Shown here: positions 1-64,000 of the stretch, one piece after another | Layout of the letters: each line of letters begins with the position of its first letter | How positions within the stretch are numbered: position 1 is the stretch's first letter | From: an uncultured Bacillota bacterium | GTDB taxonomy: Bacteria; Bacillota_I; Bacilli_A; RF39; UBA660 | Length of the DNA: 64,000 nucleotides | Reading direction: 5' to 3' | Assembly (NCBI GenBank): GCA_946630315.1 | Contig: CAMOYT010000002.1 | Span: 562 to 64,561, forward strand | Notes under the pieces: model-generated | Seen by the model: only the letters and a program-made list of their open reading frames with translations | The model's database searches: none | Told to the model about the DNA's origin: nothing | Program-made: the position numbers and the translations under genes

Positions 1-1
1 A

Positions 2-463
2 TCAACATCAGATTATCAATATAATATAATATCAGAAAGTGATGTTAAAAATGCAGTAGAAGAAGTATATGGCCCAAACACTTATGAAAAAGCTACTTTT
101 AATTTAGGATGTGGTGATTATACTCTTAACGAAAGTGAAAAAAATTATTATTCTAAAACTGGATGTGGTGGAACCACTGCAACATTTGTAAGCAATATTG
201 TTACTGATTATAAAGCTACTAAGAGTAAATTAGAAATTACTACTGCCTATGCATTTTTTGATGGAATGACAAGCAAGATTTATAAAGATTATAATAAAAC
301 TATTTCTTTAGATGACTATAACGGTGGTAGTACAGAAGAAACAAATGCATATTTAAAAGAGTATGTTAAAACTAATAAAGATAAACTAAATACAATTGTT
401 TATACTTTTGAAAGTACTGATGGAAGTAATTATTACTTTACAGGATTTAAAAATAATAAATAA
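2..463 (+). CDS. hypothetical exported/surface protein, C-terminal part (5' end outside window)
   Basis: The frame is open from the window edge to the TAA at 461-463; the ORF track shows only the last Met-started 65 aa. A hairpin terminator follows. The T-G-C-G-G region loosely resembles ORFs 57758-58606 and 59935-61557. Confidence 0.55.
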   Translation, partial: STSDYQYNIISESDVKNAVEEVYGPNTYEKATFNLGCGDYTLNESEKNYYSKTGCGGTTATFVSNIVTDYKATKSKLEITTAYAFFDGMTSKIYKDYNKTISLDDYNGGSTEETNAYLKEYVKTNKDKLNTIVYTFESTDGSNYYFTGFKNNK

Positions 464-471
464 TAGATTTG

Positions 472-506
472 AAAAAAGTGATATTTTAATCACTTTTTTG
501 TTTTTA
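472..506 (+). terminator. rho-independent terminator
   Basis: Stem aaaagtgat (474-482) pairs with atcactttt (489-497), followed by a T-run. Confidence 0.6.
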
Positions 507-563
507 AAAATGTCATTTTGTACTTGACTATCCTATATTATCGCTTTTCTTCCTAGAATATAG

Positions 564-608
564 AAGTGTGGAAGTGGTAAGAAATACAAACAATGCCACG
601 GAAAGTAG
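564..608 (+). pseudogene. relic 3' end of a SEC-C motif (SecA C-terminus-type zinc-binding) gene
   Basis: Nt 564-605 read K-C-G-S-G-K-K-Y-K-Q-C-H-G-K, then TAG. An in-frame TAG at 561-563 sits immediately upstream, and no further ORF lies upstream. An intact terminator follows. Confidence 0.5.
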
Positions 609-616
609 TATAAAAT

Positions 617-641
617 AAGACTAGAAATAGTCTTTTTTTTC
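617..641 (+). terminator. rho-independent terminator retained behind the SEC-C relic
   Basis: agacta (618-623), loop gaaa, tagtct (628-633), then T8. Confidence 0.6.
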
Positions 642-682
642 TTACTGTAAGTTATGTTATAATCAATATAGGAGTTGATATT

Positions 683-1288
683 ATGGATAAATTATATTTT
701 GAAATACCATCAATTAATAGAAAAGAAGATATAGTCGAATATATTAATGAATTTGCTGAATATAAATCTGATCTCAATGGAATAGGTTCATTAGATAAAA
801 TATTAGAAGGATATACTTTTGAAGAAGCTCTAGAAAGATGTTTAAATATGAAAGATAAAACCTATGCTGAAAAAGTAGGAAGATGTCCAGGAAAGACATT
901 CTTATTAATTAGAGAAAGCGATAATAAACTAATCGGAACATTAAACCTAAGATGGGATTTAAATGAGGCAATGCAAAGATTTGGTGGTCACATAGGTTAT
1001 GGAATTAGACCAACAGAAAGAAGAAAAGGCTATAACAAGATTAATCTATACTTAGGTATGATTGAAGCTCAAAAAGTAGGACTAGAACGTGTAATGTTAG
1101 ACTGTGATGTAAATAATATAGGATCAGATAAAACATTAAAAGCACTAGGTGGAAAATTAGAAAGAACAGAAATAGACCCATCAGATGGAATATTAACAAA
1201 TGTTTATTGGTTTAATGTAAAAGATACTATTAATAACTATAAAGACATATATGAACCAAATATCTATACAACTAATAAGACTAAGTAG
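683..1288 (+). CDS. GNAT family N-acetyltransferase
   Basis: 201 aa. The segment GYGIRPTERRKGYNKINLYLGMIEAQKVG matches the GNAT acetyl-CoA binding core (R-x-x-G-x-G/A type). An SD (ggag) lies upstream. Confidence 0.7.
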   Translation: MDKLYFEIPSINRKEDIVEYINEFAEYKSDLNGIGSLDKILEGYTFEEALERCLNMKDKTYAEKVGRCPGKTFLLIRESDNKLIGTLNLRWDLNEAMQRFGGHIGYGIRPTERRKGYNKINLYLGMIEAQKVGLERVMLDCDVNNIGSDKTLKALGGKLERTEIDPSDGILTNVYWFNVKDTINNYKDIYEPNIYTTNKTK

Positions 1289-1320
1289 TATAATTTACGT
1301 AAATAATACATGGAGGAAAT

Positions 1321-2082
1321 ATGATAGAAATAAATAATGTTTCAAAAGAATTTGAAAAAGAAATTGAACATGGTAAAACAATAAAATTCTATGCTGATGA
1401 TAATATCTCATTTGAAGTAAAAGATGGAGAAATACTAGGACTATTAGGACCAAATGGAGCTGGAAAAACAACTTTACTTAGAATGATTGCAGGAATAATG
1501 AAACCAACTAAAGGAGAAATACTAATAGATAATAAAAGCTATGATACAGATGAAATAGAAGTAAAGAAAAGTATATCTTTCTTATCTGGTAATACTAAAC
1601 TATATAAAGATATATCTTGTGTAGAATTATTAAAAATGTGTGCTGGCTACTATGAAATGGATAAAGAAAGTATAAATAAAAGAATAGAAGAAGTAGTAAA
1701 AAGATTTGATATGAATAGCTTTAAAGATCAAAGAATAGGCAATCTATCAACAGGACAAACACAAAGAGTAGGAGTAGCACGTTGTGTTATGCATAATCCT
1801 CATAACTATATACTAGATGAAGCAACATCAGGATTAGATATAATATCAAGTCAAGTAATATTAGACTTTATAAAAGAAGAAAAAACTAAAGGTAAGTGTA
1901 TAATTTATTCAACACACTACATGGAAGAAGCAGAAAATATCTGTGATAGAGTAGTCTTAATAAATAAAGGTAAAATAATCGCAATAGGAACTCCAAAAGA
2001 AATAGAAAAAGATACTAAGACTACCAATATAAGAGATGCCTTCTTTAAATTAATAGGAGGTGCAAACAATGAAATGGAATAA
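1321..2082 (+). CDS. ABC transporter ATP-binding protein (NatA-like, ABC-2 type)
   Basis: Walker A GPNGAGKTT, signature LSTGQTQRV, Walker B ILDEATSGLD. SD ggagg upstream. Confidence 0.85.
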   Translation: MIEINNVSKEFEKEIEHGKTIKFYADDNISFEVKDGEILGLLGPNGAGKTTLLRMIAGIMKPTKGEILIDNKSYDTDEIEVKKSISFLSGNTKLYKDISCVELLKMCAGYYEMDKESINKRIEEVVKRFDMNSFKDQRIGNLSTGQTQRVGVARCVMHNPHNYILDEATSGLDIISSQVILDFIKEEKTKGKCIIYSTHYMEEAENICDRVVLINKGKIIAIGTPKEIEKDTKTTNIRDAFFKLIGGANNEME

Positions 2083-3214
2083 TATTAAAATAACTATATT
2101 TAAAGAATTAAGAGGAATAATAAGAGATAAAAAGTCTCTTCAAAAATTAATTTTATATCCTCTATTAATACCCCTAATAATAGTATTATTTGGAGTATTA
2201 TTCGATTCAATGAATGATGCTAACTATAAAGTAGGTATTAATTATGATCTAAGTACTGAAGAAAAAGCTATTATAAAAGATTTAGATACATTTGCCACAA
2301 AGAAATATGATAATAAAAAGGAATTAGAAAAAGCTTATAAAGATGGAGATATAACTGCTTATATTATAAAGAATAATAGTATATATACTATATATACAGA
2401 TGTATCTCAAAATAGTGGTGAAATAATAAATCAAGTTGCAACTGCTTACCTAGAATCTTATAACAAAGTATTAGGAACAAAATATTTAATAAGTAAAAAC
2501 GTAGATACAACTAAAGTATATAATACTATTACTATAAAGAATGAATCACTAATAGAAGATGATTTTGATATAATGACAACGCTAGTATTTAACTTAGTAA
2601 TGACATATATTATTATGATAGTAGTAATGGTATGTGTAGTAGTAGTAATAGATGCTACATCAGGAGAAAAAGAAAGAGGAACATTAGAAACTATTCTAAC
2701 ATTCCCAGTAAAAAGTTCAGAATTAGTATTAGGAAAATACATAGCCACATCACTATTAAGTTTTATCATAGGAACAATTTCTTATCTATTATCAATCCCA
2801 ACATTGATAATAGGAAAAGAAGTATTTAAATCATATGAAGATATAGTTTTTATAAGTAATATAAGTACAGTATTATTAGTAATATTTGTAATACTATTAA
2901 GTGCTCTATTATCAGCAGGAGTATGTATGGCTCTAGCTGGTAAAGCTAAAACATATAAAGAAGCTCAATCATCACTACAATTTATAACAATACTACCAAT
3001 GATACCTTACTTCTTAAAGTTTATGGAAATAGATAATTTTATCTTTAATCTAATTCCAATTGCTAACTGTGGTGGAGCATTAAATGATATAGTAACAAAT
3101 AGTATAAAAATAGATACATTATTAACAATAATAATAACTACTATTATCTATACAGTAGTAATATTAATCTATATATCAAAACAGTATAAAAAAGAAGAAA
3201 CATTGTTTTTATAA
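2069..3214 (+). CDS. ABC-2 family transporter permease (NatB-like)
   Basis: Multi-pass hydrophobic protein that overlaps the ATPase gene. I moved the start to ATG 2069, which lies 8 nt after GGAGG at 2056-2060; the track start at 2060 is a GTG inside the SD. Confidence 0.7.
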   Translation: MKWNNIKITIFKELRGIIRDKKSLQKLILYPLLIPLIIVLFGVLFDSMNDANYKVGINYDLSTEEKAIIKDLDTFATKKYDNKKELEKAYKDGDITAYIIKNNSIYTIYTDVSQNSGEIINQVATAYLESYNKVLGTKYLISKNVDTTKVYNTITIKNESLIEDDFDIMTTLVFNLVMTYIIMIVVMVCVVVVIDATSGEKERGTLETILTFPVKSSELVLGKYIATSLLSFIIGTISYLLSIPTLIIGKEVFKSYEDIVFISNISTVLLVIFVILLSALLSAGVCMALAGKAKTYKEAQSSLQFITILPMIPYFLKFMEIDNFIFNLIPIANCGGALNDIVTNSIKIDTLLTIIITTIIYTVVILIYISKQYKKEETLFL

Positions 3215-3215
3215 G

Positions 3216-3238
3216 AGCATCAAATAGATGCTTTTTTA
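3216..3238 (+). terminator. rho-independent terminator
   Basis: agcatc (3216-3221) pairs with gatgct (3227-3232), followed by a T-run. Confidence 0.6.
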
Positions 3239-3305
3239 ATCGATTATTAAAAAAATAAGCTAAAAAATTATCATTTTATAGTATAATTTAACAGGGAGTG
3301 ATTAT

Positions 3306-4535
3306 ATGAAAAAGTTAATAGTAGGCCAATCAGGAGGACCAACAGCAGTAATAAATGGAAGTTTAGCAGGAGTTTATATTGAAGCCAAAAAGCAAGGTTT
3401 TGATAAAGTATATGGAATGCTAAATGGTATAGAAGGACTACTTCAAGATAAAATAGTAGATCTAGATGAATATTTTAATGAAGAACATAATTTAGAATTA
3501 CTTAAAAGAACACCATCTTCTTTCTTAGGTACATGTAGATTTAAACTAGGAAAAGTAGAAGATCATGAAGATTTATATGAAAAGATATTTGAAGTATTAG
3601 ACAAACACAAAATAGACTCATTTATCTATATAGGTGGTAATGATTCAATGGATACAGTAGAGTCATTATCTGATTATGCCAAAGATCATGGTAAGAAGCA
3701 AAACTTTATAGGCGTACCAAAAACAATAGATAATGATTTACCTATAACTGATCATTGTCCTGGATTTGGTAGTGCTTGTAAGTATATTGCAACAACATTA
3801 AAAGAAGTTATAAGTGATAATGCTTGCTATGGAGACACTAAAAAAACAGTAGCAATAGTAGAAATAATGGGAAGACATGCAGGATGGTTAACAGCAGCAG
3901 CTTCATTAGCAAAAGATGAGACATGTCCAGGTGTTGATGCTATCTATTTACCTGAAGTTTCATTTGATATAGATGCTTTTGTAAAAGATGTAGAAGAATT
4001 ACTACAAAAGAAATCAAATATAGTAATTGCAGTATCAGAAGGAATTAGAACAGAAGATAGAAAATTTGTCTGTGAACTATTAGATACAAATTTACAAACA
4101 GATTCATTTGGTCATAAAGAATTGGTTGGATGTGCAGATGCCTTAGGAAGAATTCTAAGAGACAGACTAGGAATAAAAGCAAGACCTATTACTTTATCTA
4201 TTCTACAAAGAGCAGCTTCCCATCTAGCATCTAAAACCGATCTAGAAGAAGCTATTGAGTGTGGAAAATTAGGAGCTAAATTAGCCTATGAAAATAAGAC
4301 AGGAAAAATGGTAGTAATGACAAGAAAACCAGGTAAAGAATATAAAATTAAGTATGAAGTATTTGATGATATTCATAAAATAGCAAATGTTGAAAAGAAA
4401 ATACCACTTGATTGGATTGATGTTGATAATAATTATGTTAAAGATGACTTAGTAAAATATTTAAAGCCATTAATTCTAGGAGAAGTAGAACAAATATATA
4501 AAGATGGTATTCCACAACATTTAATAATGAAATAA
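3306..4535 (+). CDS. 6-phosphofructokinase, PfkA family, with PPi-dependent-type signatures
   Basis: Motifs GQSGGPTAVINGS, IGGNDSMDT and GVPKTIDNDL. Asp occupies the position of E. coli Gly104 and Lys the position of Gly124. Confidence 0.85.
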   Translation: MKKLIVGQSGGPTAVINGSLAGVYIEAKKQGFDKVYGMLNGIEGLLQDKIVDLDEYFNEEHNLELLKRTPSSFLGTCRFKLGKVEDHEDLYEKIFEVLDKHKIDSFIYIGGNDSMDTVESLSDYAKDHGKKQNFIGVPKTIDNDLPITDHCPGFGSACKYIATTLKEVISDNACYGDTKKTVAIVEIMGRHAGWLTAAASLAKDETCPGVDAIYLPEVSFDIDAFVKDVEELLQKKSNIVIAVSEGIRTEDRKFVCELLDTNLQTDSFGHKELVGCADALGRILRDRLGIKARPITLSILQRAASHLASKTDLEEAIECGKLGAKLAYENKTGKMVVMTRKPGKEYKIKYEVFDDIHKIANVEKKIPLDWIDVDNNYVKDDLVKYLKPLILGEVEQIYKDGIPQHLIMK

Positions 4536-4554
4536 AGCCTTTAGGCTTTTTTTA
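4534..4554 (+). terminator. rho-independent terminator
   Basis: aaagcc (4534-4539) pairs with ggcttt (4544-4549), followed by a T-run. Confidence 0.55.
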
Positions 4555-4588
4555 TTTATGTTATAATAAAAATAATAGGAGTGATAAT

Positions 4589-5893
4589 ATGTCTATAATC
4601 GCAAGCTTTGCTGTACCTCATCCACCTTTAATAGTAAAAGAAATAGGTAGAGGTAGTGAAAATCAAATATTAAAAACAATTGCTTCATATAAACAAGTAG
4701 CAAAAGAAATAAAAGAATTAGAACCAGAAACAATAATAATATCATCTCCTCATACAAAATGTTATACTGACTATTTTTATTTATCATCAACAACTAAAGT
4801 AGAAGGTTCATTTGCAACTTTTGGAGCACCACAAGTAGAATTTAAAGAAGAAATAGATAAAGAATTAGTACAAGAAATAGAAAAAATTTCAAAAGAAGAA
4901 ACTTTTCCAGCCGGAACAATAAATGAAGCAGTAGAATTAGATCATGGTACTATGGTTCCACTATACTTTATTAGAAAAGAATATCCTAATTGTAAAATAA
5001 TAGTAATAGGAATATCACAATTACCACTAGATATGCACTATCATTTAGGAAAAATAATAACAAAAGCAGTAGAAAAGTTAAATAGAAAAGTAGTATATGT
5101 TGCAAGTGGAGACTTATCTCATAAATTACAAGAGTATGGACCATATGGCTTTATAGAAGAAGGACCAATTTATGACAAACGAATCATAAAAACATTACAA
5201 GAAGCTAACTTTAAAGAACTATTGGAATATGATGAAGAATTCTTAGATAAAGCAGCAGAATGTGGACATCCTTCATTTACTATTATGGCTGGTACCTGGG
5301 ATAAAAGGAAAGTAAAAGCAAGTTTCTTATCACATGAAGATATAACAGGAGTAGGTTATGGCATATGGACTTTCTATCCACAAGAGGATGAATATGTCCT
5401 TTTAGCAAAACAATCTATTACTTCATATATCAAAGAGCATAAAAAGCTAAAAGTACCAAATAATCTATCAACAGAACTACTTAATAATCAAGCCGGAGTA
5501 TTTGTCTCAATCCACAAAGATGGTTACTTAAGAGGATGTATAGGTACATTCTTACCAATGCAAAATAATATAGCAGAAGAAATAATAGAAAATGCTATCA
5601 GCGCATCTACAAGAGATCCAAGATTTGAACCAATTACAGAAGAAGAACTAAAATATTTAGAAATAAATGTAGATGTCTTAACACCACCTGAAAAAATAAA
5701 TTCTAAAGAAGAATTAGATCCAAAAAGATATGGAGTAATAGTAGAAAAAGACTATAGAAGAGGATTACTATTACCAGACTTAGAAGGAATAGACGAAATT
5801 GATGATCAAATAAATATTGCTAAGCAGAAAGCAGGTATATCAAAAGAAGAAGAAGTAGATCTTTATAGATTTGAAGTAGTAAGACATAAATAA
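4589..5893 (+). CDS. fusion protein: class III extradiol dioxygenase/Memo-like (LigB superfamily) N-domain plus AMMECR1 domain
   Basis: The N-terminal half has FAVPHPPLIV, SSPH, LDHGTMVPL and SGDLSHKL (LigB-like metal-site pattern). The C-terminal half has AGVFVSIHKDGYLRGCIGTF and RDPRF (AMMECR1 hallmark). Confidence 0.75.
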   Translation: MSIIASFAVPHPPLIVKEIGRGSENQILKTIASYKQVAKEIKELEPETIIISSPHTKCYTDYFYLSSTTKVEGSFATFGAPQVEFKEEIDKELVQEIEKISKEETFPAGTINEAVELDHGTMVPLYFIRKEYPNCKIIVIGISQLPLDMHYHLGKIITKAVEKLNRKVVYVASGDLSHKLQEYGPYGFIEEGPIYDKRIIKTLQEANFKELLEYDEEFLDKAAECGHPSFTIMAGTWDKRKVKASFLSHEDITGVGYGIWTFYPQEDEYVLLAKQSITSYIKEHKKLKVPNNLSTELLNNQAGVFVSIHKDGYLRGCIGTFLPMQNNIAEEIIENAISASTRDPRFEPITEEELKYLEINVDVLTPPEKINSKEELDPKRYGVIVEKDYRRGLLLPDLEGIDEIDDQINIAKQKAGISKEEEVDLYRFEVVRHK

Positions 5894-5981
5894 TTACTTA
5901 AATTACAAAAAAGTAATTAATAATTACAAAAATAAGATATAAAACACATAAAAATAAATAATAGTAGCTAACTAAAGTATA

Positions 5982-5990
5982 TGATAAAAT
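5982..5990 (+). promoter_or_regulatory. candidate extended -10 element (TGATAAAAT) for the 6012-9826 operon
   Basis: TGnTAAAAT lies 22 nt upstream of the ATG at 6012. I see no clear -35. Confidence 0.3.
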
Positions 5991-6011
5991 ATAAAAAAAG
6001 TAGGTGACTTT

Positions 6012-8039
6012 ATGAGACTAGAACGATATAAATATCTTCTTGCTTTAATAGACTCTAAAAAAAATAAAATAAGTATCATTAAATTTTTAAAAAAAGATAA
6101 TAAACTATATATGTATGATTTTTATCTACCAAAAGAAAATCAAGAACTATTAGAAGTAAAATCTATAAATGGAATAGAAATATCCTCAATTATAAATAAA
6201 GCAAATGAATCTGATTTTTATGATGATTATCAATTAAGACAATTTAATATAGATACATCTAAATCTTATGAAATAACATTTACTAATGGCAAAACAATAG
6301 ACTTATTAGATGAAAATATAGAAAGTAATATTTTTTATAAGAATCATGATATAAATGAAATTTTAGAGATGTCTGAAGATGTAGAAATAAAAGAAACAGA
6401 AAAGACCAACAATACTATGCTAGATTATGCAAGCACTAATATTAAGTCACTATTAATAATTATCTCTAAAATGCTAAAAAGCGATAAAGACAAAGAACTA
6501 TTTCAAAACTTATTTATAAATTTTAATGAAGTAAATGATAACTATAATAGCGTTAATGAAAATTTAGATATATTGCTATTAAGCACAGAATTACTCCTAT
6601 TAGGAGATAAAATAAATAATATTCCTAATTATTTAGAACTTGCTATAAAAAATAGTATGAGCTTTGATTTTGGAAGCGAAGATATAAGAAAAACAAATAA
6701 TTCTATATTAACTGAAGGAAAAATTGATTATAAAAAATTAATTATTATGATACGTAATTGTATTGCTCATTCAAATTATAAAATATTAGAAGATGGAAGA
6801 ATTAAATTTTATAATGAAGGAAAAAATAAATTAGAAGTAATTGCTACAAAAAATAATATAACAAAAATCTTTAATTATATTTTTAATTATCATTTTCTAG
6901 AAGGTGTATATCCACTAATATATTTAGGCACTTATAATAATGATAATGCACCATTTAATAAAAATACAATTAATGACTTTTTAGATAAAATAGAAGTATA
7001 TGACTTAGGTAATTATCAAATGAAACAAAGCTCTAATAGAGAAAAACAAGATAACTTAGATACTATTTTACCTATAGAATTAGCAGGAATAAAAGAAATA
7101 TCTACTAATAATATTTATAATACTTATATGGACAAAGAAGCTTTTGAAAGAAAGACAAAAGAATTAATAAAAAATCATTTAATAATAGAGGAAGAACCTC
7201 ATTTTAAAAGTTTGACTCAAGAAGATATAAATTTTATTTTCAATAATATTAGTGAGCTAGGAGAAGACTATTTTTACAGCTTATCTCAATCTTCCCAAAT
7301 AGAAGTAATTAATAATCTTATATATCAAAAATATGCTAAAGAATACTATATTCAAAAAAATATCCAAGATATTATAAGTACTAATCATTATAGTAATGAT
7401 AGCTTAAAAAATAAAGCTTCTAAATATATAAACTATAAAACTAAATTAGAACTTTTAATAACAACATTACTAAATAATATATTCTTATTCTGTTATAATC
7501 AAAATAAAAGTAATCAGGATGCATCAAGCATCATATTCCCAATGACAATATATAATGATTATCTAGAATCAAAAGTATCTACTTTTTACAATATAACAAC
7601 AGAAGCACAAGATTATAAAGTAATCTATAATATATTATTAAAAAGTGCCTCAACTCATGCTTTTCAAGAAGAAGATTTTGAATTAATAGATGATAAGATC
7701 AAAGAAACCAGAAATAGACTATATAAATTAAGAAATGATATAAGTATGGCTGATAATATAACTGCAAATAAATATAAACCAGAAGAATTAGAAAAAGTAA
7801 ATCAAGAAATATTAAAAAGAATAAGAGATTGTCTAGCTCATGGAAGATTAAAAGTAGAATTAAATTCTATTAATAGTATTGCAGAGGCAAGAATTGAGAT
7901 AATAGATGAATATAATAGCCAAGTACTATTTGAAACAACTATAACATTAGAAGAACTACTAAATACTATTAATAACCAAGATTTTATTAATTCAATATTA
8001 AATAATAATAAAAACTTTGAAAATCATAAAACTATATAG
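6012..8039 (+). CDS. uncharacterised protein with two HEPN-type R-x4-H motifs (putative single-chain dual-HEPN RNase)
   Basis: 675 aa. First motif MIR(248)NCIAH(253)SN at nt 6753-6770; second motif RIR(605)DCLAH(610)GR at nt 7824-7841. SD gtaggtg upstream. The gene is very A+T-rich and Asn/Ile/Lys-rich. Confidence 0.6.
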   Translation: MRLERYKYLLALIDSKKNKISIIKFLKKDNKLYMYDFYLPKENQELLEVKSINGIEISSIINKANESDFYDDYQLRQFNIDTSKSYEITFTNGKTIDLLDENIESNIFYKNHDINEILEMSEDVEIKETEKTNNTMLDYASTNIKSLLIIISKMLKSDKDKELFQNLFINFNEVNDNYNSVNENLDILLLSTELLLLGDKINNIPNYLELAIKNSMSFDFGSEDIRKTNNSILTEGKIDYKKLIIMIRNCIAHSNYKILEDGRIKFYNEGKNKLEVIATKNNITKIFNYIFNYHFLEGVYPLIYLGTYNNDNAPFNKNTINDFLDKIEVYDLGNYQMKQSSNREKQDNLDTILPIELAGIKEISTNNIYNTYMDKEAFERKTKELIKNHLIIEEEPHFKSLTQEDINFIFNNISELGEDYFYSLSQSSQIEVINNLIYQKYAKEYYIQKNIQDIISTNHYSNDSLKNKASKYINYKTKLELLITTLLNNIFLFCYNQNKSNQDASSIIFPMTIYNDYLESKVSTFYNITTEAQDYKVIYNILLKSASTHAFQEEDFELIDDKIKETRNRLYKLRNDISMADNITANKYKPEELEKVNQEILKRIRDCLAHGRLKVELNSINSIAEARIEIIDEYNSQVLFETTITLEELLNTINNQDFINSILNNNKNFENHKTI

Positions 8040-8048
8040 GAGGTTAAT

Positions 8049-9134
8049 ATGAACATAAAGCCAAAAAAATTAAATAAAGGAGATAAAGTAGCAATAGTAT
8101 CATTATCTAGAGGACTACTTGGAATGCCCTTTTGCAAGCATGAATTAGATTTAGGTATCAAAAGACTAGAAGAATTCGGTTTGGAACCAGTTATTATGCC
8201 TAATTCGTTAAAAGATATGGATTATCTATTTAATCATCCAGAAGAAAGAGCAGCAGACTTAAAACAAGCCTTCTTAGATGACTCAATTAAAGGAATAATC
8301 TGTGCTATAGGAGGCGATGATACTTATAAAACATTTGAGTATTTAATGGAAGATCAAGAATTTATTACTGCTGTAAAAGAACATCCTAAAATTTTTACAG
8401 GCTTCTCAGATACAACAAATAATCATTTAATGTTAAATAGATTAGGTCTATCTACATTCTATGGCCCATGCTTTTTAGTAGATATAGCCGAATTAGATAA
8501 AGAAATGTTACCATATACCAAAGAGTCATTTGAAAGATTTTTTAAAGAAGAAAATTGTTATGAAATAAAATCAAGTCCAATCTGGTATAGTGATAGAGCA
8601 AGTTATGGAGTAGAAGAACTAAATAAACCAAGAATATCTCATAAAGAAGAACATGGTTATGAAACGCTAAATGGAAGTGGAGTAGTATCAGGAAAACTAT
8701 ATGGTGGATGTATAGAAAGTATTTATGATGCCCTAACTGGAGAAAGATATGGTAATGAAAATGAAATATATGAAAAATATCATATTTTACCAACAAAAGA
8801 AGAATGGCAAGAAAAAATATTATTTTTAGAAACTAGTGAAGAAAAAATAAATAGTGATAAATTAAAACAAATTTTATTAGAATTAAAGAAAAGAAGTATT
8901 TTAGATCTAGTAAAAGGAATTATCATAGGTAAACCAATAGATGAAACATATTATGATGAATATAAACAAGTATATAAAGAAATATTTGCGGATATAGATA
9001 CACCAGTATTATTTAATGTTAACTTTGGACACTCAGTACCTAGAGCTTTAATTCCATATGATGCACTTGCTGAAGTTGACTATGATAATAAAAAGATCTT
9101 TATAAAATCTAAAATATTTGAAAGTGAAGAATAA
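8049..9134 (+). CDS. S66 family LD-carboxypeptidase (LdcA/MccF-like)
   Basis: The nucleophile motif GFSDTTNNHLML and the C-terminal NFGHSVPRALIPYDA match the Ser-His-Glu S66 pattern. SD taggagg lies 9 nt after the upstream stop. Confidence 0.8.
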   Translation: MNIKPKKLNKGDKVAIVSLSRGLLGMPFCKHELDLGIKRLEEFGLEPVIMPNSLKDMDYLFNHPEERAADLKQAFLDDSIKGIICAIGGDDTYKTFEYLMEDQEFITAVKEHPKIFTGFSDTTNNHLMLNRLGLSTFYGPCFLVDIAELDKEMLPYTKESFERFFKEENCYEIKSSPIWYSDRASYGVEELNKPRISHKEEHGYETLNGSGVVSGKLYGGCIESIYDALTGERYGNENEIYEKYHILPTKEEWQEKILFLETSEEKINSDKLKQILLELKKRSILDLVKGIIIGKPIDETYYDEYKQVYKEIFADIDTPVLFNVNFGHSVPRALIPYDALAEVDYDNKKIFIKSKIFESEE

Positions 9135-9826
9135 TGATATACATAACTGGAGATACTCATGGTACTTTCTCAAGACTTCTAGCACCAACAATTGAAAAAA
9201 CTAATAATAACTTAGTAATAATTCTAGGAGATGCTGGAATAAACTATTATTTAGATGAGAGAGATAAAACAAAAAAAGATTATCTAAATAATCTAGGTAT
9301 AAAAATATTATCTCTTCAAGGAAATCATGAAGAAAGACCAGAAAACATATCAACCTATAGAGAAATAGATATGTATCAAGGAAAAGTATTTATAGAAGAT
9401 GAGTATCCTAATTTAATATTTGCTAAAAATGGAGAAGTATATAATATTGAAAATAATTCATTTCTAGTAATAGGAGGAGCATATTCAGTAGATAAATACT
9501 ATCGTTTAAGAAATCATTTAAATTGGTTTAAAGATGAACAATTATCAAAAAAAGAACAAAAACATATCTTAAAGACAACTAAAGACTTAAAAGTAGACTA
9601 TGTTCTATCTCATACATGTCCATATAAATACATTCCAAGAGAAGCTTTTCTACCAGGAATAAACCAAGACTTAGTAGACAATAGTATGGAACACTTTCTA
9701 GATAAAATAGAAGAACAAGTAGATTATGATAAATGGTATTGTGGACATTATCATATAGAAAAAGAAATAGATAATTTAGAATTCATGTATCATGATGTAA
9801 AAGTATTAAAAAAAAGTAAACATTAA
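9134..9826 (+). CDS. metallophosphoesterase (calcineurin-like phosphoesterase family)
   Basis: Motifs GDTHG, ILGDAG, GNHE and CGHYH. The start overlaps the upstream stop (TAATG). Confidence 0.75.
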   Translation: MIYITGDTHGTFSRLLAPTIEKTNNNLVIILGDAGINYYLDERDKTKKDYLNNLGIKILSLQGNHEERPENISTYREIDMYQGKVFIEDEYPNLIFAKNGEVYNIENNSFLVIGGAYSVDKYYRLRNHLNWFKDEQLSKKEQKHILKTTKDLKVDYVLSHTCPYKYIPREAFLPGINQDLVDNSMEHFLDKIEEQVDYDKWYCGHYHIEKEIDNLEFMYHDVKVLKKSKH

Positions 9827-9840
9827 GTTTACTTTTTATA
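9810..9840. terminator. bidirectional hairpin between convergent genes
   Basis: aagtaaac (9814-9821) pairs with gtttactt (9827-9834). The hairpin is flanked by an A-run and a T-run. Confidence 0.5.
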
Positions 9841-10369
9841 ATTCAATAATTTTTGGAGTATGATCTAAATCTACTAAGTATTTATCTATTAAATCACTAG
9901 TTTTAAACTTTATATGAGTAGTACTAATACCAGTATTACAAGCAAAAAAATCATTACTAGCAACTTCTTTATCTAATACAACTTGAACAATCTTATTAGT
10001 ATCATTAAAAATACTCATAACAGAAGCATTACCATAACTGACACCTAATATATTAATCATATCATCTTCACTAGCAAAAGATACTCTAGCACATTCCATA
10101 TTCTTAGCAAAAGTCTTAGTATCAAACCTTTTATTTGCTGGCATAACTACTAAGTAATATTGTGTTTTCTGTCTATTACATAAAAACACAGTTTTTCTTA
10201 TCTCTTCTCCAAGTACTTTACTAATCTCTTCACATTCACTCATAGCTTCACTAACATCATTAGTAACACCCTGATACTCAATATTAAGTTTATGTAAATA
10301 ACTAAATACTTTTTCTTCTAATTCATTACTATAATTACTTTTCTTATTAAATATCTCACTAATATACAT
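9836..10369 (-). CDS. YbaK/ProX-type aminoacyl-tRNA editing domain protein
   Basis: 177 aa. The pattern KTVFLCNRQKTQYYLVVMPANKRFDTKTFAK...LGVSYGNASVMS is typical of the tRNA_edit (YbaK/PrdX) family. Confidence 0.65.
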   Translation of the reverse strand: MYISEIFNKKSNYSNELEEKVFSYLHKLNIEYQGVTNDVSEAMSECEEISKVLGEEIRKTVFLCNRQKTQYYLVVMPANKRFDTKTFAKNMECARVSFASEDDMINILGVSYGNASVMSIFNDTNKIVQVVLDKEVASNDFFACNTGISTTHIKFKTSDLIDKYLVDLDHTPKIIEL

Positions 10370-10414
10370 AATATCTACTCCTTTTAAGCAATTATATTAG
10401 TATTTTAATAAAAA

Positions 10415-10446
10415 CACAATAAAAAAGACATATATAATATGTCTTT
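10415..10446 (-). terminator. rho-independent terminator of the protease operon
   Basis: aagacatat (10425-10433) pairs with atatgtctt (10437-10445). The plus-strand A-run at 10418-10426 gives a U-run on the - strand transcript. Confidence 0.55.
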
Positions 10447-11881
10447 ACTTATCATTTGAATAACTAATAGTAGTATCTATCATTTCAGAATTATCTATAT
10501 TATTATTGCTATTATTATCTTTATTAGTATCTTCAACTATTACAGTTTCATTCTTACTACCATTCTTAATTATAATAGCAATTACAACACTAATAATTAA
10601 TAGTAATAATATAACTATAACTATTAAAGGAATAATATTAGTATCGTTACTAGCAACCGCAACATTTTCACCACTAATAGTAGCCTTAGTTAAGAAATAA
10701 TCAGAACAATGATCAATACTTATTTCGACATAACCATTAGTAACTTCTACATCTTGATTCATAAATGTAATTTTGTTTTCATTACCATCTAAGAAATATA
10801 AATGTAAGTTATCACCATCAGTATATTTATCTCCCACATATATTCTTAAAATAGTATTTTTAGGCAAGTCACCACTATGAGAAAAGTTTAAATAAACACC
10901 CTCTCGATAATCAGTTAACTTCTCCAATTGATTCTTATTACTTGCTGTAAAAGATAAATCTAATTTTATATTATCTTGGTTATTAATATTCTTACTATTA
11001 ATCATCCAAGAATATAATGTTTTACTATCTTTTTTCATAATGAAATAAGCATTCTTATTAGTCTTTTTAATCTTTTGTAATTGTTCACTTGTTAATATAT
11101 CATTATCTTTTAATGTAATAACTATATTCTCTTTAGATTCACTAATAGCATCATCTAAATCACTTAAGTAATATGTATCATCTTTTCTAGTAACTGTAAT
11201 CGTATAAGTCTTTTTACTACCATTCTCAGCAGTACATACGACTTGGAATACATTATCTCCTACTTTTAAAGTCTTTTCTCCAGCTCCACTAACAGAAGCT
11301 TTAGAGTCAGCTGCTTCAGCAATTATTTTTATTTTATCAACTGAATTCTTAACAGTAACAGAATAACTATTATTACTTTTAGAAACTAACTTATAACCAG
11401 ATACTTCTATTTTCTTCAAATTATTATTAGCTGATTTATTATTTTTATTATTAGTAACAGGATTAGTTGGTTTAGTAGTATTATTGTTATTATTGTTGTT
11501 ATTGTTATTATTAGTAGGTGCCTTAACAGTAACTGTAATAGTAGTGCCTCCAGTTATTTTTTCTTCATCAAAAGAAGCAACATCACTATATACAACATTA
11601 ATAGTAGCAGTACCAACAGCTCCAGCTTTTACTGTAATTGTTTGTGTATTGTTTTCAACCCATATAGAACCAGCAGATACAGTCGCAACACCGGTATTAG
11701 AAGAAGAAATATTAATTCTTCCTACTGCGTTATTAGCAGTAATTGAAAAAGAGGTACTTCCATTAGGTGCTAAAGATATATTTTTAGTAGATACACTAAT
11801 AGATCCACTAGCTTTAACACTAAATGGTAAAATAATTAAACTAAGTAATATAACAAGTATTAATTTATTTAATCTTTTCAT
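10445..11881 (-). CDS. cell-surface protein: signal peptide, Ig-like (Big_2-like) domain, poly-Asn linker, cadherin-like beta-sandwich domain, unknown domain, C-terminal TM anchor
   Basis: The N-terminus KLILVILLSLIILPFSVKASG looks like a signal peptide. The region NLKKIEVSGYKL...KTYTITVTR matches the cadherin-like beta-sandwich pattern. The C-terminal IIPLIVIVILLLLIISVVIAIII is a TM helix. Confidence 0.6.
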   Translation of the reverse strand: MKRLNKLILVILLSLIILPFSVKASGSISVSTKNISLAPNGSTSFSITANNAVGRINISSSNTGVATVSAGSIWVENNTQTITVKAGAVGTATINVVYSDVASFDEEKITGGTTITVTVKAPTNNNNNNNNNNNTTKPTNPVTNNKNNKSANNNLKKIEVSGYKLVSKSNNSYSVTVKNSVDKIKIIAEAADSKASVSGAGEKTLKVGDNVFQVVCTAENGSKKTYTITVTRKDDTYYLSDLDDAISESKENIVITLKDNDILTSEQLQKIKKTNKNAYFIMKKDSKTLYSWMINSKNINNQDNIKLDLSFTASNKNQLEKLTDYREGVYLNFSHSGDLPKNTILRIYVGDKYTDGDNLHLYFLDGNENKITFMNQDVEVTNGYVEISIDHCSDYFLTKATISGENVAVASNDTNIIPLIVIVILLLLIISVVIAIIIKNGSKNETVIVEDTNKDNNSNNNIDNSEMIDTTISYSNDK

Positions 11882-14800
11882 CTATATACCTCCATTCATT
11901 ATAATATTTTTAATTCTAACATAATCAAGAGCTGATATTATTTCATCTCCGTTAGCATCTGCCGCCAAGAGCTCCAGCATACCAGCAATTATATTAGTTC
12001 CCATAATATGATTTTTAACTTTAACATAATCTAGAGCTGAAATAGAACTATCTCCATTTATATCACCTCTAACAACATTAGTATATGTATAAATTAAATC
12101 ATCATTTTTATAAATCTTTGTAATACAACCAGTATAGATATATTCTTTATCTCCCATATCTACTTCAATTCTATAATTACTTCCTGCCTCGAAATATGAA
12201 AGATATTTTTCCAATGTAGTATTAGGATCAACCTTATCTATAATCATTACTGCATCATCTACTTCATAATGATTAATTTCAAAGTCCCTTTCTTCAACCC
12301 ATTGTGCATATAAGTCTAAAGTATAACTACCACCATTACTTAAATTACCTAATCTCTCATTAACATCATATCTAGAACCAGAACCATCTTCTTTACTATT
12401 CCAATATGCAAATTGGTATCCTTCTTTAGTAAATTGATTTTCACTAACATTTATACCTTCTCCATAATGATATACTTGATCCTCCATAGAACCATTACCA
12501 CCATTACTATGATATTTAATAGTATAAGTATATATTTCCCATATAGCATATAAATCAACATCACTATTTGGATTAATTGTTTGATCAACTGAATATGAAG
12601 TACCAGATCCATCAGCTTTAGTATTCCACTCAACAAACTTATGACCTTTATAAGTAAAAGTATTATTCTTAATACTTACAGAGTCACCTTGTTCATAAGT
12701 CTCTACTAAAGAATCATTATTACTATTATTACTATGATATGTAATATTAATAGGATTTTCAGGTTCAACTGTAACATTAATAGTACTTACATAGCCATCA
12801 TAATAATTCTTTAAATTAAATGTACTATAACCATACTTATTAGCTTTAATCTTAACATTATTACTATAAATAGTATTATTAGGAGAATTAGTAATAGTAA
12901 TATTATCATTATTGACACCATAACCATATAACTTAATATTATTAGAATTACTTAAATTAATATAATCATCTAAGTATACTTCTTCTCCCTTACTAATTGT
13001 AATATCATATACTTCAGTATATTCAATATCAACATTTTTAAGTAAAGGAATCCTACTAATACCATTAACAGTATCCATTTTCCAATAAGTACTAAAATCA
13101 TCCCAATTATATAAGTTTGGATTACCTAAATTATCATTATCATAAATACTATAACCATTAGTAATATTTAAATTATCACTCTTACTATTTCCAATTAAAC
13201 CTCTACCATCAACAGTATTAGAATAATTATTATTAATAAAATATGTATTAGTAATAAACTTATTAAGTACTATTTCAGCATAATCAGTAATAACACCAAT
13301 AAATGCCCCATAACTATTAGTATTAGGAGTAATATTAGAATATTCAATATTACCAATATTTTCTACATTAGTCATATATACATGTGGTATGAAATCTTCA
13401 TCATTTGATTGATAACCGACAACTTTTCCAATTAAACCACTAGCTGTTTTACCCCCAACATTAGTATTATTAAATATAGTATTAATATTATAATCATTAT
13501 CCCAATCAATACTATTAGAGTCATCTATTAAACCTATTAGAGCACCAGCACTACCATTCTTTGAATAAATAGAGCCATCTATAATATAAATATTTTCAAA
13601 AGTACTAGAACTTAATTCGTAACCTTTATATGCTCCAACTAATCCACCAGCATCACTATTAGTATTAATATCAACATTTCTTATATATAAATCATTAATA
13701 TTAACATTTCCAGTAACAACACCAAATAAACCAGCAGCATCATAATCATTACTAATATTTATATTTTTAATATAATGTCCATCTCCATCAAGACTACCAC
13801 TAAATGGATAATCATTAGTACCAATAGGTACCCAATCACCAGATAATACAATATCATTAGTTAATTTATAAAAAGCATCTAAATTATAAGAAATCTGTTT
13901 TAATTCATTCTCGTTAGAAATAAGATAAGGATCATTATAAGTACCACTACCATTTAAAGTAAATACATCACCAACAAGTACTCTAGAAGTAAAAGAATTA
14001 GAACCATAAATAGTATTTAAATAATAAACTCCATCACCAATAGTACTTTTAATTTTTAAATGAGCATTAACATCATTTTTAGAAACAATACCTAAGTCAT
14101 ATGATAAATAACTAGATTTATCAACACCATTACTAGTAGTTAATTTATAAGTAACATTACTACCAGAATTAATATTCTTAGTATTAGAATAAGCATAAAA
14201 ATCATAATAACCACTAACTGGACTACTTAAATTAAAATCAGGTGTCGAAATAACAGCACTATTATCAACATTAGAAGTAAATACACTGATTTGAGAACCT
14301 AAGAAACTAGAATTAGAAGGACTATTAAGATTAACAGAAAAGCTATCTTTATCAATAATAATATTATAAGAACTTAAATCTATTGTATTATACCCAGGCA
14401 TAGAAGCTGTATAAGTAGCAATATCATTATAAGTATCATATCCACTCTTAATAGTAACATTATAAGTAGAATTAGAACTTAAAGCATAAAACTTAATCTT
14501 TTCAATTTTCTCAGATCCTTTAACATTCTTAGTATAATCAATAGTTTCATTAGAAGTATAATACAAAGCAGAAGTATCTATCTTTTTATGATAATAATTA
14601 TCCCAAGTACGATTATTCGTACTAGTAACATCAGTAGCAATATTAATATCAGACTCTAAAGAGTCATATGCTAAATAAGCATATTTATAAGTACTTGAAT
14701 CTCCCCAAGAATTTCTAATTAACCAAGCCCCAGTACCAGTTACTTTATTACTACTAGAACATGAAGAAGTAGATGCATTATGACTAGTACCAGTTTTGCA

Positions 14801-15769
14801 ATAAGAATAACTATAATCATCATCCCATCCAATTATTTGCATAGCATGACCAGCATTTTGTACACAAGAATCATCTACTCTAATTAGATAAGAACCATTA
14901 TTTAGTGAAGCACAACTATGATCAGGAGCTTCAGTTCCAACATATGCTCCACCATAAGTCATAACATATTGCTTAATCAAATTAATATATGTATTAAAGT
15001 AACTAGCATTAATATTTTCAGCAGGTGGAAAACTAGTAGTTTCATTAACTTCAAACAAGCTTTGATTATAATTAAATACTTCATGTAAATTCTTAGAATC
15101 AGTAGAAGTACTAAAAGGAAGAAAATCTTCATTAGTAAGTGCTAATCCAGCTGTCATAATAGATGAAGAGTAAAAATAATTACCACCATTTCCTAATGTA
15201 TGACAACCAAAATCATTATCATAATTTTTAATACCATCAGTACTAGTAGAATAATCAAGTTGTCTAGGAGATAATACTTTACTACTAGAACTATATGTTT
15301 GATTAGAGGTTGCTAAAAGGTAGCTTTCAACTTGTTCAGCAGAAGCAAAAGCCCAACAAATACCTAAAGTCTTTTGATTCTTTAATGGAGTAATAAAATT
15401 CTTACCAGATACATCTCTTAAGTCATATGAACTAGGTAATGTAGCTTCAACATTTTTATTAAAAGAATTAACTTCATATACTTCAGGAATTAATTCTAAT
15501 TTTTCTTGTTCTTCTTCACTCATACTAATATATTCAACAAATTTCGGATTTAAATAAGGAGTATTCTCCTCTTTATTTTTCTCAGTATGAACAATAACAC
15601 CAGTTTTTTCATATACATTTTTTATATAATTCTTTGCTTCTTTAGGTAAATAAGAATAATCACTAGTCTTTAATATAATATCTATTTTATGATTATTAAT
15701 ACTAAGAAAGCCTACAAAAGCAACTAATAGTATGATAAAAGTTGTAATTACATGTTTTAACCTCTTCAT
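11882..15769 (-). CDS. secreted multidomain papain-like (C1) cysteine protease with GLUG-motif region, two Listeria-Bacteroides (Flg_new) repeats and a C-terminal type-I-like dockerin
   Basis: N-terminal TM/signal segment. Catalytic Cys in QKTLGICWAFASAEQ, His in NAGHAMQIIGWDD, Asn/Trp in WLIRNSWG. Repeated GLFG/GGLVG/GALIG/SGLIG motifs. Two repeats of the form Y..NGG...F.Y.G..F..WN...DGSG..Y. The dockerin duplication is GDINGDSSISALDYVKVKNHIM and ADANGDEIISALDYVRIKNIIM (nt 11885-12067). Confidence 0.8.
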   Translation of the reverse strand: MKRLKHVITTFIILLVAFVGFLSINNHKIDIILKTSDYSYLPKEAKNYIKNVYEKTGVIVHTEKNKEENTPYLNPKFVEYISMSEEEQEKLELIPEVYEVNSFNKNVEATLPSSYDLRDVSGKNFITPLKNQKTLGICWAFASAEQVESYLLATSNQTYSSSSKVLSPRQLDYSTSTDGIKNYDNDFGCHTLGNGGNYFYSSSIMTAGLALTNEDFLPFSTSTDSKNLHEVFNYNQSLFEVNETTSFPPAENINASYFNTYINLIKQYVMTYGGAYVGTEAPDHSCASLNNGSYLIRVDDSCVQNAGHAMQIIGWDDDYSYSYCKTGTSHNASTSSCSSSNKVTGTGAWLIRNSWGDSSTYKYAYLAYDSLESDINIATDVTSTNNRTWDNYYHKKIDTSALYYTSNETIDYTKNVKGSEKIEKIKFYALSSNSTYNVTIKSGYDTYNDIATYTASMPGYNTIDLSSYNIIIDKDSFSVNLNSPSNSSFLGSQISVFTSNVDNSAVISTPDFNLSSPVSGYYDFYAYSNTKNINSGSNVTYKLTTSNGVDKSSYLSYDLGIVSKNDVNAHLKIKSTIGDGVYYLNTIYGSNSFTSRVLVGDVFTLNGSGTYNDPYLISNENELKQISYNLDAFYKLTNDIVLSGDWVPIGTNDYPFSGSLDGDGHYIKNINISNDYDAAGLFGVVTGNVNINDLYIRNVDINTNSDAGGLVGAYKGYELSSSTFENIYIIDGSIYSKNGSAGALIGLIDDSNSIDWDNDYNINTIFNNTNVGGKTASGLIGKVVGYQSNDEDFIPHVYMTNVENIGNIEYSNITPNTNSYGAFIGVITDYAEIVLNKFITNTYFINNNYSNTVDGRGLIGNSKSDNLNITNGYSIYDNDNLGNPNLYNWDDFSTYWKMDTVNGISRIPLLKNVDIEYTEVYDITISKGEEVYLDDYINLSNSNNIKLYGYGVNNDNITITNSPNNTIYSNNVKIKANKYGYSTFNLKNYYDGYVSTINVTVEPENPINITYHSNNSNNDSLVETYEQGDSVSIKNNTFTYKGHKFVEWNTKADGSGTSYSVDQTINPNSDVDLYAIWEIYTYTIKYHSNGGNGSMEDQVYHYGEGINVSENQFTKEGYQFAYWNSKEDGSGSRYDVNERLGNLSNGGSYTLDLYAQWVEERDFEINHYEVDDAVMIIDKVDPNTTLEKYLSYFEAGSNYRIEVDMGDKEYIYTGCITKIYKNDDLIYTYTNVVRGDINGDSSISALDYVKVKNHIMGTNIIAGMLELLAADANGDEIISALDYVRIKNIIMNGGI

Positions 15770-15791
15770 AAACGACTCTCCTATTATATTT

Positions 15792-15820
15792 ATTATATTA
15801 TGAATTCAAATAATAAACAA
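15792..15820 (-). promoter_or_regulatory. sigma-A-type promoter for the protease operon
   Basis: On the - strand: TTGTTT (15820-15815), 17-nt spacer, TATAAT (15797-15792). It lies about 20 nt upstream of the SD aggagag. Confidence 0.5.
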
Positions 15821-15848
15821 TAAAAAAACAATAACAAAGTTATTGTTT
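15821..15848 (-). terminator. rho-independent terminator of the AraC-lipoprotein unit
   Basis: aacaataac (15827-15835) pairs with gttattgtt (15839-15847). A plus-strand A7 run precedes it, giving a U-run on the - strand. Confidence 0.55.
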
Positions 15849-16516
15849 TAGCAATCTTCAACACTTTGGCAAATCTTTGTTGAATAAAGACTATTACCAC
15901 GATATTCTCCATCTAAAAAGTCATCTTCACTATCATATGTAAATACACTAAGAATAATATTAGAATCTATATTATCACATTGATAACTACTTTGTAATTT
16001 AATAGCCGTAAATAGAGTAGAATCATTATATTGATTTTCTTCAATATGTGAATAAAAACTCTTACCTTTATTAGCATAATCATCATACAAATAATTCATA
16101 AGATATTCCCATTTATCAAAAGTTTGACTAGGATTTAATATGTTATATGAAATATCTTCTCCATTCTTTAATTTAAACTTAATATTAAAACCTACTTTTA
16201 CATTATATTTATTATATAAATCATAATAACTATCAGCAAATCCCTTATTTAGATCTATTTCCTTATCATTACTAAAATAAACTTGGTATATTCCAATATC
16301 TTCTTCTACCTTAAATTTCTTAATATCTTTCTCTACTTTAACTAATTTATTACCAGATAATCTATATAATCCAATAGGAGTATTATTAAGATCCTTATAA
16401 CTATCTTCAACAACTTCTTCTTTTATATCTTCCTTTTCTTTAATAACTACTTCCTTCTTACCACAACCAATACATAATAAACAAATAATAATTACTAATA
16501 AATATTTTTTCATCAT
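15848..16516 (-). CDS. putative lipoprotein
   Basis: The N-terminus MMKKYLLVIIICLLCIGCGKK has a signal peptide and a lipobox-like Cys. Confidence 0.55.
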   Translation of the reverse strand: MMKKYLLVIIICLLCIGCGKKEVVIKEKEDIKEEVVEDSYKDLNNTPIGLYRLSGNKLVKVEKDIKKFKVEEDIGIYQVYFSNDKEIDLNKGFADSYYDLYNKYNVKVGFNIKFKLKNGEDISYNILNPSQTFDKWEYLMNYLYDDYANKGKSFYSHIEENQYNDSTLFTAIKLQSSYQCDNIDSNIILSVFTYDSEDDFLDGEYRGNSLYSTKICQSVEDC

Positions 16517-16524
16517 TTCATCAC

Positions 16525-16989
16525 CTACTTAAATACTAAAGATTTAACTTGTTTAACACTAGGAGCTCTTCTACTAATATAATTAAGAGAATAATCTTTT
16601 ATCTTCTTAATTCTATTAGTATTTACAAGTATTAAATCTAATTCTTCAAAACTAATATTAACATCTCTATAAATATATTTTCTATAAATACTTGGACTAA
16701 CACCCATTACTTTTTTAAACATTTCAGAATAATATTCTAATGAATTAAAACCACTATTAAAACCAATATTAATAATACTATTATTATATCTATATAAAGA
16801 TAAACTATTATATATCCTCATATTATTAATATACTCAAATATTGTAATACCAATTTCTTTTTTAAATTTCTTCATTATATAAGTCTTATTAAAAAAGAAT
16901 ATATTAGAAAGCTCATCAATACTAATCTCTTTATTAATATTATTATTAATATATTCTAAAATATTACATATTAATTCATTACTAAACAT
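16525..16989 (-). CDS. AraC family transcriptional regulator (HTH domain only)
   Basis: 154 aa. The tandem HTH_18 pattern ends in GFNSLEYYSEMFKKVMGVSPSIYRK. Confidence 0.75.
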   Translation of the reverse strand: MFSNELICNILEYINNNINKEISIDELSNIFFFNKTYIMKKFKKEIGITIFEYINNMRIYNSLSLYRYNNSIINIGFNSGFNSLEYYSEMFKKVMGVSPSIYRKYIYRDVNISFEELDLILVNTNRIKKIKDYSLNYISRRAPSVKQVKSLVFK

Positions 16990-17083
16990 ATCTCCACCAA
17001 TCTCATTATATCATAAAAGCCATTATTGTTTAAGTTTTATTAAAATCTTTGTTATATAATGAAATCACAAAGGAGGGATATGT

Positions 17084-18421
17084 ATGACATATTCAAGATG
17101 GGCAGATAAAGAAGAAATATTATCTAAAACTACCCAAATCAGTTATGATTCTATAATCAATAAATCAGGCATTGAAATAATGTATGATGATAAACATCTA
17201 TATATTGATGATAAAGAAACACATAACTTAGTAGTGGGTTCAACAGGTAGTGGAAAAACCCAAACTACATTATTACCACAAGTACGTTTAGCAATTAAAG
17301 CAAATGAATCATTTATTGTTAATGATGTACAAGGTGAAATATATGAAAGAGTAAGTGGAGAAGCTAAAAAGAACAATTATAATTTATATGTAATTGATTT
17401 AGAAAATGGAAAAGTAGGTAATAATTACAATCCATTTACTATTCCATATAAATTATATAAAGAAGGAGAAAAAGATACAGCCTTAGATATGATAGAGAAA
17501 ATAGGTTACTACTTCTTAGGACAAGAAAATATTAATAATAATATTGATCCGTTCTGGGAAAATGCTGCTATTAGTCTATTTATTGGTATAACAATCTATT
17601 TATTTGATCATGCTAAAGAAGAAGAAATAAATTTAAATAGTATTTCAAATCTAGTAAATTACTTAGATAAGTTAGAAGACTATATCAAAAATGTTGATAA
17701 AACATCATTAATCTATGCTTATTTAGCAAGTATTGTTTTAGCACCACCAGAAACAAAAGGTTCTATTATCTCAGTATTTAGTCAAAAAATAAAACAATTC
17801 ACAACAAGAGAAAGTATAACTAAAGTACTAAGTGCAACAAACATAAATCTATTAGATATTCAAAAAGAAAAAACAGCTCTCTTTATAATAAATGCTACTA
17901 AGAATACATCACGTAGTCTAGTATCATTAATAATAGATCAAGCTGTCACAGTAGCAATCAGCAAGAATAATAGAGAAAGAAGATTAAATATCTATTTTGA
18001 TGAATTTGAAAACTATAAAGCAATAAAAGATTTTAATGATATCTTAACTATATCAAGAAGTCACAATATTAGATTTAATATCTATTTAAAAAGCTTATTA
18101 GAATTAGACAACACCTATGGCAAAGAAAATAGTGAATTATTAAAAATGTCTTTTGCAAATATTATCTATCTTTTAGCAAATGACTTAGAAACTCTAGAAC
18201 AAATATCTAGATTATGTGGAAGAAAAGATGAAAATACTCCATTAATTACTGTAGAAGAATTAAAAAGATTTGACTACTTTGAAGCCATTATTATATCTCC
18301 AAGGATTTATCCAATTAGAACAAAATTATTACCAGATTATAAAATAGAATGGAAATTTGCAGAAGATAAAGTACCAATAACAGAATTAGAATATACAGAA
18401 AGTCATATATTTAATATCTAA
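17084..18421 (+). CDS. VirD4/TraG/TraD-family type IV coupling-protein-like ATPase, soluble, no N-terminal TM segment
   Basis: Walker A HNLVVGSTGSGKTQTTLLPQ, then FIVNDVQGEIY, NYNPF, DPFWENAA, and Walker B-like LNIYFDEFEN. SD aggaggg upstream. Confidence 0.65.
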   Translation: MTYSRWADKEEILSKTTQISYDSIINKSGIEIMYDDKHLYIDDKETHNLVVGSTGSGKTQTTLLPQVRLAIKANESFIVNDVQGEIYERVSGEAKKNNYNLYVIDLENGKVGNNYNPFTIPYKLYKEGEKDTALDMIEKIGYYFLGQENINNNIDPFWENAAISLFIGITIYLFDHAKEEEINLNSISNLVNYLDKLEDYIKNVDKTSLIYAYLASIVLAPPETKGSIISVFSQKIKQFTTRESITKVLSATNINLLDIQKEKTALFIINATKNTSRSLVSLIIDQAVTVAISKNNRERRLNIYFDEFENYKAIKDFNDILTISRSHNIRFNIYLKSLLELDNTYGKENSELLKMSFANIIYLLANDLETLEQISRLCGRKDENTPLITVEELKRFDYFEAIIISPRIYPIRTKLLPDYKIEWKFAEDKVPITELEYTESHIFNI

Positions 18422-18555
18422 TATGCAAGAAACATTAGAATTTTTTAAAGAGAAGAAATTCTCTTTTTTATTATAGAAAACATAAGGTATCTTTATTTGT
18501 ATAAATATCAAATTTATGATAAAATCTAAGTGAATATAATATGTAGGAGGCAAAT

Positions 18556-19654
18556 ATGGAATTAAGAGAAATAAAAAAAGAACTAGAAGATAAATCTACT
18601 ATTATAAATAATCTATGGAGGTCACTTTGACATTCCTAAAATAGAAGAAGAAATAACTAAATTAGAAGAAAAAACAAATGACTTATCTTTCTGGAATGAT
18701 CGTGAAAGTGCAGAAAAAGTAATTAAAGAGCTAAATGATAAAAAGAATTTAGTTAATAAAATACAAGATTTAAAAAATAAAGTAACAGACAATCTTGGCC
18801 TAATATCATTACTAGAAATAGATATAGATGAAGACAGTATTAATGAATTAGAAAAAGATACAGAAGATTTATCTAAAGAAATAGATGAATTAAATTTATT
18901 ATTACTATTAAATGGACCATATGATAAAAATGATTGTATTGTAGATATTCACTCAGGAGCAGGTGGAACAGAAGCCTGTGATTGGGCTGATATGTTATAT
19001 AGAATGTATTTAAGATATTGTGAAAAGAAGAATTATAAAGTAACAACACTTGATTATCAACCAGGTGAAGAAGCTGGAATAAAAAGTGTATCATTTAAAG
19101 TACAAGGTACATATGCCTATGGTTATTTAAAAAATGAAAAAGGAGTACATCGACTAGTAAGATTATCTCCATTTGATTCAAACAATAGACGACATACATC
19201 TTTTGCATCAATCGAAGTAACACCAGAAATAGAACAAGATAACACTATCGAAATAGATGAAAAAGACCTAAAAATAGATGTTTATAGATCTACAGGAGCC
19301 GGAGGACAAGGAGTAAATACAACAGACTCTGCTGTAAGAATTACTCACTTACCTTCAAAAATAGTTGTAACTTGTCAAAATGAAAGAAGTCAAATTCAAA
19401 ATAAAGAACAAGCTCTACGAGTATTAAAAAACAAATTATTATTAATAAAATTAGAAGAACAAGAAAAAGAATTAAAACAAATTCAAGGAGATCAAAAAAA
19501 CATAGAATTTGGTTCCCAAATAAGAAGTTATGTAATGCATCCATATTCTATGGTTAAAGATCATCGTACTAATGCTGAAACAAGTAATGTTACTAAAGTA
19601 TTAGATGGTGATTTAGATATGTTTATAGAAGAGAATTTAAAAAGAGGTTTATAA
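18556..19654 (+). CDS. prfB: peptide chain release factor 2, translated with a programmed +1 frameshift at 18625-18631
   Basis: Frame 0 (18556-18627) gives MELREIKKELEDKSTIINNLWRSL, then an in-frame TGA at 18628-18630. The +1 frame continues DIPKIEEEITKLEEK... through the SPF motif and GGQ (GAGGQGVNTTDSAVRITHLP) to the stop at 19654. The ORF track shows only the last 220 aa. Confidence 0.92.
18617..18631 (+). promoter_or_regulatory. RF2 autoregulatory frameshift site: internal SD GGAGG, 3 nt, then CTT TGA C
   Basis: The sequence ggaggtcactttgac matches the canonical prfB shift cassette. Confidence 0.9.
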
Positions 19655-20535
19655 TGAGTTTAATTTCCAAAAGAAAATATCGTAAATTATTAAATAAGAT
19701 TAATCATAAGTCATTACCATTAAGATTTATGAGTTTTCTTGCTGGATGCTTTTTAATCTCAATATCTTATAATATCTTCCTAGTAGAAAATAAAATTGTT
19801 CCAGGTGGAGTAGGAGGTATAGCAATCATTTTAAATTCTATATTTACTATAGAAAACTGGAAGATAATACTAATATCAAATATCATATTGCTTACTATTA
19901 GCTATTTTACTCTAGAAAAAGAACAAACCAAAGCATCTATCATAGGCTCACTATTATTGCCAGTATTTATATATTTAACTCAAAATATAAATGTATGGTT
20001 AGAAATAGATGCAACAGAAAAAGTATTATCTGCTGTCTTCGGTGGAGTAATCTATGGCTTTGGAGCAGGACTAGTCTTTAAAGCAGGCTTTACAACAGGA
20101 GGAACAGACATAATAAACCAAATAATATCTAAATATGCCAAAATATCTATAGGTAATAGTATGTTACTAAGTGATGGCTTAATAGTATTATCAAGTGCCA
20201 TCTTCTTTGGACCAATGAACTTATTATATTCAATTATCGTTCTATATATTATTAGTCTAATGTCAGATAAAGTAATACTAGGTATATCAGATAATAAAGC
20301 ATTCTATATAATTACTGAAAAAGAAGAAGAAGTAAAAGACTATATCTTTACTAATCTAGGACATAGTGTAACCATATTTAATGCTAAAGGTGGTTTTAAA
20401 AAAGAAAAAGAAAATGTATTATTATGTGTCTTACCAACTAGAGACTATTACAAGTTAAAAGAAGGAATACATGAGATAGATAAAGAGGCTTTCTTTGTAG
20501 TAACAGATGCCTACGAAGTATTTGGAGGCGAATAA
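19654..20535 (+). CDS. YitT family membrane protein (DUF2179 C-terminal domain)
   Basis: Five or six TM helices, including GGTDII, plus a C-terminal AFYIITEKEEEVKDYI...VTIFNAKGGF domain. Confidence 0.75.
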   Translation: MSLISKRKYRKLLNKINHKSLPLRFMSFLAGCFLISISYNIFLVENKIVPGGVGGIAIILNSIFTIENWKIILISNIILLTISYFTLEKEQTKASIIGSLLLPVFIYLTQNINVWLEIDATEKVLSAVFGGVIYGFGAGLVFKAGFTTGGTDIINQIISKYAKISIGNSMLLSDGLIVLSSAIFFGPMNLLYSIIVLYIISLMSDKVILGISDNKAFYIITEKEEEVKDYIFTNLGHSVTIFNAKGGFKKEKENVLLCVLPTRDYYKLKEGIHEIDKEAFFVVTDAYEVFGGE

Positions 20536-20536
20536 T

Positions 20537-21373
20537 ATGAATGAAAGACATGAATATAAAAGAGCCTTTCTAATGGCTTCCTCATTAATGGTAAATGCTG
20601 TACTATATAATTTATTTCTATTTCCTCTAGACTTAGTAACAGGGAGTGCCTCAGGTGTAGGAACAATTACTTACCATTTATATAATATTGATCCTGCTCT
20701 AATGGTTTTATTAATTTCAATCGCTTGTATCATAATATCTTTTATGTATTTAGGGATTGAGAAAACCTTAGGAACAGTAATCGCATCAGCTGCTTATCCA
20801 TTCTTTATTGCCATAACTGCACCATTAAATACAATGATTCAAGCAAAACCAGAAGATATGCTAATAATAGTAGTATTTGCCGGAATATTACAAGGTATAG
20901 CAAATGGCTTAATGTATAGAAGTGGTTATTCTAATGGAGGTTTCCCAATAATAAGCCAAATACTAGATGAAAAGTACAAAATACCAGTTGCCAAATCATC
21001 TCTAGTAATAAACTTAATAATAGTATTTATCGGAGGACTAATCTTTGGCAGTATCAATGTTATGTATGCCATAATATTCTTATATATCAATGACATAGTA
21101 TTAAACAAAGTATTATTAGGCATAAATAATAATAAATCATTCTACATAATAACAAGTGAAGAAGAAGAGATAAAAGACTATATAGTAAATGACTTAAAAC
21201 ATCAAGTAACAGTATTTAATGTAAAAGGTGGTTTTATGGAAAAAAGAAAAAAAGCCATTTTAGCAATCATACCTAGTATTGAATACTACAAAGTAAAACA
21301 ACATATTAAGGTAATAGATAAAGAAGCTTTTTGTATAGTAACAAATTCATATCAAGCGGAAGGTGCCAAATAG
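20537..21373 (+). CDS. YitT family membrane protein, tandem paralog
   Basis: Same architecture as the upstream gene (SFYIITSEEEEIKDYI...VTVFNVKGGF). I moved the start to ATG 20537, after the SD ggagg. Confidence 0.75.
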   Translation: MNERHEYKRAFLMASSLMVNAVLYNLFLFPLDLVTGSASGVGTITYHLYNIDPALMVLLISIACIIISFMYLGIEKTLGTVIASAAYPFFIAITAPLNTMIQAKPEDMLIIVVFAGILQGIANGLMYRSGYSNGGFPIISQILDEKYKIPVAKSSLVINLIIVFIGGLIFGSINVMYAIIFLYINDIVLNKVLLGINNNKSFYIITSEEEEIKDYIVNDLKHQVTVFNVKGGFMEKRKKAILAIIPSIEYYKVKQHIKVIDKEAFCIVTNSYQAEGAK

Positions 21374-21459
21374 TGTCAAAACTAAAGAATAACAAGGACC
21401 ATTTATTTATAAGAACTTAATAATATGTTAAAATAATTAATAAGGTGGTGAATAAATAC

Positions 21460-22158
21460 ATGGATTTAATTAGATTAAAAAACGTTGAAAAGAAATACAA
21501 AAATGGAGTAACTGCCATATATGATTTAAATCTAGCCATCGAAAAAGGCTCATTTGTCTTTATAATTGGTGGTTCAGGTAGTGGAAAATCTACTTTAATA
21601 AAGATGTTATATCGTGAAGAAAAACCTACTAAAGGAAAAATAGTAGTAGGTGGACTTGACGTTGGAAAAATAAGAAATTCAAAAGTATATAAATTAAGAA
21701 GGAAGTTAGGAATAGTCTTTCAAGACTTTAGATTATTGCCTAAATTAACAGTATTTGAAAATGTAGCTTTTGCTCTAGAAGTAATAGGAGCACCAAAGAA
21801 TGAAATAAGAACAAAAGTATTAAAAGCTCTAGAAGATGTAGGATTAAAGAACAAAGTTCATAATTATCCAGATCAATTATCAGGAGGAGAACAACAAAGA
21901 GTAGCTATAGCAAGAGCAATAGTAAATGATCCAAAATTATTACTATGTGACGAACCAACAGGAAACTTAGATCCAGATCGTAGTTTAGAAATAATGAAAG
22001 TACTAGAACAAATAAATAAGAGTAGAGGAACAACTATTCTTATGGCAACACATGATAGAGAAACAGTAAATAAAATGAAAAAACAAGTAATTACTCTAAA
22101 AGATGGTCACCTAGTAAAATTTAAACAGAAAGGAACATATACCGATGAAGCTATTTAG
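21460..22158 (+). CDS. ftsE: cell division ATP-binding protein FtsE
   Basis: Motifs GGSGSGKST, LSGGEQQRVAIARA and LLCDEPTGNLD. An ftsX-type gene follows. The start at ATG 21460 lies 9 nt after the SD aaggtggtg. Confidence 0.88.
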   Translation: MDLIRLKNVEKKYKNGVTAIYDLNLAIEKGSFVFIIGGSGSGKSTLIKMLYREEKPTKGKIVVGGLDVGKIRNSKVYKLRRKLGIVFQDFRLLPKLTVFENVAFALEVIGAPKNEIRTKVLKALEDVGLKNKVHNYPDQLSGGEQQRVAIARAIVNDPKLLLCDEPTGNLDPDRSLEIMKVLEQINKSRGTTILMATHDRETVNKMKKQVITLKDGHLVKFKQKGTYTDEAI

Positions 22159-23044
22159 AATGTTAGGAAGAAGCATAAGAGATGCTTTCAAAAGTGTAAT
22201 TAGAAACTTTTATCTTTCTTTAGCCTCTATCTCATGTATAACAATAACTCTAATTATTGTCGCAGTAGCAATCATAGCTTCCTTAAATGTTGAGAACTTT
22301 ACTAAAGAAATAGAAAAAGATTTAACAATAGTTGTTTTCTTAGATAATGATGTAACAGAAGAAGAAATAGAAGATACAGAAAAAAGTATTAAAAGTCTAA
22401 CTAATGTAGAGAGCTATATCTTCAAATCAAAAACAGAAGTAAAAAAACAAATGCAAGAAGAATCAGAAGTATTTAATACAGTACTAAATAATTGGGATGA
22501 AAACGAAAGTCCATTAAAAGACACATTCCAAGTAAAAGTAAAAGATGTTGAAAAGATTTCAGCAACAGCAAAAAGAATAGAAAAATTAAATAAAGTATCA
22601 GTAGTAAGATATGGAGAAGGAATGGTAGATAAACTAATAGTTGCTTTCTCATCAGTAGAAAAAGTAACTTATGGTATTGTACTAGCTTTAATACTAGTAA
22701 CAGTATTCTTAATAGTTAATACAATTAAATTAACAATTTCTGCTAGAAAAGATGCTATAGAGATAATGAGATTAGTAGGAGCATCAAACTTCACAGTAAA
22801 AACTCCATTTATTATTGAGGGAATGATCCTAGGATTATTTGGGTCAATTGTCCCAGTACTAATAACTACATATGGATACTTAGCTTTCTATAAGCATTTT
22901 GAAGGTCACTTATTCTCTCCATTAATAGAGTTAATAAAACCAGAACCATTTATATATACAGTATCCTTAATAGTAATAGGAATTGGTATATTAGTAGGTA
23001 TGATAGGTAGTGCTAGTGCCGTAAGAAGATACTTAAAGATATAA
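22145..23044 (+). CDS. ftsX: cell division permease FtsX
   Basis: One TM helix, an extracellular loop domain, then three C-terminal TM helices. It overlaps ftsE. Confidence 0.85.
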   Translation: MKLFRMLGRSIRDAFKSVIRNFYLSLASISCITITLIIVAVAIIASLNVENFTKEIEKDLTIVVFLDNDVTEEEIEDTEKSIKSLTNVESYIFKSKTEVKKQMQEESEVFNTVLNNWDENESPLKDTFQVKVKDVEKISATAKRIEKLNKVSVVRYGEGMVDKLIVAFSSVEKVTYGIVLALILVTVFLIVNTIKLTISARKDAIEIMRLVGASNFTVKTPFIIEGMILGLFGSIVPVLITTYGYLAFYKHFEGHLFSPLIELIKPEPFIYTVSLIVIGIGILVGMIGSASAVRRYLKI

Positions 23045-24228
23045 TGAAAAATAAAATACTAGTAAGTTTCACAATTGGTTTAATGCTTGTTTCTATGTTT
23101 GCACTACCGATAGAAACAAGTGCTCAAACAATAGCTCAATTTGAAGCTGAAGTAGAAAAATATACTGCTCAATTACAAGAAAAGAAAAACAAACTTGCTA
23201 AAAACGATGCTGAAATAGAAGAAATAAAAAAGAAAATATCAAATATTGAATCACAAATTGATGCAGCAGAAAAAGAAATAAAAGAATTACAAGATGAGAT
23301 AGATAAAAGTAATAAAGAAATAGAAAAGAAAAGCGAAGAAAGTAAAAAAATAATCGAGTATTATCAGATATCAAATGGTAATAATGCTTATTTAGAATAT
23401 GCTTTTGGAGCAACAGATATAACTGATATGGTATATCGTATGTCTATCGTAGAGCAATTAACTGATTATAACGATAAAGTTATGAAAGAATTAGAAGCTC
23501 TAATCAAGAAAAATGAGCAACAACAAAAAGACTTAGAACAAAAAGAAAAAGAATTAGAGGCATTAAAGGAAGAACTAGAGTCAGAAAAAGAAAGAATTAA
23601 TGCTGATTCTAAATCAATAAAAGAAACAATGCCAGGTATTGAAGAACAAATAAAACAAGCAAAAAACAATTTAAATTATTATAAAGGCTTAGGTTGTGGT
23701 AAGAATGAAGAAATAAGTGCTTGCCAATATCGTATAGAACAAAGTCGTGGAACATCATCTGGAGGAGGATCAGTACCAAGTACTAATGGTTTCTATAGAC
23801 CAATAGAATATGGTTATATTACTCAATGGTATGGTGGATATGGTGGCCACATGGGAGTAGATATGTCTAGTAGTAATAAGACAATCGCAATCTATCCAAT
23901 CGCAACAGGACAAGTATTCTTCAAAGGATATGACACATATGGAGCCTTAGTAATAAAAATAAGACACAATGTAAACGGAAGATACATCTATTCAACATAT
24001 GCCCATATGTCTAGATTTGGTGCTGTATCAGTAGGACAAAACGTATCACCATTTACTCAAATAGGTAATATGGGATCAACAGGTTGGTCAACAGGACCAC
24101 ACTTACATCTAGAAATAACTTCATGTGATTGGAATAGAGGAGGAGGTTGTACTTGGGCAACATACCAAAGAAGTACAATTAATCCAACAAGTTATGTAAG
24201 CTTCCCATCTAGATGGAATAATAGATAA
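23044..24228 (+). CDS. coiled-coil plus M23 peptidoglycan DD-metalloendopeptidase (EnvC/PcsB-like FtsEX partner)
   Basis: Signal peptide, a long Glu/Lys coiled coil, and the M23 motifs HMGVDM and GPHLHLE. Translationally coupled to ftsX. Confidence 0.85.
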   Translation: MKNKILVSFTIGLMLVSMFALPIETSAQTIAQFEAEVEKYTAQLQEKKNKLAKNDAEIEEIKKKISNIESQIDAAEKEIKELQDEIDKSNKEIEKKSEESKKIIEYYQISNGNNAYLEYAFGATDITDMVYRMSIVEQLTDYNDKVMKELEALIKKNEQQQKDLEQKEKELEALKEELESEKERINADSKSIKETMPGIEEQIKQAKNNLNYYKGLGCGKNEEISACQYRIEQSRGTSSGGGSVPSTNGFYRPIEYGYITQWYGGYGGHMGVDMSSSNKTIAIYPIATGQVFFKGYDTYGALVIKIRHNVNGRYIYSTYAHMSRFGAVSVGQNVSPFTQIGNMGSTGWSTGPHLHLEITSCDWNRGGGCTWATYQRSTINPTSYVSFPSRWNNR

Positions 24229-24229
24229 A

Positions 24230-24253
24230 AAAAGAACCTAACGGTTCTTTTTA
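24230..24253. terminator. bidirectional terminator
   Basis: agaacc (24233-24238) pairs with ggttct (24243-24248), between an A-run and a T-run. Confidence 0.55.
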
Positions 24254-24660
24254 TTATCTTCTCTATTAATAAATTCTTCATACACTTCACCTAAAGATAA
24301 CTCATCTTCATTACCTTTAGATACAATACTAACATCATATGAATAATCTAAATCACTATATAAAGCAAGTATTGCAAGTAACTGTTCATTTGTAAGTTTC
24401 TCCAAACTATCTATAAATAAGAAACCACCTTGATACAATCTATCACCCTCAGTACATCCAATATATACTGCAAGACCTAATTCTTTTAACATTATTCTAA
24501 TTAATTCATCAATATTATCACTATCAATCACAACACCTAGTTTATCTTTAATAATATTTCTAAAAAAGACTCTATGATAATTACTCTCTTCCATAGTAGA
24601 AATATTACCATCTACATCTATTACTGCACCAGGTGTTCTTTTAGTAACTTTACCTGTCAT
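24238..24660 (-). CDS. hypothetical protein
   Basis: Long ORF in A+T-rich DNA. I moved the start to Met16 of the track ORF, which has a ggtgg SD upstream; Met1 has none. Confidence 0.5.
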   Translation of the reverse strand: MTGKVTKRTPGAVIDVDGNISTMEESNYHRVFFRNIIKDKLGVVIDSDNIDELIRIMLKELGLAVYIGCTEGDRLYQGGFLFIDSLEKLTNEQLLAILALYSDLDYSYDVSIVSKGNEDELSLGEVYEEFINREDNKKNR

Positions 24661-24737
24661 ATTACCACCAATATTATTATAACATACTTTCAATTTTATT
24701 ATCATTATGGTAAAATCTAATCATAATAGGTGATAAT

Positions 24738-25841
24738 ATGAAAGACTATAAAATATGTGTTTATGGCATATGCAAAAATGAAGAAAAATTTATAAATCGT
24801 TTTATGGATTCATTAGAAGAAATAAAAGATCACATATATCTACTAGACACAGGTTCTACAGATAATACAGTAGAATTATTTAAAGAAAGAGGAGCTCATA
24901 TAAAGCAAAAAAACTATCGTAAGTTTGAATTTGATAAAGCAAGAAATGATTCTCTAAACCTAGTACCAGAAGAATATGATATATGTATATGTCTAGATAT
25001 AGATGATTGTATAGAACCAGGTTTTATTAAAAAAATTAAAGATAATTGGCAAGAAGATACTTCTCAAATGAAATATACATATCACTATACATTAGATGAG
25101 AATGATAATCCCTTAGTAACATTCTTAAATAATCATATTCATAGAAGAGACTGCTACAGATGGAAATATCCAATACATGAAGTATTAGAATATTTAGGTG
25201 AAGATGAAAAGATAATAGAAGTACCAGAATTAATAATAAGACATAGACCAGATTGTACAAAATCAAGAAAGTTCTATCTAGAACTATTAGAAGAATTTGT
25301 TGAAAGTCATCCAGAAGATACAAGAAATACATTCTTACTCGCAAGAGAATATCAAACAAGACAAGAATGGTTAAAGTGTATTGAAGTATCTCATCAATAC
25401 TTAAAAAATGAGAATGCTACATTTAAACCAGAAAGATGTAAATTAATGACTTTTATGGCCAAATCATATTTAAATCTTAAATATTATGAAGAATCATTAT
25501 TCTGGGCAGAAAAAGCTATAGAAGAACTAGATAATACAAGAGACCCATATGTCATAATAATAATGAATTACTATGAAAGAAAAGATTATGATAATACTAT
25601 TAAGTATGCCTTAAAAGCCTTAGAAATAACAGAATATAATAATCAAACAATAGATGACTCTGCTTGTTGGAATGGTACTATCCTAGACTTTTTATCATTA
25701 GCTTACTTCTATAAAGAAGATTATGATAATGCTATTAAATATATAGATATGGATATAGAACAAAATCCTCAAATAGATAGATTAAAAGATAATAAAAGAA
25801 TATTTATAGAAGCCAAAGAAAATAAAGAAGCTAATTCCTAG
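24738..25841 (+). CDS. family 2 glycosyltransferase fused to TPR repeats
   Basis: The N-terminus has ICVYGICKNEEKFI, LLDTGSTDNT and a D-x-D motif (LDIDD). The C-terminal half has Tyr/Ala-rich TPR-like repeats. Confidence 0.65.
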   Translation: MKDYKICVYGICKNEEKFINRFMDSLEEIKDHIYLLDTGSTDNTVELFKERGAHIKQKNYRKFEFDKARNDSLNLVPEEYDICICLDIDDCIEPGFIKKIKDNWQEDTSQMKYTYHYTLDENDNPLVTFLNNHIHRRDCYRWKYPIHEVLEYLGEDEKIIEVPELIIRHRPDCTKSRKFYLELLEEFVESHPEDTRNTFLLAREYQTRQEWLKCIEVSHQYLKNENATFKPERCKLMTFMAKSYLNLKYYEESLFWAEKAIEELDNTRDPYVIIIMNYYERKDYDNTIKYALKALEITEYNNQTIDDSACWNGTILDFLSLAYFYKEDYDNAIKYIDMDIEQNPQIDRLKDNKRIFIEAKENKEANS

Positions 25842-25894
25842 CTTCTTTACTTTATATAAAAAATATGTTATAATAAGCGCCGTTTGGAGGAATT

Positions 25895-26686
25895 ATGGCA
25901 CTTTATAATAGAATAATAAGACAATTAGATAAAGATGGTTATACTAGTGAACTATATCGTTTCCAAGGAGGAAATAGTTTTAACTGTATAAGATCAAATA
26001 AAATAGATAATTCAGGTTACTTATATTTTTCAAACTCTCTAGATCATCATCAATACTTTACTCTAAAAAGAATAAAACAATTATTAAGTAAAGAATTACA
26101 AAAAGAAGATTTAGTACTATCAAGTAATAATCTACAAGATCAAGACACATATTCTAGAATAAAAAAACTAGTATTAAATGATGAAAATATAAAAAACTTA
26201 TTTAGTTATAAATTAATATATGATAAAAAATATATAGAATTAATAAAAGATAATTACTTTTATCAAGACAAAAAACCACAAGGAGCTATAGAAAGAGTAG
26301 ATAGAAGAGTATATGGTGGAGGCTATGGAGTAAGAGATGAATGGAAACAATTACTAAGTTATTTAACACTATTTACTACTTCAAAAGAAATAACAAGAGA
26401 AGATCTAGTAGAAATACTAATTAATATGCGTAAAACTAATAAAATGAATAATAAAAATAATTTAGATTTCTTTATAAAAGATAGATCACGTTCAATTACT
26501 ACTCTAAGTGACAGTCTAATAAGTGATTTTACTAAATATGATATAATGAATGCCTTAGAATCAATCATGGAAAAAGGTTTATATAATCCTAATAGTGAAT
26601 TAGGTAAATATCCATCTAAAACAATAAAAGAAGTAGTAACACATTATCAAGATACAAAAGAAAAGACTTTACAATTACTTAAGTAA
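25895..26686 (+). CDS. hypothetical protein
   Basis: 263-aa ORF with the SD ggagg upstream. I recognise no motif. Confidence 0.55.
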   Translation: MALYNRIIRQLDKDGYTSELYRFQGGNSFNCIRSNKIDNSGYLYFSNSLDHHQYFTLKRIKQLLSKELQKEDLVLSSNNLQDQDTYSRIKKLVLNDENIKNLFSYKLIYDKKYIELIKDNYFYQDKKPQGAIERVDRRVYGGGYGVRDEWKQLLSYLTLFTTSKEITREDLVEILINMRKTNKMNNKNNLDFFIKDRSRSITTLSDSLISDFTKYDIMNALESIMEKGLYNPNSELGKYPSKTIKEVVTHYQDTKEKTLQLLK

Positions 26687-26694
26687 AGTCTTTT

Positions 26695-27726
26695 TTATTT
26701 AAATAATTTACTAGTAGTAGACTTAATAACTATCTCTTTTAATTCTTCATTAAATAATAAGTTATAAATCTTTTCCATTTCTCTTAAATCTTTCCTCTTT
26801 TTAAATCTATTTCTAATTAATCTATTATTTAAAAATACAACTACTTCTTCTTTTAATTTATTAAGTCCTTCAGGATCCATACCACTCTTAGTATAGGCAA
26901 GTATCTTATTTAAATTAAAATATAAATTAGTAAAATCATCATCACTAAGTCCACATTCATTAAATACTTTTCTAGTATTAGTCCAATTAGGTAAATCATC
27001 TATATAGTCATGTAAAAACTCTTTATCACCTACAACTCTTCTAAGTATAATACATACTCTAACTAAAAAGTCATAAACATTACTTTTATCAATATCATCC
27101 TCACTAATTAAATGAGCATACATATCAGTAGTGCCCTCTATTAAAGCATCCTCTAGTACTGGAATTGGTTCCTTATCTTTTCTACTAGAACTAAGTCTAT
27201 GCAAAAACTCATGAGTTAAAGTATACTTTAAAAAGAACTTATAATAGTCATTTATACCAACTATATTTCCCTTTTTATCAAAATTAACAAACTCAGAATC
27301 TATTCCAATATTATTACCAACAGTAACTAACTTACCTTCAGCAATTATATCAATATCACTAACATATATATTAATATCACTAAGATTATCAATAACAAAG
27401 TCTCTACTATAACCAAACTTTTCTAAATATAAATATATATCTCTAGTAATTTCATCCTTAAACTTACTAAGTTCTAGTGGAATACCCCTCCATAATTTCT
27501 TCTTAAGTTCATTAAGCTTCTCACGTAATTCTAACATTTTATCAAAATCTTTTTCTTTATTTAAAGTCTCTAATTCTGCTGCTAATCTTCTATACTCAGA
27601 ACTTAATTTTTTTAATTCATCATTATCTAGAATATATGGAGTACTTTTAACATGATTAACTACCAAATCTTCTTCTATATCTTTAAATTGTATATTTTTA
27701 TAACTCTTAATATCATCATTATTCAT
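26695..27726 (-). CDS. hypothetical cytoplasmic protein with HExxH zinc-metalloprotease motif
   Basis: LTHEFLHRL is followed about 25 residues later by LIEGTTDMYA, a gluzincin-like third-ligand pattern. There is no signal peptide. I moved the start to Met11, 7 nt after GAGG. Confidence 0.5.
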   Translation of the reverse strand: MNNDDIKSYKNIQFKDIEEDLVVNHVKSTPYILDNDELKKLSSEYRRLAAELETLNKEKDFDKMLELREKLNELKKKLWRGIPLELSKFKDEITRDIYLYLEKFGYSRDFVIDNLSDINIYVSDIDIIAEGKLVTVGNNIGIDSEFVNFDKKGNIVGINDYYKFFLKYTLTHEFLHRLSSSRKDKEPIPVLEDALIEGTTDMYAHLISEDDIDKSNVYDFLVRVCIILRRVVGDKEFLHDYIDDLPNWTNTRKVFNECGLSDDDFTNLYFNLNKILAYTKSGMDPEGLNKLKEEVVVFLNNRLIRNRFKKRKDLREMEKIYNLLFNEELKEIVIKSTTSKLFK

Positions 27727-27801
27727 ATACATACCTCTACTATTAAAATATAACATAATATTATCTTTTACTCAATAATTAATAATGTCAACAAAAAAAG
27801 G

Positions 27802-27830
27802 TTGACAGCAACAAAATATTATGTTAGTAT
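27802..27830 (+). promoter_or_regulatory. sigma-A-type promoter
   Basis: TTGACA (27802-27807), 17-nt spacer, TAGTAT (27825-27830). Confidence 0.55.
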
Positions 27831-27861
27831 TGAAAATGAATTTGAGGAAAGGAGTGAGAAT

Positions 27862-27948
27862 ATGATTAAAACAATTATAAAATTTAACTTAAAGTATTAT
27901 GTAAATGGCTATGAGAATAGAATATTCTCACTTGTTTTTGACGCATAA
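27862..27948 (+). CDS. candidate 28-aa leader peptide (MIKTIIKFNLKYYVNGYENRIFSLVFDA)
   Basis: The SD aggagtg lies 6-7 nt upstream. The ORF ends 7 nt before the attenuator hairpin and contains the antiterminator arm. Confidence 0.45.
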   Translation: MIKTIIKFNLKYYVNGYENRIFSLVFDA

Positions 27949-27954
27949 AAAACT

Positions 27955-27985
27955 AGAGCCATTTAATGGCTCTTTTTATTTTGGA
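27955..27985 (+). terminator. intrinsic terminator acting as a candidate attenuator upstream of the ABC exporter
   Basis: agagcca (27955-27961), loop tttaa, tggctct (27967-27973), then TTTTATTTT. The upstream copy of aaatggct (27903-27910) can pair with agccattt (27957-27964). Confidence 0.6.
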
Positions 27986-27997
27986 AGGAGTGATATT

Positions 27998-29728
27998 ATG
28001 CAAAAAGCTAAAAACTTTAAAATATTATTCCATTACTTAAAGAATGATAAATTTAAAGTAATAATATATATCTTTTTAGTATTAATGACCTATCTTCCTG
28101 CATTACTAGCAGCTTACTTTTGGGGTAGAGCTGTTGAAGAGTTATTAGTAAAGAACCTATCTGGATTTATATTCTATTTAGGATTTTGGGAAGGTATTTT
28201 TATTATTTGTTACAGTCTTTTACAAATACCTAGAGATAAATTATATAATTATTTTGAAATCAAGTTCATGAATGAAGTATCTATTGATCTATATAAAAAG
28301 ATAGATAATCTACCAGCAATAGCATTTGAAGATATAGGAGTAGGAGAATTTATAAATAGACTCTATAATGACACAGATAGAGTAATGTCCCTATTAAATT
28401 CACTTATAAAACTAGTCTGTAAAGGCTTTGTCGTAATAGTAGTACTATTCTTATCATTTTATATCTCTATTATATTAGGATTAGAAATACTATTATTCGC
28501 AACTCTAATGGGTATAATAAGTTATTTCTTCTTCCCAAGAATAAAGAAGACACAAGAAAAGATCAAGAAACAATCAGATGAATATGTTAAGAACGCTACT
28601 GAAAATATCACAGGAATAAGAGAAATCAAAGCCTTAGGTATAAAGAAAAATGTCGAAAAGAATATCTTTAATGACCTAAAAAATATCTTTAAAGAAGAAA
28701 AGAATATAAGAAACTACGAAGTATTATACTTTTCTCTAAATAACTTAGCTTATTTTATTCTACAATTTATCATCCTATTAACTGCTGGTAAGTTCTTTAT
28801 AGAAGGAAAAATAGTCTATGCTCTATTTACTATGTTAGATTCATATATCTGGAGAATAGATGAAGTAGTAGAATCTATATCAGACTTTGGAGTTAACTAT
28901 AATAAAGTAACAGTATCTTTAAAAAGAATAGATGAAATAGTAAACAACAAGTTATATGAAGATGAAAAATATGGTACTAAAGAATTAAAGAATACAAAAG
29001 GAGTAATAGACTTTATAGATGTTAAATTCAAATATAAAGAAGATGAAGAATTAACACTAAAAGGTCTAAACCTAAGTCTAGTACCAAATAAAAAGATAGC
29101 TATTGTAGGACGTAGTGGTAATGGTAAAAGTACTTTATTCAATCTATTATTAAGATACTTTGATACTACATCTGGTAAGATATTAATAGATGGAATTGAT
29201 ATAAGAGATTTAAAAGAATCTTCTCTAAGAAACAATATATCTATTATTAGACAAACTCCATTTCTATTTAATATGTCTATTTTAGATAACTTTAAAATAG
29301 TAAAACCAAATGCTACTTTAAAAGAAATAAGAGAAGTATGTAAGAAATCTTATATTGATGATTATATTATGTCACTACCAAATAAATATAATACAGTAAT
29401 TGGAGAAGGTGGAGTAAACTTATCAGGAGGACAAAAACAACGACTAGCAATCGCAAGAACACTATTATTAAACACTAAAATAATATTATTCGATGAAGCT
29501 ACAAGTGCTCTTGATAATGAATCTCAAGAATATATAAAGAAGACTATCGATAACTTAGTAAAAGATCATACTGTAATAATAGTTGCTCACAGACTAAGTA
29601 CTATCGTAGATGCTGATATTATAAATGTCATAGATCAAGGTAAATTAGACTCATCTGGTACACATGAAGAATTATTAAAAAGTTCTAAAGTGTATCAAAA
29701 ACTATATACAATTGACTCAAATTCATAA
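27998..29728 (+). CDS. ABC exporter, fused six-TM permease plus ATPase (multidrug/peptide exporter type)
   Basis: Walker A GRSGNGKST, signature LSGGQKQRLAIAR, Walker B ILFDEATSALD. The start at ATG 27998 follows the SD ggaaggag; the track start at 27905 runs through the terminator hairpin. Confidence 0.85.
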   Translation: MQKAKNFKILFHYLKNDKFKVIIYIFLVLMTYLPALLAAYFWGRAVEELLVKNLSGFIFYLGFWEGIFIICYSLLQIPRDKLYNYFEIKFMNEVSIDLYKKIDNLPAIAFEDIGVGEFINRLYNDTDRVMSLLNSLIKLVCKGFVVIVVLFLSFYISIILGLEILLFATLMGIISYFFFPRIKKTQEKIKKQSDEYVKNATENITGIREIKALGIKKNVEKNIFNDLKNIFKEEKNIRNYEVLYFSLNNLAYFILQFIILLTAGKFFIEGKIVYALFTMLDSYIWRIDEVVESISDFGVNYNKVTVSLKRIDEIVNNKLYEDEKYGTKELKNTKGVIDFIDVKFKYKEDEELTLKGLNLSLVPNKKIAIVGRSGNGKSTLFNLLLRYFDTTSGKILIDGIDIRDLKESSLRNNISIIRQTPFLFNMSILDNFKIVKPNATLKEIREVCKKSYIDDYIMSLPNKYNTVIGEGGVNLSGGQKQRLAIARTLLLNTKIILFDEATSALDNESQEYIKKTIDNLVKDHTVIIVAHRLSTIVDADIINVIDQGKLDSSGTHEELLKSSKVYQKLYTIDSNS

Positions 29729-29818
29729 AATAAGTAAGTATAAACTTACTTATTTTTATTGAAAAAATAAACAAAATATGTTATAATGTAGAAGCCTTTT
29801 ATGAATTGGGGGAGAATT

Positions 29819-31183
29819 ATGAAAAAGGTTAAAATAAATAATAAATTAATAGCTCTTTTAGTAACAGGAACAATGGTAGTATCAGGTTCAGCACTATTAA
29901 ATAGAAACAATACTGATACAAACAATATTATAAGTAATAATATTGATTATGCTTATGCTAATGAGTTAGAAACAGTAACTACAAAAACAATAATAAATGT
30001 AGAATACAATCAAGAACAAGGAACAAAGACAATTACTTATGAGGTAACTGTAACAAGAGGATTACAAAATGAAACTCATATTGAAACAGAAACAGTACCT
30101 ATGGAATTAAGTGATTATGAAACAAAAGAAGTAATAACAAAAACAGATTTAAATATTAGAAAAGAGCCAAATACTGACTCAGAAATAATTACAACAGTAG
30201 GAGAAAACACTCATCTAGATAGTATTAATCTAGTAGGTGACTGGTATGAAATAATCTATAATGGAGAAAAAGCTTATGTAAAAGCTGAATATACATATGA
30301 AGCAGTAGAAAAAGATGGCTTTAGAAAGCAAACAATGAATTACCAAATAGGTGATTTAGAAATGGCCGCAACAAACTATGTAGAAGCAACAACATCAGTA
30401 AATATAAGAAGTGATGCTACTGCTGATAGTAATAAATTAGGTCTATTAAATGAAGGACAAAAGTTAGAAGTAGTAAGATTACTTACAAACGGTTGGTTTG
30501 AAGTAAAATATAATAATACATTAGCTTATGTAAATGCCGACTTTGTAAGAGAAATAACAGAAGAAAAAATACTTACACCATTTAATAAAATAGTTATGTT
30601 TGAAAATGATTCAGAAGTATATGACAACAAAGATAGAAGTACAGTAATAGACTATGTACCAACTTATGAAATAGCTTTTGTTTATGGAGAAGAAGATGAT
30701 ATGTATTTAGCTCAAGTAAATAATAGATTATCTTATATTAATAAAAGTGATGTAAGTGATTTAGATGAAAAAGTTGTAATAGTAGATTTAAGTGATCAAA
30801 ATGCTAAATTATATGATGGTAATAATGTAATAATAGATACACCAGTAGTATCAGGTAAACCATCTACTCCATCAGATATTGGATACTTTGATATTGATTT
30901 AAAACAACAAGGAGCTACTCTAGAAGGTCCTGGATATAGTTCATATGTAGACTATTGGATGCCATATAATGGTGGAGAAGGATTACATGATGCAGAATAC
31001 CATACTGACTATGATGAGAATGGTAATGCTATAAAATCTCATGGTTGGAGAAGTGCCGATGACTTTGGTGGAGACATTCACGAATATGCTGGATCTCATG
31101 GTTGTATCAACTTACCAAATGAATCAGCTCATATTATCTATGATAATGTAGAAGTAGGAACTAAAGTTTTAATAAAAAAATAA
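29819..31183 (+). CDS. L,D-transpeptidase (YkuD domain) with two SH3b-like domains
   Basis: N-terminal TM segment. Two repeats of the form LNIR..P...S..I......G..L......W.E..YNG..AYV. The C-terminal catalytic motif is GSHGCINLPNE. Confidence 0.82.
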   Translation: MKKVKINNKLIALLVTGTMVVSGSALLNRNNTDTNNIISNNIDYAYANELETVTTKTIINVEYNQEQGTKTITYEVTVTRGLQNETHIETETVPMELSDYETKEVITKTDLNIRKEPNTDSEIITTVGENTHLDSINLVGDWYEIIYNGEKAYVKAEYTYEAVEKDGFRKQTMNYQIGDLEMAATNYVEATTSVNIRSDATADSNKLGLLNEGQKLEVVRLLTNGWFEVKYNNTLAYVNADFVREITEEKILTPFNKIVMFENDSEVYDNKDRSTVIDYVPTYEIAFVYGEEDDMYLAQVNNRLSYINKSDVSDLDEKVVIVDLSDQNAKLYDGNNVIIDTPVVSGKPSTPSDIGYFDIDLKQQGATLEGPGYSSYVDYWMPYNGGEGLHDAEYHTDYDENGNAIKSHGWRSADDFGGDIHEYAGSHGCINLPNESAHIIYDNVEVGTKVLIKK

Positions 31184-31207
31184 AAGAAGCATTGCTTCTT
31201 TTTTTTA
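31176..31207. terminator. bidirectional terminator between convergent genes
   Basis: agaagc (31185-31190) pairs with gcttct (31194-31199), flanked by an A-run and a T-run. Confidence 0.6.
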
Positions 31208-31984
31208 TACTCCATAAGTTTCCCAATAAGATGATGATGCTGTATTACCTCTTTGCTCACCACGATTATATCTATCATCAGGAATTTCAAAGTCAACAGT
31301 CCATTTATAGGCAGCATCATGAGCTCCTTGAGCAGTATTAGGAACATTCTTAAGAGTTTCATAAACACCAGGATAATTATTTTCAAGTTCCCAACATAAG
31401 TACTCAACTTGCCCTTCAACAGTACTAGGATCCAAATTATTATTACTACAAAAACTATTTAAATTCTCCCAACGACTATTATGCCATTGACACAAACCAT
31501 ATGATGTACCATTGTCTCCAACAACAGTAGTATCAAAGCCAGATTCATGTTCCATATTAGCAAGAATACCACAAATAGCAGCATTATTAAATCCTTTATC
31601 TGCTAATCTATTATAAATATCATCTTTAGTAGCATCACCAGTACTAACATTACTACTAGAACCAACAGTCAAAGTACCGCCACTAATACTTAAAACCTTC
31701 TTCATAGCTTCAGTATCACCATTAATATATGCAGTAGCAGTATCATTTAAGTATGAAGAAATAGTACCAAAATTACTAACTAAACTAGTAATTTCACCAT
31801 CAACAGTACCAAAACCTTGTACACAAGAATCACAAATAGGTCCCATAAAAACAGACTCATCATTTAATTTAGATTTACAATTATTCATATCAGTCTGAAT
31901 ACTAGTTATCTTATCAGTAAAAGACTTAGTAGTACTAATTGCATCATTAAAAATACCATAATCAGATACTTTATAATCTTCCAT
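31205..31984 (-). CDS. polymorphic effector: WXG-like N-terminal module plus phage-tail-tip-lysozyme-like peptidoglycan hydrolase domain
   Basis: Residues 1-97 are shared with the two upstream genes. The C-terminus has NAAICGILANMEHESGF and SYGLCQWHNSRW, which match the tail-lysozyme family pattern. No signal peptide. Confidence 0.65.
   Translation of the reverse strand: MEDYKVSDYGIFNDAISTTKSFTDKITSIQTDMNNCKSKLNDESVFMGPICDSCVQGFGTVDGEITSLVSNFGTISSYLNDTATAYINGDTEAMKKVLSISGGTLTVGSSSNVSTGDATKDDIYNRLADKGFNNAAICGILANMEHESGFDTTVVGDNGTSYGLCQWHNSRWENLNSFCSNNNLDPSTVEGQVEYLCWELENNYPGVYETLKNVPNTAQGAHDAAYKWTVDFEIPDDRYNRGEQRGNTASSSYWETYGV
31715..31984 (-). repeat. 270-nt perfect direct repeat, copy 1 (5' end of effector gene)
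   Basis: Identical base for base to 33413-33682 when the two stretches are read side by side. A single mismatch at 31714/33412 is followed by 11 more identical nt. Confidence 0.9.
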
Positions 31985-31995
31985 AATAATCCTCC

Positions 31996-32841
31996 TTAAA
32001 TAACTGTTCCATAATTATCTACAGATGAAACGTTACTACTACTATCCCATTCTAATCCCCATCCAGAAGTATTAGGATTTCCATTAGAATTATAAACATT
32101 TCTATCAACTTCAAACTCTAAAACATTAACACTATTTCCATGAGCATGTCCATAAGTAGTATAGTTAGAATCTCCTGAACTTTTAGCATCAGCAATTACG
32201 CATGGAATAGATTCACCATTTTGGAAATTAACAGTAACATTATCACCAACGTTACCTAAAGCATTAGCAGTTGCAATTAAATAATGATCTGTTCCATCAA
32301 CATTCATAACTGCAATACCATCTTTATATCTTCCACCATCAGCAAGCCAAGCTTCATGAACAGATTTTTGGGCAGTACCATCTGCAACAGCAGTAGGAGT
32401 ACTACCACCACCAAGGTACCAACCACCTTCACCATAACATGTTACAGTATAACCAGCTTGATCAAGATCACTTGGTATCTCACAAGTAGATACTGGAGTA
32501 CCTTTATTAGCTCCAACCCCAGTACTAACTTGACCATTAGTAAGTTTAAGTACAGTTTTCATAGCCTCTGTATCACCATTAACATATGCAGTAGCTGTAT
32601 CATTTAGATATGTAGAAATAGTACCAAAATTGCTAACTAAAGTTGATAAAGCACCATCAACAGTACCAAAACCTTGTACACAGGACTCACAAATAGGTCC
32701 CATAAAAACAGATTCATCATTTAATTTGGATTTACATGTATTCATATCACTTTGAATAGTTGTAATCTTATCATTATAAGCTTTAGTAGTACTGATTGCA
32801 TCATTAAAAATGCCATAATCTGATACTTTATAATCTTCCAT
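31996..32841 (-). CDS. polymorphic effector: WXG-like N-terminal module plus unknown C-terminal domain (possibly 3D/DPBB-like)
   Basis: The N-terminal module is a diverged copy of the shared one. The C-terminus VGDNVTVNFQNGESIPCVIADAKSSGD...VNVLEFEVD is only loosely reminiscent of 3D-domain lytic enzymes. Confidence 0.55.
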   Translation of the reverse strand: MEDYKVSDYGIFNDAISTTKAYNDKITTIQSDMNTCKSKLNDESVFMGPICESCVQGFGTVDGALSTLVSNFGTISTYLNDTATAYVNGDTEAMKTVLKLTNGQVSTGVGANKGTPVSTCEIPSDLDQAGYTVTCYGEGGWYLGGGSTPTAVADGTAQKSVHEAWLADGGRYKDGIAVMNVDGTDHYLIATANALGNVGDNVTVNFQNGESIPCVIADAKSSGDSNYTTYGHAHGNSVNVLEFEVDRNVYNSNGNPNTSGWGLEWDSSSNVSSVDNYGTVI

Positions 32842-32854
32842 ATTATCACCTACT

Positions 32855-33682
32855 TTATATTAAATATCCAAATGGATCTCCTCCATTAGGAGCAAAACCT
32901 ACAAATACATAAGAAGCACCATAAGTATTATTAATAACTGTTTCTCCAGGAATATAATCACTCCTATTATTAACACTACCAGTACTGATACTATTAATAT
33001 CACTTAAACAGTCATGTTCAACAACATTAGATTCTAAATATCTATTACCATCATTAAGCACATCTTTAGCCGCATTATAATAGTCATCACCTGGATAACT
33101 ATAGCCACTTCTAGATCCTGATGCAAACCAGCCACTATTATCAACATAATCTCTAACACTACTATAATTACCTTTATTCTTCTCATATAAGTTAGCCATT
33201 AGAGATAATTCTAATTTAGCACCATCAATACTACCTTGCTCCCTCATCGCAACATAAGCAAGATGTGCTAAGTCATCATCAGATAAATTATACTTATCAC
33301 CACTAGTAACAGGTGTACTTGGATTAATAACATTTCCATCCAAAGTAACACCACCACTACCAACACTAACACTATTACCACTAAGAGCAAGAACCTTATT
33401 CATAGCTTCAGAATCACCATTAATATATGCAGTAGCAGTATCATTTAAGTATGAAGAAATAGTACCAAAATTACTAACTAAACTAGTAATTTCACCATCA
33501 ACAGTACCAAAACCTTGTACACAAGAATCACAAATAGGTCCCATAAAAACAGACTCATCATTTAATTTAGATTTACAATTATTCATATCAGTCTGAATAC
33601 TAGTTATCTTATCAGTAAAAGACTTAGTAGTACTAATTGCATCATTAAAAATACCATAATCAGATACTTTATAATCTTCCAT
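32855..33682 (-). CDS. polymorphic effector: WXG-like N-terminal module plus unknown C-terminal domain (possibly SleB/CwlJ-like hydrolase)
   Basis: The N-terminal 90 aa are identical to those of 31205-31984. The C-terminus DLAHLAYVAMREQGSIDGAKLELSLMANLYEKN...GWFAS loosely fits the Hydrolase_2 pattern. Confidence 0.55.
   Translation of the reverse strand: MEDYKVSDYGIFNDAISTTKSFTDKITSIQTDMNNCKSKLNDESVFMGPICDSCVQGFGTVDGEITSLVSNFGTISSYLNDTATAYINGDSEAMNKVLALSGNSVSVGSGGVTLDGNVINPSTPVTSGDKYNLSDDDLAHLAYVAMREQGSIDGAKLELSLMANLYEKNKGNYSSVRDYVDNSGWFASGSRSGYSYPGDDYYNAAKDVLNDGNRYLESNVVEHDCLSDINSISTGSVNNRSDYIPGETVINNTYGASYVFVGFAPNGGDPFGYLI
33413..33682 (-). repeat. 270-nt perfect direct repeat, copy 2 (5' end of effector gene)
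   Basis: Identical to 31715-31984. A third, diverged copy occupies about 32550-32841. Confidence 0.9.
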
Positions 33683-33691
33683 TTAATAACC

Positions 33692-33979
33692 TCAAATCTG
33701 CAAAGCAGCTAATTCACTTTCTAATTTTTCAATAGCTTCACTTGCAGCTTTAATAAAAGTACCTAATGCTTCCATCTCTTTAGAATTAGTTTGTGCAACT
33801 TTAATTTGTCCATCACTAGTAGATTTATAACTAGTCTTAGCAGTACCAGTCCATTGACTTAAATTACCATCAATAGTAGATGAATAACTACTAGTTGCTC
33901 CATTCATTTCTCCTGCACTATCTATTAATTGTTGTCCAATAGAAGCCACAGTTGCAAAATCACATACATATTTAGCCAT
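33692..33979 (-). CDS. WXG100 family (ESAT-6/EsxA-like) protein
   Basis: 95 aa with a helix-turn-helix layout and a central W-T-G (LSQWTGTAKTSY). SD aaaggagg upstream. Confidence 0.8.
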   Translation of the reverse strand: MAKYVCDFATVASIGQQLIDSAGEMNGATSSYSSTIDGNLSQWTGTAKTSYKSTSDGQIKVAQTNSKEMEALGTFIKAASEAIEKLESELAALQI

Positions 33980-34148
33980 ATTAAATCCTCCTTTAGGATA
34001 TATTATTCTAGATTAATTTTACCATTTTCTATCATTTAAATCATTACTTTTTTTTCATAAAATCATTATTTGACAATATTTCACAATTAACATACCTTGT
34101 TTAATAACAAACAAAATGATAAAATATAAGAGATTTTGAGGTGATATT

Positions 34149-36101
34149 ATGGCAAAATTTGAATTAGTATCTAAATACTCTCCATCAGGAGATCAACCAC
34201 AAGCAATAAAAGAATTAGTAGAGGGAATAAAGAATAATACAAAAGAACAAGTTCTTTTAGGCGCCACCGGTACAGGTAAAACATTTACTATAGCAAATGT
34301 CATAAAAGAAGTAGGAAAACCAACTTTAGTACTTGCCCATAATAAGACCTTAGCAGGACAACTATATAGTGAATTAAAAGAATTATTTCCCAATAATAGA
34401 GTAGAATACTTTGTATCATATTATGATTATTATCAACCAGAAGCTTATGTACCTTCAACAGATACATATATAGAAAAAGACTCATCAATAAATGATGAAA
34501 TAGATGAACTACGTCATGCTGCAACATCTGCTCTAATCTCAAGAGATGATGTAATAGTAGTATCAAGCGTATCTTGTATCTATGGTATAGGAGAAGTAGA
34601 AGAATATAAATCAAAAATGTTAACACTATCAGTAGGAGAAATAGTAGATAGAGAACAAGTATTAACAAAACTAGTAGAAATGTTATATGAAAGAAATGAT
34701 TATGACTTTAAACGTGGAACTTTTAGAGTAAGAGGAGATTCTCTAGAAATAATTCCAGCTAATCAAAATACAATAGGTTATAGAATAGAATTTTTTGATG
34801 AAGAAATAGATAGAATATCAGAAATAGATACCCTTACAGGAGTGGTAATAAGTAATAAAAAAAATATTTCTCTATTTCCAGCCTCACATTTCGTAGTAAG
34901 TGATGATAAATTAAAAGCAGCAATTGTAAGAATAAGAAAAGAATTAGCTGAAAGACTAAAAGAATTAAAAGAACAAAATAAATTACTAGCAGCAGAACGT
35001 CTAGAACAAAGAACTAACTATGACTTAGAAATGTTAGAAGAAACAGGTTTCTGCTCTGGAATAGAAAATTATTCAGCTCCAATGGCAGGTCGTCTTCCAG
35101 GTGAAACTCCAACTACATTAATGGACTTCTTTCCCAAAGATTATCTATTAGTAGTAGATGAATCTCATGTAACACTTCCCCAAGTAAGAGGTATGTATAA
35201 TGGCGATAGAGCAAGAAAACTAAACCTAGTAGAATATGGCTTTAGACTACCTAGTGCCTTAGATAATAGACCATTAAAATATGAAGAATTCGAAAAGAAA
35301 ATAAATCAAGCAATCTATGTATCCGCAACCCCAGGAGATTATGAATTAGCTCATACCAATAATAAATATGTAGAACAAATAATAAGACCAACAGGTTTAC
35401 TTGATCCAACAATAGAAGTAAGACCTACACTTGGTCAAATAGACGACTTAGTAGGAGAAATAAAAGAAAGAATAGAAAAGAATGAAAGAGTATTAATCAC
35501 TACTCTTACTATTAGAATGGCTGAAGAATTAACTAATTATTTAAAAGAATTAGATATTAAAGTAGCTTATCTTCATAGTGAAGTAAAAACTCTAGAGCGT
35601 ATGGAAATAATACATGATGTAAGAGCTGGTATCTATGATTGCTTAGTAGGAATAAATTTACTTCGAGAAGGACTAGACATACCAGAAGTAAGTTTAATTG
35701 CTATCTTAGATGCTGATAAAGAAGGATTCCTAAGAAGTAATAGAAGTTTAATTCAAACAATAGGTAGATGTGCCAGAAATGCTAATGGACACGTTATAAT
35801 GTATGGAGATAAAATAACAGATTCAATGAGAGAAGCAATAGAAGAAACAGCAAGAAGAAGAAAAATACAAGAAAAGTATAATGAAGAACATAATATTACT
35901 CCAAAAACTATTATTAAAGAAATAAGAGAAGTAATAACTAATAAAGATACAAAACAAGATAAAAAGAAAAAATTAAGTAAGAAAGAATTAGCTCTAGAAA
36001 TAGATAAGATAGAACAAGAAATGAGAGAAGCCGCAAGAAATCTTGACTTCGAAAGAGCTATGGAACTAAGAGATATCTTATTTGAAATAAAATCACAATA
36101 G
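34149..36101 (+). CDS. uvrB: excinuclease ABC subunit B
   Basis: Motifs [10 protein letters not shown] and VDESHVT, helicase motifs, and a C-terminal UVR domain ([11 protein letters not shown]). Confidence 0.95.
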
Positions 36102-36109
36102 GAGGAAAC

Positions 36110-36817
36110 ATGAAACTAAGTATATTTAAATCAACAACAAAAGATGGAATATTTTCAACAGATAAAAAGTATTTTCCTAATCTAACTCATGAAGAAATAA
36201 AACTATTACATGAAGTTACAATATCTAAATTTCTAAATAAATATAATTTAAAAGACAAAGTCTTAATCATTAATGACAAATGTCTTGATAAAGCAAAAAC
36301 TATTACTAATAAAACAACAAGTAATAAATCAAAAATATTAATATTAAAAGAAACAATAAAAGACACAATAGTTGGAGTAGAAACAGAAGATGATCCAGTA
36401 ATAGTAGCAACTGCAAAAGATGAAAAGAATCACCAAGTAGCAGCAATCTCACTATTAACACTAGAAAATCTAAAGAATAATTTATTAACAGAAATTGTGG
36501 ATAAAATGATACTAGAAACAAATAAAGCTCCCTTTGAAATGACTTTCTATATTGGAGCAACTCCATCCCAACAATATTATGAAATAGATAAATCTGAAAT
36601 AGACAATAGTATTTTTAATAATGCCATTATAAAGAAAAGAAAAAAATACTATTTAGATATAAGATTAGTAATATTTAATGAATTACAAAAAGAAATAGTA
36701 GACCCAAATATGATGTACTTTGATTCCACAGATACTGTGGAAAGTACTGACTACTTTTCAAAATTCAACAATAATTGTGGAAAAAACCTAATCTGCATAA
36801 AATTTATAGATGATTAA
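36110..36817 (+). CDS. hypothetical protein coupled to uvrB
   Basis: 235 aa. The SD ggagg follows directly after the uvrB stop. There is a weak resemblance to the YfiH/PgeF (DUF152) layout, but I see no His/Cys catalytic residues. Confidence 0.5.
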   Translation: MKLSIFKSTTKDGIFSTDKKYFPNLTHEEIKLLHEVTISKFLNKYNLKDKVLIINDKCLDKAKTITNKTTSNKSKILILKETIKDTIVGVETEDDPVIVATAKDEKNHQVAAISLLTLENLKNNLLTEIVDKMILETNKAPFEMTFYIGATPSQQYYEIDKSEIDNSIFNNAIIKKRKKYYLDIRLVIFNELQKEIVDPNMMYFDSTDTVESTDYFSKFNNNCGKNLICIKFIDD

Positions 36818-36897
36818 TGTATATTAAGTGTAAATAACTATATATTTTGTTGGAATAAAAAGAAAAAACATAGTAATATCATAATAGAGGTGATACT

Positions 36898-37377
36898 ATG
36901 AACAATAATGAAAGACTTGGTATAATTCAAGAACTAAAAAGTAAAAATATGCAAAGTTCTATGCGACCTGGAAGAGTAGAAGTATCAACAGAATTAGATT
37001 GGAAATTAGCATATATTTTTAATAATTATTTATCAGGAAAAGATGATAGATTACCATCATTTGAATTTATTGATAAACTATTAGAAAGTACAAGAAACTA
37101 TTCAATATCTATGGGTTATGGAATAATAATAGATAGAAACTTAAGATTAAATATTGAAGATATGATAAGACCAGATGTAGCAAGAGTAGATGTTATAAGT
37201 AGAGATGGTTATAAAGCTTATGAATTATTTCAAGAAACAGGAACAACAAGAGATATAGATATTGAAAAATATCCAAGATTTGATAGAAACAGAGTAGAAA
37301 AACTAACTATGTATATAGATGAATATCATCGTTATCGTGAAAATAAAAGAGAAGAAGCAAGAACTATGAATAGATAA
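36898..37377 (+). CDS. hypothetical protein
   Basis: 159 aa. SD agaggtg upstream; the terminator aactgcaaatgcagttttttt lies downstream. Confidence 0.55.
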   Translation: MNNNERLGIIQELKSKNMQSSMRPGRVEVSTELDWKLAYIFNNYLSGKDDRLPSFEFIDKLLESTRNYSISMGYGIIIDRNLRLNIEDMIRPDVARVDVISRDGYKAYELFQETGTTRDIDIEKYPRFDRNRVEKLTMYIDEYHRYRENKREEARTMNR

Positions 37378-37457
37378 TATAACTGCAAATGCAGTTTTTT
37401 TATTGTTTTAAAAGACAAAATAATAATTTTTTGCTATAATAAGTGCTGGTGATTTCT

Positions 37458-40271
37458 ATGGATAAAATTATAATTAAAGGAGCTCGAGAAAATAACTTAA
37501 AAAATATAAATATTGAGCTACCTAAAAACAAACTTATAGTAATGACAGGTTTATCTGGTTCAGGTAAATCTTCTTTAGCATTCGATACTATTTATGCTGA
37601 AGGACAAAGAAGATATGTAGAAAGTTTATCAGCTTATGCTAGACAATTCTTAGGAGGAACAGAAAAACCAGATGTAGATTCAATAGAAGGATTATCTCCT
37701 GCTATATCCATAGATCAAAAAACTACTAATAACAATCCAAGATCAACTGTCGGAACAGTAACAGAAATATATGATTACTTAAGATTAGTATTTGCTCGTG
37801 TAGGAGTACCATACTGTCCTAATCATAATATTCCAATATCTTCACAAAGTGTAGAAGAAATGACAAACAAATTAATGGAATATCCTCTTGGTACTAAAAT
37901 GATTATTATGTCTCCTGTAGTCCATGGAGAAAAAGGAACTCAAAAAGACTTATTAGATAGCCTAAGAAAAGAAGGCTATGTAAGAGTAAGAGTAAATGGA
38001 GAAATGATGGACTTATCAGATGAAATAAATCTAGATAAAAACAAAAAATCAAAAATAGATGTCATAATAGATAGAATAGCTTTAAAAGAAGAATCAAGAT
38101 CAAGATTATTTGAATCTCTAGAACAAGCAACAAAACTATCACATGGAAAAGTAGTAATAGAACTATTAGGAGAAAATAAAAAAGAATTAGTCTTCTCAGA
38201 GTCATTTGCTTGTCCTCATTGTGAATTTTCTCTTCCAGAATTAGAACCAAGACTATTTAGTTTTAATGCCCCATATGGAGCCTGCCCAGATTGTAAAGGA
38301 TTGGGAGTAAAATTACAAATAGATGAAGATTTAATCATTCCAGATCAATCAAAAACTCTAAATGAAGGTGTTATAAAGACATTAAATGATGATCCAGAAA
38401 CAATAGAATATATGGAATTAGAATGTTTATGTAAGCATTATAAAATAGATATGAATAAACCATGGTCTAAATTATCTAAAAAACATAAAGATTATATTTT
38501 ATATGGTAGTGATGAGCCAATAAGAATAAAATATTCAACACGTGGAGGAATGCAAAGAGATAAAAAAGACTTCTATGAAGGAGTAATTAATAGATTAGAA
38601 AGAAGATATATGGAAACATCTTCTACTTGGATAAGAGAATGGTTAGAAAACTATATGGTAGAACATACTTGTGATACATGTCATGGAGCAAGACTAACAG
38701 ATGATGTATTATCAGTAAAACTAGGTAAAAAGAATATCTATGAAGTAACAAATATGTCTATTAAAGACCTAATCCCATTCTTTGAAAATCTAAAACTATC
38801 AGAAGAAAAAGCTGAAATTGCCAAATTAGTAATAAAAGAAATATTAGATAGATTAAACTTCTTAAAAAATGTAGGACTTGAATACTTAACCCTAAGTAGA
38901 AGTGCAGGAACTCTAAGTGGAGGAGAAGCTCAACGTATAAGATTAGCTACTCAAATTGGATCACACCTAACAGGAGTATTATATGTATTAGATGAACCAA
39001 GTATTGGATTACATCAAAGAGATAATAATAGATTAATTAAGTCTCTACAAGAAATGAGAGACTTAGGAAATACTTTAATAGTTGTAGAACATGATAGTGA
39101 TACAATGCTTGCAGCTGACTATTTAGTAGATATAGGTCCAGGTGCTGGAGACTCAGGTGGAGAAGTAATAGCCGAAGGTACTCCACAAGAAGTAATGAAT
39201 AATGAAAACAGTATTACTGGAAAGTATTTAAGTAATAAATTATGTATTGAAGTACCAAAAAAGAGAAGAAAAGGTAATAAAAAATATCTAAAAATAAAAG
39301 GAGCTAAAGAGAATAACTTAAAGAATATAGATGTAGATATTCCACTAGGAACATTTACTTGTATCACTGGAGTATCAGGATCAGGTAAATCATCACTAAT
39401 CAATGAAATACTAGTAAAAGCAGTTTCTCAAAAGATTTATAAATCAAAAGAAAAACCTGGAAAACATGATAAGATTTTAGGAATAGAAAACTTAGATAAA
39501 ATAGTAGCAATTTCTCAAAATCCAATTGGTAGAACACCAAGATCTAATCCAGCAACCTACACTGGAGTATTTGATGACATAAGAACATTATTTACAACTA
39601 CTAAAGAAGCTAAAATGTATGGCTTTGAAAAAAATAGATTCTCATTTAATGTTAAAGGTGGAAGATGTGAAGCCTGTCGTGGAGATGGCGTAAAGAAAAT
39701 AGAAATGCATTTCTTACCAGATGTATATGTACCATGTGAAGTATGTCATGGAACACGTTATAATACAGAAACACTAAAAATCAAATATAAAGGTAAGAAT
39801 ATTGCTGAAGTATTAGATATGAGAGTAACAGAAGCTCTAAAATTCTTTGAAAACGTACCTAAAATAAAAAGAAAACTTCAAGTAATTGAAGATGTAGGAT
39901 TAGGTTATATTAAATTAGGACAATCAGCTCCAACCTTATCAGGAGGAGAAGCAGAAAGAGTAAAACTAGCAAAAGAATTACAAAAACAAGCAACTGGAAA
40001 AACCCTATTTGTTTTAGATGAACCAACAACAGGATTACATACTGATGACATCAAGCGTCTCCTTGCAATTTTACAGAAAATAGTAGATAATAATGATACA
40101 GTAGTTGTTATTGAACATAACTTGGATGTTATCAAAGTAGCAGACTACATAATAGATTTAGGACCAGAAGGTGGAGATGCTGGAGGTACAATAGTTGCAA
40201 CAGGAACACCAGAAGAAGTATCCAAAGTAAAAGAATCTTACACTGGACAATTCCTAAAGAAAATATTATGA
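37458..40271 (+). CDS. uvrA: excinuclease ABC subunit A
   Basis: Two ABC modules (GLSGSGKSS and GVSGSGKSS; LSGGEAQR and LSGGEAERV) plus zinc-finger Cys clusters. The start at ATG 37458 gives MDKIIIKGARENNLKNI. Confidence 0.95.
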   Translation: MDKIIIKGARENNLKNINIELPKNKLIVMTGLSGSGKSSLAFDTIYAEGQRRYVESLSAYARQFLGGTEKPDVDSIEGLSPAISIDQKTTNNNPRSTVGTVTEIYDYLRLVFARVGVPYCPNHNIPISSQSVEEMTNKLMEYPLGTKMIIMSPVVHGEKGTQKDLLDSLRKEGYVRVRVNGEMMDLSDEINLDKNKKSKIDVIIDRIALKEESRSRLFESLEQATKLSHGKVVIELLGENKKELVFSESFACPHCEFSLPELEPRLFSFNAPYGACPDCKGLGVKLQIDEDLIIPDQSKTLNEGVIKTLNDDPETIEYMELECLCKHYKIDMNKPWSKLSKKHKDYILYGSDEPIRIKYSTRGGMQRDKKDFYEGVINRLERRYMETSSTWIREWLENYMVEHTCDTCHGARLTDDVLSVKLGKKNIYEVTNMSIKDLIPFFENLKLSEEKAEIAKLVIKEILDRLNFLKNVGLEYLTLSRSAGTLSGGEAQRIRLATQIGSHLTGVLYVLDEPSIGLHQRDNNRLIKSLQEMRDLGNTLIVVEHDSDTMLAADYLVDIGPGAGDSGGEVIAEGTPQEVMNNENSITGKYLSNKLCIEVPKKRRKGNKKYLKIKGAKENNLKNIDVDIPLGTFTCITGVSGSGKSSLINEILVKAVSQKIYKSKEKPGKHDKILGIENLDKIVAISQNPIGRTPRSNPATYTGVFDDIRTLFTTTKEAKMYGFEKNRFSFNVKGGRCEACRGDGVKKIEMHFLPDVYVPCEVCHGTRYNTETLKIKYKGKNIAEVLDMRVTEALKFFENVPKIKRKLQVIEDVGLGYIKLGQSAPTLSGGEAERVKLAKELQKQATGKTLFVLDEPTTGLHTDDIKRLLAILQKIVDNNDTVVVIEHNLDVIKVADYIIDLGPEGGDAGGTIVATGTPEEVSKVKESYTGQFLKKIL

Positions 40272-40279
40272 GGTAGATT

Positions 40280-40708
40280 ATGAAGCTATTAATAAAAGAA
40301 AAAAACAAATATCGTATTAACAAATTATTAGAATGGCTAATGTATATGATAGGGTACACACTAGTATTCATCTTTGTTACTAGTTTCTTTAAAAGTATTC
40401 ATATTGATAGTAATCATCTAATTATTTGGTCATTTATTATTGTAATAGTAACTTATATTTTAAATAAGACTATTAAACCAGTACTAATTACATTAACAAT
40501 ACCAATAACTGGATTAACACTAGGTTTATTCTATCCATTTATTAATGTATTTATTCTAAAACTAGTAGATTGGCTACTTGGAAAACACTTTGAATTAGAT
40601 AGTATCTTTATCTTATTCTTTGTAGCAATCCTACTTTCAGTAGCAAACTTTATCATAGAAAAAATAATAGATAAGATAATTGGAAAGGTAAAAAGGCACT
40701 ATGCATAG
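40280..40708 (+). CDS. YvlD/DUF360 (phage holin family 4-2-like) membrane protein
   Basis: 142 aa with four TM helices; contains IKPVLITLTIPITGLTLGLFYPFINVFILKLVDW. Confidence 0.55.
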   Translation: MKLLIKEKNKYRINKLLEWLMYMIGYTLVFIFVTSFFKSIHIDSNHLIIWSFIIVIVTYILNKTIKPVLITLTIPITGLTLGLFYPFINVFILKLVDWLLGKHFELDSIFILFFVAILLSVANFIIEKIIDKIIGKVKRHYA

Positions 40709-41471
40709 TATTGCTTTTGACTTAGGATTTATAAAAATATATTGGTACTCAATCTTTATATTACTAGGAGTTCTATCAGGAGTATTAATAATATTAAGAG
40801 AAGCTAAAAAGAAAAAGTTAGATGAAGACTTTATAGTAAATACACTATTCTTTGGTATACTATTTGCTATTCTAGGAGCAAGATTATATTATGTAATATT
40901 TAATTATAGTTATTATCTAAATAATCCAAGTGAAATATTTGCTATATGGAATGGTGGTTTAGCAATTCATGGTGGCATAATACTAGGTCTAATAACAGTA
41001 ATATTTATGTCTAAAAAACATAAAGTAAATCTAATAGATTTATTAGATACCTTAGTAATAGGACTAATAATTGGTCAAGCAATAGGTCGTTGGGGAAATT
41101 TCTTCAATATGGAAGCCTATGGTTCAGTAGTAGGATTAGCTAATTTAAAAGCCATTGGAATACCACAATTCATAATAAATGGAATGTATATAGATGGAGC
41201 CTATCATCATCCAACATTTCTTTATGAATCAATATGGTGCCTAATTGGTTTTATATTATTACTTATTAATAAAAAAGAAATGAAAGAAGGACAATCACTA
41301 GGTTTTTATTTAACTTGGTATGGTATAGGAAGATTCCTAATAGAATCATTAAGAACAGATTCATTAATGTTTGGTAGTTTTAAAATAGCCCAAATAATAT
41401 CATTAATATTTATAATAGTAGGAATATATTTCTTATTTGTTTATAGAAAAACAGGAGGCAAAAATGAATAA
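40701..41471 (+). CDS. lgt: prolipoprotein diacylglyceryl transferase
   Basis: Motifs WNGGLAIHGGI, GRWGNFFN and HPTFLYES. Confidence 0.9.
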   Translation: MHSIAFDLGFIKIYWYSIFILLGVLSGVLIILREAKKKKLDEDFIVNTLFFGILFAILGARLYYVIFNYSYYLNNPSEIFAIWNGGLAIHGGIILGLITVIFMSKKHKVNLIDLLDTLVIGLIIGQAIGRWGNFFNMEAYGSVVGLANLKAIGIPQFIINGMYIDGAYHHPTFLYESIWCLIGFILLLINKKEMKEGQSLGFYLTWYGIGRFLIESLRTDSLMFGSFKIAQIISLIFIIVGIYFLFVYRKTGGKNE

Positions 41472-42414
41472 AAAAGTTGTAGTATTCGGTGGAGGTACAG
41501 GTATCTCCTATCTATTAAGAGGATTAAAAGATTTCCCAATTGATATAACAGCAGTAATAACAGTATCAGATAATGGACGTTCAACTGGTAGATTAAGACA
41601 AGAATTCCATACACCAGCAGTAGGAGATATTAGACAAGTAGTAACAAATCTATCATCAACAGATGCTGCTATTAAAAAGATGTTATCATATCGTTTTAAT
41701 ACATCAAGTGATCTTAATGGTCATGCATTAGGAAACTTAATTTTAACAGCTATGTTAGATATCACAGGTTCCCTAAAAGAATCAATCTCATCATTAAGTA
41801 AACTACTAGATGTAAGACATACAGTTTTACCAATCTCAGAAGATGCTAACTTAACATTAATGGGAGAAGATGTAAAAGGAAATATCATTGAAGGAGAAGA
41901 AGAAATAACAAAATCTCCAAATAAAATTAAAAGAATATTTTATAAGGATGAACCAAATGTCTTACCAGAAGTAATAAAAGCAATAAATGAAGCAGATTTA
42001 TTAATACTAAGTATGGGAAGTCTATATACATCAATTCTTCCAAATGTTATTTGCAAAGAAGTACAGTTAGCAATCGGAGATAGTGATGCTCCAATAATGT
42101 ATGTATGTAATGCTGTATCACAACCTGGTGAAACAGATGGTTTCAAAGTATCAGATCACATTAAAATGTTAAATAACTATTTAGGAGAAAGAAATGTTGA
42201 TGTAGTAATTGCCTCACACACTAAAATACCTAAAAACATAGCTCATAAATATGAAACAGAAGAACAAAAAGACCCAATATTAATAGACTATGAGGAGTTA
42301 GAAAAATTAGGTGTAGAACTAATAGAAGATGACTTAATAGTAATAGAAGACAATATAATACGTCATAATAGTCTAAAAGTTAGTTCACTAATATTTTCTT
42401 ATTTAATTAAATAA
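41464..42414 (+). CDS. yvcK: YvcK/CofD-like gluconeogenesis factor
   Basis: N-terminus MNKKVVVFGGGTGISYLLRGLK. It lies directly upstream of whiA, as in other Bacillota. The start follows the SD aggagg. Confidence 0.85.
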   Translation: MNKKVVVFGGGTGISYLLRGLKDFPIDITAVITVSDNGRSTGRLRQEFHTPAVGDIRQVVTNLSSTDAAIKKMLSYRFNTSSDLNGHALGNLILTAMLDITGSLKESISSLSKLLDVRHTVLPISEDANLTLMGEDVKGNIIEGEEEITKSPNKIKRIFYKDEPNVLPEVIKAINEADLLILSMGSLYTSILPNVICKEVQLAIGDSDAPIMYVCNAVSQPGETDGFKVSDHIKMLNNYLGERNVDVVIASHTKIPKNIAHKYETEEQKDPILIDYEELEKLGVELIEDDLIVIEDNIIRHNSLKVSSLIFSYLIK

Positions 42415-43352
42415 TGTCTTTTACAACAACAATAAAAAAAGAAATAACCCAAATCGAATCAACAGAATCAGAAATGATTGCTGAACTATCCGGTTTTATA
42501 AGAAATAATAGTACAATAAGCAATGGGTCTCTAGCAACAACATCAGAGAAATTAAATGTTCTAGAACGTTTTCAATATTTTATAAAAGAACTATATCAAG
42601 TAGATTCTGAAATAATAGTAATAGATAATGTTAATTTTAGTAAAAATGATTTATATGAATTAAAAGTAGAAAAAGATGTAAACAAAATATTAAGAAACAT
42701 AGGTTTCTATGATGAAAATAATGAATACTTAGAAACAGCTCCAACATATATAGTAGGAGCAAATGAAGAAATAAGAGCATATCTAAGAGGAGTATTCTTA
42801 TGTAGTGGTAGTATTAATGATCCAAAAACTTCAAGATATCACTTAGAATTATTAATACCAACTCCAGCAGAAGCAGTATTTGTTCAACAACTACTTAATA
42901 TATTTGATTTAAATGCTAAAATTATAAATCGTGAAAAAGGATACATGATCTATGTAAAAGAAGCAGAAAAAATAAGTGACTTCTTAAAAATAATAAAAGC
43001 AAATAATGCTGTCTTATATTTTGAAGATGTTCGTATTTACCGTGATCAAAAAAATAAAACTAATAGACTAAATAATTGTGAACAAGCTAATATGGATAAA
43101 ATAATAGAGACAGCAACAGCTCAAATAGAACAAATAGAAATAATAGAAGAGACAAATAGTATAGATTTATTAGATGAAAGAACACAAGTAGCCTTGAAAT
43201 ATAGAAAAAAATATCCAGAAGCTTCTCTAAAAGAGTTAGCTGAAATAATAACAATAGAGACTGGAAAAAGCCTATCTAAGTCAGGACTAAATCATCGTTT
43301 AAGAAAAATAAAAGAATTAGCAGAACGTTTAGAAAAAAACAAGAATAGCTAA
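42414..43352 (+). CDS. whiA: DNA-binding protein WhiA
   Basis: LAGLIDADG-like core (YLRGVFLCSGSINDP) and a C-terminal HTH (LSKSGLNHRLRKI). Confidence 0.9.
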   Translation: MSFTTTIKKEITQIESTESEMIAELSGFIRNNSTISNGSLATTSEKLNVLERFQYFIKELYQVDSEIIVIDNVNFSKNDLYELKVEKDVNKILRNIGFYDENNEYLETAPTYIVGANEEIRAYLRGVFLCSGSINDPKTSRYHLELLIPTPAEAVFVQQLLNIFDLNAKIINREKGYMIYVKEAEKISDFLKIIKANNAVLYFEDVRIYRDQKNKTNRLNNCEQANMDKIIETATAQIEQIEIIEETNSIDLLDERTQVALKYRKKYPEASLKELAEIITIETGKSLSKSGLNHRLRKIKELAERLEKNKNS

Positions 43353-43449
43353 TTCTTTTTTTGTCTATTAGCTGTAAACAACACTTTTTATAATCAAATA
43401 TACAAATTATCTATGATATAATGACTACATAGAATAAGAGGTGGTAATT

Positions 43450-45102
43450 ATGATAGAAACAATTGAAGTTACTATTAATAATAAAATACATACTTATAAC
43501 AAAGATACAACATTACTAGAAATATCAAAAGATTTTCAACATGAATTTAAATACCCAATTATATTAGCACGTGTTGGTAATAGATTAAAGGAATTATCAA
43601 ATCAAATCCAAGAATCTTGTACAATAGAATTCTTAGATTTAACCTCTAGAGAAGGAAATGCTGCTCATATTAATGGTTTAGTTTATGTAATGTTATATGC
43701 TGTAAAAAGATTATATGGAAAAAAAGCAAACATAGTTGTAGAACATTCCTTAGATAAAGGTATTTATATAGAATCATCATTTAAACTAAATGGTGAAAAA
43801 GTTGATGAAATAAAAAATATGATGAAGACTATCATCAAAGAAGATAAGCCTATTATTAAGATGAATATTGATAGAATGGAAGCTAAAAAATACTTCGAAA
43901 GTATTGGAGATTTAGCAAAAGCAGGAGTAATGCTATATAACACAAACAACTATGTAACATTATATAGATTAGGTAATTTATATAATTACTTCTACAACTT
44001 AATGCCTACATCTACTAGTCTAGTAAAAGACTTTGACTTAACATATATTAAAGATAATGGTTTCATATTAAGATTCCCAACAGAGTATATGCCAGATAAA
44101 ATAAAAAAATATGAACATCATCCCCACATGTTTGAAGTATTTAAACAATATCGTGATTGGGCTAAATTAATAAATGTAAAAAACTCAGTAGATTTAAATA
44201 GAATAGTTTCCACAGGTAAATACAATGACCTAATCAAAATAGACGATACCGTTCAAAACAGTAGATTACTAACAGTAGCTAAAGAAATAAACGATCGTAA
44301 AAAAGATATAAAAATAGTTTTATTAGCAGGACCATCATCATCAGGTAAAACAACAACATCTAAAAAGATATGTATGTACTTACATACATTTGGTCTAAAT
44401 CCTAAAGTAATAGGAATGGACGATTACTTTGTAGATAGAGTAGATACACCTAAAAATCCAGATGGTTCATATGACTATGAATGTCTAGAAGCTCTAGATT
44501 TAAAACTATTTGATAAACAAATGGCTGCTTTATTAAAAGGCGATGAAGTATTAACTCCTACATATAACTTTAGTTTAGGTAAAAAAGAATATAATAATTC
44601 TATGAAATTAGAAGAAGATGATATTTTAGTAATTGAAGGAATACATGCTCTTGATAATAAAATACTAACTAATATTCCAAGAGAAAAGAAATATAAAATC
44701 TACATATCTGCCTTAACAGAAGTAAATGTAGATGACCATAATCGTATTTCAACAACAGATAATAGATTACTAAGAAGAATAATAAGAGATAATCGTACAA
44801 GAGGACATAAAGTAGATGATACACTAGCTGCATGGGCAAGTGTAAGAAAAGGAGAAGAATTATACATTTTCCCATATCAAGATGAAAGCGATGTAACAAT
44901 AAATTCAGCTGCTATATACGAAATAGGTGTACTAAAAACATATGTAGAGCCATTATTATACTCAGTAGAAAATGACTCACCATACTATGAAGAAGCCAAA
45001 AGATTAATTGACTTCTTAAGAGTATTTTTACCAATACCATCTGATGCTGTACCAGAAGACTCAGTATTAAGAGAATTTATTGGAGGAAGCTACTTCGAAT
45101 AA
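43450..45102 (+). CDS. uridine kinase/phosphoribulokinase-family nucleoside kinase with long N-terminal extension (TGS/ThrRS-like)
   Basis: The P-loop LLAGPSSSGKTTTSKK lies in the C-terminal half, and VIEGIHAL is present. The start at ATG 43450 follows the SD agaggtgg. Confidence 0.65.
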   Translation: MIETIEVTINNKIHTYNKDTTLLEISKDFQHEFKYPIILARVGNRLKELSNQIQESCTIEFLDLTSREGNAAHINGLVYVMLYAVKRLYGKKANIVVEHSLDKGIYIESSFKLNGEKVDEIKNMMKTIIKEDKPIIKMNIDRMEAKKYFESIGDLAKAGVMLYNTNNYVTLYRLGNLYNYFYNLMPTSTSLVKDFDLTYIKDNGFILRFPTEYMPDKIKKYEHHPHMFEVFKQYRDWAKLINVKNSVDLNRIVSTGKYNDLIKIDDTVQNSRLLTVAKEINDRKKDIKIVLLAGPSSSGKTTTSKKICMYLHTFGLNPKVIGMDDYFVDRVDTPKNPDGSYDYECLEALDLKLFDKQMAALLKGDEVLTPTYNFSLGKKEYNNSMKLEEDDILVIEGIHALDNKILTNIPREKKYKIYISALTEVNVDDHNRISTTDNRLLRRIIRDNRTRGHKVDDTLAAWASVRKGEELYIFPYQDESDVTINSAAIYEIGVLKTYVEPLLYSVENDSPYYEEAKRLIDFLRVFLPIPSDAVPEDSVLREFIGGSYFE

Positions 45103-45103
45103 C

Positions 45104-45134
45104 AATATCCACAAATTTTGTGGATATTTTTTTA
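45104..45134 (+). terminator. rho-independent terminator
   Basis: aatatccacaaa (45104-45115) pairs with tttgtggatatt (45117-45128), followed by a T-run. Confidence 0.7.
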
Positions 45135-45180
45135 TGATGCAATAATACTTGTACATAAACGTAATAACTTAAAAAAAACA

Positions 45181-45209
45181 TTGAAGTCTTAAAAAATACC
45201 ATTTATAAT
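45181..45209 (+). promoter_or_regulatory. sigma-A-type promoter of gap
   Basis: TTGAAG (45181-45186), 17-nt spacer, TATAAT (45204-45209). Confidence 0.55.
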
Positions 45210-45230
45210 TAAAGAGTAAGGAGGATTTTA

Positions 45231-46235
45231 ATGATTAAAGTAGCAATTAATGGATTCGGAAGAATCGGAAGATTATGTTTTAGATTAATGGAGGAGAACC
45301 CAGAGTTTGAGGTAGTAGCAATCAATGACTTAACTGATGCTGAACAATTAGCATACTTACTAAAATACGATACTAATCATAGAAACTATCGTATTGATGA
45401 AATTCATGCTGATGGAGACTATATTGTAGTAGGAGATAGAAGAGTAAGAGTATATGCTGAAAAAGATCCTGCAATGTTACCATGGGGTGAATTAGATGTA
45501 GATGTAGTATTTGAATCAACTGGATTATTTACATCTGAAGAAAAAGCTATGGCTCATATCAATGCTGGAGCAAAGAAAGTAATTATTTCAGCACCTGCAA
45601 AAGGTAATGTAAAGACAATCGTTTACAATGTAAACCATGAAACATTAACAGGAGATGAAAAAATTATTAGTGCAGCATCTTGTACTACTAACTGTCTAGC
45701 ACCTGTTGTAGATGTTTTAGATAAAGAGTTTGGAATTGTAAAAGGATATATGACAACTGTACATGCATATACAAATGATCAAGCATCACTTGACATTGCA
45801 CATAAAAAAGGACACTTAGCACGTCGTGGTAGAGCTTGTGCTGCTAATATCGTACCAGCTTCAACTGGAGCAGCTTCAGCAATCGGACTTGTTTGTCCAA
45901 ATCTAGCAGGAAAATTAGATGGAACTGCAATGCGTGTACCAGTACCAACTGGCTCAGTTGTAGATTTAACTCTAGAACTTGGAAGAAATACAACTGCAGA
46001 AGAAATCAATGAAGTATTACGTGCTCATACTAATGAAACAATGGAATTTACAATGGATCCAATTGTATCTTCAGATGTAATTGGAAGACGTTGTGGTTCA
46101 CTAGTTGATGGATTATCTACTAATGTTTTAGAAGTAGAAGGAAAACAATTAGTAAAAGTAGTATCTTGGTATGATAATGAAATGTCATATACTGCTCAAA
46201 TGGTTAGAACTGCAAAGTACTTAATGAACAAATAA
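45231..46235 (+). CDS. gap: glyceraldehyde-3-phosphate dehydrogenase
   Basis: Motifs INGFGRIGR, SCTTNCLAP and WYDNE. Confidence 0.95.
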   Translation: MIKVAINGFGRIGRLCFRLMEENPEFEVVAINDLTDAEQLAYLLKYDTNHRNYRIDEIHADGDYIVVGDRRVRVYAEKDPAMLPWGELDVDVVFESTGLFTSEEKAMAHINAGAKKVIISAPAKGNVKTIVYNVNHETLTGDEKIISAASCTTNCLAPVVDVLDKEFGIVKGYMTTVHAYTNDQASLDIAHKKGHLARRGRACAANIVPASTGAASAIGLVCPNLAGKLDGTAMRVPVPTGSVVDLTLELGRNTTAEEINEVLRAHTNETMEFTMDPIVSSDVIGRRCGSLVDGLSTNVLEVEGKQLVKVVSWYDNEMSYTAQMVRTAKYLMNK

Positions 46236-46260
46236 AAGAAGCACTGCTTCTTTTTTTTTA
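46236..46260 (+). terminator. rho-independent terminator after gap
   Basis: agaagc (46237-46242) pairs with gcttct (46246-46251), then T9. Confidence 0.7.
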
Positions 46261-46310
46261 TGTAAAAATAATATATAATAAAATAAAATAGAATAATAAG
46301 GAGAGTAATT

Positions 46311-47840
46311 ATGGATAATAAAAACGTACCAGAAGAATCAAAAGTAGAAGAAGAAAAACAAGAGAAGAAAAGATCCTTTCTATGGAATTATATAGGAAAT
46401 ATATTTGCGTTTTTTTGTATTACAACATTTATTGCAGTTGTAGCAGCAATACACTATCCAAATCCAGCAACAATCTTTATAGCTTCAGTAATAGCAATTA
46501 TTTATATAATAACAATAATTCTATTTCAAAATAAGCCACAACCAGAAGAAATAGCAGAACCACCAAAAAAATTAGGAGCTATACTAGTTACTATTTGCAT
46601 AATAGTTGCTAATATTGTTTTATTTATTTATTTCTCATCAGCAAATATTCCTGAAATATCTATAATACCAGTAATATTTGGATTTCTATACATAATAATT
46701 ATATGGACAGGAGATACACTATTAAAATCTTCTACAGTTAATACAACAATTACTACTTCAGCAGCATCAACAGCACAGACACAACAACCAGCACAACCAC
46801 AATTTCCACAAGCAGCTCAAGGAACACCAGTAGTAGTAGCTGATTATCCAACTTTTGTTAGAACAAAAAGCGAAGATGTTGCATTAAGAAATTATATAAA
46901 CATGACATTTACAAAAAATAAGCTAAATGCAAATGCAACATTGCCATATACTGAAAAAAGAAAAAACATTTTAACAATAATTTATTGTTTGTTAGTTTAT
47001 ATAGTAACAACACTATTTATGGCTTATCATACTCATCCATTTATCGTCATAATATTCTTAATAGTCCTAACTATCTTCTATATAAAAATGTCACGTGGCA
47101 AAGTAATAGAAGACATCTTAATCAAAGAAATCAAAGCACGTCCAGATGAGAAAATGGAAAATATTATAGTTAGTAAAATGCAAGAAGCAACAGAAAATAA
47201 TAATATTTTCTTTAGAGTGATGACTTCTCTTGTAACAGTAGCACTAATATTACTAGTATTCTTTGAACCACATATGATATTTGAAAATACACCTGATGGA
47301 TACTACTTAAGATATTACACATTAGGTATATTTAATAATCCAAGTGATGTAAAAGTACCTGCTCAATATAAGAATAAAGATGTAGTAGGAATAAGAGGTA
47401 GTGTTTTTGAAAACATGATTTTTATAAAAAATGTTCAACTACCTGAAACAATTAAAGAAATAAGAGGAGATGCTTTTAAAAATTGTATCAATCTAGAATC
47501 AATTAACTTACCATTACAATTAAAAGAAATACATGGTTCTACTTTTGAAAACTGTTCTAAATTAAAAGCTATTAACATTCCAGAAGGAGTAAAAAGAATA
47601 GGCGGATCAGCCTTTAGAAATGATAGCAATCTATCTGAAGTAGTAATTCCAAAATCAGTAACGGAAATAGGAAGCTCTGCTTTTAGAGCAACTAATATCC
47701 AAAAAGTATGTATAAGTAAAAATGCTTATGTAAATGAAAGAGCATTTAAAGAAACATATCCAACTATTGTATATTATGAAAATAACTGTCAAGAAGACAA
47801 TGTCAGGGGGGAAGACAATGAATGGGGAGAATACGAATAA
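46311..47840 (+). CDS. polytopic membrane protein with C-terminal BspA-type leucine-rich repeats
   Basis: Several TM helices and a Thr/Gln/Pro-rich linker. The C-terminal repeats are IRGDAFKNCINLESINLP, IHGSTFENCSKLKAINIP, IGGSAFRNDSNLSEVVIP and IGSSAF. Confidence 0.6.
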   Translation: MDNKNVPEESKVEEEKQEKKRSFLWNYIGNIFAFFCITTFIAVVAAIHYPNPATIFIASVIAIIYIITIILFQNKPQPEEIAEPPKKLGAILVTICIIVANIVLFIYFSSANIPEISIIPVIFGFLYIIIIWTGDTLLKSSTVNTTITTSAASTAQTQQPAQPQFPQAAQGTPVVVADYPTFVRTKSEDVALRNYINMTFTKNKLNANATLPYTEKRKNILTIIYCLLVYIVTTLFMAYHTHPFIVIIFLIVLTIFYIKMSRGKVIEDILIKEIKARPDEKMENIIVSKMQEATENNNIFFRVMTSLVTVALILLVFFEPHMIFENTPDGYYLRYYTLGIFNNPSDVKVPAQYKNKDVVGIRGSVFENMIFIKNVQLPETIKEIRGDAFKNCINLESINLPLQLKEIHGSTFENCSKLKAINIPEGVKRIGGSAFRNDSNLSEVVIPKSVTEIGSSAFRATNIQKVCISKNAYVNERAFKETYPTIVYYENNCQEDNVRGEDNEWGEYE

Positions 47841-49593
47841 TTATAAGTTTATTCATTTATTATATGTACCTACAATGGCTTGCAATATGGCCTGCAAATA
47901 CTGCTATCTAGAAGATAATACTAAAGATGAATGGACTGATAAAGATCCTCTAGATACATTAAAATATGCTGTAACTAAGTTTTATGATAATAAAGTAATA
48001 CCATTTAATATATCTCTACATGGTGGAGAAGTAACAACATTATCCAAAAAAGACTTTAGAAACATTATAGAATATATATCAAATTATTATAAAAAAAATA
48101 AAGTATTAATAGAATCAAATGGTTTTCCCCTAGGAAATCCACATATAAAAACAAATCTATATAATATAGAAAAACATCTAGATACCATAAAAGAATTTAA
48201 TGTATCAATTAGTGGAAGTATAGACCTACCACTAAATAAGCATGAAGAGTATCGAGTAACTAAGTCAAATAAAAAGACTTTAGACAAGATACTAGAAAAT
48301 GTAAAATTATTAGAAAGTATACCAAATAAAAAGAAGGTATCAGCAACTATTTTTAAAGAGCACTTTAATCTAGATCAAATAGTAAAAGATATAAAATATT
48401 TAGACAAAAATACTTGTCTAGATATGAATGACTTTAATTTTATGATAGGTTTTGATTATAATTCTAATAATTTACTACATCACATAGATGAAGAAGAGCA
48501 ATTAGAACTATTTAATCGTATGCATAAAGAATTTGCAAATACTAATCTAGATTATGGACTAAATAATGCTTGGTTTGCTGAATTTGGTCCTAATTATTGT
48601 ACTAATTGTGATAATTGTGGAGAAAAATTCTTCTTATTAGAAAAAAATGGAGATATTTACTCATGTGTAAGAGGTCAAAAAAATAAAAACTTCTATTATG
48701 GAAATATTTATACTAATACAGTAGAAGAAATATTACAAACAGCCTACAATAAAATATTAACTGCTCATAATAAACTACCATTTAATGAAGAATGTAGTAA
48801 ATGTAAATATCTATATTTATGTAAAACAGGATGTCCATTTGTAAAAAATACATATAAAACAAATAAATCATATACTTGTAAACTACAACAAGCTCTATAT
48901 GAAAAATTAAATCTTTCTAAAGATGAGTATAATGAAGAAACAGTTTACCAATATGTATCAGAAATGCATCCGAGTGAACAATATAAGTATTTTCCAATTA
49001 TTCAAAATGAGAAAAAACATATTTTAGATCTAATAGAAGAAGATGAAAAATTAAAATACATCTATGATTCCAATAGTTATATTTTAAAAGTAAATGATGA
49101 TGAGTATAAATTAGAATCACAAATTACTAAAAGAATAAGAAAAATAATCTGTCTAGATAATAATTCCAAAATAGAATTATATATCAAGAAAAATATCTTA
49201 GATGAAGAAACACCATATCCTAATAATAATGCATTATATATAATGCTACTAAGTGGAAATACTATTACATATGGAGATGAAAATAGAACTAAACAAGCAC
49301 ATATAATGACTCATGAAGTATATAAAGGTGTCCTAGAACAAAATATATCAGATAAAAAAGATTATTTTAAATTAGATATAACTAACATTTTAAAAGATTA
49401 TTTCAAATACTTATCTAAAGATAATCCAAACAACCTCTTTGTAACAACCCAAGCTTTAAGAGATTATCATTATACAAAACAAAAAAATAATGCATATTAT
49501 CATATTGATACTATCAATTTACCATTTCAAAATATAGAATTTTATCTATTAGAAGGAGATTACAATGATAAAGAAGAATCCAGAAACATATAA
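47818..49593 (+). CDS. radical SAM protein with SPASM domain and about 200-aa unknown C-terminal extension
   Basis: CNMACKYC (C-x3-C-x2-C, nt 47881-47904), HGGEVT, and the SPASM motif C-x2-C-x5-C-x3-C in CSKCKYLYLCKTGC (nt 48793-48834). The start at ATG 47818 follows a G-rich SD; the track start at 47734 lies inside the upstream gene. Confidence 0.8.
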   Translation: MNGENTNNYKFIHLLYVPTMACNMACKYCYLEDNTKDEWTDKDPLDTLKYAVTKFYDNKVIPFNISLHGGEVTTLSKKDFRNIIEYISNYYKKNKVLIESNGFPLGNPHIKTNLYNIEKHLDTIKEFNVSISGSIDLPLNKHEEYRVTKSNKKTLDKILENVKLLESIPNKKKVSATIFKEHFNLDQIVKDIKYLDKNTCLDMNDFNFMIGFDYNSNNLLHHIDEEEQLELFNRMHKEFANTNLDYGLNNAWFAEFGPNYCTNCDNCGEKFFLLEKNGDIYSCVRGQKNKNFYYGNIYTNTVEEILQTAYNKILTAHNKLPFNEECSKCKYLYLCKTGCPFVKNTYKTNKSYTCKLQQALYEKLNLSKDEYNEETVYQYVSEMHPSEQYKYFPIIQNEKKHILDLIEEDEKLKYIYDSNSYILKVNDDEYKLESQITKRIRKIICLDNNSKIELYIKKNILDEETPYPNNNALYIMLLSGNTITYGDENRTKQAHIMTHEVYKGVLEQNISDKKDYFKLDITNILKDYFKYLSKDNPNNLFVTTQALRDYHYTKQKNNAYYHIDTINLPFQNIEFYLLEGDYNDKEESRNI

Positions 49594-49930
49594 CGAATTA
49601 AGAGCTGTCCATAATCTAATGCAACTAAATAGTCATTATAAAGTATCACAAGAATTTTTAGATGAAGCTTATGATTTTATAATGCAAGATCCAAATAATA
49701 CAATAGATTGTGGCTCAACAAGTATTACATTTAAAAAACCAAATGGAGAAGTAGTAAAAACATTTCAAACAAACCATAATTCCACAATTATAGATGGCTT
49801 AATAGTATCATCAATTGCTCTAACCATAATTCCACATTATAATCCATCATCTTCTGGTGGAGGTGGAGGCTTTTCATCAAATAATAACAATAATAACAAC
49901 AATAATAATAACAATAATAATAACCACTAG
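49565..49930 (+). CDS. hypothetical 121-aa protein with Gly5 and Asn15 C-terminal tail
   Basis: SD aaggag upstream. It overlaps the rSAM gene by 29 nt. The tail reads SSSGGGGGFSS, then 15 Asn, then His. Confidence 0.5.
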   Translation: MIKKNPETYNELRAVHNLMQLNSHYKVSQEFLDEAYDFIMQDPNNTIDCGSTSITFKKPNGEVVKTFQTNHNSTIIDGLIVSSIALTIIPHYNPSSSGGGGGFSSNNNNNNNNNNNNNNNH

Positions 49931-49938
49931 GAGAAAAT

Positions 49939-50955
49939 ATGATAACAGAATCAAAACAAGCTAAAAGACTAAACAGTCTAGGTATTAACATAAAAACATT
50001 TTTCTATGATAATGGAAAAAAGAAGCAAAGAAATACTGATAATTCACTAAATCAAGATATAAAACAAGGTATTATTATTGAAAAAGATTATTATAAACAT
50101 GGAGATTTATTAAGAAAAGAAAAAAGCTTTGATTCACGTATAAGCTATACATATGAGTTTTCTGGAGAAGATAAGTATACTTGTAAAAACTGTGGTATGG
50201 AAGGAGAAGTAAAAGATTTTACTGATGGTTGCCCATACTGTCATACAAATTATAATATTGATTATGATAATAAAGAACTAAGTAATAAAAAATATTATGA
50301 TCTAATAATAAAAGACAAGTCTTATATAATTAAAACATTTATTTTAGACATAGTATTTTCACTACTATTAGTTGGAATATATATCTATAATACTAGTAGA
50401 ACATTTTATACATTTGACATAATAAAAATAATAGTAATAGGCTTCTTCATAAGCTTAGTATTGTTCTTTATCTTTTATTATTTAGATGCCTTAATTATTC
50501 TACCTTGGTTACGTAAAAAGAAAGAAAAATCTAATCAAAAACAAGTAGAATTTTGGAATAGAATGCAAAAATATTTTATAAGTAAAACAAAATTCTATAA
50601 TAATTTAAACTATGAATTAAGAAATTTATTCTATAGTGATAAATATAAAGATGTAGTAGATTATGATATACTTGATTACAACTCATTAAAAGAAAAAGAA
50701 GAAGATGACAAACTATTTGTAACAATAAATATAGATATAAGAATAATAAGACTAGTAAACAATAAAATAGAATCTAAAATAGAAACAAAAGAATTCTTAC
50801 TAAAAAGAGTAGAATCAAAACTAGAATTAACAAAAAAAGTAAATTTTATTCCTTGCCCTAATTGTGGAGCAAGCATTGATGCTACTACTGAAGTATGTGA
50901 GTATTGTGGAACACCACATAACTATTTACAAGAATGGTATTTGCAAGAATTATAA
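49939..50955 (+). CDS. membrane protein with two zinc-ribbon motifs flanking two TM helices
   Basis: CKNCGMEGEVKDFTDGCPYCH, two TM helices, and CPNCGASIDATTEVCEYCG. SD aggag upstream. Confidence 0.55.
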   Translation: MITESKQAKRLNSLGINIKTFFYDNGKKKQRNTDNSLNQDIKQGIIIEKDYYKHGDLLRKEKSFDSRISYTYEFSGEDKYTCKNCGMEGEVKDFTDGCPYCHTNYNIDYDNKELSNKKYYDLIIKDKSYIIKTFILDIVFSLLLVGIYIYNTSRTFYTFDIIKIIVIGFFISLVLFFIFYYLDALIILPWLRKKKEKSNQKQVEFWNRMQKYFISKTKFYNNLNYELRNLFYSDKYKDVVDYDILDYNSLKEKEEDDKLFVTINIDIRIIRLVNNKIESKIETKEFLLKRVESKLELTKKVNFIPCPNCGASIDATTEVCEYCGTPHNYLQEWYLQEL

Positions 50956-50958
50956 TTA

Positions 50959-50983
50959 AAAACATCGTAGGATGTTTTTTTTA
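50959..50983 (+). terminator. rho-independent terminator of the rSAM cassette
   Basis: aacatc (50961-50966), loop gtag, gatgtt (50971-50976), then T8. Confidence 0.7.
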
Positions 50984-51024
50984 TGTCAAAAATTTGATAT
51001 AATTCTAGTAGATAGGAGAGTTAT

Positions 51025-52197
51025 ATGAAAACATTATTAGATTTAGATGTAAATAATAAAAAAGTAATTATAAGATGTGATTTTAACGTACCATTAAAAG
51101 ATGGGAAAATAACAGATGATACAAGAATAGTAGCAGCCCTACCTACTATAAAATATTGTCTAGATAATAATGCCAAAGTAATATTATTATCTCATTTAGG
51201 AAGAGTAAAAGAAGAAGCAGACCTAGCTAAAAATGACTTATCTCCAGTTGCTGAAAGATTAAGTGAATTATTAGAACAAGATATATTATTCTCAACAGAG
51301 ACAAGAGGACAAGAGTTAGAAGATGCAGTTCAAATGTTACAACCTAAAGACGTTTTATTAATTCAAAATACAAGATATGAAGACTTAGATGGTAACAAAG
51401 AAAGCTCAAATGATGAAGAATTAGGAGCATATTGGGCATCACTTGGAGATGTATTTATAAATGATGCGTTTGGAACTATTCATAGAGCCCATGCATCAAA
51501 CTGTGGAATAGCTTCCCACTTGCCAAGTGCTTTTGGATTCTTAATTGAAAAAGAATTAACTGCTTTATCAGAATTAGATAATCCAGAACATCCATTTGTT
51601 GTAATATTAGGAGGAGCTAAAGTAAGTGATAAAATAGGTGTAATTGAAAACCTAGTAACAAAAGCAGATAAAATACTAATAGGAGGTGGAATGGCCTTTA
51701 CTTTCTTAAAAGCAAAAGGATTAGAAATAGGTAAATCCCTATTAGATGAAGAAAACATAGAATTCTGTAAAAAAGTATTAACAGATTATCCAGATAAAAT
51801 AGTATTACCAATCGATGTAGCAGTAACTAATGAATATACCGATGATGAAGAATATAGAACAAAATCTATAGAAGAAATAGCAACTGATGAAATGGGTCTA
51901 GATATTGGACCTAAAACAGAAGAATTATTTGAAAAAGAAACTGCTTCTGCTAAAATAGTTGTATGGAATGGTCCACTAGGAGTATATGAATTCTCTAAAT
52001 ATAAAAAACATACAGATAAATTATTAGCATATTTAGTAAATAATAATATCAAGACTATTTTAGGTGGTGGCGATATCGTAGCAGCAGCAGCAAATGCTGG
52101 ATATAAAGATAAAGTATATCATGCCTCAACAGGTGGAGGAGCAACACTAGAATATATGGAGGGTAAAAAACTTCCAGGAATTGAAGCAATTAAATAA
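51025..52197 (+). CDS. pgk: phosphoglycerate kinase
   Basis: RCDFNVPL, SHLGR, and a full-length two-domain layout. An extended -10 (tgatataat) lies upstream. Confidence 0.95.
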   Translation: MKTLLDLDVNNKKVIIRCDFNVPLKDGKITDDTRIVAALPTIKYCLDNNAKVILLSHLGRVKEEADLAKNDLSPVAERLSELLEQDILFSTETRGQELEDAVQMLQPKDVLLIQNTRYEDLDGNKESSNDEELGAYWASLGDVFINDAFGTIHRAHASNCGIASHLPSAFGFLIEKELTALSELDNPEHPFVVILGGAKVSDKIGVIENLVTKADKILIGGGMAFTFLKAKGLEIGKSLLDEENIEFCKKVLTDYPDKIVLPIDVAVTNEYTDDEEYRTKSIEEIATDEMGLDIGPKTEELFEKETASAKIVVWNGPLGVYEFSKYKKHTDKLLAYLVNNNIKTILGGGDIVAAAANAGYKDKVYHASTGGGATLEYMEGKKLPGIEAIK

Positions 52198-52233
52198 AAA
52201 TAATAAGTAAAAGCTTATTAAGAGGTGGTAAAG

Positions 52234-52722
52234 TTGAATAAAAATTATTTTGTTGTCAATCCTTATAGTAATGAAGATTTAGCACAAATAATTGATTTTG
52301 AAAAACATAATGATAGTGTATTTATCTCTAAGGCAATAGAAGAGACTAAAACTAAAATGAGTGAAGAAGAGTATAAAAACTTGAAAAAAACAAGTAATAC
52401 TATTACACTAGATTATTGTCTAAGAGAAGGAAAAGAAGTAAAAGACCTTTGTCATATAGTAGGAGAAAGAGATATTAAAACTGCTACTGTCTTTTTAGCA
52501 CCTATAAAAGGTAAAAGAAAAAAATTAATAGAACAAGTAACAGACTATATCTTTAATGTATTAGGAATGGAACAATTATTTGTTCAAATAAAACCACAAG
52601 ATCTAAATATAATAAAAACATTAGAAGAATTAAATTTTATCTCATTAGGAGATGAAAATGGAAATATAATCTATTTAAAAGATAAGGAAGAAGAAAAAGA
52701 ACTAGGAAGAAGAATAAGTTAA
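52234..52722 (+). CDS. hypothetical protein
   Basis: The ORF is tightly packed between pgk and the next gene. The start is uncertain: the GTG at 52225 lies inside the SD, while the TTG at 52234 has better spacing. Confidence 0.4.
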   Translation: MNKNYFVVNPYSNEDLAQIIDFEKHNDSVFISKAIEETKTKMSEEEYKNLKKTSNTITLDYCLREGKEVKDLCHIVGERDIKTATVFLAPIKGKRKKLIEQVTDYIFNVLGMEQLFVQIKPQDLNIIKTLEELNFISLGDENGNIIYLKDKEEEKELGRRIS

Positions 52723-53726
52723 TGAAGAATCTAAAGAAAAACACAATTATATTATTACTAATAACTATAATCGTCTTATACTTTGTTTTAAAAGATGATA
52801 TGAATAATATTATTACAACATTAGGTACTATGAACTATTTCTTTGTTGTAATAGCTATTCTCTTCTTCTTTTTTTATATTGTATTAAGAGCTTATGTTAA
52901 CTATTTAGTAGTTGATGAAAAAGAAAAATATACTTTTCTAGAAGCAATCAAACATAACATAATAGTTTTATTCTTTAATGGAATTACACCATTCTCAACA
53001 GGTGGCCAACCAATGGAAATATATATGTTAACAGAACATGATATTAAATTAAGTAAAGCAACAAACGTTACAATCCAAAACTTTATTTTCTATCAAGTGG
53101 CCTTAGTACTATATGGACTTTTAGCAGTATCATACAATGCTATCTTCCATATCTTTCCTAAAGTACCATTCTTAAGACACTTAGTATTAGTAGGATTCTT
53201 AATCAATACCTTAGTAATAGTAATATTAGCTATAATAACATTCTCAGATAAATTAACTAAAAAAATGATTCACTTGGTATTAAAAATAGCCAAAAAACTA
53301 GGTATATTAAAAAAACATAAAGACTTAAGAGAAAAACTAGATGTAAAAGTAGATGAATTTCAAACAAGTTCAAGAAAACTATTAAAGGACAAAAAATTAT
53401 TCTTTAAAGGAGTATTCTTAAACTTCTTAGCCTTAACATGTTTTTATATAATTCCATTATTCTTAGTATTAGGACTACATAGTAATAGTATAAATATGAT
53501 GGATTCAATTACATCTAGTGCTTATACATTAATAGTTGGAAGTTTTGTACCAATACCAGGTGCTAGTGGAGGAATAGAATATTCATTCACTCAATTTTTT
53601 GGTAACTTCATATCATCTGATATGATAAACACTGTATTATTAATATGGCGATTCATAACATACTATTTAGGTATGATATTAGGAGCAATATTATTTAATT
53701 TCCATAATAAGAAGGTGACAAAATGA
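52722..53726 (+). CDS. flippase-like / lysylphosphatidylglycerol-synthase-TM-region (UPF0104) family membrane protein
   Basis: About 8 TM helices, including FNGITPFSTGGQPMEIYML. It is coupled to a GT4 gene, as is usual for this family. Confidence 0.6.
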   Translation: MKNLKKNTIILLLITIIVLYFVLKDDMNNIITTLGTMNYFFVVIAILFFFFYIVLRAYVNYLVVDEKEKYTFLEAIKHNIIVLFFNGITPFSTGGQPMEIYMLTEHDIKLSKATNVTIQNFIFYQVALVLYGLLAVSYNAIFHIFPKVPFLRHLVLVGFLINTLVIVILAIITFSDKLTKKMIHLVLKIAKKLGILKKHKDLREKLDVKVDEFQTSSRKLLKDKKLFFKGVFLNFLALTCFYIIPLFLVLGLHSNSINMMDSITSSAYTLIVGSFVPIPGASGGIEYSFTQFFGNFISSDMINTVLLIWRFITYYLGMILGAILFNFHNKKVTK

Positions 53727-54952
53727 GAATAGGAATTTTTACGGAAACATATACCCCATACATTAGTGGATTAGTAACAAGCGAAGTAATGCTAAAACAT
53801 GCCCTAGAAAAAATGGGTCATGAAGTATATGTAGTAACAGCAAACTTACGTAGTTTTAAATACGAGTATGATGAAAAAGAAAGAGTATTTAGAATACCTG
53901 GAATTCCAACTGGAATATATGATTCCAGATTAACAAGTACTTATCCAATAAGAGCAATTAATAAAATAAAAAGCTGGCATCTAGATGTAATACATTCCCA
54001 AACAGAATTCTCAATTGGAACATTTGCAAGAATTTTTGCTAAACAATTTAATATTCCATTAGTCCATACATATCACACTATGTATGAAGACTATGTTCAC
54101 TATATAACAAAAGGTTATTTTAAAAAATCAAGCAAAAAACTAGTAGAATACTTAACTAAATTCTATTGTGATACAACTGCAACAGAATTAATAGTACCTA
54201 CTAATAAGACATATAAACTATTTAAAGAAAAATATCATTATGAAAAAGCAATAAATATTATTCCAACTGGAATAGAAGTAGAAAGATTCTATAAAGAAAA
54301 TGTAGACCCCAAAGAAATAGATAATTTAAGAAAAACACTTAATATATCTAAAAAAGATTTCGTTATCTTATTTGTTGGACGTTTAGCAGCAGAAAAAAAC
54401 ATAGAATTCTTATTAGAATCACAAAAAGAATTAATTAAAAAGCATAATAATATAAAATTAGTTATTGTTGGAGATGGACCAGATAAAGAAAAATATGAAG
54501 AATTATCTAAAAAATTAGATATAGATAAAAATACTATTTTTACTGGAAAAGCAGCTTGGGGAGATATGCCTTATTACTACAATATTGCCGATGCTTTTGC
54601 AACCGCTTCTAAATCAGAGACACAAGGACTTACCCTAATAGAAGCTATGGCAGCCGATGTCTCAGTAGTATGTATGCGTGATGAAGCCTTCTTAAGTATG
54701 GTAACAGAAGACCTAAATAGTTTGATATTTGAAACTCAAGAAGAGTATCAAGAAAAAATACTTTACTTATACAATAATCCAAAAGAACATAAGAAAATGA
54801 ACCATCAAGCTCGTATTGCCGCAGAACAATACTCTGCCACTATCTATGGTACAAAAGTATTAGATGTATATAAGAGAGCTATTAAAGAGAAAAAAGAAGA
54901 GAACAGATTTGGTATTTTTTCACAAATAATTAAGAAATTAAAAGGAGAGTAA
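53723..54952 (+). CDS. GT4 family glycosyltransferase, likely diacylglycerol glycolipid synthase
   Basis: N-terminus MRIGIFTETYTPYISGL, then GRLAAEKN, and the E-x7-E motif ETQGLTLIE. ATGA overlap with the upstream gene. Confidence 0.75.
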   Translation: MRIGIFTETYTPYISGLVTSEVMLKHALEKMGHEVYVVTANLRSFKYEYDEKERVFRIPGIPTGIYDSRLTSTYPIRAINKIKSWHLDVIHSQTEFSIGTFARIFAKQFNIPLVHTYHTMYEDYVHYITKGYFKKSSKKLVEYLTKFYCDTTATELIVPTNKTYKLFKEKYHYEKAINIIPTGIEVERFYKENVDPKEIDNLRKTLNISKKDFVILFVGRLAAEKNIEFLLESQKELIKKHNNIKLVIVGDGPDKEKYEELSKKLDIDKNTIFTGKAAWGDMPYYYNIADAFATASKSETQGLTLIEAMAADVSVVCMRDEAFLSMVTEDLNSLIFETQEEYQEKILYLYNNPKEHKKMNHQARIAAEQYSATIYGTKVLDVYKRAIKEKKEENRFGIFSQIIKKLKGE

Positions 54953-54953
54953 T

Positions 54954-55655
54954 ATGATAATTGCCTTAAATAATAAAAGTCATTTAGATAAAGAAGAATT
55001 TGAAAAATATAATGAAGAATTAGAGACTATTAACACTAGACATACTTTAATACTATGTCCAAGTACTATTAATATTCCTCTAGCAACTCATAAAAACTAT
55101 TATCTAGGTGCTCAAAATATTTCTAAATTTAAAGAAGGAGCTCATACAGGAGAAGTAACCGCAACACAAGCTTATACATATGATTGTAAATATACAATTA
55201 TTGGTCATAGTGAAAGAAGAGAAGAACAACATGAATCAAATGAAGATACTAACGAAAAAATAAAAAGAAGTTTAGATGCTAACTTAACACCAATACTATG
55301 TATTGGAGAAACAAAAGAAGAAAGAGAAGAAAATCGTTATAAAGAAGTATTATCAAAAGAGCTAACAATCGCAACAAGAGATTTAACAGAAACAGACAAA
55401 GAAAAAGTAATAATAGCTTATGAACCAATATGGTCTATAGGAACTGGTATAATACCTAATAATAATCAAATAGATGAAGTATTCTCTTTTATAAAAGAAT
55501 TTCTTCCAAATAATAAAATACTATATGGAGGAAGTGCTAATGAAGAAAATATAGACGAATTGAATAACTGTAAATATATTGATGGATATCTTTTAGGTGG
55601 CTTAAGTTTAAAATTAGAAAATCTACAAGTATTTATAGATAAAATTAAAGACTAG
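54954..55655 (+). CDS. tpiA: triosephosphate isomerase
   Basis: Motifs IIGHSERR and AYEPIWSIGTG. At 233 aa it is rather short and divergent. Confidence 0.85.
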   Translation: MIIALNNKSHLDKEEFEKYNEELETINTRHTLILCPSTINIPLATHKNYYLGAQNISKFKEGAHTGEVTATQAYTYDCKYTIIGHSERREEQHESNEDTNEKIKRSLDANLTPILCIGETKEEREENRYKEVLSKELTIATRDLTETDKEKVIIAYEPIWSIGTGIIPNNNQIDEVFSFIKEFLPNNKILYGGSANEENIDELNNCKYIDGYLLGGLSLKLENLQVFIDKIKD

Positions 55656-55671
55656 CTCCTAGTCTTTTTTC
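55649..55671 (+). terminator. rho-independent terminator overlapping the tpiA stop
   Basis: agactag (55649-55655), loop ctc, ctagtct (55659-55665), then a T-run. Confidence 0.6.
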
Positions 55672-55672
55672 T

Positions 55673-56323
55673 ATGACAAAGATAAGATTATTAACAAATC
55701 AAAGCCAAACCTTAAAAGAACTATTAAATAAGATAAATGTTAATGAACACATCAGCTTAGAAATAGAATTAGAAAATAATGAAACACTATTACTAAATTT
55801 AGAAATAAGTCCATATGAAAAAATAAATATTATAAATACTTTATTAAGCAAAAATATAATAAGTAGTGCCATACATATAGATCATAAAGAAAAATTAAAA
55901 AACTCATATACATTAAACAAACTAAATATAAATAGACAAATAAAAATATATAAAGATCAATTTAGAAGAGAAGTACTTTTTGAGTTACTAGATATATTAC
56001 ATAGATTAGGTATAAAAACACATCATCTAGGTTACACTTATATAAAAGAAGCTATATACATTGTCTACTACAATAAAACAATTATTAATAATATGACTGA
56101 AGTATATAAAAAAATAAGTATAAAATATAATACTTCAATATCAAGTGTAGAAAGTAATATAAGAAGAGCAATAGAAGAAGGCTTTAAAAATGCCTCTCCT
56201 GATGACATAAAACAAATATTTGGCTATAGCTTAGATTATCAAAATGTTTGTCCTACTAACTCAGTCTTTATATTAACTATCTCCGATATCTTAAAAACTA
56301 AATTTAATAGATATAATAATTAG
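55673..56323 (+). CDS. Spo0A C-terminal-domain-like DNA-binding protein without recognisable receiver domain
   Basis: HRLGIKTHHLGYTYIKEAIYIV...YKKISIKYNTSISSVESNIRRAIEEGF fits the Spo0A_C pattern. The N-terminal 95 aa lack the acidic pocket. No SD is present, and the ATG lies 2 nt after the terminator T-run. Confidence 0.55.
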   Translation: MTKIRLLTNQSQTLKELLNKINVNEHISLEIELENNETLLLNLEISPYEKINIINTLLSKNIISSAIHIDHKEKLKNSYTLNKLNINRQIKIYKDQFRREVLFELLDILHRLGIKTHHLGYTYIKEAIYIVYYNKTIINNMTEVYKKISIKYNTSISSVESNIRRAIEEGFKNASPDDIKQIFGYSLDYQNVCPTNSVFILTISDILKTKFNRYNN

Positions 56324-56385
56324 TTGACTTTTTTTTAATTAAAAAGTATACTTAACTTAGAAAATATGTGGGGAGGCTACAATTT

Positions 56386-57660
56386 ATGGAGCGTAAAATA
56401 GAAAAATTTCTATCTAAATGGCAAAAGGATATAATTAGAAAACCATTAATAATATATGGACCAAAACAAATAGGTAAAACATTTACTGTTTTAGAATTTG
56501 CTAAAAAAGAATATAAAAATGTCGTTTATTTCAACACATATAATAATAAAGAATTATTTAATTTATTTGTAAGAGAAAAATCAACTGAAAAATTAATTAA
56601 TAATTTAGCTCTAATATCTGGAGAAACTATTCTAAAAGAAGATACACTAATTATTTTAGATAACCTAGTAGATATTGAATTCGTAAGAGGTCTAAAACTA
56701 TTTGGATCAGAACATAGTAAATATCATATTATAGGTATAACTTCAAAAAGAGAAAAAATTATTGAATTTAAAGGTGAAGAATTACAATTTAAATCAATGA
56801 CTGAATTAGACTTCGAAGAGTTCTTATGGGCCAATGATGAGAAAAGTCTAGCTGAATTAATAAGAGAATCATTCAATAAGAAAAAGACTTGTCCATTTCA
56901 TAAAGTAGCATTAGAATTGTTCCAAGTTTATTTATCAACAGGAGGATTCCCAGAAATAGTAAATGCTTATCTAGATAATAAAACACCATTTGAAATAGAT
57001 GCTATGAAACAAAAAATAATTGATGTATATCATAATGAATTAATAACATCTCCTAATCTAATAGATATAACAAGAGGAGTAGAAGTAATGGACTCTATTC
57101 CAGAGCAATTAACTAAAGACAATAAAAAGTTCCAATATGGAGCAATTGGTACTGGAAAAAGAGCTAAAGACTATGAATCATCTATAAACTACTTAGTAAA
57201 TAATCAACTAGCATATCGTAGCTATAAAATAACTACAGTAAAGTCTCCACTAAGTAGTTGCAAAGAAAAAGATAGTTTTAAACTATATGTACCAGATGAT
57301 GGCTTATTATATTCACTACTTCACTTGAATTATAAAAAGTTTGCAACTGATGAACATTTAAAAGAAACAATTTATGAAAATCATATTGCCAAAACATTAT
57401 CTGAAGGAGATTATGCATTGTATTACTATCAATCAGAAGGAAAAGCAGAAGTTAATTTTGTAATACAAAATAGAAATGGTCAAATATTCCCATTAGAATT
57501 AACTACTAAGACAGATTCTAAAGCTAAATCCCTATCAGTATTTATGAAGAAATTTACTGTATCTCAAGCATACAGAGTAACAGAAAACAATTTCCAAACA
57601 AAAAAAGATATTAGATATATTCCAATATATTCAATATTCTGCTTAAATGATAAAATGTAA
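56386..57660 (+). CDS. AAA-family ATPase with DUF4143-type C-terminal domain
   Basis: The P-loop LIIYGPKQIGKTF and the overall AAA_14 plus DUF4143 layout. The start at ATG 56386 follows the SD gggagg. Confidence 0.7.
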   Translation: MERKIEKFLSKWQKDIIRKPLIIYGPKQIGKTFTVLEFAKKEYKNVVYFNTYNNKELFNLFVREKSTEKLINNLALISGETILKEDTLIILDNLVDIEFVRGLKLFGSEHSKYHIIGITSKREKIIEFKGEELQFKSMTELDFEEFLWANDEKSLAELIRESFNKKKTCPFHKVALELFQVYLSTGGFPEIVNAYLDNKTPFEIDAMKQKIIDVYHNELITSPNLIDITRGVEVMDSIPEQLTKDNKKFQYGAIGTGKRAKDYESSINYLVNNQLAYRSYKITTVKSPLSSCKEKDSFKLYVPDDGLLYSLLHLNYKKFATDEHLKETIYENHIAKTLSEGDYALYYYQSEGKAEVNFVIQNRNGQIFPLELTTKTDSKAKSLSVFMKKFTVSQAYRVTENNFQTKKDIRYIPIYSIFCLNDKM

Positions 57661-57662
57661 TA

Positions 57663-57692
57663 AAAACTATTAGTTAAATAATAGTTTTTTTA
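57663..57692 (+). terminator. rho-independent terminator
   Basis: aaactatt (57664-57671) pairs with aatagttt (57680-57687), followed by a T-run. Confidence 0.55.
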
Positions 57693-57757
57693 ATAGTAAA
57701 AAAACTTGTAGAACAAAATAATAAATATTATAATTAAAATATAAGGAGGATGAGAAA

Positions 57758-58606
57758 ATGGAAGAGAAAAAGAAAGGAAAAGGTTTAGTCGTAGCATTAG
57801 TAATTATAATTATTCTTTTAGTGGCAGTACTAGCAGTATGTGTAACACTTTTACTAACAACCAATAAAGAAGAACCAAAAATAGATAATAAACAACCAAT
57901 AGAAGAAAAATATACTGACTTAGAGTTAGATGATAGTCTAGTACAAGATGCAAATAAAATTATTCCAAATTACATGTGTGGTGGATTAGCTATTACTTTA
58001 AAAGAAAAAGATATGAAAATTGATGATTTCTCAGATAATGAAAAGTTCAATATGGTAACTGCATTATATTTCGATAAATTAATAGATTCATCAAGCAATA
58101 ATTCATCATTTACTTTTAAAGAAGAAGAATTAAATAAATACTTTGCAAACTTAAAATTTATGGATTCATTTAAGCCAGGAATAGATACAGGTACTGATGT
58201 TAATGGAAAAACTATCCATGAAGGAACAAAATTCATAGATGAAACAATATATCCATTCTATATGACTTATAAAGATGGTGTTTATACAATGGGTGGCTAC
58301 GGAACAGGATGTGCTGGACCATCAAATGAAGGCTATAAATTATATATGGAAAAAGCTAAGAAAAATTCAAGTCAATTAATAATTAACTATGCTAGATACT
58401 ATGAAAAACCAGAAATGGATGAATCAACTGATACATTCTACTATGAAGCATATAATCATAAAGGAGATAAAGATGTTGTCTCAAAAGTAGAATATTCAGA
58501 AAAAGGTACTAAAATAGATACATCTAAATTAGATCATTATGACTTTATCTATAATATTAAAGACAATAATATTAGATTAGAAAAAATAAAATATTATGAA
58601 AGCTAG
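57758..58606 (+). CDS. hypothetical N-terminally membrane-anchored protein
   Basis: A basic N-terminus plus one TM helix (LVVALVIIIILLVAVLAVCVTLLL). SD aaggagg upstream. Confidence 0.55.
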   Translation: MEEKKKGKGLVVALVIIIILLVAVLAVCVTLLLTTNKEEPKIDNKQPIEEKYTDLELDDSLVQDANKIIPNYMCGGLAITLKEKDMKIDDFSDNEKFNMVTALYFDKLIDSSSNNSSFTFKEEELNKYFANLKFMDSFKPGIDTGTDVNGKTIHEGTKFIDETIYPFYMTYKDGVYTMGGYGTGCAGPSNEGYKLYMEKAKKNSSQLIINYARYYEKPEMDESTDTFYYEAYNHKGDKDVVSKVEYSEKGTKIDTSKLDHYDFIYNIKDNNIRLEKIKYYES

Positions 58607-58624
58607 TTATCTAGCTTTTTTTAT
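58600..58624 (+). terminator. rho-independent terminator
   Basis: agctag (58601-58606) pairs with ctagct (58611-58616), then T7. Confidence 0.6.
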
Positions 58625-58632
58625 TTGTTCGA

Positions 58633-58661
58633 TTGTCTAATATGAACATTTATTCTATAAT
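58633..58661 (+). promoter_or_regulatory. promoter of the Y-family polymerase gene with an SOS-box-like element in the spacer
   Basis: TTGTCT (58633-58638), 17-nt spacer, TATAAT (58656-58661). GAACATTTATTC (58644-58655) resembles the GAAC-N4-GTTC consensus with one mismatch. Confidence 0.4.
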
Positions 58662-58679
58662 CAAATTAGAGGTGGTCCT

Positions 58680-59885
58680 ATGAAAGAAAGAATTATATTT
58701 CATATAGATGTAAATAATGCTTTTCTATCATGGACTGCAGTTTACTTATTAAAAAATGGTTATAAAAAAGATATTAGAACAATACCTAGCATTATTGGAG
58801 GAGATGAAAAAACAAGAAGGGGAATAGTTCTAGCCAAATCGCCAGTTGCTAAAAAATATAAAATAGTAACAGCAGAAACAATTTATTCTGCAAAAAAGAA
58901 ATGCCCAAATTTAGAAATATATCCTCCTAACTTTAATTGGTACCATGAAAAGTCAAAAGAATTAATGAATTACTTATCAAATTATTCTCCAGAATTAGAA
59001 CAATTCTCAATAGATGAATGCTTCCTAGATATGTCAGGCATGAAGTATATCTATAATGACTTAATAGAATTAGCTTATAAAATAAAAGAAGAAATAAAAG
59101 AAAAATTTGGATATACCGTAAATATTGGAATAGCAAATAATAAATTATGCGCTAAAATGGCATCAGACTTTGAAAAACCAGATAAGGTACATACTTTATT
59201 CAAAGATGAAATAGCATCTAAACTATGGCCACTAGATGTAGGTGACTTATTTATGTGTGGAAAAAGAGCAACAGAAGAATTGAAAAAATTAGGAATTAAT
59301 ACTATCGGTGATCTAGCCAGATATGATGAAAAAAAATTAATAAAGAAATTTAAGTCAATGGGAGAATATCTCCATAAAGCAGCTTATGGAATAGATGATT
59401 CTAAAGTAGAAAGAGAAAGAGGAGAAAGAAAAAGTATAAGTACAGAAAGAACTCTAAATAAAGATACAAGTAATAAAGATGAATTAAAAGATATACTTTA
59501 TAAAGAAACACTAGAAGTAGCAAGACAACTACGTAGAAAAAAGATGTATGCTAAAACAATAGGTATCATATATAAAGATGTATTATTCAAAAAATATTCA
59601 CAACAATTAACTCTATCAACACCAACTAATAGTGATAAAGAATTATTTGAAAAAGTCTTAGAGTTATTTAATAATTCTTTTAGAGAAGAAGATATAAGAC
59701 TAATAGGTGTAAGATTATCAAATCTAACCACTAATAAAGAATCACAAATATCAATATTTGATATAGAAGAAGAAAAACATGATGAAAAGTTTCAAGAAAC
59801 AATAGATAAAATAAATAATAAATTTGGTAAATCTTTAATTGAGCCAGCATCATTAAAATTAATAGATAAAAATCAAAAAATATAA
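58680..59885 (+). CDS. dinB: Y-family DNA polymerase (DinB/UmuC-like)
   Basis: N-terminus FHIDVNNAFLSW (the D-V-N variant seen in UmuC), the catalytic SIDECFLDM, and a little-finger region at the C-terminus. Confidence 0.8.
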   Translation: MKERIIFHIDVNNAFLSWTAVYLLKNGYKKDIRTIPSIIGGDEKTRRGIVLAKSPVAKKYKIVTAETIYSAKKKCPNLEIYPPNFNWYHEKSKELMNYLSNYSPELEQFSIDECFLDMSGMKYIYNDLIELAYKIKEEIKEKFGYTVNIGIANNKLCAKMASDFEKPDKVHTLFKDEIASKLWPLDVGDLFMCGKRATEELKKLGINTIGDLARYDEKKLIKKFKSMGEYLHKAAYGIDDSKVERERGERKSISTERTLNKDTSNKDELKDILYKETLEVARQLRRKKMYAKTIGIIYKDVLFKKYSQQLTLSTPTNSDKELFEKVLELFNNSFREEDIRLIGVRLSNLTTNKESQISIFDIEEEKHDEKFQETIDKINNKFGKSLIEPASLKLIDKNQKI

Positions 59886-59934
59886 TTGAAAAAACTGCTC
59901 ATTTTTGATTAAATAAAATAGGAGGATAAAGAGT

Positions 59935-61557
59935 ATGGAGAAAGAAAAAGAAAAGAAAGAGCCAAAAAAAGAAACAAAGAAAAAAGTAACTAAGAGTGAA
60001 ACTAAAAAAGTAGTAGAACACAAATTTTGTGGAGAATGTGGAAATAAATTGGGTAAAAATGATAAATTTTGTGAAAATTGTGGAGCACCAACTCATATAG
60101 AGATTAAAGAAGAAAAAAAATCCCCAAAAGCAGTGGAAAAAGAAGAAAAGAAAGAAGAAGTAGAAACTAAAAAAGAAAAAGAAGTCACAAAAGTTGTTGA
60201 AAAAGAAGAAAAAGTAGTTGAACCAATACCAAAAAAGAAAAGTAATAAAGGTTTAATTATTACAATTATAGTATTAGGATCTCTACTAGGAATAGGAGTA
60301 ATAGTATTATTACTATGTTTAATATTAGGTGTATTTAGTCCAAAACCAAAAACTAATTGGGGAGAACTATATGCAGCTAAAATACAAGAAGCAGTAGATT
60401 ATCACAAAAAATATCCAAAAGCTGAAATGTATGGAGTTGTTCAAGGAATAAACAAATATAATATTAAAATTGTAGATATTGGAGAAAAATATCCAGTAAT
60501 GATTTCTGAAGCTAAGAAAGATGATAAAACTAGTAGAATGATTTATTATATTGATAATGACAAAGTTGGTTATGTATCTTCAGAAGCAAATGATGATATT
60601 AAATTATTTTATAATACTGAAGTTAAAGACTATATTTGGTATAGAGAAACAAAAAGTGGAATCACATCATATTATGATCCAATAGGAAAAATAGTAGATC
60701 AAGAAAAGTCCTCATCAATTAGCAATAATAAATGCTATAACTGTACTACACAAGCTAATAACGAAAATATAAAAGCAGATAAATATACAAGCTATACTTT
60801 CTATGAAAAAGAAAATTTAAGTGATACAGATATAGAAAAATATATTTCTTATAAAGACCAAGTATTAATCGAAGTAGAAAAGAAAGTTCCAACTAAGACT
60901 ATTGATATAGATAAACCAAAAGTAAATGAAGTAATTGCAAACTTAGAAGAATCATATAAAGAAAAAGAAAATTTAATTACTAATAAAGATGAAAAGAATG
61001 TTGAAAAGGTAACAAAAGAAATAGATGAAAAAGTAGAAGAATATAATAAAAAACAAGAAGAATTAGCACTAAATTCTAGTAACTTCCAATCAAAAGTAGG
61101 AGAACATTTAAAATGGTTTAGTGCAGCATATTCTGGTTCATATTATGGATTTAATCATGTATATAAATATATAGATGTAACTGGAAAAGTAAAAGTACCA
61201 GGTACTCCAAGTGATTATATGGTCTATGAAGTATCAGGAGCTAAATCAAAAGAAGATATGAAAAATACTGTTTTAAAATATGTAGAACAATCAGTTTTTG
61301 ATAATTTAAATAGAAGACATTACAAAACAATGTTTAATGACTTATATGATTATAATGGAAAAGTATATCTAGTAGAAGGTGGAATAGGAGATGGACCTTA
61401 TATTAAGCCAGAAGAAGCTAGATTTGTATCATATGCAAATGGTGAAGCGAAAGTCCAATTATTCCAAAAAGATCCATTTGAAGGTAGCACAACTGCAACT
61501 ATTACAGTTACAATTAGATATATAAATGGAGAATATAAGATAACAAGTTATAATTAA
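59935..61557 (+). CDS. hypothetical membrane protein: N-terminal zinc ribbon, Lys/Glu-rich spacer, one TM helix, large extracytoplasmic domain
   Basis: CGECGNKLGKNDKFCENCG and the TM helix GLIITIIVLGSLLGIGVIVLLLCLILGV. SD taggagg upstream. Confidence 0.55.
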   Translation: MEKEKEKKEPKKETKKKVTKSETKKVVEHKFCGECGNKLGKNDKFCENCGAPTHIEIKEEKKSPKAVEKEEKKEEVETKKEKEVTKVVEKEEKVVEPIPKKKSNKGLIITIIVLGSLLGIGVIVLLLCLILGVFSPKPKTNWGELYAAKIQEAVDYHKKYPKAEMYGVVQGINKYNIKIVDIGEKYPVMISEAKKDDKTSRMIYYIDNDKVGYVSSEANDDIKLFYNTEVKDYIWYRETKSGITSYYDPIGKIVDQEKSSSISNNKCYNCTTQANNENIKADKYTSYTFYEKENLSDTDIEKYISYKDQVLIEVEKKVPTKTIDIDKPKVNEVIANLEESYKEKENLITNKDEKNVEKVTKEIDEKVEEYNKKQEELALNSSNFQSKVGEHLKWFSAAYSGSYYGFNHVYKYIDVTGKVKVPGTPSDYMVYEVSGAKSKEDMKNTVLKYVEQSVFDNLNRRHYKTMFNDLYDYNGKVYLVEGGIGDGPYIKPEEARFVSYANGEAKVQLFQKDPFEGSTTATITVTIRYINGEYKITSYN

Positions 61558-61563
61558 AACAAG

Positions 61564-61595
61564 AGACTTATTAAAGACCTTAATAAGTCTTTTTC
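61564..61595 (+). terminator. rho-independent terminator
   Basis: agacttattaa (61564-61574), loop agacc, ttaataagtct (61580-61590), then TTTT. Confidence 0.7.
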
Positions 61596-61626
61596 GTTGA
61601 AAAATAAGAAAAAAATAAAAAAATAC

Positions 61627-61656
61627 TTGCCAAAACATACCCCACCATGTTACAAT
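61627..61656 (+). promoter_or_regulatory. promoter of the S10 ribosomal protein operon
   Basis: TTGCCA (61627-61632), 18-nt spacer, TGtTACAAT (extended -10, 61648-61656). Confidence 0.5.
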
Positions 61657-61802
61657 TAATTACGTGTGACTGCTTAGATGTGCGAGGTTGTCGATACACC
61701 AGGAAGAGTTGTTAATTTATATAAATAAATAACTAAGATTGAGTATTGGGTTATTCGCGCGGAGCAAGTCTATACTAGATATAGGCGAAGGGAGGATATT
61801 CA
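61657..61802 (+). promoter_or_regulatory. long, locally G+C-enriched 5' leader of the S10 operon (candidate r-protein autoregulatory structure)
   Basis: About 140 nt lie between the -10 and the rpsJ ATG. The segments gtgtgactgcttagatgtgcgaggttgtcgatacacc and gggttattcgcgcggagcaagtc stand out in an A+T-rich genome. Confidence 0.4.
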
Positions 61803-62114
61803 ATGTCAACAGAAAAGATTCGTATCAGAATTAAAGCATATGATCATAGAATCTTAGATAATGCAGCAAAGAAAATTGTTGAAACTGTTAAAAGATCTGG
61901 TGGACAAATCTCTGGTCCAGTACCACTTCCAACAGAAGTTGAAAAATTCACAATTCTAAGAGCTGTACACAAATACAAAGATTCTCGTGAACAATTCGAG
62001 ATGCGTACACACAAAAGACTAATTGATATCAAAAATCCAAGTAAGGAAACAATCGATGCGTTAGCGCACCTTGATTTACCAAGTGGAGTAGATATCGAAA
62101 TTAAAACTAAATAA
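61803..62114 (+). CDS. rpsJ: 30S ribosomal protein S10
   Basis: [14 protein letters not shown] and [31 protein letters not shown]. Confidence 0.97.
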
Positions 62115-62128
62115 TGGAGGAAAAAATA

Positions 62129-62908
62129 ATGAAAGGAATCTTAGGTAAGAAAATCGGAATGACTCAAGTATTTACTAAGAATGGTAAATTAATTCCGGTT
62201 ACTGTTATTGAAGTAGAGCCAAATGTAGTAACTCAAATCAAAACAGTTGAAAAAGATGGTTATGATGCTATCCAACTAGGAACTGACACAGTAAGAGAAA
62301 AATTAAGCAACAAACCAAAAATGGGTCATACAAACAAAGCTAACACAACACCTAAGCGCTTCTTAAGAGAAATTAGAGGAGTTAACGTTAATGATTACAC
62401 TTTAGGTCAAACTATTGGTGTAGACATTTTCGAAGCAGGGGAAATCGTTGATGTTACAGGAACAAGTAAAGGAAAAGGTTTCCAAGGCGTTATCAAACGT
62501 CATAACCAATCTCGTGGTCCAATGGGACATGGTTCTCAATATCACAGAGGTGTTGGTTCTCTAGGTACTATGTTACCAATGCACGTATTAAAAGGTAAAA
62601 AGATGCCTGGACAAATGGGTAATGTTCAAAGAACTGTACAAAACTTAGAGATTGTACAAGTTGATGTAGAAAATAGTGTAATTTTAGTAAAAGGTAATGT
62701 TCCAGGTCCAAAGAAATCATTAGTAATGATTCGTACTGCTGTTAAGAGACCAGATGCTAAGAATGAAGCAGCTGACTTAATCAGTTATGTAACTGAAGAA
62801 CCAGTAGTAGAAGAACAACCAACTGAAGCTGTAGAAGAAGTTGTAGCTGAAGAAACTGCTGAAGAAGTAGTTGAAGAAGCTAAAGCTGAAGAAACAACTG
62901 AAGAATAA
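62129..62908 (+). CDS. rplC: 50S ribosomal protein L3 with about 50-aa acidic C-terminal extension
   Basis: [15 protein letters not shown] and [11 protein letters not shown]. The start at ATG 62129 lies 8 nt after GGAGG. The tail from residue 209 is Glu/Val/Ala-rich. Confidence 0.95.
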
Positions 62909-62972
62909 AATCATCACACTATATATTAAAGAAAAGAAAATTAAATAGAAGTGATGAAAGGAGGAATCGTTG

Positions 62973-63599
62973 ATGAAAAAAGCAGAACTTTTAAATCTTA
63001 AAGGTGAAAAAGTAAAGGACATTAATCTAAAAGAAGAAATTTTTGGAATTACCCCAAATAAAGCTGTTTTAAATGATGCAGTCATCTTAACAATGGCATC
63101 ATTAAGACAAGGAACACATAAAACTAAGAACAGAAGCGAAGTTTCTGGTGGTGGAAGAAAGCCATGGAGACAAAAAGGAACTGGACATGCACGTCAAGGT
63201 TCAATCAGAGCTGTTCAATGGGTAGGTGGAGGAAGATATGGAACTCCAGTACCAAGAGATTATAGTAAAAAACAAAATAGAAAAGAAAGACAATTAGCAC
63301 TTAAATCTGCTTTAGCAGACAGAGCTAATGAAAAAGCAATCATTGTTTTAGATAAATTAGAAGTAAAAGAACCTAAAACAAAAGAAATGTTAAATATATT
63401 AGAAACATTAAAAGTAGCAGATAAGAAAGTATTACTAGTAGTTAAAGAATTAGATGATAATGTAATTTTAGCATCAAGAAACATTCAAAACCTAGTATTA
63501 ATCTTAGCAGATGAAATTAATGTATTAGATATTGTAGGAACTGATGTAATGGTAATTACAGAAGATGCCTTAAAATATGTTGAGGAGGTGCTTGCATAA
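62973..63599 (+). CDS. rplD: 50S ribosomal protein L4
   Basis: [25 protein letters not shown] 62973 is preferred over the TTG at 62970. Confidence 0.95.
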
Positions 63600-63883
63600 T
63601 GAAAGACACTAAATACTTAGAAATAATTAAAGCACCAGTTATTACTGAAAAATCACAAAATGCACAAGCTGAAGGAAAATATACATTCAAATGTGATCCA
63701 AAAGCTACAAAAACTGAAATTAAAGAAGCTATTGAAAAAATCTTCAAAGTAAAGGTTACTTCAATTAGAACTTTAAATGTAAAAACAAAGAAAAGAAGAG
63801 TTGGACGTTATACAGGATTAACAAATCGTTCAAAGAAGGCAATTGTTACTCTTGCAGAAGGACAAACAATTGATCTTGGTTAG
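63599..63883 (+). CDS. rplW: 50S ribosomal protein L23
   Basis: [11 protein letters not shown]...[31 protein letters not shown] overlap with rplD. Confidence 0.95.
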
Positions 63884-63899
63884 AAGGAGGAAATAAATT

Positions 63900-64000
63900 A
63901 TGGCAATCAGAAATTATAAACCTACTACACCAGGACGTAGAAAAATGAGTGCTTTAGTTAATGAAGAAATTACAAAGAGTACTCCAGAAAAATCATTAAT
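63900..64000 (+). CDS. rplB: 50S ribosomal protein L2, N-terminal fragment (continues past window)
   Basis: [22 protein letters not shown] aaggagg upstream. Confidence 0.9.

Follow-up and report, generated by a model that had tools for sequence, protein, structure and literature searches.

An open reading frame of 675 codons plus a stop, with an ATG start, extends from position 6012 to 8039 on the + strand of the window, by which is meant the whole 64-kb stretch of DNA analysed here, and was read from the sequence as encoding a single-chain protein with two HEPN units. A likely ribosome-binding site, AGGTGA (6002..6007, + strand), lies 4 nt 5' of the ATG. The gene is preceded by an A+T-rich spacer of 118 nt, which may provide it with a promoter of its own, and is followed by a gap of 9 nt; a promoter scan of the spacer gave a score no better than that of shuffled sequence. 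The neighbours are housekeeping genes in the window as well as in most of the other loci where a homolog occurs, no mobile element or defence gene adjoins the gene in the window, and the gene and its neighbours were found together on the same contigs. Five strain variants were compared, all of them intact and 675 aa long, with 2-10 substitutions that are mostly conservative.

The initial annotation described this gene as clearly A+T-rich and took this feature as a sign of horizontal acquisition. The composition is indeed extreme, as the GC content of the gene (21.1%) is the second lowest among 54 and compares with a mean of 27.1 +/- 3.3% for the ORFs of the window. The low GC is due to a composition rich in N, K, I, Y and F, and the GC3 of the gene is ordinary (10.7% vs 12.8 +/- 2.9% for the window ORFs). 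The proposed acquisition, in turn, is contradicted by a related genome that carries the gene at the syntenic position, by its typical GC3 and by the integrity of all the strain variants, and the gene is not a recent import. Identity to this syntenic relative amounts to 52% for the gene vs 69-81% for four out of five neighbours included in the comparison, and at the corresponding locus of a relative of similar distance the gene is absent. The flanking genes differ among lineages, with no neighbour common to them.

An AlphaFold2 (AF2) model of the 675-aa protein was obtained with a pLDDT of 87.4 and a pTM of 0.88, the latter suggesting a compact fold, and four segments can be distinguished along the chain. 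The first, at aa 1-127 (6012..6392, + strand), is a predicted beta-rich domain with modelled strands at aa 2-52 and 87-97, in which L32, Y33, E42, I52, N53 and F108 are invariant in a 20-sequence alignment. A sister family of shorter proteins (505-620 aa) is devoid of this domain, and the alignment of its profile with the window protein starts at about aa 100; no family match was found for the domain in Pfam, NCBIfam, PADLOC or PHROGs. It is specific to the family of the 675-aa protein, and it is proposed to act as a regulatory or sensor module. HEPN unit 1 (aa 128-300; 6393..6911, + strand) shows the strongest conservation of all segments (23 invariant columns) and is modelled as a set of helices that include the motif-bearing one (240-252), a sheet of three strands (256-278) and a further helix (280-294). 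A central alpha/beta domain (aa 301-465; 6912..7406, + strand) separates the two HEPN units in the model; it contains the conserved residues F421, Y422 and Q429, resembles neither of the HEPN units and returned no family match. HEPN unit 2 (aa 466-675; 7407..8036, + strand) is predicted to consist of a long helical hairpin (511-584), the motif-bearing helix (590-609), a sheet of three strands (614-645) and terminal helices. In a self-comparison both units were aligned over 16 columns around the motif only, and for this reason a recent tandem duplication of the HEPN units was rejected.

The two R-x4-H motifs reported in the initial annotation were confirmed at the same coordinates, R248-N-C-I-A-H253 at 6753..6770 and R605-D-C-L-A-H610 at 7824..7841 (both on the + strand), and these are exactly the two matches contained in the protein. 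As the protein has just 15 R and 9 H, 0.2 matches to R-x4-H are expected by chance; at least two were produced in 291 of 20,000 shuffles of the protein, and at least one R[ND]xxAH in 27 of 20,000. In an alignment of the window protein with 19 homologs (31-52% identity), R248, N249, A252, H253, S254, N255 and Y256 of the first motif and its immediate context, as well as R605, A609 and H610 of the second, are invariant in 20 of 20 sequences, and conservation of the R-x4-H motifs extends to the wider superfamily. A polar residue directly follows the arginine in both motifs (N249 and D606), as is characteristic of the HEPN superfamily, whose motif is R-x4-6-H with N, D or H after the R. In HEPN domains the motif is placed where core helix-3 terminates on its C-terminal side and the loop to helix-4 begins (PMC3710099). 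The same position is predicted for both motifs by the AF2 model, at the C-terminal ends of helices 240-252 and 590-609, in each case followed by an inserted three-strand sheet and a helix. A third, degenerate copy that had been pointed out in the same protein (KLRNDISM, aa 571-578) is present, but its R is replaced by K in most homologs, it has no H and is located midway along a long helix, and it is rejected as a chance occurrence.

Exhaustive profile searches recovered a superfamily of proteins of 460-920 aa, nearly all of them with two R[NH]xxAH-type motifs located 245-405 aa apart and with N-terminal modules that differ across the superfamily, together with short single-unit proteins, some of which may represent longer genes truncated by the ends of short contigs. 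The family itself is small and occurs in uncultured gut Bacilli: 32 representative clusters were found at E<=1e-30 among 1.84 billion proteins, and a pattern-limited scan of 185,579 species genomes yielded 4 loci. A scan of viral contigs detected no homolog, and the public sources that name any family member label it as a hypothetical protein.

No direct match to the window protein was found in Pfam or PADLOC and none in PHROGs, while an NCBIfam scan gave a sub-threshold match to the ApyA RiPP model over the second motif and nothing else. Since the protein itself is not matched directly, its membership in HEPN and in the pEK499_p136 family (PF18736) is transitive, through relatives. Precomputed Pfam annotation assigns PF18736 to 11 of 22 homologs, and so do our searches for 8 of 15 single-unit proteins (best E 9.7e-6) and for 3 of 20 sister proteins, among which P0085 scored 32.5 bits over its second motif (gathering cut-off 26.6). 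The sister-family profile gave a near full-length match to the window protein (E 1.7e-20). Comparison with the single-unit family A2 by hhalign connected both HEPN units, the first with a probability of 95.4% (E 1.7e-8, aa 242-298) and the second with 98.8% (E 4.5e-17, 107 columns). Through these relatives, both units can be assigned to the pEK499_p136 kind, with which they would share, in addition to the profile matches of the relatives, the motif R-N-x-x-A-H-G/S-N at a helix end. The PF18736 model describes a single unit of about 150 positions, whereas the window protein contains two fused units plus the N-terminal beta and central domains. HEPN proteins of the pEK499_p136 type have been linked to restriction-modification (R-M), Pgl and other defence operons (PMC3710099; Anantharaman et al. 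2013).

The fold of solved HEPN structures is a four-helix up-down bundle. In Foldseek searches of PDB and BFVD with the full model, and of PDB with isolated unit 2, generic helical hairpins only were retrieved (E >= 0.25, and >= 0.26 in PDB), and no solved HEPN or Cas13 entry was among them; Foldseek reportedly misses distant HEPN relationships (PMC12165695). A sequence search of PDB with three profiles produced coiled-coil noise only. The description of the gene product as an uncharacterised double-HEPN chain without a CRISPR array was borne out by the conservation of both motifs and the homology of the units to PF18736, and the 675-aa protein is concluded to be an uncharacterised single-chain double-HEPN protein.

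The surroundings of the homologs were also surveyed. In one locus (L001) Fic, a HipA-like gene and a type I R-M system come after the homolog; in another (L017) a Dam-like methyltransferase and GmrSD are encoded directly upstream; a third (L009) has GmrSD on the same contig and a tRNA just upstream of the homolog, and a second paralog is present in L013. Two small unannotated ORFs (252 and 80 aa) precede the homolog in L005-L008, and in L010 the upstream gap measures 16 nt and the stop of the homolog overlaps the next gene. The survey found no MNT or RnlB-like gene and no conserved antitoxin across lineages. Rfam scans at the gathering threshold of the window and 8 loci detected no CRISPR-DR, no abiF RNA motif (RF03085) and no relevant RNA. 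The earlier observation that CRISPR repeats are missing from the 64 kb was reproduced with TRF, direct-repeat and k-mer chain scans, and the same scans found no array in 17 loci carrying a gene of the family or of the sister family.

The reading that we favour, and hold to be probable by a modest measure, is that the gene product is a stand-alone, self-gated RNA-cutting enzyme of defence or biological conflict. It would be a cytoplasmic protein of ribonuclease type, encoded by a chromosomal, vertically inherited and quickly evolving gene of an uncultured gut Bacilli lineage. The chain would run from the N-terminal beta-rich domain through HEPN unit 1 and the central alpha/beta domain to HEPN unit 2. 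On the pattern of HEPN dimers and of Cas13, the two HEPN units may pack together within the chain and build one composite, metal-independent RNase site from R248, N249 and H253 on one side and R605, D606 and H610 on the other, and cleavage of RNA by such a site would leave 2',3'-cyclic phosphate ends. Because no conserved partner, antitoxin or CRISPR array accompanies the gene, this activity would have to be restrained by the chain on its own. The N-terminal and central domains are the most plausible inhibitors, and a signal such as phage infection would relieve the block; cleavage of tRNA, rRNA or mRNA could then lead to cell arrest, as in abortive infection. Fast evolution, the defence genes near some loci, the existence of a paralog and the variable N-terminal modules are signs of a conflict gene and are counted as support for the self-gated defence enzyme, as is the published link of pEK499_p136 HEPNs to R-M and Pgl operons. 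Points against it are the housekeeping neighbours in the window and most other loci, the viral contigs devoid of homologs, the lack of a direct Pfam or PADLOC match to the window protein and the Foldseek searches that recovered no solved HEPN structure.

More tentatively, with chances that we put somewhat short of even, the window protein and its relatives of 460-920 aa may constitute an undescribed family of intramolecularly paired HEPN RNases acting in uncultured gut Bacilli as lone innate immune sensor-effectors with a new N-terminal sensor domain. If the two units do form one site, the family would be comparable to the nuclease core of Cas13, in a compact version made of protein alone. Its origin would also lie in a HEPN lineage (pEK499_p136) different from the AbiD/F lineage proposed for Cas13, implying a repeated origin of single-chain HEPN dyads, and it would offer a small self-regulated RNase whose trigger is open to study. 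Furthermore, the poorly known small-genome gut Bacilli would gain, with this family, a gene of defence type. In its most extreme version, to which we give hardly any credit, these proteins would be RNA-binding relatives of the ancestor of Cas13 that work without a CRISPR array.

Among the alternatives, the one that retains some weight, although we regard it as unlikely, is that of a lineage-specific housekeeping nuclease involved in RNA processing or turnover, which in the course of normal metabolism would cleave one particular RNA of the cell, for instance an mRNA or the precursor of an rRNA or tRNA. Las1 and Swt1 have such RNA-processing roles in eukaryotes. Several attributes of the gene agree with this proposal, namely its chromosomal position among housekeeping genes in most loci, the shared syntenic slot in a relative, the native GC3, the integrity of the variants, the co-occurrence with neighbours on the same contigs and the lack of an antitoxin or immunity partner. 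However, the gene evolves much faster than the housekeeping genes around it (52% identity vs 75-81%), is missing from the corresponding locus of a relative at similar distance and belongs to a family of few members (the 32 clusters and, in the pattern-limited scan, the 4 loci mentioned above); the variation of the N-terminal modules, the paralog and the defence genes near some loci also speak against a housekeeping function.

An improbable alternative is that the protein acts as toxin in a toxin-antitoxin-like module and that the cognate antitoxin, either RNA or a small protein, escaped recognition. Many HEPN RNases are toxins kept in check by a partner, as is the case of HepT with MntA, RnlA with RnlB and AbiF with its RNA (PMC12165695), and the 252- and 80-aa ORFs ahead of the homolog in L005-L008 would suit such a role. 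Nevertheless, no neighbour is shared by the different lineages, the flanking space is scarce both in the window (118 nt upstream and 9 nt downstream) and in L010 with its short upstream gap and stop overlap, and neither the window nor the 8 loci scanned contain an Rfam family, including the abiF RNA motif.

The initial annotation also considered a head-to-tail fusion of two AbiD/AbiF proteins (Pfam Abi_2, PF07751) of about 350 aa each, a reading that now appears more improbable still. The motif context hydrophobic-R-N/D-x-hydrophobic-A-H is indeed common to Abi_2, and one of 15 single-unit relatives gave a marginal Abi_2 match (E 0.055); in addition, the HEPN domains of Cas13an are reported to group with AbiD/F (PMC12165695). 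In contrast, neither the protein nor its 19 homologs matched Abi_2, the homologous units span about 110-170 aa and correspond to PF18736 instead, their mutual alignment is limited to the 16 columns already described, and the 357-aa spacing between the motifs accommodates a distinct central domain; the missing abiF RNA motif in the window and the 8 loci adds to this. The resemblance to AbiD/AbiF, whose role is presumed abortive infection, concerns the context of the catalytic motif, and the unit size and the layout of secondary structure are different.

Least credible of all is the Cas13-like reading of the initial annotation, i.e., an RNA-guided RNase with a guide encoded elsewhere, either an orphan type VI effector or a pre-CRISPR ancestor: the window and the 17 loci have neither a CRISPR-like array nor, where scanned with Rfam, a CRISPR-DR, PADLOC and NCBIfam returned no Cas13 model, Foldseek no Cas13 structure, a guide locus would not fit into the short intergenic stretches next to the gene, and in comparisons with Cas13an sequences the motif alone was aligned (hhalign probability 1.7-26%, 12-25 columns). 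What speaks for that reading is the presence in one polypeptide of two HEPN motifs, the defining feature of Cas13. The second motif is near the C-terminus, as in Cas13, and the length of 675 aa is near the compact end of these effectors. The layout also resembles that of the compact Cas13an proteins, which have 429-577 aa and a HEPN-linker-HEPN arrangement and occur without other cas genes (PMC12165695), although the motifs are about 236 aa apart in Cas13an2 vs 357 aa in the window protein. Foldseek and HMMs were reported to miss the relationship between Cas13an and Cas13 (PMC12165695), and the negative Cas13 searches are therefore not decisive. Non-CRISPR proteins with an intramolecular HEPN dimer exist as well (PMC12165695), a precedent that can be adduced for the Cas13-like reading.

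A lead from the type IX retron was discarded, as the "tandem" in this case refers to KH domains and not to HEPN. Two bacterial proteins from Table S2 of Yoon et al. 2024, from Bacillus mobilis (A0A1Y6ANL6) and Clostridium (G7MBT4), compared as sequences cut at about 400 residues, were aligned to the family over the motif alone and showed no other similarity to it; in the portion of this table that was covered, the other entries are eukaryotic, except the Cas13an representative A0A7C5SD50 (PMC12165695). The non-CRISPR HEPN-dimer clusters in that portion of the table and the HEPN dyad of Swt1 are likewise single-chain tandem HEPN arrangements without CRISPR, and the architecture of the 675-aa protein thus has precedent.

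At 6012..8039 on the plus strand, the window encodes a 675-aa protein with an ATG start (AGGTGA is read 4 nt 5' of it), whose single, well-folded chain comprises two homologous units, each bearing a conserved HEPN catalytic motif. The motifs, R248-N-C-I-A-H253 (nt 6753-6770, plus strand) and R605-D-C-L-A-H610 (nt 7824-7841, plus strand), are exactly the two R-x4-H matches of the protein, in which 0.2 matches are expected given just 15 Arg and 9 His; two or more occurred in 1.5% of shuffles of the sequence, and 0.14% contained one or more copies of the stricter R[ND]xxAH (n=20,000 in each case). In a 20-sequence alignment R248, N249, A252, H253, S254, N255, Y256, R605, A609 and H610 are invariant. 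The ORF and both motifs were thus confirmed where the initial annotation had placed them, both motifs being conserved; the third, degenerate copy that it described, KLRNDISM (aa 571-578), is not conserved among homologs in the same alignment.

A first homolog search retrieved 22 proteins (31-52% identity, mostly 666-689 aa) from uncultured gut 'Bacilli bacterium' assemblies, named by their sources solely as 'hypothetical protein'. An exhaustive profile search covering 1.84 billion representatives gave 99 proteins at E<=1e-3, 32 of them at E<=1e-30. The more distant full-length relatives (460-920 aa) nearly all contain two R[NH]xxAH-type motifs spaced by 245-405 aa, the second usually ~60-90 aa before the C-terminus, and short relatives of about 80-270 aa match the second unit only. 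The window protein consists of a family-specific, beta-rich N-terminal domain (aa 1-127), HEPN unit 1 (aa 128-300), where conservation peaks (23 invariant columns), a central alpha/beta domain (aa 301-465) and HEPN unit 2 (aa 466-675). The beta-rich domain is missing from a sister family of 505-620 aa and is present in some relatives of 800+ aa together with ~95-135 additional N-terminal residues. HEPN units 1 and 2 resemble each other across 16 columns only, around the motif; a recent duplication was ruled out, the units being old and diverged. The HEPN enzyme class, its motif and the concept of single-chain HEPN dyads are already known; what is new is a family that combines two pEK499_p136-type units per chain with a central domain and a novel N-terminal one, so far restricted to gut Bacilli from uncultured sources and entirely uncharacterised.

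Pfam and PADLOC scans of the window protein were without match, and NCBIfam returned a single outcome, below threshold. This match, to NF050146 'aminopyruvatide family RiPP ApyA' (E 2.9e-4, 21 bits, cut-off 47), overlaps the second HEPN motif (nt 7797-7898 of the window, residues 596-629) and probably reflects a short common sequence pattern; NF050152 also matches weakly. AlphaFold2, given the alignment, produced a confident model (pLDDT 87.4, pTM 0.88) in which helix 240-252 has R248-H253 at its C-terminal end and leads into three strands (256-278) and helix 280-294. Helix 590-609 likewise ends with R605-H610, ahead of three strands (614-645) and helices 646-662; unit 2 had the identical layout when aa 505-675 were modelled separately. 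In the wider family, PF18736 'HEPN pEK499 p136' was matched by 8 of 15 short proteins (best E 9.7e-6), HEPN_MAE_28990 by two of these 15, and PF18736 again by 3 of 20 sister-family proteins (best E 6.5e-8), including P0085 at residues 483-567, around the second motif (32.5 bits, Pfam cut-off 26.6). Precomputed annotation, based on a newer model version, assigns PF18736 to 11 of the 22 homologs. The sister-family profile covers ~aa 100 to 671 of the window protein (E 1.7e-20), and the short-protein family aligns with unit 1 (aa 128-300; hhalign probability 95.4%, E 1.7e-8) and unit 2 (aa 505-675; 98.8%, E 4.5e-17). Based on the model structure, the wider family and these profile links, it is accepted that both motifs belong to pEK499_p136-type HEPN units, a membership that is transitive, via relatives. 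Fold comparison gives no independent support: Foldseek recovered generic helical hairpins only (E >= 0.25) for the whole model against PDB and BFVD and for unit 2 alone against PDB, and PDB sequence searches were empty. The identity of the protein as a double-HEPN RNase-type protein is considered highly probable.

HEPN dimers and Cas13 form a composite metal-independent RNase site by pairing units. By analogy, HEPN units 1 and 2 would pair within the chain into a single site of this type, which the N-terminal and central domains may keep shut. A cue such as phage infection would open this site, and the ensuing cleavage of RNA would arrest the cell. This full defence-effector reading is given slightly better than an even chance; that the protein is a lineage-specific housekeeping RNase appears rather unlikely.

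Several homolog loci are of the defence-island type. Directly 3' of a 45%-identical homolog, L001 contains a defence island (12847-20755) with Fic, a HipA-like kinase gene, HsdR, HsdM and likely HsdS (HsdR against EcoR124 HsdR, E 1.7e-135; HsdM, E 9.5e-138), which is missing from L005, whose SecA...prfB locus is otherwise syntenic. The slot 5' of a 578-aa sister protein differs between two related genomes, with a Dam-like methyltransferase and GmrSD immediately upstream in L017 (4863-7925) and glycosyltransferases and acetate kinase in L014 (2503-7944). In L009 an 845-aa relative adjoins a tRNA, with GmrSD and a Bro-N gene on the same contig, and L013 encodes two family members 5.6 kb apart, a 680-aa homolog (7001-9043) and a longer paralog of 831 aa, which extends past the locus boundary (14634-16043). 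In L006 an integrase/relaxase element is inserted beside the homolog block: a relaxase/sortase/HTH/tyrosine-integrase element (1-5891) takes the place of SecA and the upstream genes of L005, L007 and L008, and its position immediately adjoining the 252-aa/80-aa/HEPN block suggests an integration hotspot.

The closest homolog, P0002 (52% identity), occupies the matching slot in a related genome, in the order PFK, AMMECR1/LigB, [PRPP synthase], HEPN gene, LD-carboxypeptidase, cadherin-like, large surface protein, so that the gene dates back to the ancestor shared by these two genomes. It diverged faster than the surrounding housekeeping genes (PFK 81%, AMMECR1/LigB 75%, LD-carboxypeptidase 78% identity; cadherin-like 69%). 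Five within-species variants each keep the 675-aa length and differ by 2-10 mostly conservative changes; the gene and its neighbours occur together on contigs. In a second relative at similar distance (L018 9001-13445; PFK 87.5% and LD-carboxypeptidase 70% identical to the window) the order is PFK, ABC, ABC2, LD-carboxypeptidase; AMMECR1/LigB and the HEPN gene are both absent from this locus, so that the region was rearranged between close relatives. The A+T-richness noticed earlier is real (GC 21.1%, second lowest of 54 ORFs; mean 27.1 +/- 3.3%), but GC3 is normal (10.7% vs 12.8 +/- 2.9%) and the deficit sits in codon positions 1 and 2 because of a protein composition of 46% N/K/I/Y/F; with the slot common to the P0002 genome, the proposed horizontal acquisition is unsupported. 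The window also contains two large adjacent genes at 10445-15769 (minus strand), for proteins of 478 aa (cadherin-like) and 1295 aa, the latter diverging as fast as the HEPN gene (54% identity for this large surface protein); both are probably of surface or cellulosome-like type, given the Peptidase_C1 (weak), Flg_new and Dockerin_1 matches in the relative's counterpart of the 1295-aa protein.

A toxin with an unseen antitoxin is improbable, as no partner gene is common to the lineages: the flanks vary from SecA...prfB (L001, L005), FtsH...PBP1 (L002, L012) and FTHFS...radical SAM (L011) to DAGK (L013) and AckA or GmrSD...PfkB (L014, L017). The AbiD/F (Abi_2) tandem fusion put forward in the initial annotation is very improbable, since neither the protein nor its 19 homologs match Abi_2 and the homologous units span ~110-170 aa with a distinct domain between them; the agreement of the 357-aa motif spacing with the AbiD/F length is a coincidence.

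The Cas13-like reading, also suggested there, is unsupported, and an RNA-guided protein of this kind is hardly credible. The lack of CRISPR-like arrays, in the 64-kb window and in 17 loci carrying a homolog or sister-family gene, is strong evidence against it; Rfam found neither CRISPR repeat nor abiF RNA, and PADLOC and NCBIfam, both expected to hold Cas13 models, gave no Cas13 match. Against Cas13an sequences (supplement of PMC12165695) the motif alone aligned (hhalign probability 1.7-26%, 12-25 columns). The spacers in the window (118 nt upstream, 9 nt downstream) and in the syntenic relative (16 nt upstream, the 3' end overlapping the next gene) leave no room for a guide locus. Paired HEPN motifs in a single chain are not exclusive to Cas13: a HEPN dyad also occurs in Swt1 (PMC3710099), and twelve previously uncharacterised AlphaFold-database clusters have an intramolecular HEPN dimer, two of them adjoining CRISPR arrays (Yoon et al., PMC12165695). 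The negative Foldseek result is weak evidence against Cas13, since the link between Cas13an and Cas13 is reported to escape both Foldseek and HMMs (PMC12165695).

Scans of the 64-kb window gave no tRNA genes and no Rfam family at gathering score, with no riboswitch, T-box or leader detected. The G+C content of the window is 27%, and genetic code 11 leaves its ORFs intact. Two GAA-rich imperfect repeats, at 62789-62902 (units 12-39 nt) and 60098-60223 (unit 63 nt), are not CRISPR-like and correspond to Glu-codon repeats inside ORFs 62114..62908 and 59935..61557, respectively.

Follow-up and report, generated by a model that had tools for sequence, protein, structure and literature searches.

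The Tae and Tge effectors of type VI secretion are wall hydrolases that are delivered by a specialised system without Sec signals and are aimed at competitors; none is known to us that lacks a periplasmic immunity partner. LipY, reportedly the mycobacterial ESX substrate of Daleke et al., is said to consist of a PE domain plus a lipase. In type VIIa systems (T7SSa) the export motif is YxxxD/E, and LXG export requires an FxxxD motif in Lap1 (PMC10801868). A toxin-chaperone role in type VII secretion has been assigned to DUF4176 (PMC12478183, PMC10801868), and the type VIIb system of Staphylococcus aureus is served by a peptidoglycan hydrolase, EssH (PMC13059805, PMC13492133).

The locus described here is a minus-strand operon (33979-31205) within a 64-kb stretch of DNA (the window) from an uncultured low-GC gut bacterium, and it belongs to a larger, undescribed set of head-tagged wall-cutting enzymes in low-GC gut Bacilli. 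It begins with a gene for a WXG100-superfamily protein (95 aa), which is followed by three signal-less ORFs of 275, 281 and 259 aa (E1, E2 and E3) at gaps of 9, 13 and 11 nt. All four genes are preceded by an AGGAGG-like ribosome-binding site of their own. The ORF coordinates, lengths and gaps agree with the initial annotation, which had described four closely spaced tandem genes on the minus strand. The intergenic region between the WXG100 gene and the divergent uvrB (33980..34148, minus strand) contains the ribosome-binding site of the WXG100 gene, AAAGGAGGA, and an extended -10-like element, TGGTAAAAT, which is the presumed operon promoter. A consensus promoter scan of this region returned weak promoter-like sites only, no more than in shuffled sequence. 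At the other end, a bidirectional intrinsic-terminator-like hairpin with a 9-bp stem and T runs on both strands (31182..31202) separates the end of E3 from a convergent gene for a YkuD transpeptidase. The operon is flanked by uvrB and the YkuD gene in every relative compared, a fixed chromosomal position, with the WXG100 gene adjoining uvrB in all of these loci, and the ~10 kb beyond the right end of the window hold a ribosomal operon with SecY. A simple hydropathy scan found no hydrophobic N-terminus or transmembrane segment in the four operon proteins, consistent with the signal peptides reported earlier as missing; the neighbouring YkuD protein was positive in the same scan.

The first gene of the operon (33692..33979, minus strand) encodes the presumed EsxA-like partner of the other three proteins. 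W43-T44-G45 lies at the centre of this 95-aa protein, and W43 is invariant in 19 homologues; Cys6 is also invariant. It matches the Pfam WXG100 model PF06013 with an E-value of 8.8e-5 (23.1 bits, below the gathering score of 27.3) and TIGR03930 with an E-value of 3e-5 (24.1 bits, below the cut-off of 44.85). The top matches of a profile made from the 19 homologues are solved WXG100 chains (E 4e-4 to 0.06), in the order 4lws_B (4.3e-4), CFP-10 (1.4e-3), and then ESAT-6, B. anthracis EsxB and S. aureus EsxA. This ranking supports the view, already taken in the initial annotation, that the protein is a member of the WXG100 superfamily, though one that scores below the curated cut-offs.

The common N-terminal module, or head, occupies residues 1-97 of E1 (33392..33682), E2 (32551..32841) and E3 (31694..31984; module HMM E 4.5e-41), all on the minus strand. 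E1 and E3 share 99.3% DNA identity over the first 291 nt, which collapses beyond this point, and the E2 module is 87% identical to either of them, which is far beyond chance and confirms the ~97-aa module of the initial annotation at the DNA level. In the AlphaFold2 models of E1 and E2 the heads consist of two long helices (10-47 and 49-87 in E1, 10-40 and 49-101 in E2) joined by an FMGP turn (F46-M-G48-P49 in E2), at a pLDDT of about 75-87. The best compact PDB matches are EsxA/EsxB/ESAT-6-type proteins and PE25/PPE41. Those of the E1 head are EsxB, EsxA, EsxGH and PE25/PPE41 (TM 0.64-0.72, normalised to target), and those of the E2 head are T. curvata EsxA/EsxB (4lws_A) and G. thermodenitrificans EsxA (3zbh_H), with probability 1.00, TM 0.79 (normalised to target) and rmsd 2.2 Å; the EsxA/EsxB-type matches have Foldseek E-values above 0.1, and hairpins of two helices are simple folds.

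Two head motifs are nearly invariant across 135 relatives, F-x-G-P in the turn and Y-x-x-x-D at the end of helix 2 (conserved in the 135 modules: Y9 in 134, F46 in 131, G48 in 132, P49 in 127, and Y86 and D90 in 133 each). The tyrosine and aspartate of the second motif, Y86 and D90, are probably about as far from the N-terminus as the PE motif is, and Y-x-x-x-D after helix 2 is evidence that went beyond the earlier reading of the head. That reading had taken the module for a WXG100-like hairpin with F-M-G in the place of W-x-G. The predicted fold agrees with it, as does the turn, where F-x-G aligns on the W-x-G of the WXG100 partner family. At the sequence level, the profile-profile comparison of the two families with hhalign is marginal (E 0.02 global, 0.069 local). 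No Pfam or NCBIfam model reaches threshold for the modules of the window. LXG (PF04740) gives no match to the module at E <= 1, and at ~97 residues against ~200 the module is about half as long, which upholds the distinction from LXG drawn at the outset. Among 82 full-length members of the module family, seven match T7SS_ESX_EspC and four match WXG100. A free-standing module-like protein of 100 aa is encoded directly after a WXG100-like gene at one locus (L011), in the manner of an EsxA/EsxB pair, and some distant relatives carry two further genes of ~99 aa.

Beyond the head, the three proteins differ. E3 (259 aa; 31205..31984, minus strand) has a Phage_lysozyme2 domain at residues 120-253 (31226..31627, Pfam envelope), which scores 112.5 bits with PF18013 (E 2.3e-32; cut-off 28.2 bits), the match spanning profile positions 3-137 of 140, and which also matches PHROG tape-measure lysozyme families (E 5e-21). 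On sequence grounds the assignment is solid, and the phage-tail-tip-lysozyme pattern recognised in the initial annotation was correct. More distant relatives carry only the WXG100 gene and an E3-type effector at the locus, and E3, the sole one there, is therefore taken as the ancestral effector. In E2 (281 aa; 31996..32841, minus strand), the module is followed by a disordered linker and a predicted double-psi beta-barrel (DPBB) domain of the RlpA/3D/MltA/expansin-like type (residues ~118-281; 31999..32490), delimited by an alignment of 50 proteins and a fold search. The AlphaFold2 model has a mean pLDDT of 83, and its best PDB fold matches, kiwellin (E 5e-3), expansins and the p97 N domain, are all DPBB folds, with TM-scores lowered by the use of the complete two-domain model as the query. 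Pfam gives no match for E2, and D200, D218, D224, H232, E242 and E244 are invariant in the 50-protein alignment. The model points to a DPBB at the level of fold, as had been guessed (3D/DPBB), and the 281-aa protein is its carrier.

E1 (275 aa; 32855..33682, minus strand) consists of the module, a Gly/Ser linker and a DUF7017-type domain, the catalytic candidate (residues ~118-275; 32858..33331), which was defined by an alignment of 66 proteins and is 63-85% identical across many MAG proteins. Twenty of these 66 match PF22860 (DUF7017; best 7e-7), while E1 itself has no Pfam match and no sequence relative in the PDB. The invariant residues of the alignment include E148, E158, E222, H223 and D224. 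The AlphaFold2 model of E1 (mean pLDDT 85) shows weak fold matches to phage 'SleB' or 'cell wall hydrolase' models in BFVD (E 0.07-0.24), and the domain may be a SleB-like wall hydrolase. The SleB/CwlJ-like guess made previously belongs to this protein; it agrees with the weak fold similarity, but the 20 matching relatives hit DUF7017 and not PF07486. As the initial annotation had noted, the three cargo domains are unrelated, with no detectable similarity to one another.

The module family comprises 192 representative clusters and was found only in uncultured low-GC gut Bacilli. The cargo of the 82 full-length members includes Phage_lysozyme2 (11), NlpC/P60 (11), glucosaminidase (9), CHAP (8) and Peptidase_C39_2 (7), and more rarely M23 (3), ELLD (3), M15_4 (2), Amidase_5 (2) and Hydrolase_2 (2), so that almost all identifiable cargo is predicted to be peptidoglycan hydrolase; none of the 25 families listed for these members is a nuclease, NADase or deaminase. 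A search from the other end of the protein covered 120 proteins with E1- or E2-type domains, of which 119 have signal-less helical heads and one has a Sec-like signal. This module accounts for 64 of the 119 heads, and the other 55 fall into about eight further sequence types, several of which contain W-x-G.

Between relatives, the catalytic domains are 81-83% identical, compared with 92-94% for UvrB and 50-54% for YkuD, and they are more conserved than the heads among orthologues. Heads and WXG100 protein both show 66-79% identity, i.e., similar evolutionary rates, and the heads within one genome are homogenised by gene conversion (concerted evolution). Such homogenisation would be expected if all heads must fit one partner.

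Genes of the size of EssC or EsaA are absent from the 64 kb, where the only ORFs over 900 aa code for a papain/dockerin protein and UvrA; the initial annotation was therefore right to report no type VII core genes at this distance. No EssC/EsaA/EssB-type gene was found in the window, in the ~10 kb that follow it on the right, or up to 10 kb away from ~43 related loci. At a locus of other low-GC gut Bacilli (L032), DUF4176 toxin-chaperone genes and WXG100 pairs occur in an island of such hydrolases.

The explanation favoured here, with somewhat more confidence than doubt, is that the heads are EsxB/PE-like targeting domains whose pairing with the WXG100 protein serves type VII-like export, and that the most likely target of the enzymes is the wall of the producer itself. 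We infer that the head would form the EsxB/PE-like half of a WXG100-type heterodimer, and that the co-encoded WXG100 protein, with its W-x-G, would be the EsxA/PPE-like half, the two pairing into a four-helix bundle and so presenting a type VII-style export signal. The complex would then cross the membrane by means of a type VII-like ATPase and channel whose genes lie elsewhere, and the flexible Gly/Ser linker would let the catalytic domain reach the wall, where it may serve growth, turnover or separation, or open the wall for machines. Remodelling of the cell's own wall is considered most likely because the operon is fixed and immunity-free among wall-synthesis genes, and because the cargo is almost only peptidoglycan hydrolases.

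The same export logic could also deliver antibacterial effectors, with hydrolases directed at the walls of competitors or of host bacteria and with immunity encoded elsewhere or provided by modification of the producer's own peptidoglycan, a reading that we regard as rather unlikely. Type VIIb systems are best known for interbacterial toxins, among them TelC, whose target outside the membrane is lipid II, and polymorphic toxins are likewise built from one head with many catalytic tails; several effector copies are present per genome, the locus has grown from one to three effectors, and feeding on neighbours is conceivable for organisms with small low-GC genomes. However, polymorphic toxins show a conserved N-terminal domain and a variable C-terminal toxin, the opposite of the pattern among these orthologues at their fixed core locus, and the nucleases, NADases and pore-formers typical of LXG toxins are absent from a cargo limited to wall hydrolases. 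The initial annotation had reported no immunity genes, and in the window and in close relatives there is indeed no immunity-sized ORF between, after or beside the operon genes. The statement does not extend to a few distant relatives, in which a lipoprotein or multi-transmembrane ORF directly follows the effector and could be an immunity gene, but the genes downstream of effectors at other loci are unrelated to one another. On this negative and comparative evidence, the balance leans towards self-acting enzymes.

It is less probable again that export is not of type VII at all, and that the head is a coiled coil with a regulatory or docking function, as in PcsB, CwlO, EnvC and RipC, which couples the hydrolases to FtsEX, or that the hydrolases leave without a signal in some other way (through a holin-like membrane protein or the nearby ABC exporter, or by cell lysis). 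The type VII core genes missing from the window and related loci fit this idea, as does the marginal sequence similarity between head and WXG100, and FtsEX-PcsB lies 7-10 kb from the operon, with a conserved Phage_holin_4_2 family gene ~6 kb away and an ABC_membrane/ABC_tran exporter two genes away, the last only in relatives with three effectors. The holin-family gene and FtsEX belong, however, to a gene order that is conserved widely, and in other lineages they do not accompany the effectors. A WXG100-type gene comes first in the operon and accompanies the effectors in all relatives, the head has the length, turn motif and YxxxD motif of a type VII substrate, and the operon proteins lack the Sec signals that PcsB-type coiled-coil hydrolases carry. 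A prophage or mobile-element remnant, with phage tail or lysis enzymes acting only from within at lysis or DNA transfer, is very improbable even though the catalytic domain family of E3 occurs in phage tape-measure and tail proteins and a VirD4-like ATPase is encoded 13 kb from the operon, since the module is absent from 2.9 million viral contigs searched and no PHROG family matches the WXG100 protein, E1 or E2. Phage genes are also absent from the surroundings of the operon, which consist of uvrB, YkuD, FtsEX-PcsB and ribosomal operons, and the locus is syntenic across species, with the VirD4-like gene missing at that position in one relative.

If export is type VII-like and the target is the producer's own wall, a wider and more tentative proposal is that uncultured gut Bacilli with small low-GC genomes might have moved most of their peptidoglycan hydrolases off Sec. 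These would be exported as housekeeping autolysins by a WXG100/type VII-like route, using interchangeable EsxB/PE-like heads of ~100 residues (the module being one of at least eight classes), and gene conversion would match the heads to the co-encoded WXG100 partner. Type VII-like secretion would then have a core function in cell-wall growth, beyond competition or virulence.

Of the known systems, the LXG toxins of type VIIb secretion (for example TelA-LapA3-LapA4 and TelC of Streptococcus intermedius) are alike in that a helical N-terminal targeting domain is joined to an enzyme that varies, genes for small helical partners lie immediately upstream, and a Sec signal is lacking; TelC, too, targets the wall pathway from outside the membrane. 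They also have a hydrophobic-x-Gly in the turn, and the FxxxD of the acidic 'export arm' of Lap1 resembles YxxxD/E (PMC10801868). In contrast, the LXG head is roughly 200 residues, compared with a module of ~97 that has no LXG Pfam match, and a Lap1/Lap2 pair stands against one partner gene in the window, where YxxxD is on the effector itself. LXG toxins have a downstream immunity gene and a variable island; here the gaps are 9-13 nt, E3 is followed by the terminator and the convergent YkuD gene, and a fixed core operon carries almost only peptidoglycan hydrolases.

The PE-domain ESX substrates share the hairpin of ~100 residues, YxxxD/E after helix 2, a linker to an enzyme and a WxG-bearing partner, and PE25-PPE41 is among the fold matches of the E1 head. 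They differ from the present case in that this module occurs in low-GC Bacilli without a PE/PPE sequence signature, the partner is a 95-aa WXG100 protein instead of a PPE protein, and no ESX locus is within view of the operon. The type VI Tae and Tge effectors depend on an unrelated machine, and immunity partners and competitor targets are theirs. EssH is likewise a wall hydrolase of a Gram-positive bacterium with a functional link to type VII secretion, but it probably uses a Sec signal, is encoded in the ess locus, and is described as a helper that enables the machine to work across the wall rather than as a WXG-tagged substrate. The EsxA/EsxB pairs (ESAT-6/CFP-10, S. aureus EsxA, B. anthracis EsxB) resemble the 95-aa protein at the profile level and the module at the fold level; the differences are that the curated WXG100 thresholds are not reached, and that the EsxB-like half carries an enzyme of 160-180 residues.

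The WXG100 gene and the effector genes E1, E2 and E3 (95, 275, 281 and 259 aa) are four tightly packed ORFs on the minus strand (33979-31205), with intergenic gaps of 9, 13 and 11 nt, just as the initial annotation described them. Each is preceded by an AGGAGG-like ribosome-binding site, and a hairpin at 31182-31202, located between the end of E3 and a convergent YkuD gene and having T runs on either strand, would close the operon against that gene. Upstream is an AT-rich spacer of 170 nt, common to the divergent uvrB gene, in which promoter consensus matches are no commoner than in shuffled sequence; we only infer that the operon promoter lies there. Rfam and tRNA scans of the window revealed no RNA elements. 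By a hydropathy scan all four operon proteins are free of signal-like and membrane segments, in keeping with the earlier reading that the effectors lack signal peptides, and the same scan detected such a segment in the neighbouring YkuD protein.

The best matches of the 95-aa protein are to Pfam WXG100 (E 8.8e-5) and TIGR03930 (E 3e-5), both below the curated cut-offs. When a profile of 19 homologues was searched against the PDB, the top ranks were taken almost exclusively by solved WXG100 proteins (T. curvata EsxB, E 4.3e-4; CFP-10, E 1.4e-3; also ESAT-6, B. anthracis EsxB, S. aureus EsxA, G. thermodenitrificans EsxA and S. agalactiae SAG1039), and both W43 of the W-T-G motif and Cys6 are invariant among these homologues. 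The protein, first described as a canonical WXG100, is accepted on this profile evidence as a divergent member of the superfamily.

The three effectors carry one N-terminal module, as originally noted, with residues 1 to about 97 alike and DNA identities of 87–99%. Over the initial 291 nt there are 2 mismatches between E1 and E3, and identity collapses beyond them; the E2 module is 87% identical to either at the DNA level. No Pfam or NCBIfam model matches the module of the window proteins. AlphaFold2 models of E1 and E2 (mean pLDDT 85 and 83) display two long module helices, at about 10-47 and 49-87/101, with F46-M-G48-P49 at the turn, and then a low-confidence Gly/Ser/Thr linker leading to a confident globular domain. 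In a Foldseek search of the PDB, the best compact matches of the module were WXG100-type hairpins, first T. curvata EsxA/EsxB (4lws_A) and G. thermodenitrificans EsxA (3zbh_H) (probability 1.00, TM 0.79, rmsd 2.2 A), and then B. anthracis EsxB, S. aureus EsxA, EsxGH, EsxEF, CFP-10/ESAT-6 and PE25-PPE41 (TM 0.40-0.72; TM-scores normalised to the target). Their E-values are not significant, as is expected for so simple a fold as a helical hairpin. A marginal profile-profile alignment of the module with the partner family (E 0.02 global, 0.069 local) sets F-M-G on W-x-G, the position first assigned to it by eye.

Across 135 full modules the conserved residues are Y9 (134), F12 (124), F46 (131), G48 (132), P49 (127), Y86 (133) and D90 (133). 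Since F46, G48, Y86 and D90 are nearly invariant, the module combines a hydrophobic-x-Gly turn with Y-x-x-x-D where helix 2 ends. Type VIIa systems have YxxxD/E as their export motif, and an akin motif in Lap1, FxxxD, is needed for LXG toxin export (PMC10801868). Pfam T7SS_ESX_EspC was matched in 7 of 82 full-length module proteins, and WXG100 in 4. Free-standing versions of about 100 aa also exist, and in a related locus (L011) one directly follows a WXG100-like gene in the fashion of an EsxA/EsxB pair. The module had been called WXG100/LXG-like; the WXG100-like hairpin with its turn motif is retained, but its length and HMM matches are not those of LXG. The only PDB sequence matches of the module, E1 and E2, to coronavirus spike HR1 and bromodomains, were composition-driven and were rejected as spurious. 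The match of the module profile (residues 25-89 of E1-E3) to spike HR1 constructs was formally significant (E 5e-6) and appears to reflect heptad composition ('...SNFG.IS..LND...'), a warning about false positives with this family.

Cysteines are found in both putative partners, at Cys6 of the WXG100 protein (33962-33964, minus strand) and as Cys51-x-x-Cys54 in the three modules (33521-33532, 32680-32691 and 31823-31834, minus strand). Cys54 occurs in 98 of the 135 modules, and in every locus that pairs the 'MAKYVC' partner type with the module (the module motif being unread in two related loci, L010 at 9947-10777 and L019). An antiparallel EsxA/EsxB-like dimer would bring the partner N-terminus near the module turn, so that an intermolecular disulfide or metal site linking Cys6 with Cys51/Cys54 is conceivable.

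The C-terminal parts of E1-E3 show no kinship to one another, as proposed at the outset. E3 has a complete Phage_lysozyme2 domain (E 2.3e-32), which bears out the phage-tail-tip-lysozyme pattern recognized earlier; this domain is also akin to tape-measure lysozyme PHROGs, and its similarity to sequenced phages is remote (<37% identity). No Pfam family matches the E2 C-domain, and the best PDB fold matches of the E2 model (kiwellin, E 5e-3; expansins; p97 N domain) are all double-psi beta-barrels. Three Asp residues are invariant in 50 homologues, and an RlpA/3D/MltA-type enzyme would fit the model, which is not proof; the loose 3D/DPBB likeness noted earlier is favoured at the level of fold. 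For the E1 C-domain, Pfam DUF7017 is matched in 20 of 66 homologues (best 7e-7), a literature search found no paper mentioning DUF7017, and there is no sequence relative in the PDB. The sole functional hint, and a weak one, is that its fold resembles phage models that bear the names SleB or cell wall hydrolase (E 0.07-0.24); this much of the suggested SleB/CwlJ likeness persists, and some homologues match DUF7017 instead. A putative Spo0A-like regulator with a Spo0A_C domain (216 aa; 55673-56323, plus strand), assigned via an identical region in the related contig L043, raises the question of whether the lineage sporulates, which bears on the SleB-like hint.

A word-indexed search with the module alone returned 5 proteins, and the impression of a tiny family was overturned by the full HMM scan and the C-domain search, which showed it to be far larger. 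When 1.84 billion representative proteins were searched exhaustively by HMM, the module was located in 192 clusters, at the very N-terminus in nearly all of the 150 matches listed. Pfam cargo in the 82 full-length proteins comprises Phage_lysozyme2 (11), NlpC/P60 (11), Glucosaminidase (9), CHAP (8), Peptidase_C39_2 (7), M23 (3), ELLD (3), M15_4 (2), Amidase_5 (2), Hydrolase_2 (2) and NAGPA (1); the nuclease, NADase and deaminase families typical of LXG toxins are absent among the 25 Pfam families listed for module proteins. Searching with the E1 and E2 C-domains gave 243 proteins, and the 120 matches listed are 51-100% identical to the window domains. This module heads 64 of the 120, and 55 have other signal-less helical heads, which were sorted by inspection into about eight sequence types, several containing W-x-G and matching WXG100, PPE or T7SS_signal models; one protein has a Sec-like signal and 119 are without. 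The named hosts are all MAGs of uncultured gut 'Bacilli', 'Tenericutes' or 'Erysipelotrichaceae' (26-33% GC). A literature search found no paper describing WXG-headed peptidoglycan hydrolases.

Synteny was compared among relatives whose WXG100 protein is 63-99% identical to that of the window. The operon lies beside uvrB in every one, followed by a convergent SH3-YkuD L,D-transpeptidase gene and, a few kb on, FtsEX-PcsB, with GCA_016648615.1 as the exception. Closer relatives have the same three effectors and more distant ones the WXG100 gene and lysozyme effector only, so that E1 and E2 are later additions in which the module was joined to new catalytic domains. Identities to the window in relatives are 92-94% for UvrB, 81-83% for catalytic domains, 66-78% for N-modules, 66-79% for the WXG100 protein and 50-54% for YkuD. 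Module copies within a genome are more similar to each other than orthologous copies from different genomes are. Contig L001 is conspecific (UvrB 100% identical), and its E1 module is only 90% (protein) and 92.4% (DNA) identical to that of the window while the E1 C-domain is identical, indicating that in the window strain the E1 head has recently been overwritten by the E3 head. Such concerted evolution, and the similar rates of head and WXG100 protein, are expected where a single partner has to accommodate every head.

In more distant lineages, effectors occur with one to three small WXG100-like genes and further helical-headed hydrolases, and a MurJ-like flippase and YkuD are also nearby. 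An ABC_membrane/ABC_tran exporter (27905-29728, plus strand) lies two genes from the operon, as it does in the three-effector relatives L001 and L002, and is missing at that position in the one-effector relatives L005, L008 and GCA_016648615.1; with so few genomes, this co-occurrence may be coincidental. A seemingly recurring ORF of about 340 aa near the effectors was set aside as an HExxH protein kept only in close relatives, similar-sized ORFs elsewhere being unrelated. Candidate immunity genes 3' of effectors in other loci were also rejected, being heterogeneous and not homologous across loci.

Genes of EssC/EsaA/EssB type were found neither in the window, in agreement with the initial annotation, nor in the 10 kb that follow on its right, where the S10-spc ribosomal operon with SecY lies, nor in about 43 relatives' loci (31 searched within 10 kb, plus long-head relatives). 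An EssC-sized ORF (1,295 aa; 11882-15769, minus strand) was rejected as such: its product has a papain-family C1 protease domain, Listeria-Bacteroides repeats and, at its C-terminus, a type I dockerin. The protein is kept in a relative (1,304 aa), and its dockerin implies a cohesin partner in a small-genome gut Bacillus. As the genes for type VII substrates often lie at a great distance from those for the machinery, the absence of machinery genes is not evidence against export. A related contig, L032 (31% GC; region 1-21467), has an island of about 17 kb in which a DUF4176 gene and three WXG100 pairs accompany at least seven wall hydrolases. These hydrolases share helical heads that fall into two or three classes, and two paralogues in the island are nearly identical in their heads. 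The chaperones dedicated to type VIIb toxins include the DUF4176 proteins (PMC12478183, PMC10801868), and given this gene a type VIIb system is very probably present in at least some of these organisms. A metagenome search with the L032 gene recovered contigs L038 (3830-7357) and L039 (7417-10805), both with a DUF4176/small-helical/464-aa set; EssC was found in neither. The set conserved in L039 and 5' of the L032 island runs from DUF4176 (93 aa) through three small helical proteins to further ORFs, namely an unannotated 452-464-aa protein, a tandem DUF4176 (200 aa) and an ORF of about 80 aa, and resembles an LXG-type cassette in which the toxin has no Pfam match.

Elsewhere in the window, a VirD4/TraG-type coupling ATPase (445 aa; 17084-18421, plus strand; T4SS-DNA_transf, E 3e-31), with no predicted membrane segment, adjoins a small AraC regulator; further conjugation genes were not seen in the vicinity. 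It may be a mobile-element remnant, because GCA_016648615.1 has different genes at this position. The region 18556-19654 (plus strand), with a 24-codon ORF ending '...NLWRSL*' and the main release factor 2 ORF in another frame, looks like prfB with its usual programmed +1 frameshift, which a naive ORF caller would split. A 675-aa ORF (6012-8039, plus strand) has no Pfam match or predicted membrane segment, and is kept in other assemblies of the species. Two independent metagenome contigs covering the first window genes (L040 and L041) both stop about 95 bases short of the gene at 683, near position 588, where a 107-kb scaffold would also start (by the L043 offset); this coincidence suggests that a repeat, or some other element that breaks assemblies, lies just upstream (window 1-600). 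Other assemblies thus cover nothing further on the left, and extension past the window ends added nothing but housekeeping genes and the ribosomal operon.

The reading with the best support takes the module to be an EsxB/PE-like targeting head, which would pair with the co-encoded WXG100 protein and direct three different wall enzymes into a type VII-like route. In Bacillota, type VIIb secretion has been studied almost entirely as a toxin-delivery or virulence system, and an antibacterial role of the hydrolases is the main rival. We lean towards action of the predicted enzymes on the producer's own wall, since the locus occupies a fixed place among wall genes of the core chromosome, purifying selection acts on the catalytic domains, an immunity gene is lacking and the cargo consists of hydrolases only. 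Less likely is that the enzymes take a route other than type VII, or that the head acts as a regulatory coiled coil. The operon is unlikely to be a phage remnant, as the module is absent from the 2.9 million viral contigs of IMG/VR and, apart from the E3 lysozyme domain, the operon proteins have no PHROG matches.

How type VIIb substrates are recognized, and how they cross the thick wall, are standing questions of the field. The head defined here is compact (about 97 residues), recognizable in sequence by its turn motif and YxxxD, and nearly always attached to peptidoglycan hydrolases. If export by the type VII-like route is true, the head would be a minimal, portable targeting tag, a whole set of wall-remodelling enzymes could depend on the pathway, and a housekeeping role of the system in poorly known gut bacteria would be indicated. 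The DUF7017 type and the new DPBB type are two uncharacterised wall-enzyme candidates for biochemistry. The operon effectors fall outside LXG proteins in length, HMM match, Lap pair and immunity gene, and the difference from described LXG loci that was first remarked upon is confirmed; in their manner of working, however, they would resemble LXG/Lap or PE-fusion substrates.

What the first reader, a model, noticed from the sequence alone, without database searches (positions are those of the whole stretch)
46311..50955. Four-gene radical-SAM/SPASM cassette of unknown function inserted between gap and pgk
The cassette lies between the gap terminator (46236-46260) and the pgk promoter. It consists of four tightly coupled + strand genes that end at their own terminator (50959-50983). 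Gene 1 is a polytopic membrane protein ending in BspA-type leucine-rich repeats. Gene 2 is a 591-aa radical SAM enzyme with C-x3-C-x2-C (47881-47904) and a full SPASM C-x2-C-x5-C-x3-C motif (48793-48834). That combination marks peptide- or protein-modifying maturases of the anSME or sactisynthase type. It also has about 200 extra C-terminal residues that I cannot place. Gene 3 is a 121-aa protein whose start overlaps the rSAM gene by 29 nt. Gene 4 is a membrane protein with two four-Cys zinc ribbons flanking two TM helices. No sulfatase, transporter, protease or recognisable short precursor peptide is present, so the cassette does not fit the RiPP or sulfatase-maturase contexts I know. The overlaps (47818 lies inside gene 1, 49565 inside gene 2, and a 9-nt gap precedes gene 4) suggest the four products work together.
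Basis: partly seen in the sequence, partly recalled or inferred. Interest (0 to 1): 0.7.

Follow-up and report, generated by a model that had tools for sequence, protein, structure and literature searches.

The report
Radical-SAM enzyme paired with poly-asparagine-tailed protein
The four-gene cassette is real and conserved in hundreds of uncultured gut Bacilli. Its uncharacterised radical-SAM enzyme sits next to a protein ending in a run of asparagines in nearly every locus examined, including phage tail fibres, which suggests a new protein modification nobody has yet described.

Summary
Four coupled + strand genes (46311-50955) lie between gap and pgk: a 7-TM protein with an outward BspA-type LRR domain, a 591-aa rSAM/SPASM enzyme, a 121-aa protein, and a 2-TM protein with two zinc ribbons.

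Close relatives have gap directly before pgk, so the cassette is a lineage-specific insertion. The same four genes, in the same order, occur in 80 of 80 fetched species loci (246 species hold the enzyme). No flanking gene is shared by more than 12 loci.

Gene 3 ends in a conserved ...GGSSS-N(5-19)-[R/H] tail in 72 of 74 homologues. Distant homologues of the enzyme (28-50% identity) are also next to proteins ending in S/G/T followed by an Asn run. These include genomes of 58% and 68% GC and Campylobacter Mu-like phages, where the partner is the receptor-binding tail fibre (...STNNNNY, ...SGNNF).

The enzyme has the anSME cysteine pattern plus a conserved ~190-residue C-terminal domain (within a ~220-residue extension) with no structural match. 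It falls below every curated NCBIfam cut-off.

Best reading: a protein-modifying rSAM maturase that acts on C-terminal Asn-run tags. The chemistry and the cellular role are unknown. I file it as a new variant of a known kind, resting on genomic evidence only.

The parts
46234..46263 (+). Intrinsic terminator of gap; upstream boundary of the cassette
   Evidence: Found in the terminator scan and visible in the sequence.
46311..47840 (+). g1: 509-aa membrane protein with 7 predicted TM segments and a C-terminal BspA-type LRR domain (residues ~345-482). By the positive-inside rule the LRR domain faces outward.
   Evidence: Pfam LRR_5, E 1.1e-30. Hydrophobic segments. Present upstream of the enzyme in 79/80 loci; the LRR part and the last TM/loop are conserved while the N-terminal TM region is variable.
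47818..49593 (+). g2: 591-aa radical SAM/SPASM enzyme with a family-specific C-terminal domain
   Evidence: Pfam Radical_SAM and SPASM hits. All NCBIfam equivalogs are far below cut-off. AF2 model has pLDDT 87. Best structural matches are anSMEcpe, CteB and SuiB. phrog_1802 matches over the full length, E 1.4e-42.
47881..47904 (+). C22-x3-C26-x2-C29: ligands of the radical SAM [4Fe-4S] cluster
   Evidence: Cys positions. Conserved in at least 90% of alignment A1.
48598..48879 (+). SPASM region with eight conserved Cys (C261, C267, C283, C326, C329, C335, C339, C354). Counting and spacing resemble anSMEcpe, which implies two fully Cys-ligated auxiliary clusters.
   Evidence: These Cys are invariant or nearly invariant in A1. 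Positions. The comparison of spacing with anSMEcpe rests on my own knowledge of PDB 4K36-4K39.
49015..49551 (+). C-terminal domain of g2 (residues ~400-578), rich in beta strands. Conserved motifs are YGDE-R-K--H (485-495) and TT--LR-YHY-KQ-NA[YF]YHI---NLPF (543-570).
   Evidence: Conserved from the gut Bacilli to phage homologues. AF2 model of residues 365-591 has pLDDT 88. No match in PDB or BFVD (best E 9e-3 and 5e-3, TM < 0.35).
49565..49930 (+). g3: 121-aa soluble protein and candidate substrate. It has an N-terminal helical part, a beta part (..IDG..IIPHY.P) and a tail SSSGGGGGFSS-N15-H.
   Evidence: No TM segment. No Pfam or NCBIfam hit. A homologue is found in 74/80 loci. The tail is conserved in 72/74.
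49880..49924 (+). Run of 15 Asn codons, with AAT and AAC mixed, followed by His and the stop codon
   Evidence: The Asn columns are invariant or nearly invariant in alignment A3.
49939..50955 (+). g4: 338-aa membrane protein. Order of parts: cytoplasmic N-domain with a Cys4 zinc ribbon (C82, C85, C98, C101), 2 TM segments (129-179), then a cytoplasmic C-domain with a second Cys4 ribbon (C306, C309, C320, C323).
   Evidence: Pfam DZR and Zn_ribbon hits. Cys and TM positions. Present in 72-73 loci; most of the loci without it end at a contig end, L078 being the exception. 791 homologues, all ~336-347 aa and those that carry a name are from 'Bacilli bacterium'.
50958..50982 (+). Terminator-like hairpin plus T run that ends the cassette, before the pgk promoter region
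   Evidence: Sequence. RNA fold -9.6 kcal/mol, z = -4.0.

Best explanation
The core of the cassette is an enzyme-substrate pair.

**The enzyme.** g2 is a protein-modifying radical SAM/SPASM maturase. Its TIM-barrel/SPASM core is built like anSME, with three [4Fe-4S] clusters, and it has no RRE domain. Its family-specific C-terminal beta-rich domain replaces an RRE as the substrate-docking module (inferred).

**The substrate.** g3 is the proposed substrate. Its disordered C-terminal tag, a Ser/Gly-rich stretch followed by 15 Asn, is threaded into the active site. There the 5'-deoxyadenosyl radical abstracts an H atom from an Asn, or from the Ser/Thr just before the run. The auxiliary clusters then remove the second electron. 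The product would be an oxidised or cross-linked C-terminus, with an expected mass change of -2 Da per event (inferred; the chemistry is not determined).

**Phages.** In Campylobacter Mu-like phages and other viral contigs, the same enzyme family is encoded beside tail-fibre or small proteins with the same kind of tag. The modification would therefore decorate or stabilise the distal, receptor-binding tip of the fibre.

**The gut Bacilli of this window (labelled RF39-type here from memory; not tested).** The pair is fixed to two membrane proteins. g4 has cytoplasmic zinc-ribbon domains and g1 has an outward LRR domain. They probably hold the maturation step at the membrane or couple the modified g3 to a surface or adhesion function (speculative).

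**Shown versus inferred.** Shown: the domain content, the strict four-gene co-occurrence, and the cross-phylum link between the enzyme and Asn-tailed neighbours. Inferred: that the tail is the substrate, the role of the C-terminal domain, and the type of chemistry.
For: (1) Four-gene synteny in 80/80 species loci, with no flank gene shared by more than 12 loci. Translational coupling is visible in the window.

(2) The g3 tail ...GGSSS-N(5-19)-[R/H/none] is kept in 72/74 homologues, while the rest of g3 is only 30-56% identical.

(3) The same pairing holds at long distance:
- P0121 (50% identity, 58% GC contig): neighbour ends ...GTWT-N10-G.
- P0125 (38% identity; a visibly GC-rich contig, ~68% GC by my estimate, not computed): neighbour ends ...GQS-N18-G.
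- L088 (45% GC): the full cassette is present, with N14-R.
- 18 phage-type IMG/VR loci plus CAM-P21: an upstream tail-fibre or small protein ends ...STNNNNY...SSGNNF...SMGNNF/S...SGPNNNF...SCNNNNN or ...SSNNNNNNRG. Only L096 lacks such a neighbour.

(4) Background is low. Asn-triplet C-termini occur in 2/59 window genes (one of them g3) and in about 16 of ~1040 non-g3 genes of the 80 fetched flanks.

(5) The Asn runs use interleaved AAT/AAC codons even in the high-GC contig L081. This points to selection on the protein, not a DNA repeat or compositional artefact.

(6) The enzyme has 3+8 conserved cluster Cys. Its best structural matches are anSMEcpe, CteB and SuiB. Its best HMM hits are peptide or protein maturases: DynA, anSME and PapB. 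There is no RRE, and the conserved C-terminal domain has invariant polar residues.

(7) In L078, g4 is missing and g1 carries a zinc ribbon instead, which links g1 and g4 functionally.
Against: There is no biochemical evidence. No structure of a complex could be computed.

A run of 2-19 Asn of variable length is an odd substrate for a site-specific cross-link. The residue after the run is not conserved (R, H, Y, F, G, S or none).

CJIE1 H-fibres made in Pseudomonas or E. coli without the rSAM gene still bind and kill through MOMP (PMC11464564). Any modification is therefore not essential for receptor binding in that assay.

Profile comparison of g3 with the phage partner C-termini shows no significant homology beyond the tail (hhalign probability 5.5%).

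One viral locus (L096) has no Asn-tailed neighbour.

The roles of g1 and g4 are guesses. They are absent from the high-GC and phage versions.
Confidence: 0.6

Rival explanations
1. Classical RiPP pathway. g3 is a long-leader precursor, and the Ser/Gly/Asn tail is a core peptide that is modified, cut off and released as a bioactive peptide.
For: The enzyme resembles RiPP maturases (DynA, PapB, CteB, SuiB). A small ORF with a conserved C-terminus lies directly next to the enzyme. DynA is known, from my own knowledge, to attack an Asn beta-carbon.
Against: No protease, exporter or immunity gene occurs in any of the 80 loci. The ~100-residue N-terminal part of g3 is itself conserved and looks structured. 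In phages the tag sits on 263-1000-aa structural tail fibres, which are not leader peptides. The cassette sits among core genes of reduced genomes and the enzyme is 64-79% identical across species, unlike the patchy distribution typical of biosynthetic gene clusters.
Confidence: 0.12
2. The Asn-tailed neighbour is not the substrate. The enzyme acts on something else (a small molecule, a lipid or envelope component, or g1/g4). The tail serves only as a docking, regulatory or flexible linker element.
For: g1 and g4 are membrane proteins and always accompany the enzyme in the gut-Bacilli version. The length of the Asn run varies, as in a linker. The C-terminal domain has no known peptide-binding fold.
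Against: g1 and g4 are absent from the high-GC bacterial and phage versions, whereas the Asn-tailed neighbour persists there. A mere linker would not sit at the extreme C-terminus, and would not be kept in a GC-rich genome such as L081 with mixed codons.
Confidence: 0.15
3. Divergent anaerobic sulfatase-maturating enzyme, or another housekeeping SPASM enzyme serving an unlinked target.
For: The closest solved structure is anSMEcpe (E 6e-14, TM 0.69 on the target). The number and spacing of Cys match anSME. TIGR03942 gives E 1e-23.
Against: The score is 84 bits against a cut-off of 349. No sulfatase family appears among the recurrent genes of the 80 flanks, and the window genes beside the cassette are gap and pgk. 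The extra conserved C-terminal domain and the fixed neighbours are unexplained. Homologues lie in phage tail modules.
Confidence: 0.03
4. The Asn tails are a low-complexity or compositional coincidence of AT-rich genomes, and the adjacency has no functional meaning.
For: The window is ~27% GC, and Asn-rich stretches are common in such genomes. A few unrelated genes also end in NNN.
Against: The same tails occur beside the enzyme at 45% and 58% GC and in the GC-rich contig L081. 72/74 g3 homologues keep the tail at the very C-terminus. The background rate is about 1.5%.
Confidence: 0.02

Closest known systems
anSME (anaerobic sulfatase-maturating enzyme, AtsB/ChuR; TIGR03942; PDB 4K36-4K39)
   Same: rSAM barrel plus a full SPASM domain, with eight auxiliary-cluster Cys of nearly identical spacing. 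No RRE domain. Acts on a protein rather than a RiPP leader/core peptide. Best structural match.
   Different: 84 bits against a cut-off of 349. No sulfatase and no C/S-x-P/A-x-R motif. An extra ~220-residue C-terminal extension whose conserved core of ~190 residues has a novel fold. A fixed Asn-tailed partner.
DynA / DarE (dynobactin and darobactin rSAM/SPASM maturases; NF041298, NF038005)
   Same: Best NCBIfam hit (DynA, E 3e-26, aligned over 343 of 356 profile positions). No RRE. From my own knowledge, DynA forms a bond to the beta-carbon of an Asn, so H abstraction from Asn has a precedent in this branch.
   Different: Scores are 92 against 450 and 60 against 650. The precursors of those enzymes are short Trp-containing peptides with ABC exporters, and neither is present here. 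Here the partners are 76-1000-aa proteins with Asn runs.
phrog_1802, 'radical SAM domain-containing protein' of phages (e.g. CJE0229 of the Campylobacter jejuni CJIE1 prophage; Campylobacter phage CAM-P21 WKW83149.1)
   Same: Full-length homology including the C-terminal domain (E 1.4e-42; 34.5% identity over 95% of the query). The partner has an S/T/G stretch and an Asn-run C-terminus.
   Different: The phage version is encoded in the order tail fibre, DUF4376 chaperone, rSAM within a tail module. The Asn runs are short (2-7) and often end in Tyr or Phe. There are no g1 or g4 equivalents. Its function is also unknown.
MftC, PqqE and QhpD (rSAM/SPASM enzymes that modify the C-terminal residues of a peptide or a protein subunit)
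   Same: SPASM enzymes whose target is the C-terminal end of a genetically linked polypeptide. The product stays part of a larger functional entity.
   Different: Those systems use an RRE protein or domain (MftB, PqqD), and their targets are specific Val-Tyr, Glu-Tyr or Cys residues. No homology beyond the superfamily level was found here.

Membership tests
anSME (TIGR03942 / NF010308) | HMM score at or above the curated cut-off (349.45 / 484 bits) | tested here: not met
   84.1 and 50.9 bits.
anSME (TIGR03942 / NF010308) | C-x3-C-x2-C plus eight SPASM Cys that bind two auxiliary clusters | tested here: met
   C22/26/29 and C261/267/283/326/329/335/339/354 are conserved in A1.
anSME (TIGR03942 / NF010308) | Genomic or functional link to a sulfatase with a C/S-x-P/A-x-R motif | tested here: not met
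   No sulfatase family appears among the recurrent gene families of the 80 loci; the only recurrent neighbours are g1, g3 and g4. The genes flanking the cassette in the window are gap and pgk. The rest of the window was not scanned.
Darobactin/dynobactin maturases (DarE NF038005, DynA NF041298) | HMM score at or above the cut-off (650 / 450) | tested here: not met
   60.5 and 92.3 bits.
Darobactin/dynobactin maturases (DarE NF038005, DynA NF041298) | Short Trp-containing precursor and ABC exporter in the operon | tested here: not met
   Neither is present.
RRE-dependent RiPP rSAM/SPASM maturases (sactisynthases, ranthipeptide and streptide synthases) | N-terminal RRE (PqqD-like) domain or a separate RRE protein | tested here: not met
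   The rSAM motif starts at residue 22. No PqqD or RRE hit in Pfam or NCBIfam for g2 or g3. An RRE-like fold of the g3 N-terminal domain cannot be excluded without a structure.
RRE-dependent RiPP rSAM/SPASM maturases (sactisynthases, ranthipeptide and streptide synthases) | Cys-rich (or Lys/Trp) core peptide, with a leader protease and transporter | tested here: not met
   g3 has a single, non-conserved Cys. No protease or transporter is present.
phrog_1802 (phage rSAM of tail-fibre modules) | Full-length profile match that includes the C-terminal domain | tested here: met
   E 1.4e-42; residues 16-585 match profile positions 48-554 of 556.
phrog_1802 (phage rSAM of tail-fibre modules) | Location in a phage tail-fibre module | tested here: not met
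   In the window the neighbours are gap and pgk. No phage gene family recurs in the 80 cellular loci.
Asn-tail-associated rSAM family (defined here) | C-terminal domain motifs YGDE-R-K--H and TT--LR-YHY-KQ-NA[YF]YHI---NLPF | tested here: met
   Window residues 485-495 and 543-570; conserved in A1 and A2.
Asn-tail-associated rSAM family (defined here) | Adjacent gene whose product ends in an S/G/T stretch followed by an Asn run | tested here: met
   g3 ends ...FSS-N15-H.
Known anti-phage defence systems (PADLOC-DB v2) | Any component matching a defence-system model | tested here: not met
   No hit for g1, g2 or g3. g4 has only a spurious DruE hit at E 1.4e-3.

The most novel reading that the evidence does not exclude
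A previously unrecognised post-translational modification system. A dedicated rSAM/SPASM enzyme with a novel docking domain chemically alters C-terminal poly-asparagine tags. Phages use the tag-enzyme pair to finish the receptor-binding tip of their tail fibres. A large clade of uncultured gut Bacilli has fixed the same pair to a membrane LRR/zinc-ribbon complex. The chemistry on Asn, or on the Ser/Thr just before the run, would be new to the rSAM field.
Probability: 0.45. Interest if true: 0.85.

Novelty: new variant of a known kind. Interest (0 to 1): 0.72.

Why it matters
If the tail is the substrate, this defines a new substrate class (C-terminal Asn runs) and probably new chemistry for the rSAM/SPASM superfamily.

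It would also be the first enzyme-installed radical modification proposed for a phage receptor-binding protein. That is directly testable in the tractable Campylobacter CJIE1 / CAM-P21 system.

It gives a handle on a conserved four-gene module of unknown role in uncultured, genome-reduced gut bacteria that are common in humans and ruminants.

The tag is short and portable (about 10-20 residues), so it could become a tool for site-specific protein modification.

A practical point: the popular pMAL 'N10' linker (SSSNNNNNNNNNN) resembles the natural tag.

Tried and rejected
- **Curated families.** NCBIfam and Pfam placement of g2 gave only superfamily-level hits, all far below equivalog cut-offs.
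- **Defence systems.** PADLOC gave nothing.
- **RNA elements.** An Rfam scan of 40000-56000 gave nothing.
- **C-terminal domain fold.** Foldseek of the C-terminal domain model against PDB and BFVD gave no significant match. The full-length model only recovers the rSAM/SPASM core.
- **g3 profile.** Against PDB it hits only the artificial Asn10 linker of MBP fusion constructs. Against Pfam it hits only low-complexity noise, PRC2_EED_ins.
- **g3 versus phage partners.** hhalign of g3 against the phage partner C-termini aligned IDG with INGK but was not significant. I therefore do not claim homology of the partners beyond the tail.
- **g4 homologues.** All are the same ~340-aa architecture and the few that carry a name are from 'Bacilli bacterium', so no functional clue. 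Cluster look-ups give no informative names.
- **Literature.** Searches for poly-Asn or asparagine-rich with radical SAM, for rSAM with tail fibre or receptor-binding protein, and for CJE0229 found no functional study.
- **Run-length polymorphism.** Two other contigs of the same species gave no evidence: one is identical and one has a scaffold gap inside the run.
- **Epimerase idea.** I considered L-to-D Asn conversion and ranked it low, because no conserved Cys beyond the 11 cluster ligands is available as an H donor (this is inference).

Full report
**1. What is in the window**

The region has about 27% GC. Four + strand ORFs fill 46311-50955, between gap (45231-46235) and pgk (51025-52197).

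- **g1 (46311-47840, 509 aa).** It has seven hydrophobic segments and a C-terminal BspA-type LRR_5 domain (E 1e-30). The Lys/Arg-rich loop before the last TM segment places the LRR domain outside the cell. This uses the positive-inside rule and is an inference.
- **g2 (47818-49593, 591 aa).** It starts behind a GGGGGGAAG ribosome-binding site, 23 nt inside g1. It carries C22-x3-C26-x2-C29 and a SPASM domain.
- **g3 (49565-49930, 121 aa).** It overlaps g2 by 29 nt. It has no TM segment and no family hit.
- **g4 (49939-50955, 338 aa).** It follows after 8 nt. It has two Cys4 zinc ribbons on either side of two TM segments.

A terminator follows gap, and a hairpin plus T run follows g4 (-9.6 kcal/mol, z = -4.0).

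**2. The cassette is a conserved unit and an insertion**

The enzyme has 2128 database relatives. The best 120 are 68-100% identical and 576-602 aa long.

A scan of one genome per GTDB species found relatives in 246 species. These are uncultured gut and rumen 'Bacilli bacterium' / 'Tenericutes' MAGs, Mycoplasma sp. CAG:877, Clostridium sp. CAG:524, Ca. Coprovivens and Ca. Faecimonas. I call them the RF39-type lineage from memory; that assignment was not tested. Eighty loci were fetched.

- tblastn with the window proteins finds g1, g2, g3 and g4 in that order in essentially every locus. g1 is in 79/80 and g4 in 73/80.
- Clustering of all ORFs gives four families present in 72-80 loci. The g3 family is in 74. 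No other family is in more than 12 loci.
- Most of the missing cases lie at contig ends.
- gap and pgk are never in these flanks.

In the other direction, 80 metagenomic loci were found with the window's pgk. They keep the order whiA, udk-like, gap, pgk, 165-aa gene, MprF-like, glycosyltransferase. No cassette gene lies between gap and pgk in any of them. The two genes are about 70-130 bp apart in most, 515 bp in the closest relative (L108, pgk 91% identical), and about 1 kb apart in a few. Only contigs of the window's own species have the cassette there.

So the four genes travel as a unit, and their position here is a lineage-specific insertion.

The enzyme evolves slowly (64-79% identity between species). 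g1, g3 and g4 are 27-56% identical.

**3. What the enzyme is**

Every NCBIfam equivalog is far below its cut-off: DynA 92 against 450, anSME 84 against 349, PapB 72 against 340. PADLOC gives nothing.

In an alignment spanning 26-79% identity (A1), the three rSAM Cys and eight SPASM Cys are invariant or nearly so. Their number and spacing are those of anSMEcpe; that comparison is from my own knowledge of the structure.

The AF2 model (pLDDT 87) matches anSMEcpe best (E 6e-14), then CteB, SuiB and ChlB. There is no RRE domain.

Residues ~400-578 form a beta-rich domain with strongly conserved polar motifs: YGDE-R-K--H and TT--LR-YHY-KQ-NA[YF]YHI---NLPF. Modelled alone (residues 365-591) it reaches pLDDT 88. 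It has no significant match in PDB or BFVD.

An exhaustive search of 1.84 billion cluster representatives finds only about ten full-length 50%-identity clusters that carry this domain. Below them come generic ~370-aa SPASM enzymes. The family is therefore small and distinct.

**4. The key finding: a poly-asparagine-tailed partner**

Aligning the 74 g3 homologues shows a conserved end...IPHY.P.SS..GGSSS, followed by a run of Asn.

- 72 of 74 have a run of 5-19 Asn, mostly 12-15, at the extreme C-terminus.
- The run is followed by Arg in 46, nothing in 21, and His in 4.

The same feature appears next to distant family members:

| Enzyme / locus | Identity to g2 | Context | Partner C-terminus |
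|---|---|---|---|
| P0121 | 50% | 58% GC contig | 120-aa protein, ...GTWT-N10-G |
| P0125 (L081) | 38% | GC-rich contig (~68% by my estimate) | 160-aa protein, ...GQS-N18-G |
| L088 | 61% | 45% GC contig, whole four-gene cassette | N14-R |

The Asn runs are written with interleaved AAT and AAC codons in all four GC backgrounds. This argues for selection on the peptide and against a slippage-prone repeat or compositional noise.

Background is low. Two of 59 window genes (one of them g3), and about 16 of ~1040 non-g3 genes in the fetched flanks, have NNN in their last 12 residues.

**5. Phage relatives**

The enzyme matches phrog_1802 over its full length (E 1.4e-42). It also matches a 'hypothetical protein' of Campylobacter phage CAM-P21 (34.5% identity, 95% coverage).

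In CAM-P21 the gene order is: baseplate genes, tail fibre, a 211-aa protein, the rSAM, a DUF1353-like protein, a 337-aa protein, tail sheath. The 211-aa protein corresponds by position to the DUF4376 chaperone of the CJIE1 literature (PMC11464564). The 368-aa tail fibre (phrog_1162) ends ...SYAPSGSTNNNNY.

Of the 19 IMG/VR loci, 18 are phage-type. In 17 of them an upstream fibre or small protein ends in ...S[GST][ST]NNNNY...S[ST/M]GNN[F/S]...SCNNNNN...SSNNNNNNRG...FSNNNNNNNLAGNV or ...HGNNNS. A Mu-like contig has ...GGGGGGSGPNNNF. Only L096 lacks such a neighbour.

The fibres differ widely in length (263-1000 aa) and sequence, but they share this end.

The Campylobacter homologue is annotated only as 'radical SAM protein' and is seen on at least 1000 contigs. 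I found no functional study. The CJIE1 H-fibre binds MOMP and works in engineered pyocins made without the rSAM gene (PMC11464564), so the putative modification is not required for binding in that setting.

**6. Interpretation**

The one feature shared by all contexts is the pairing of the enzyme, including its special C-terminal domain, with a polypeptide that ends in an S/G/T stretch followed by an Asn run. The most economical reading has four parts:

- The tail is the substrate.
- The enzyme lacks an RRE, so its C-terminal domain docks the tail.
- The anSME-like core abstracts an H atom from an Asn or from the preceding Ser/Thr.
- The auxiliary clusters take up the second electron, giving an oxidised or cross-linked terminus.

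H abstraction at an Asn beta-carbon has a precedent in DynA, the best HMM hit; that precedent is from my own knowledge. An epimerase mechanism seems less likely, because no spare conserved Cys exists. None of this chemistry is shown.

In phages the product would sit at the distal fibre tip.

In the gut-Bacilli cassette, the pair is always joined by g4 (cytoplasmic zinc-ribbon domains) and g1 (outward LRR domain). In L078, g4 is absent and g1 itself contains a zinc ribbon. This supports the idea that g1 and g4 act together. Their role is speculative: a membrane scaffold for maturation, or a link to a surface function.

**7. Rivals**

- **Classical RiPP pathway.** It lacks a protease and an exporter, and it is hard to reconcile with tags on structural fibres.
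- **Non-substrate (docking or linker) role of the tail.** It cannot be excluded, but it does not explain why the tail, and not g1 or g4, is what persists across phyla.
- **Divergent anSME.** It fails both the score test and the context test.
- **Compositional coincidence.** It is contradicted by the high-GC cases.

**8. Novelty**

The enzyme class, an rSAM/SPASM protein or peptide maturase, is known. The phage family already has a PHROG number but no function.

As far as the libraries and literature available here show, four things are new: the Asn-run tag, the C-terminal domain, the link between a cellular cassette and phage tail-fibre modules, and the four-gene architecture.

I rate it a new variant of a known kind, with high interest. 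All functional statements rest on comparative genomics.

Noticed in passing
window 46236-51024, compared with L108-L186: The gap-pgk spacer is a variable slot in this lineage. Most relatives have ~70-130 bp there. L110, L113, L129 and L147 have ~1 kb. L178 has ~1.8 kb. L181 has 5 kb encoding three membrane or surface proteins, including a 1064-aa repeat protein.
   Followed up: partly
window 51025-54952: pgk is not followed by tpiA, gpmI and eno as in many Firmicutes. It is followed instead by a 165-aa protein, an MprF-like membrane protein and a glycosyltransferase. This order is conserved in relatives.
   Followed up: no
L078:2684-6588: A variant cassette. There is no g4 gene. The g1 homologue (589 aa) has a Cys4 zinc ribbon (CAKCG...CTACG) inserted in its N-terminal region. 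The enzyme and an N15-R g3 are present.
   Followed up: partly
L188:~5095-5190: A scaffold gap (run of N bases) falls exactly inside the Asn-codon run of g3 in another assembly of the same species, and no g3 gene was called there. Asn-run genes are probably under-called or truncated in MAGs. This may explain the two tail-less g3 homologues, in L047 and L068.
   Followed up: partly
g3 profile (A3) against PDB: The only PDB hits of the g3 profile are the synthetic SSS-N10 linker of pMAL maltose-binding-protein fusions. This is an artefact to keep in mind when searching with such tails. It also shows that a common laboratory linker resembles the natural tag.
   Followed up: no
L100:4839-5561 and L101:2223-5561: In 94-170-kb viral contigs, two consecutive genes upstream of the enzyme both end in Asn-rich tails. 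One is a 1000-aa protein (...YHGNNNS) and the other a 108-aa protein (...FSNNNNNNLAGNV). One enzyme may therefore serve several tagged proteins.
   Followed up: no
L068 and L069: Two contigs of the same MAG (JAGBES01) each carry a copy of the cassette, with the enzyme 67% identical to the window's. This is either a duplication or strain mixing in the bin.
   Followed up: no
L081:753-1259: In the high-GC version, a 168-aa protein with two TM segments overlaps the start of the enzyme gene, and P0123's contig has a similar layout. Membrane association may therefore be general even where g1 and g4 are absent.
   Followed up: no
window 43441-45102: A 553-aa ORF upstream of gap carries a uridine-kinase/PRK domain (PF00485 is recorded for the homologous gene in L187) behind a long N-terminal extension. 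It is conserved next to whiA and gap in relatives.
   Followed up: no
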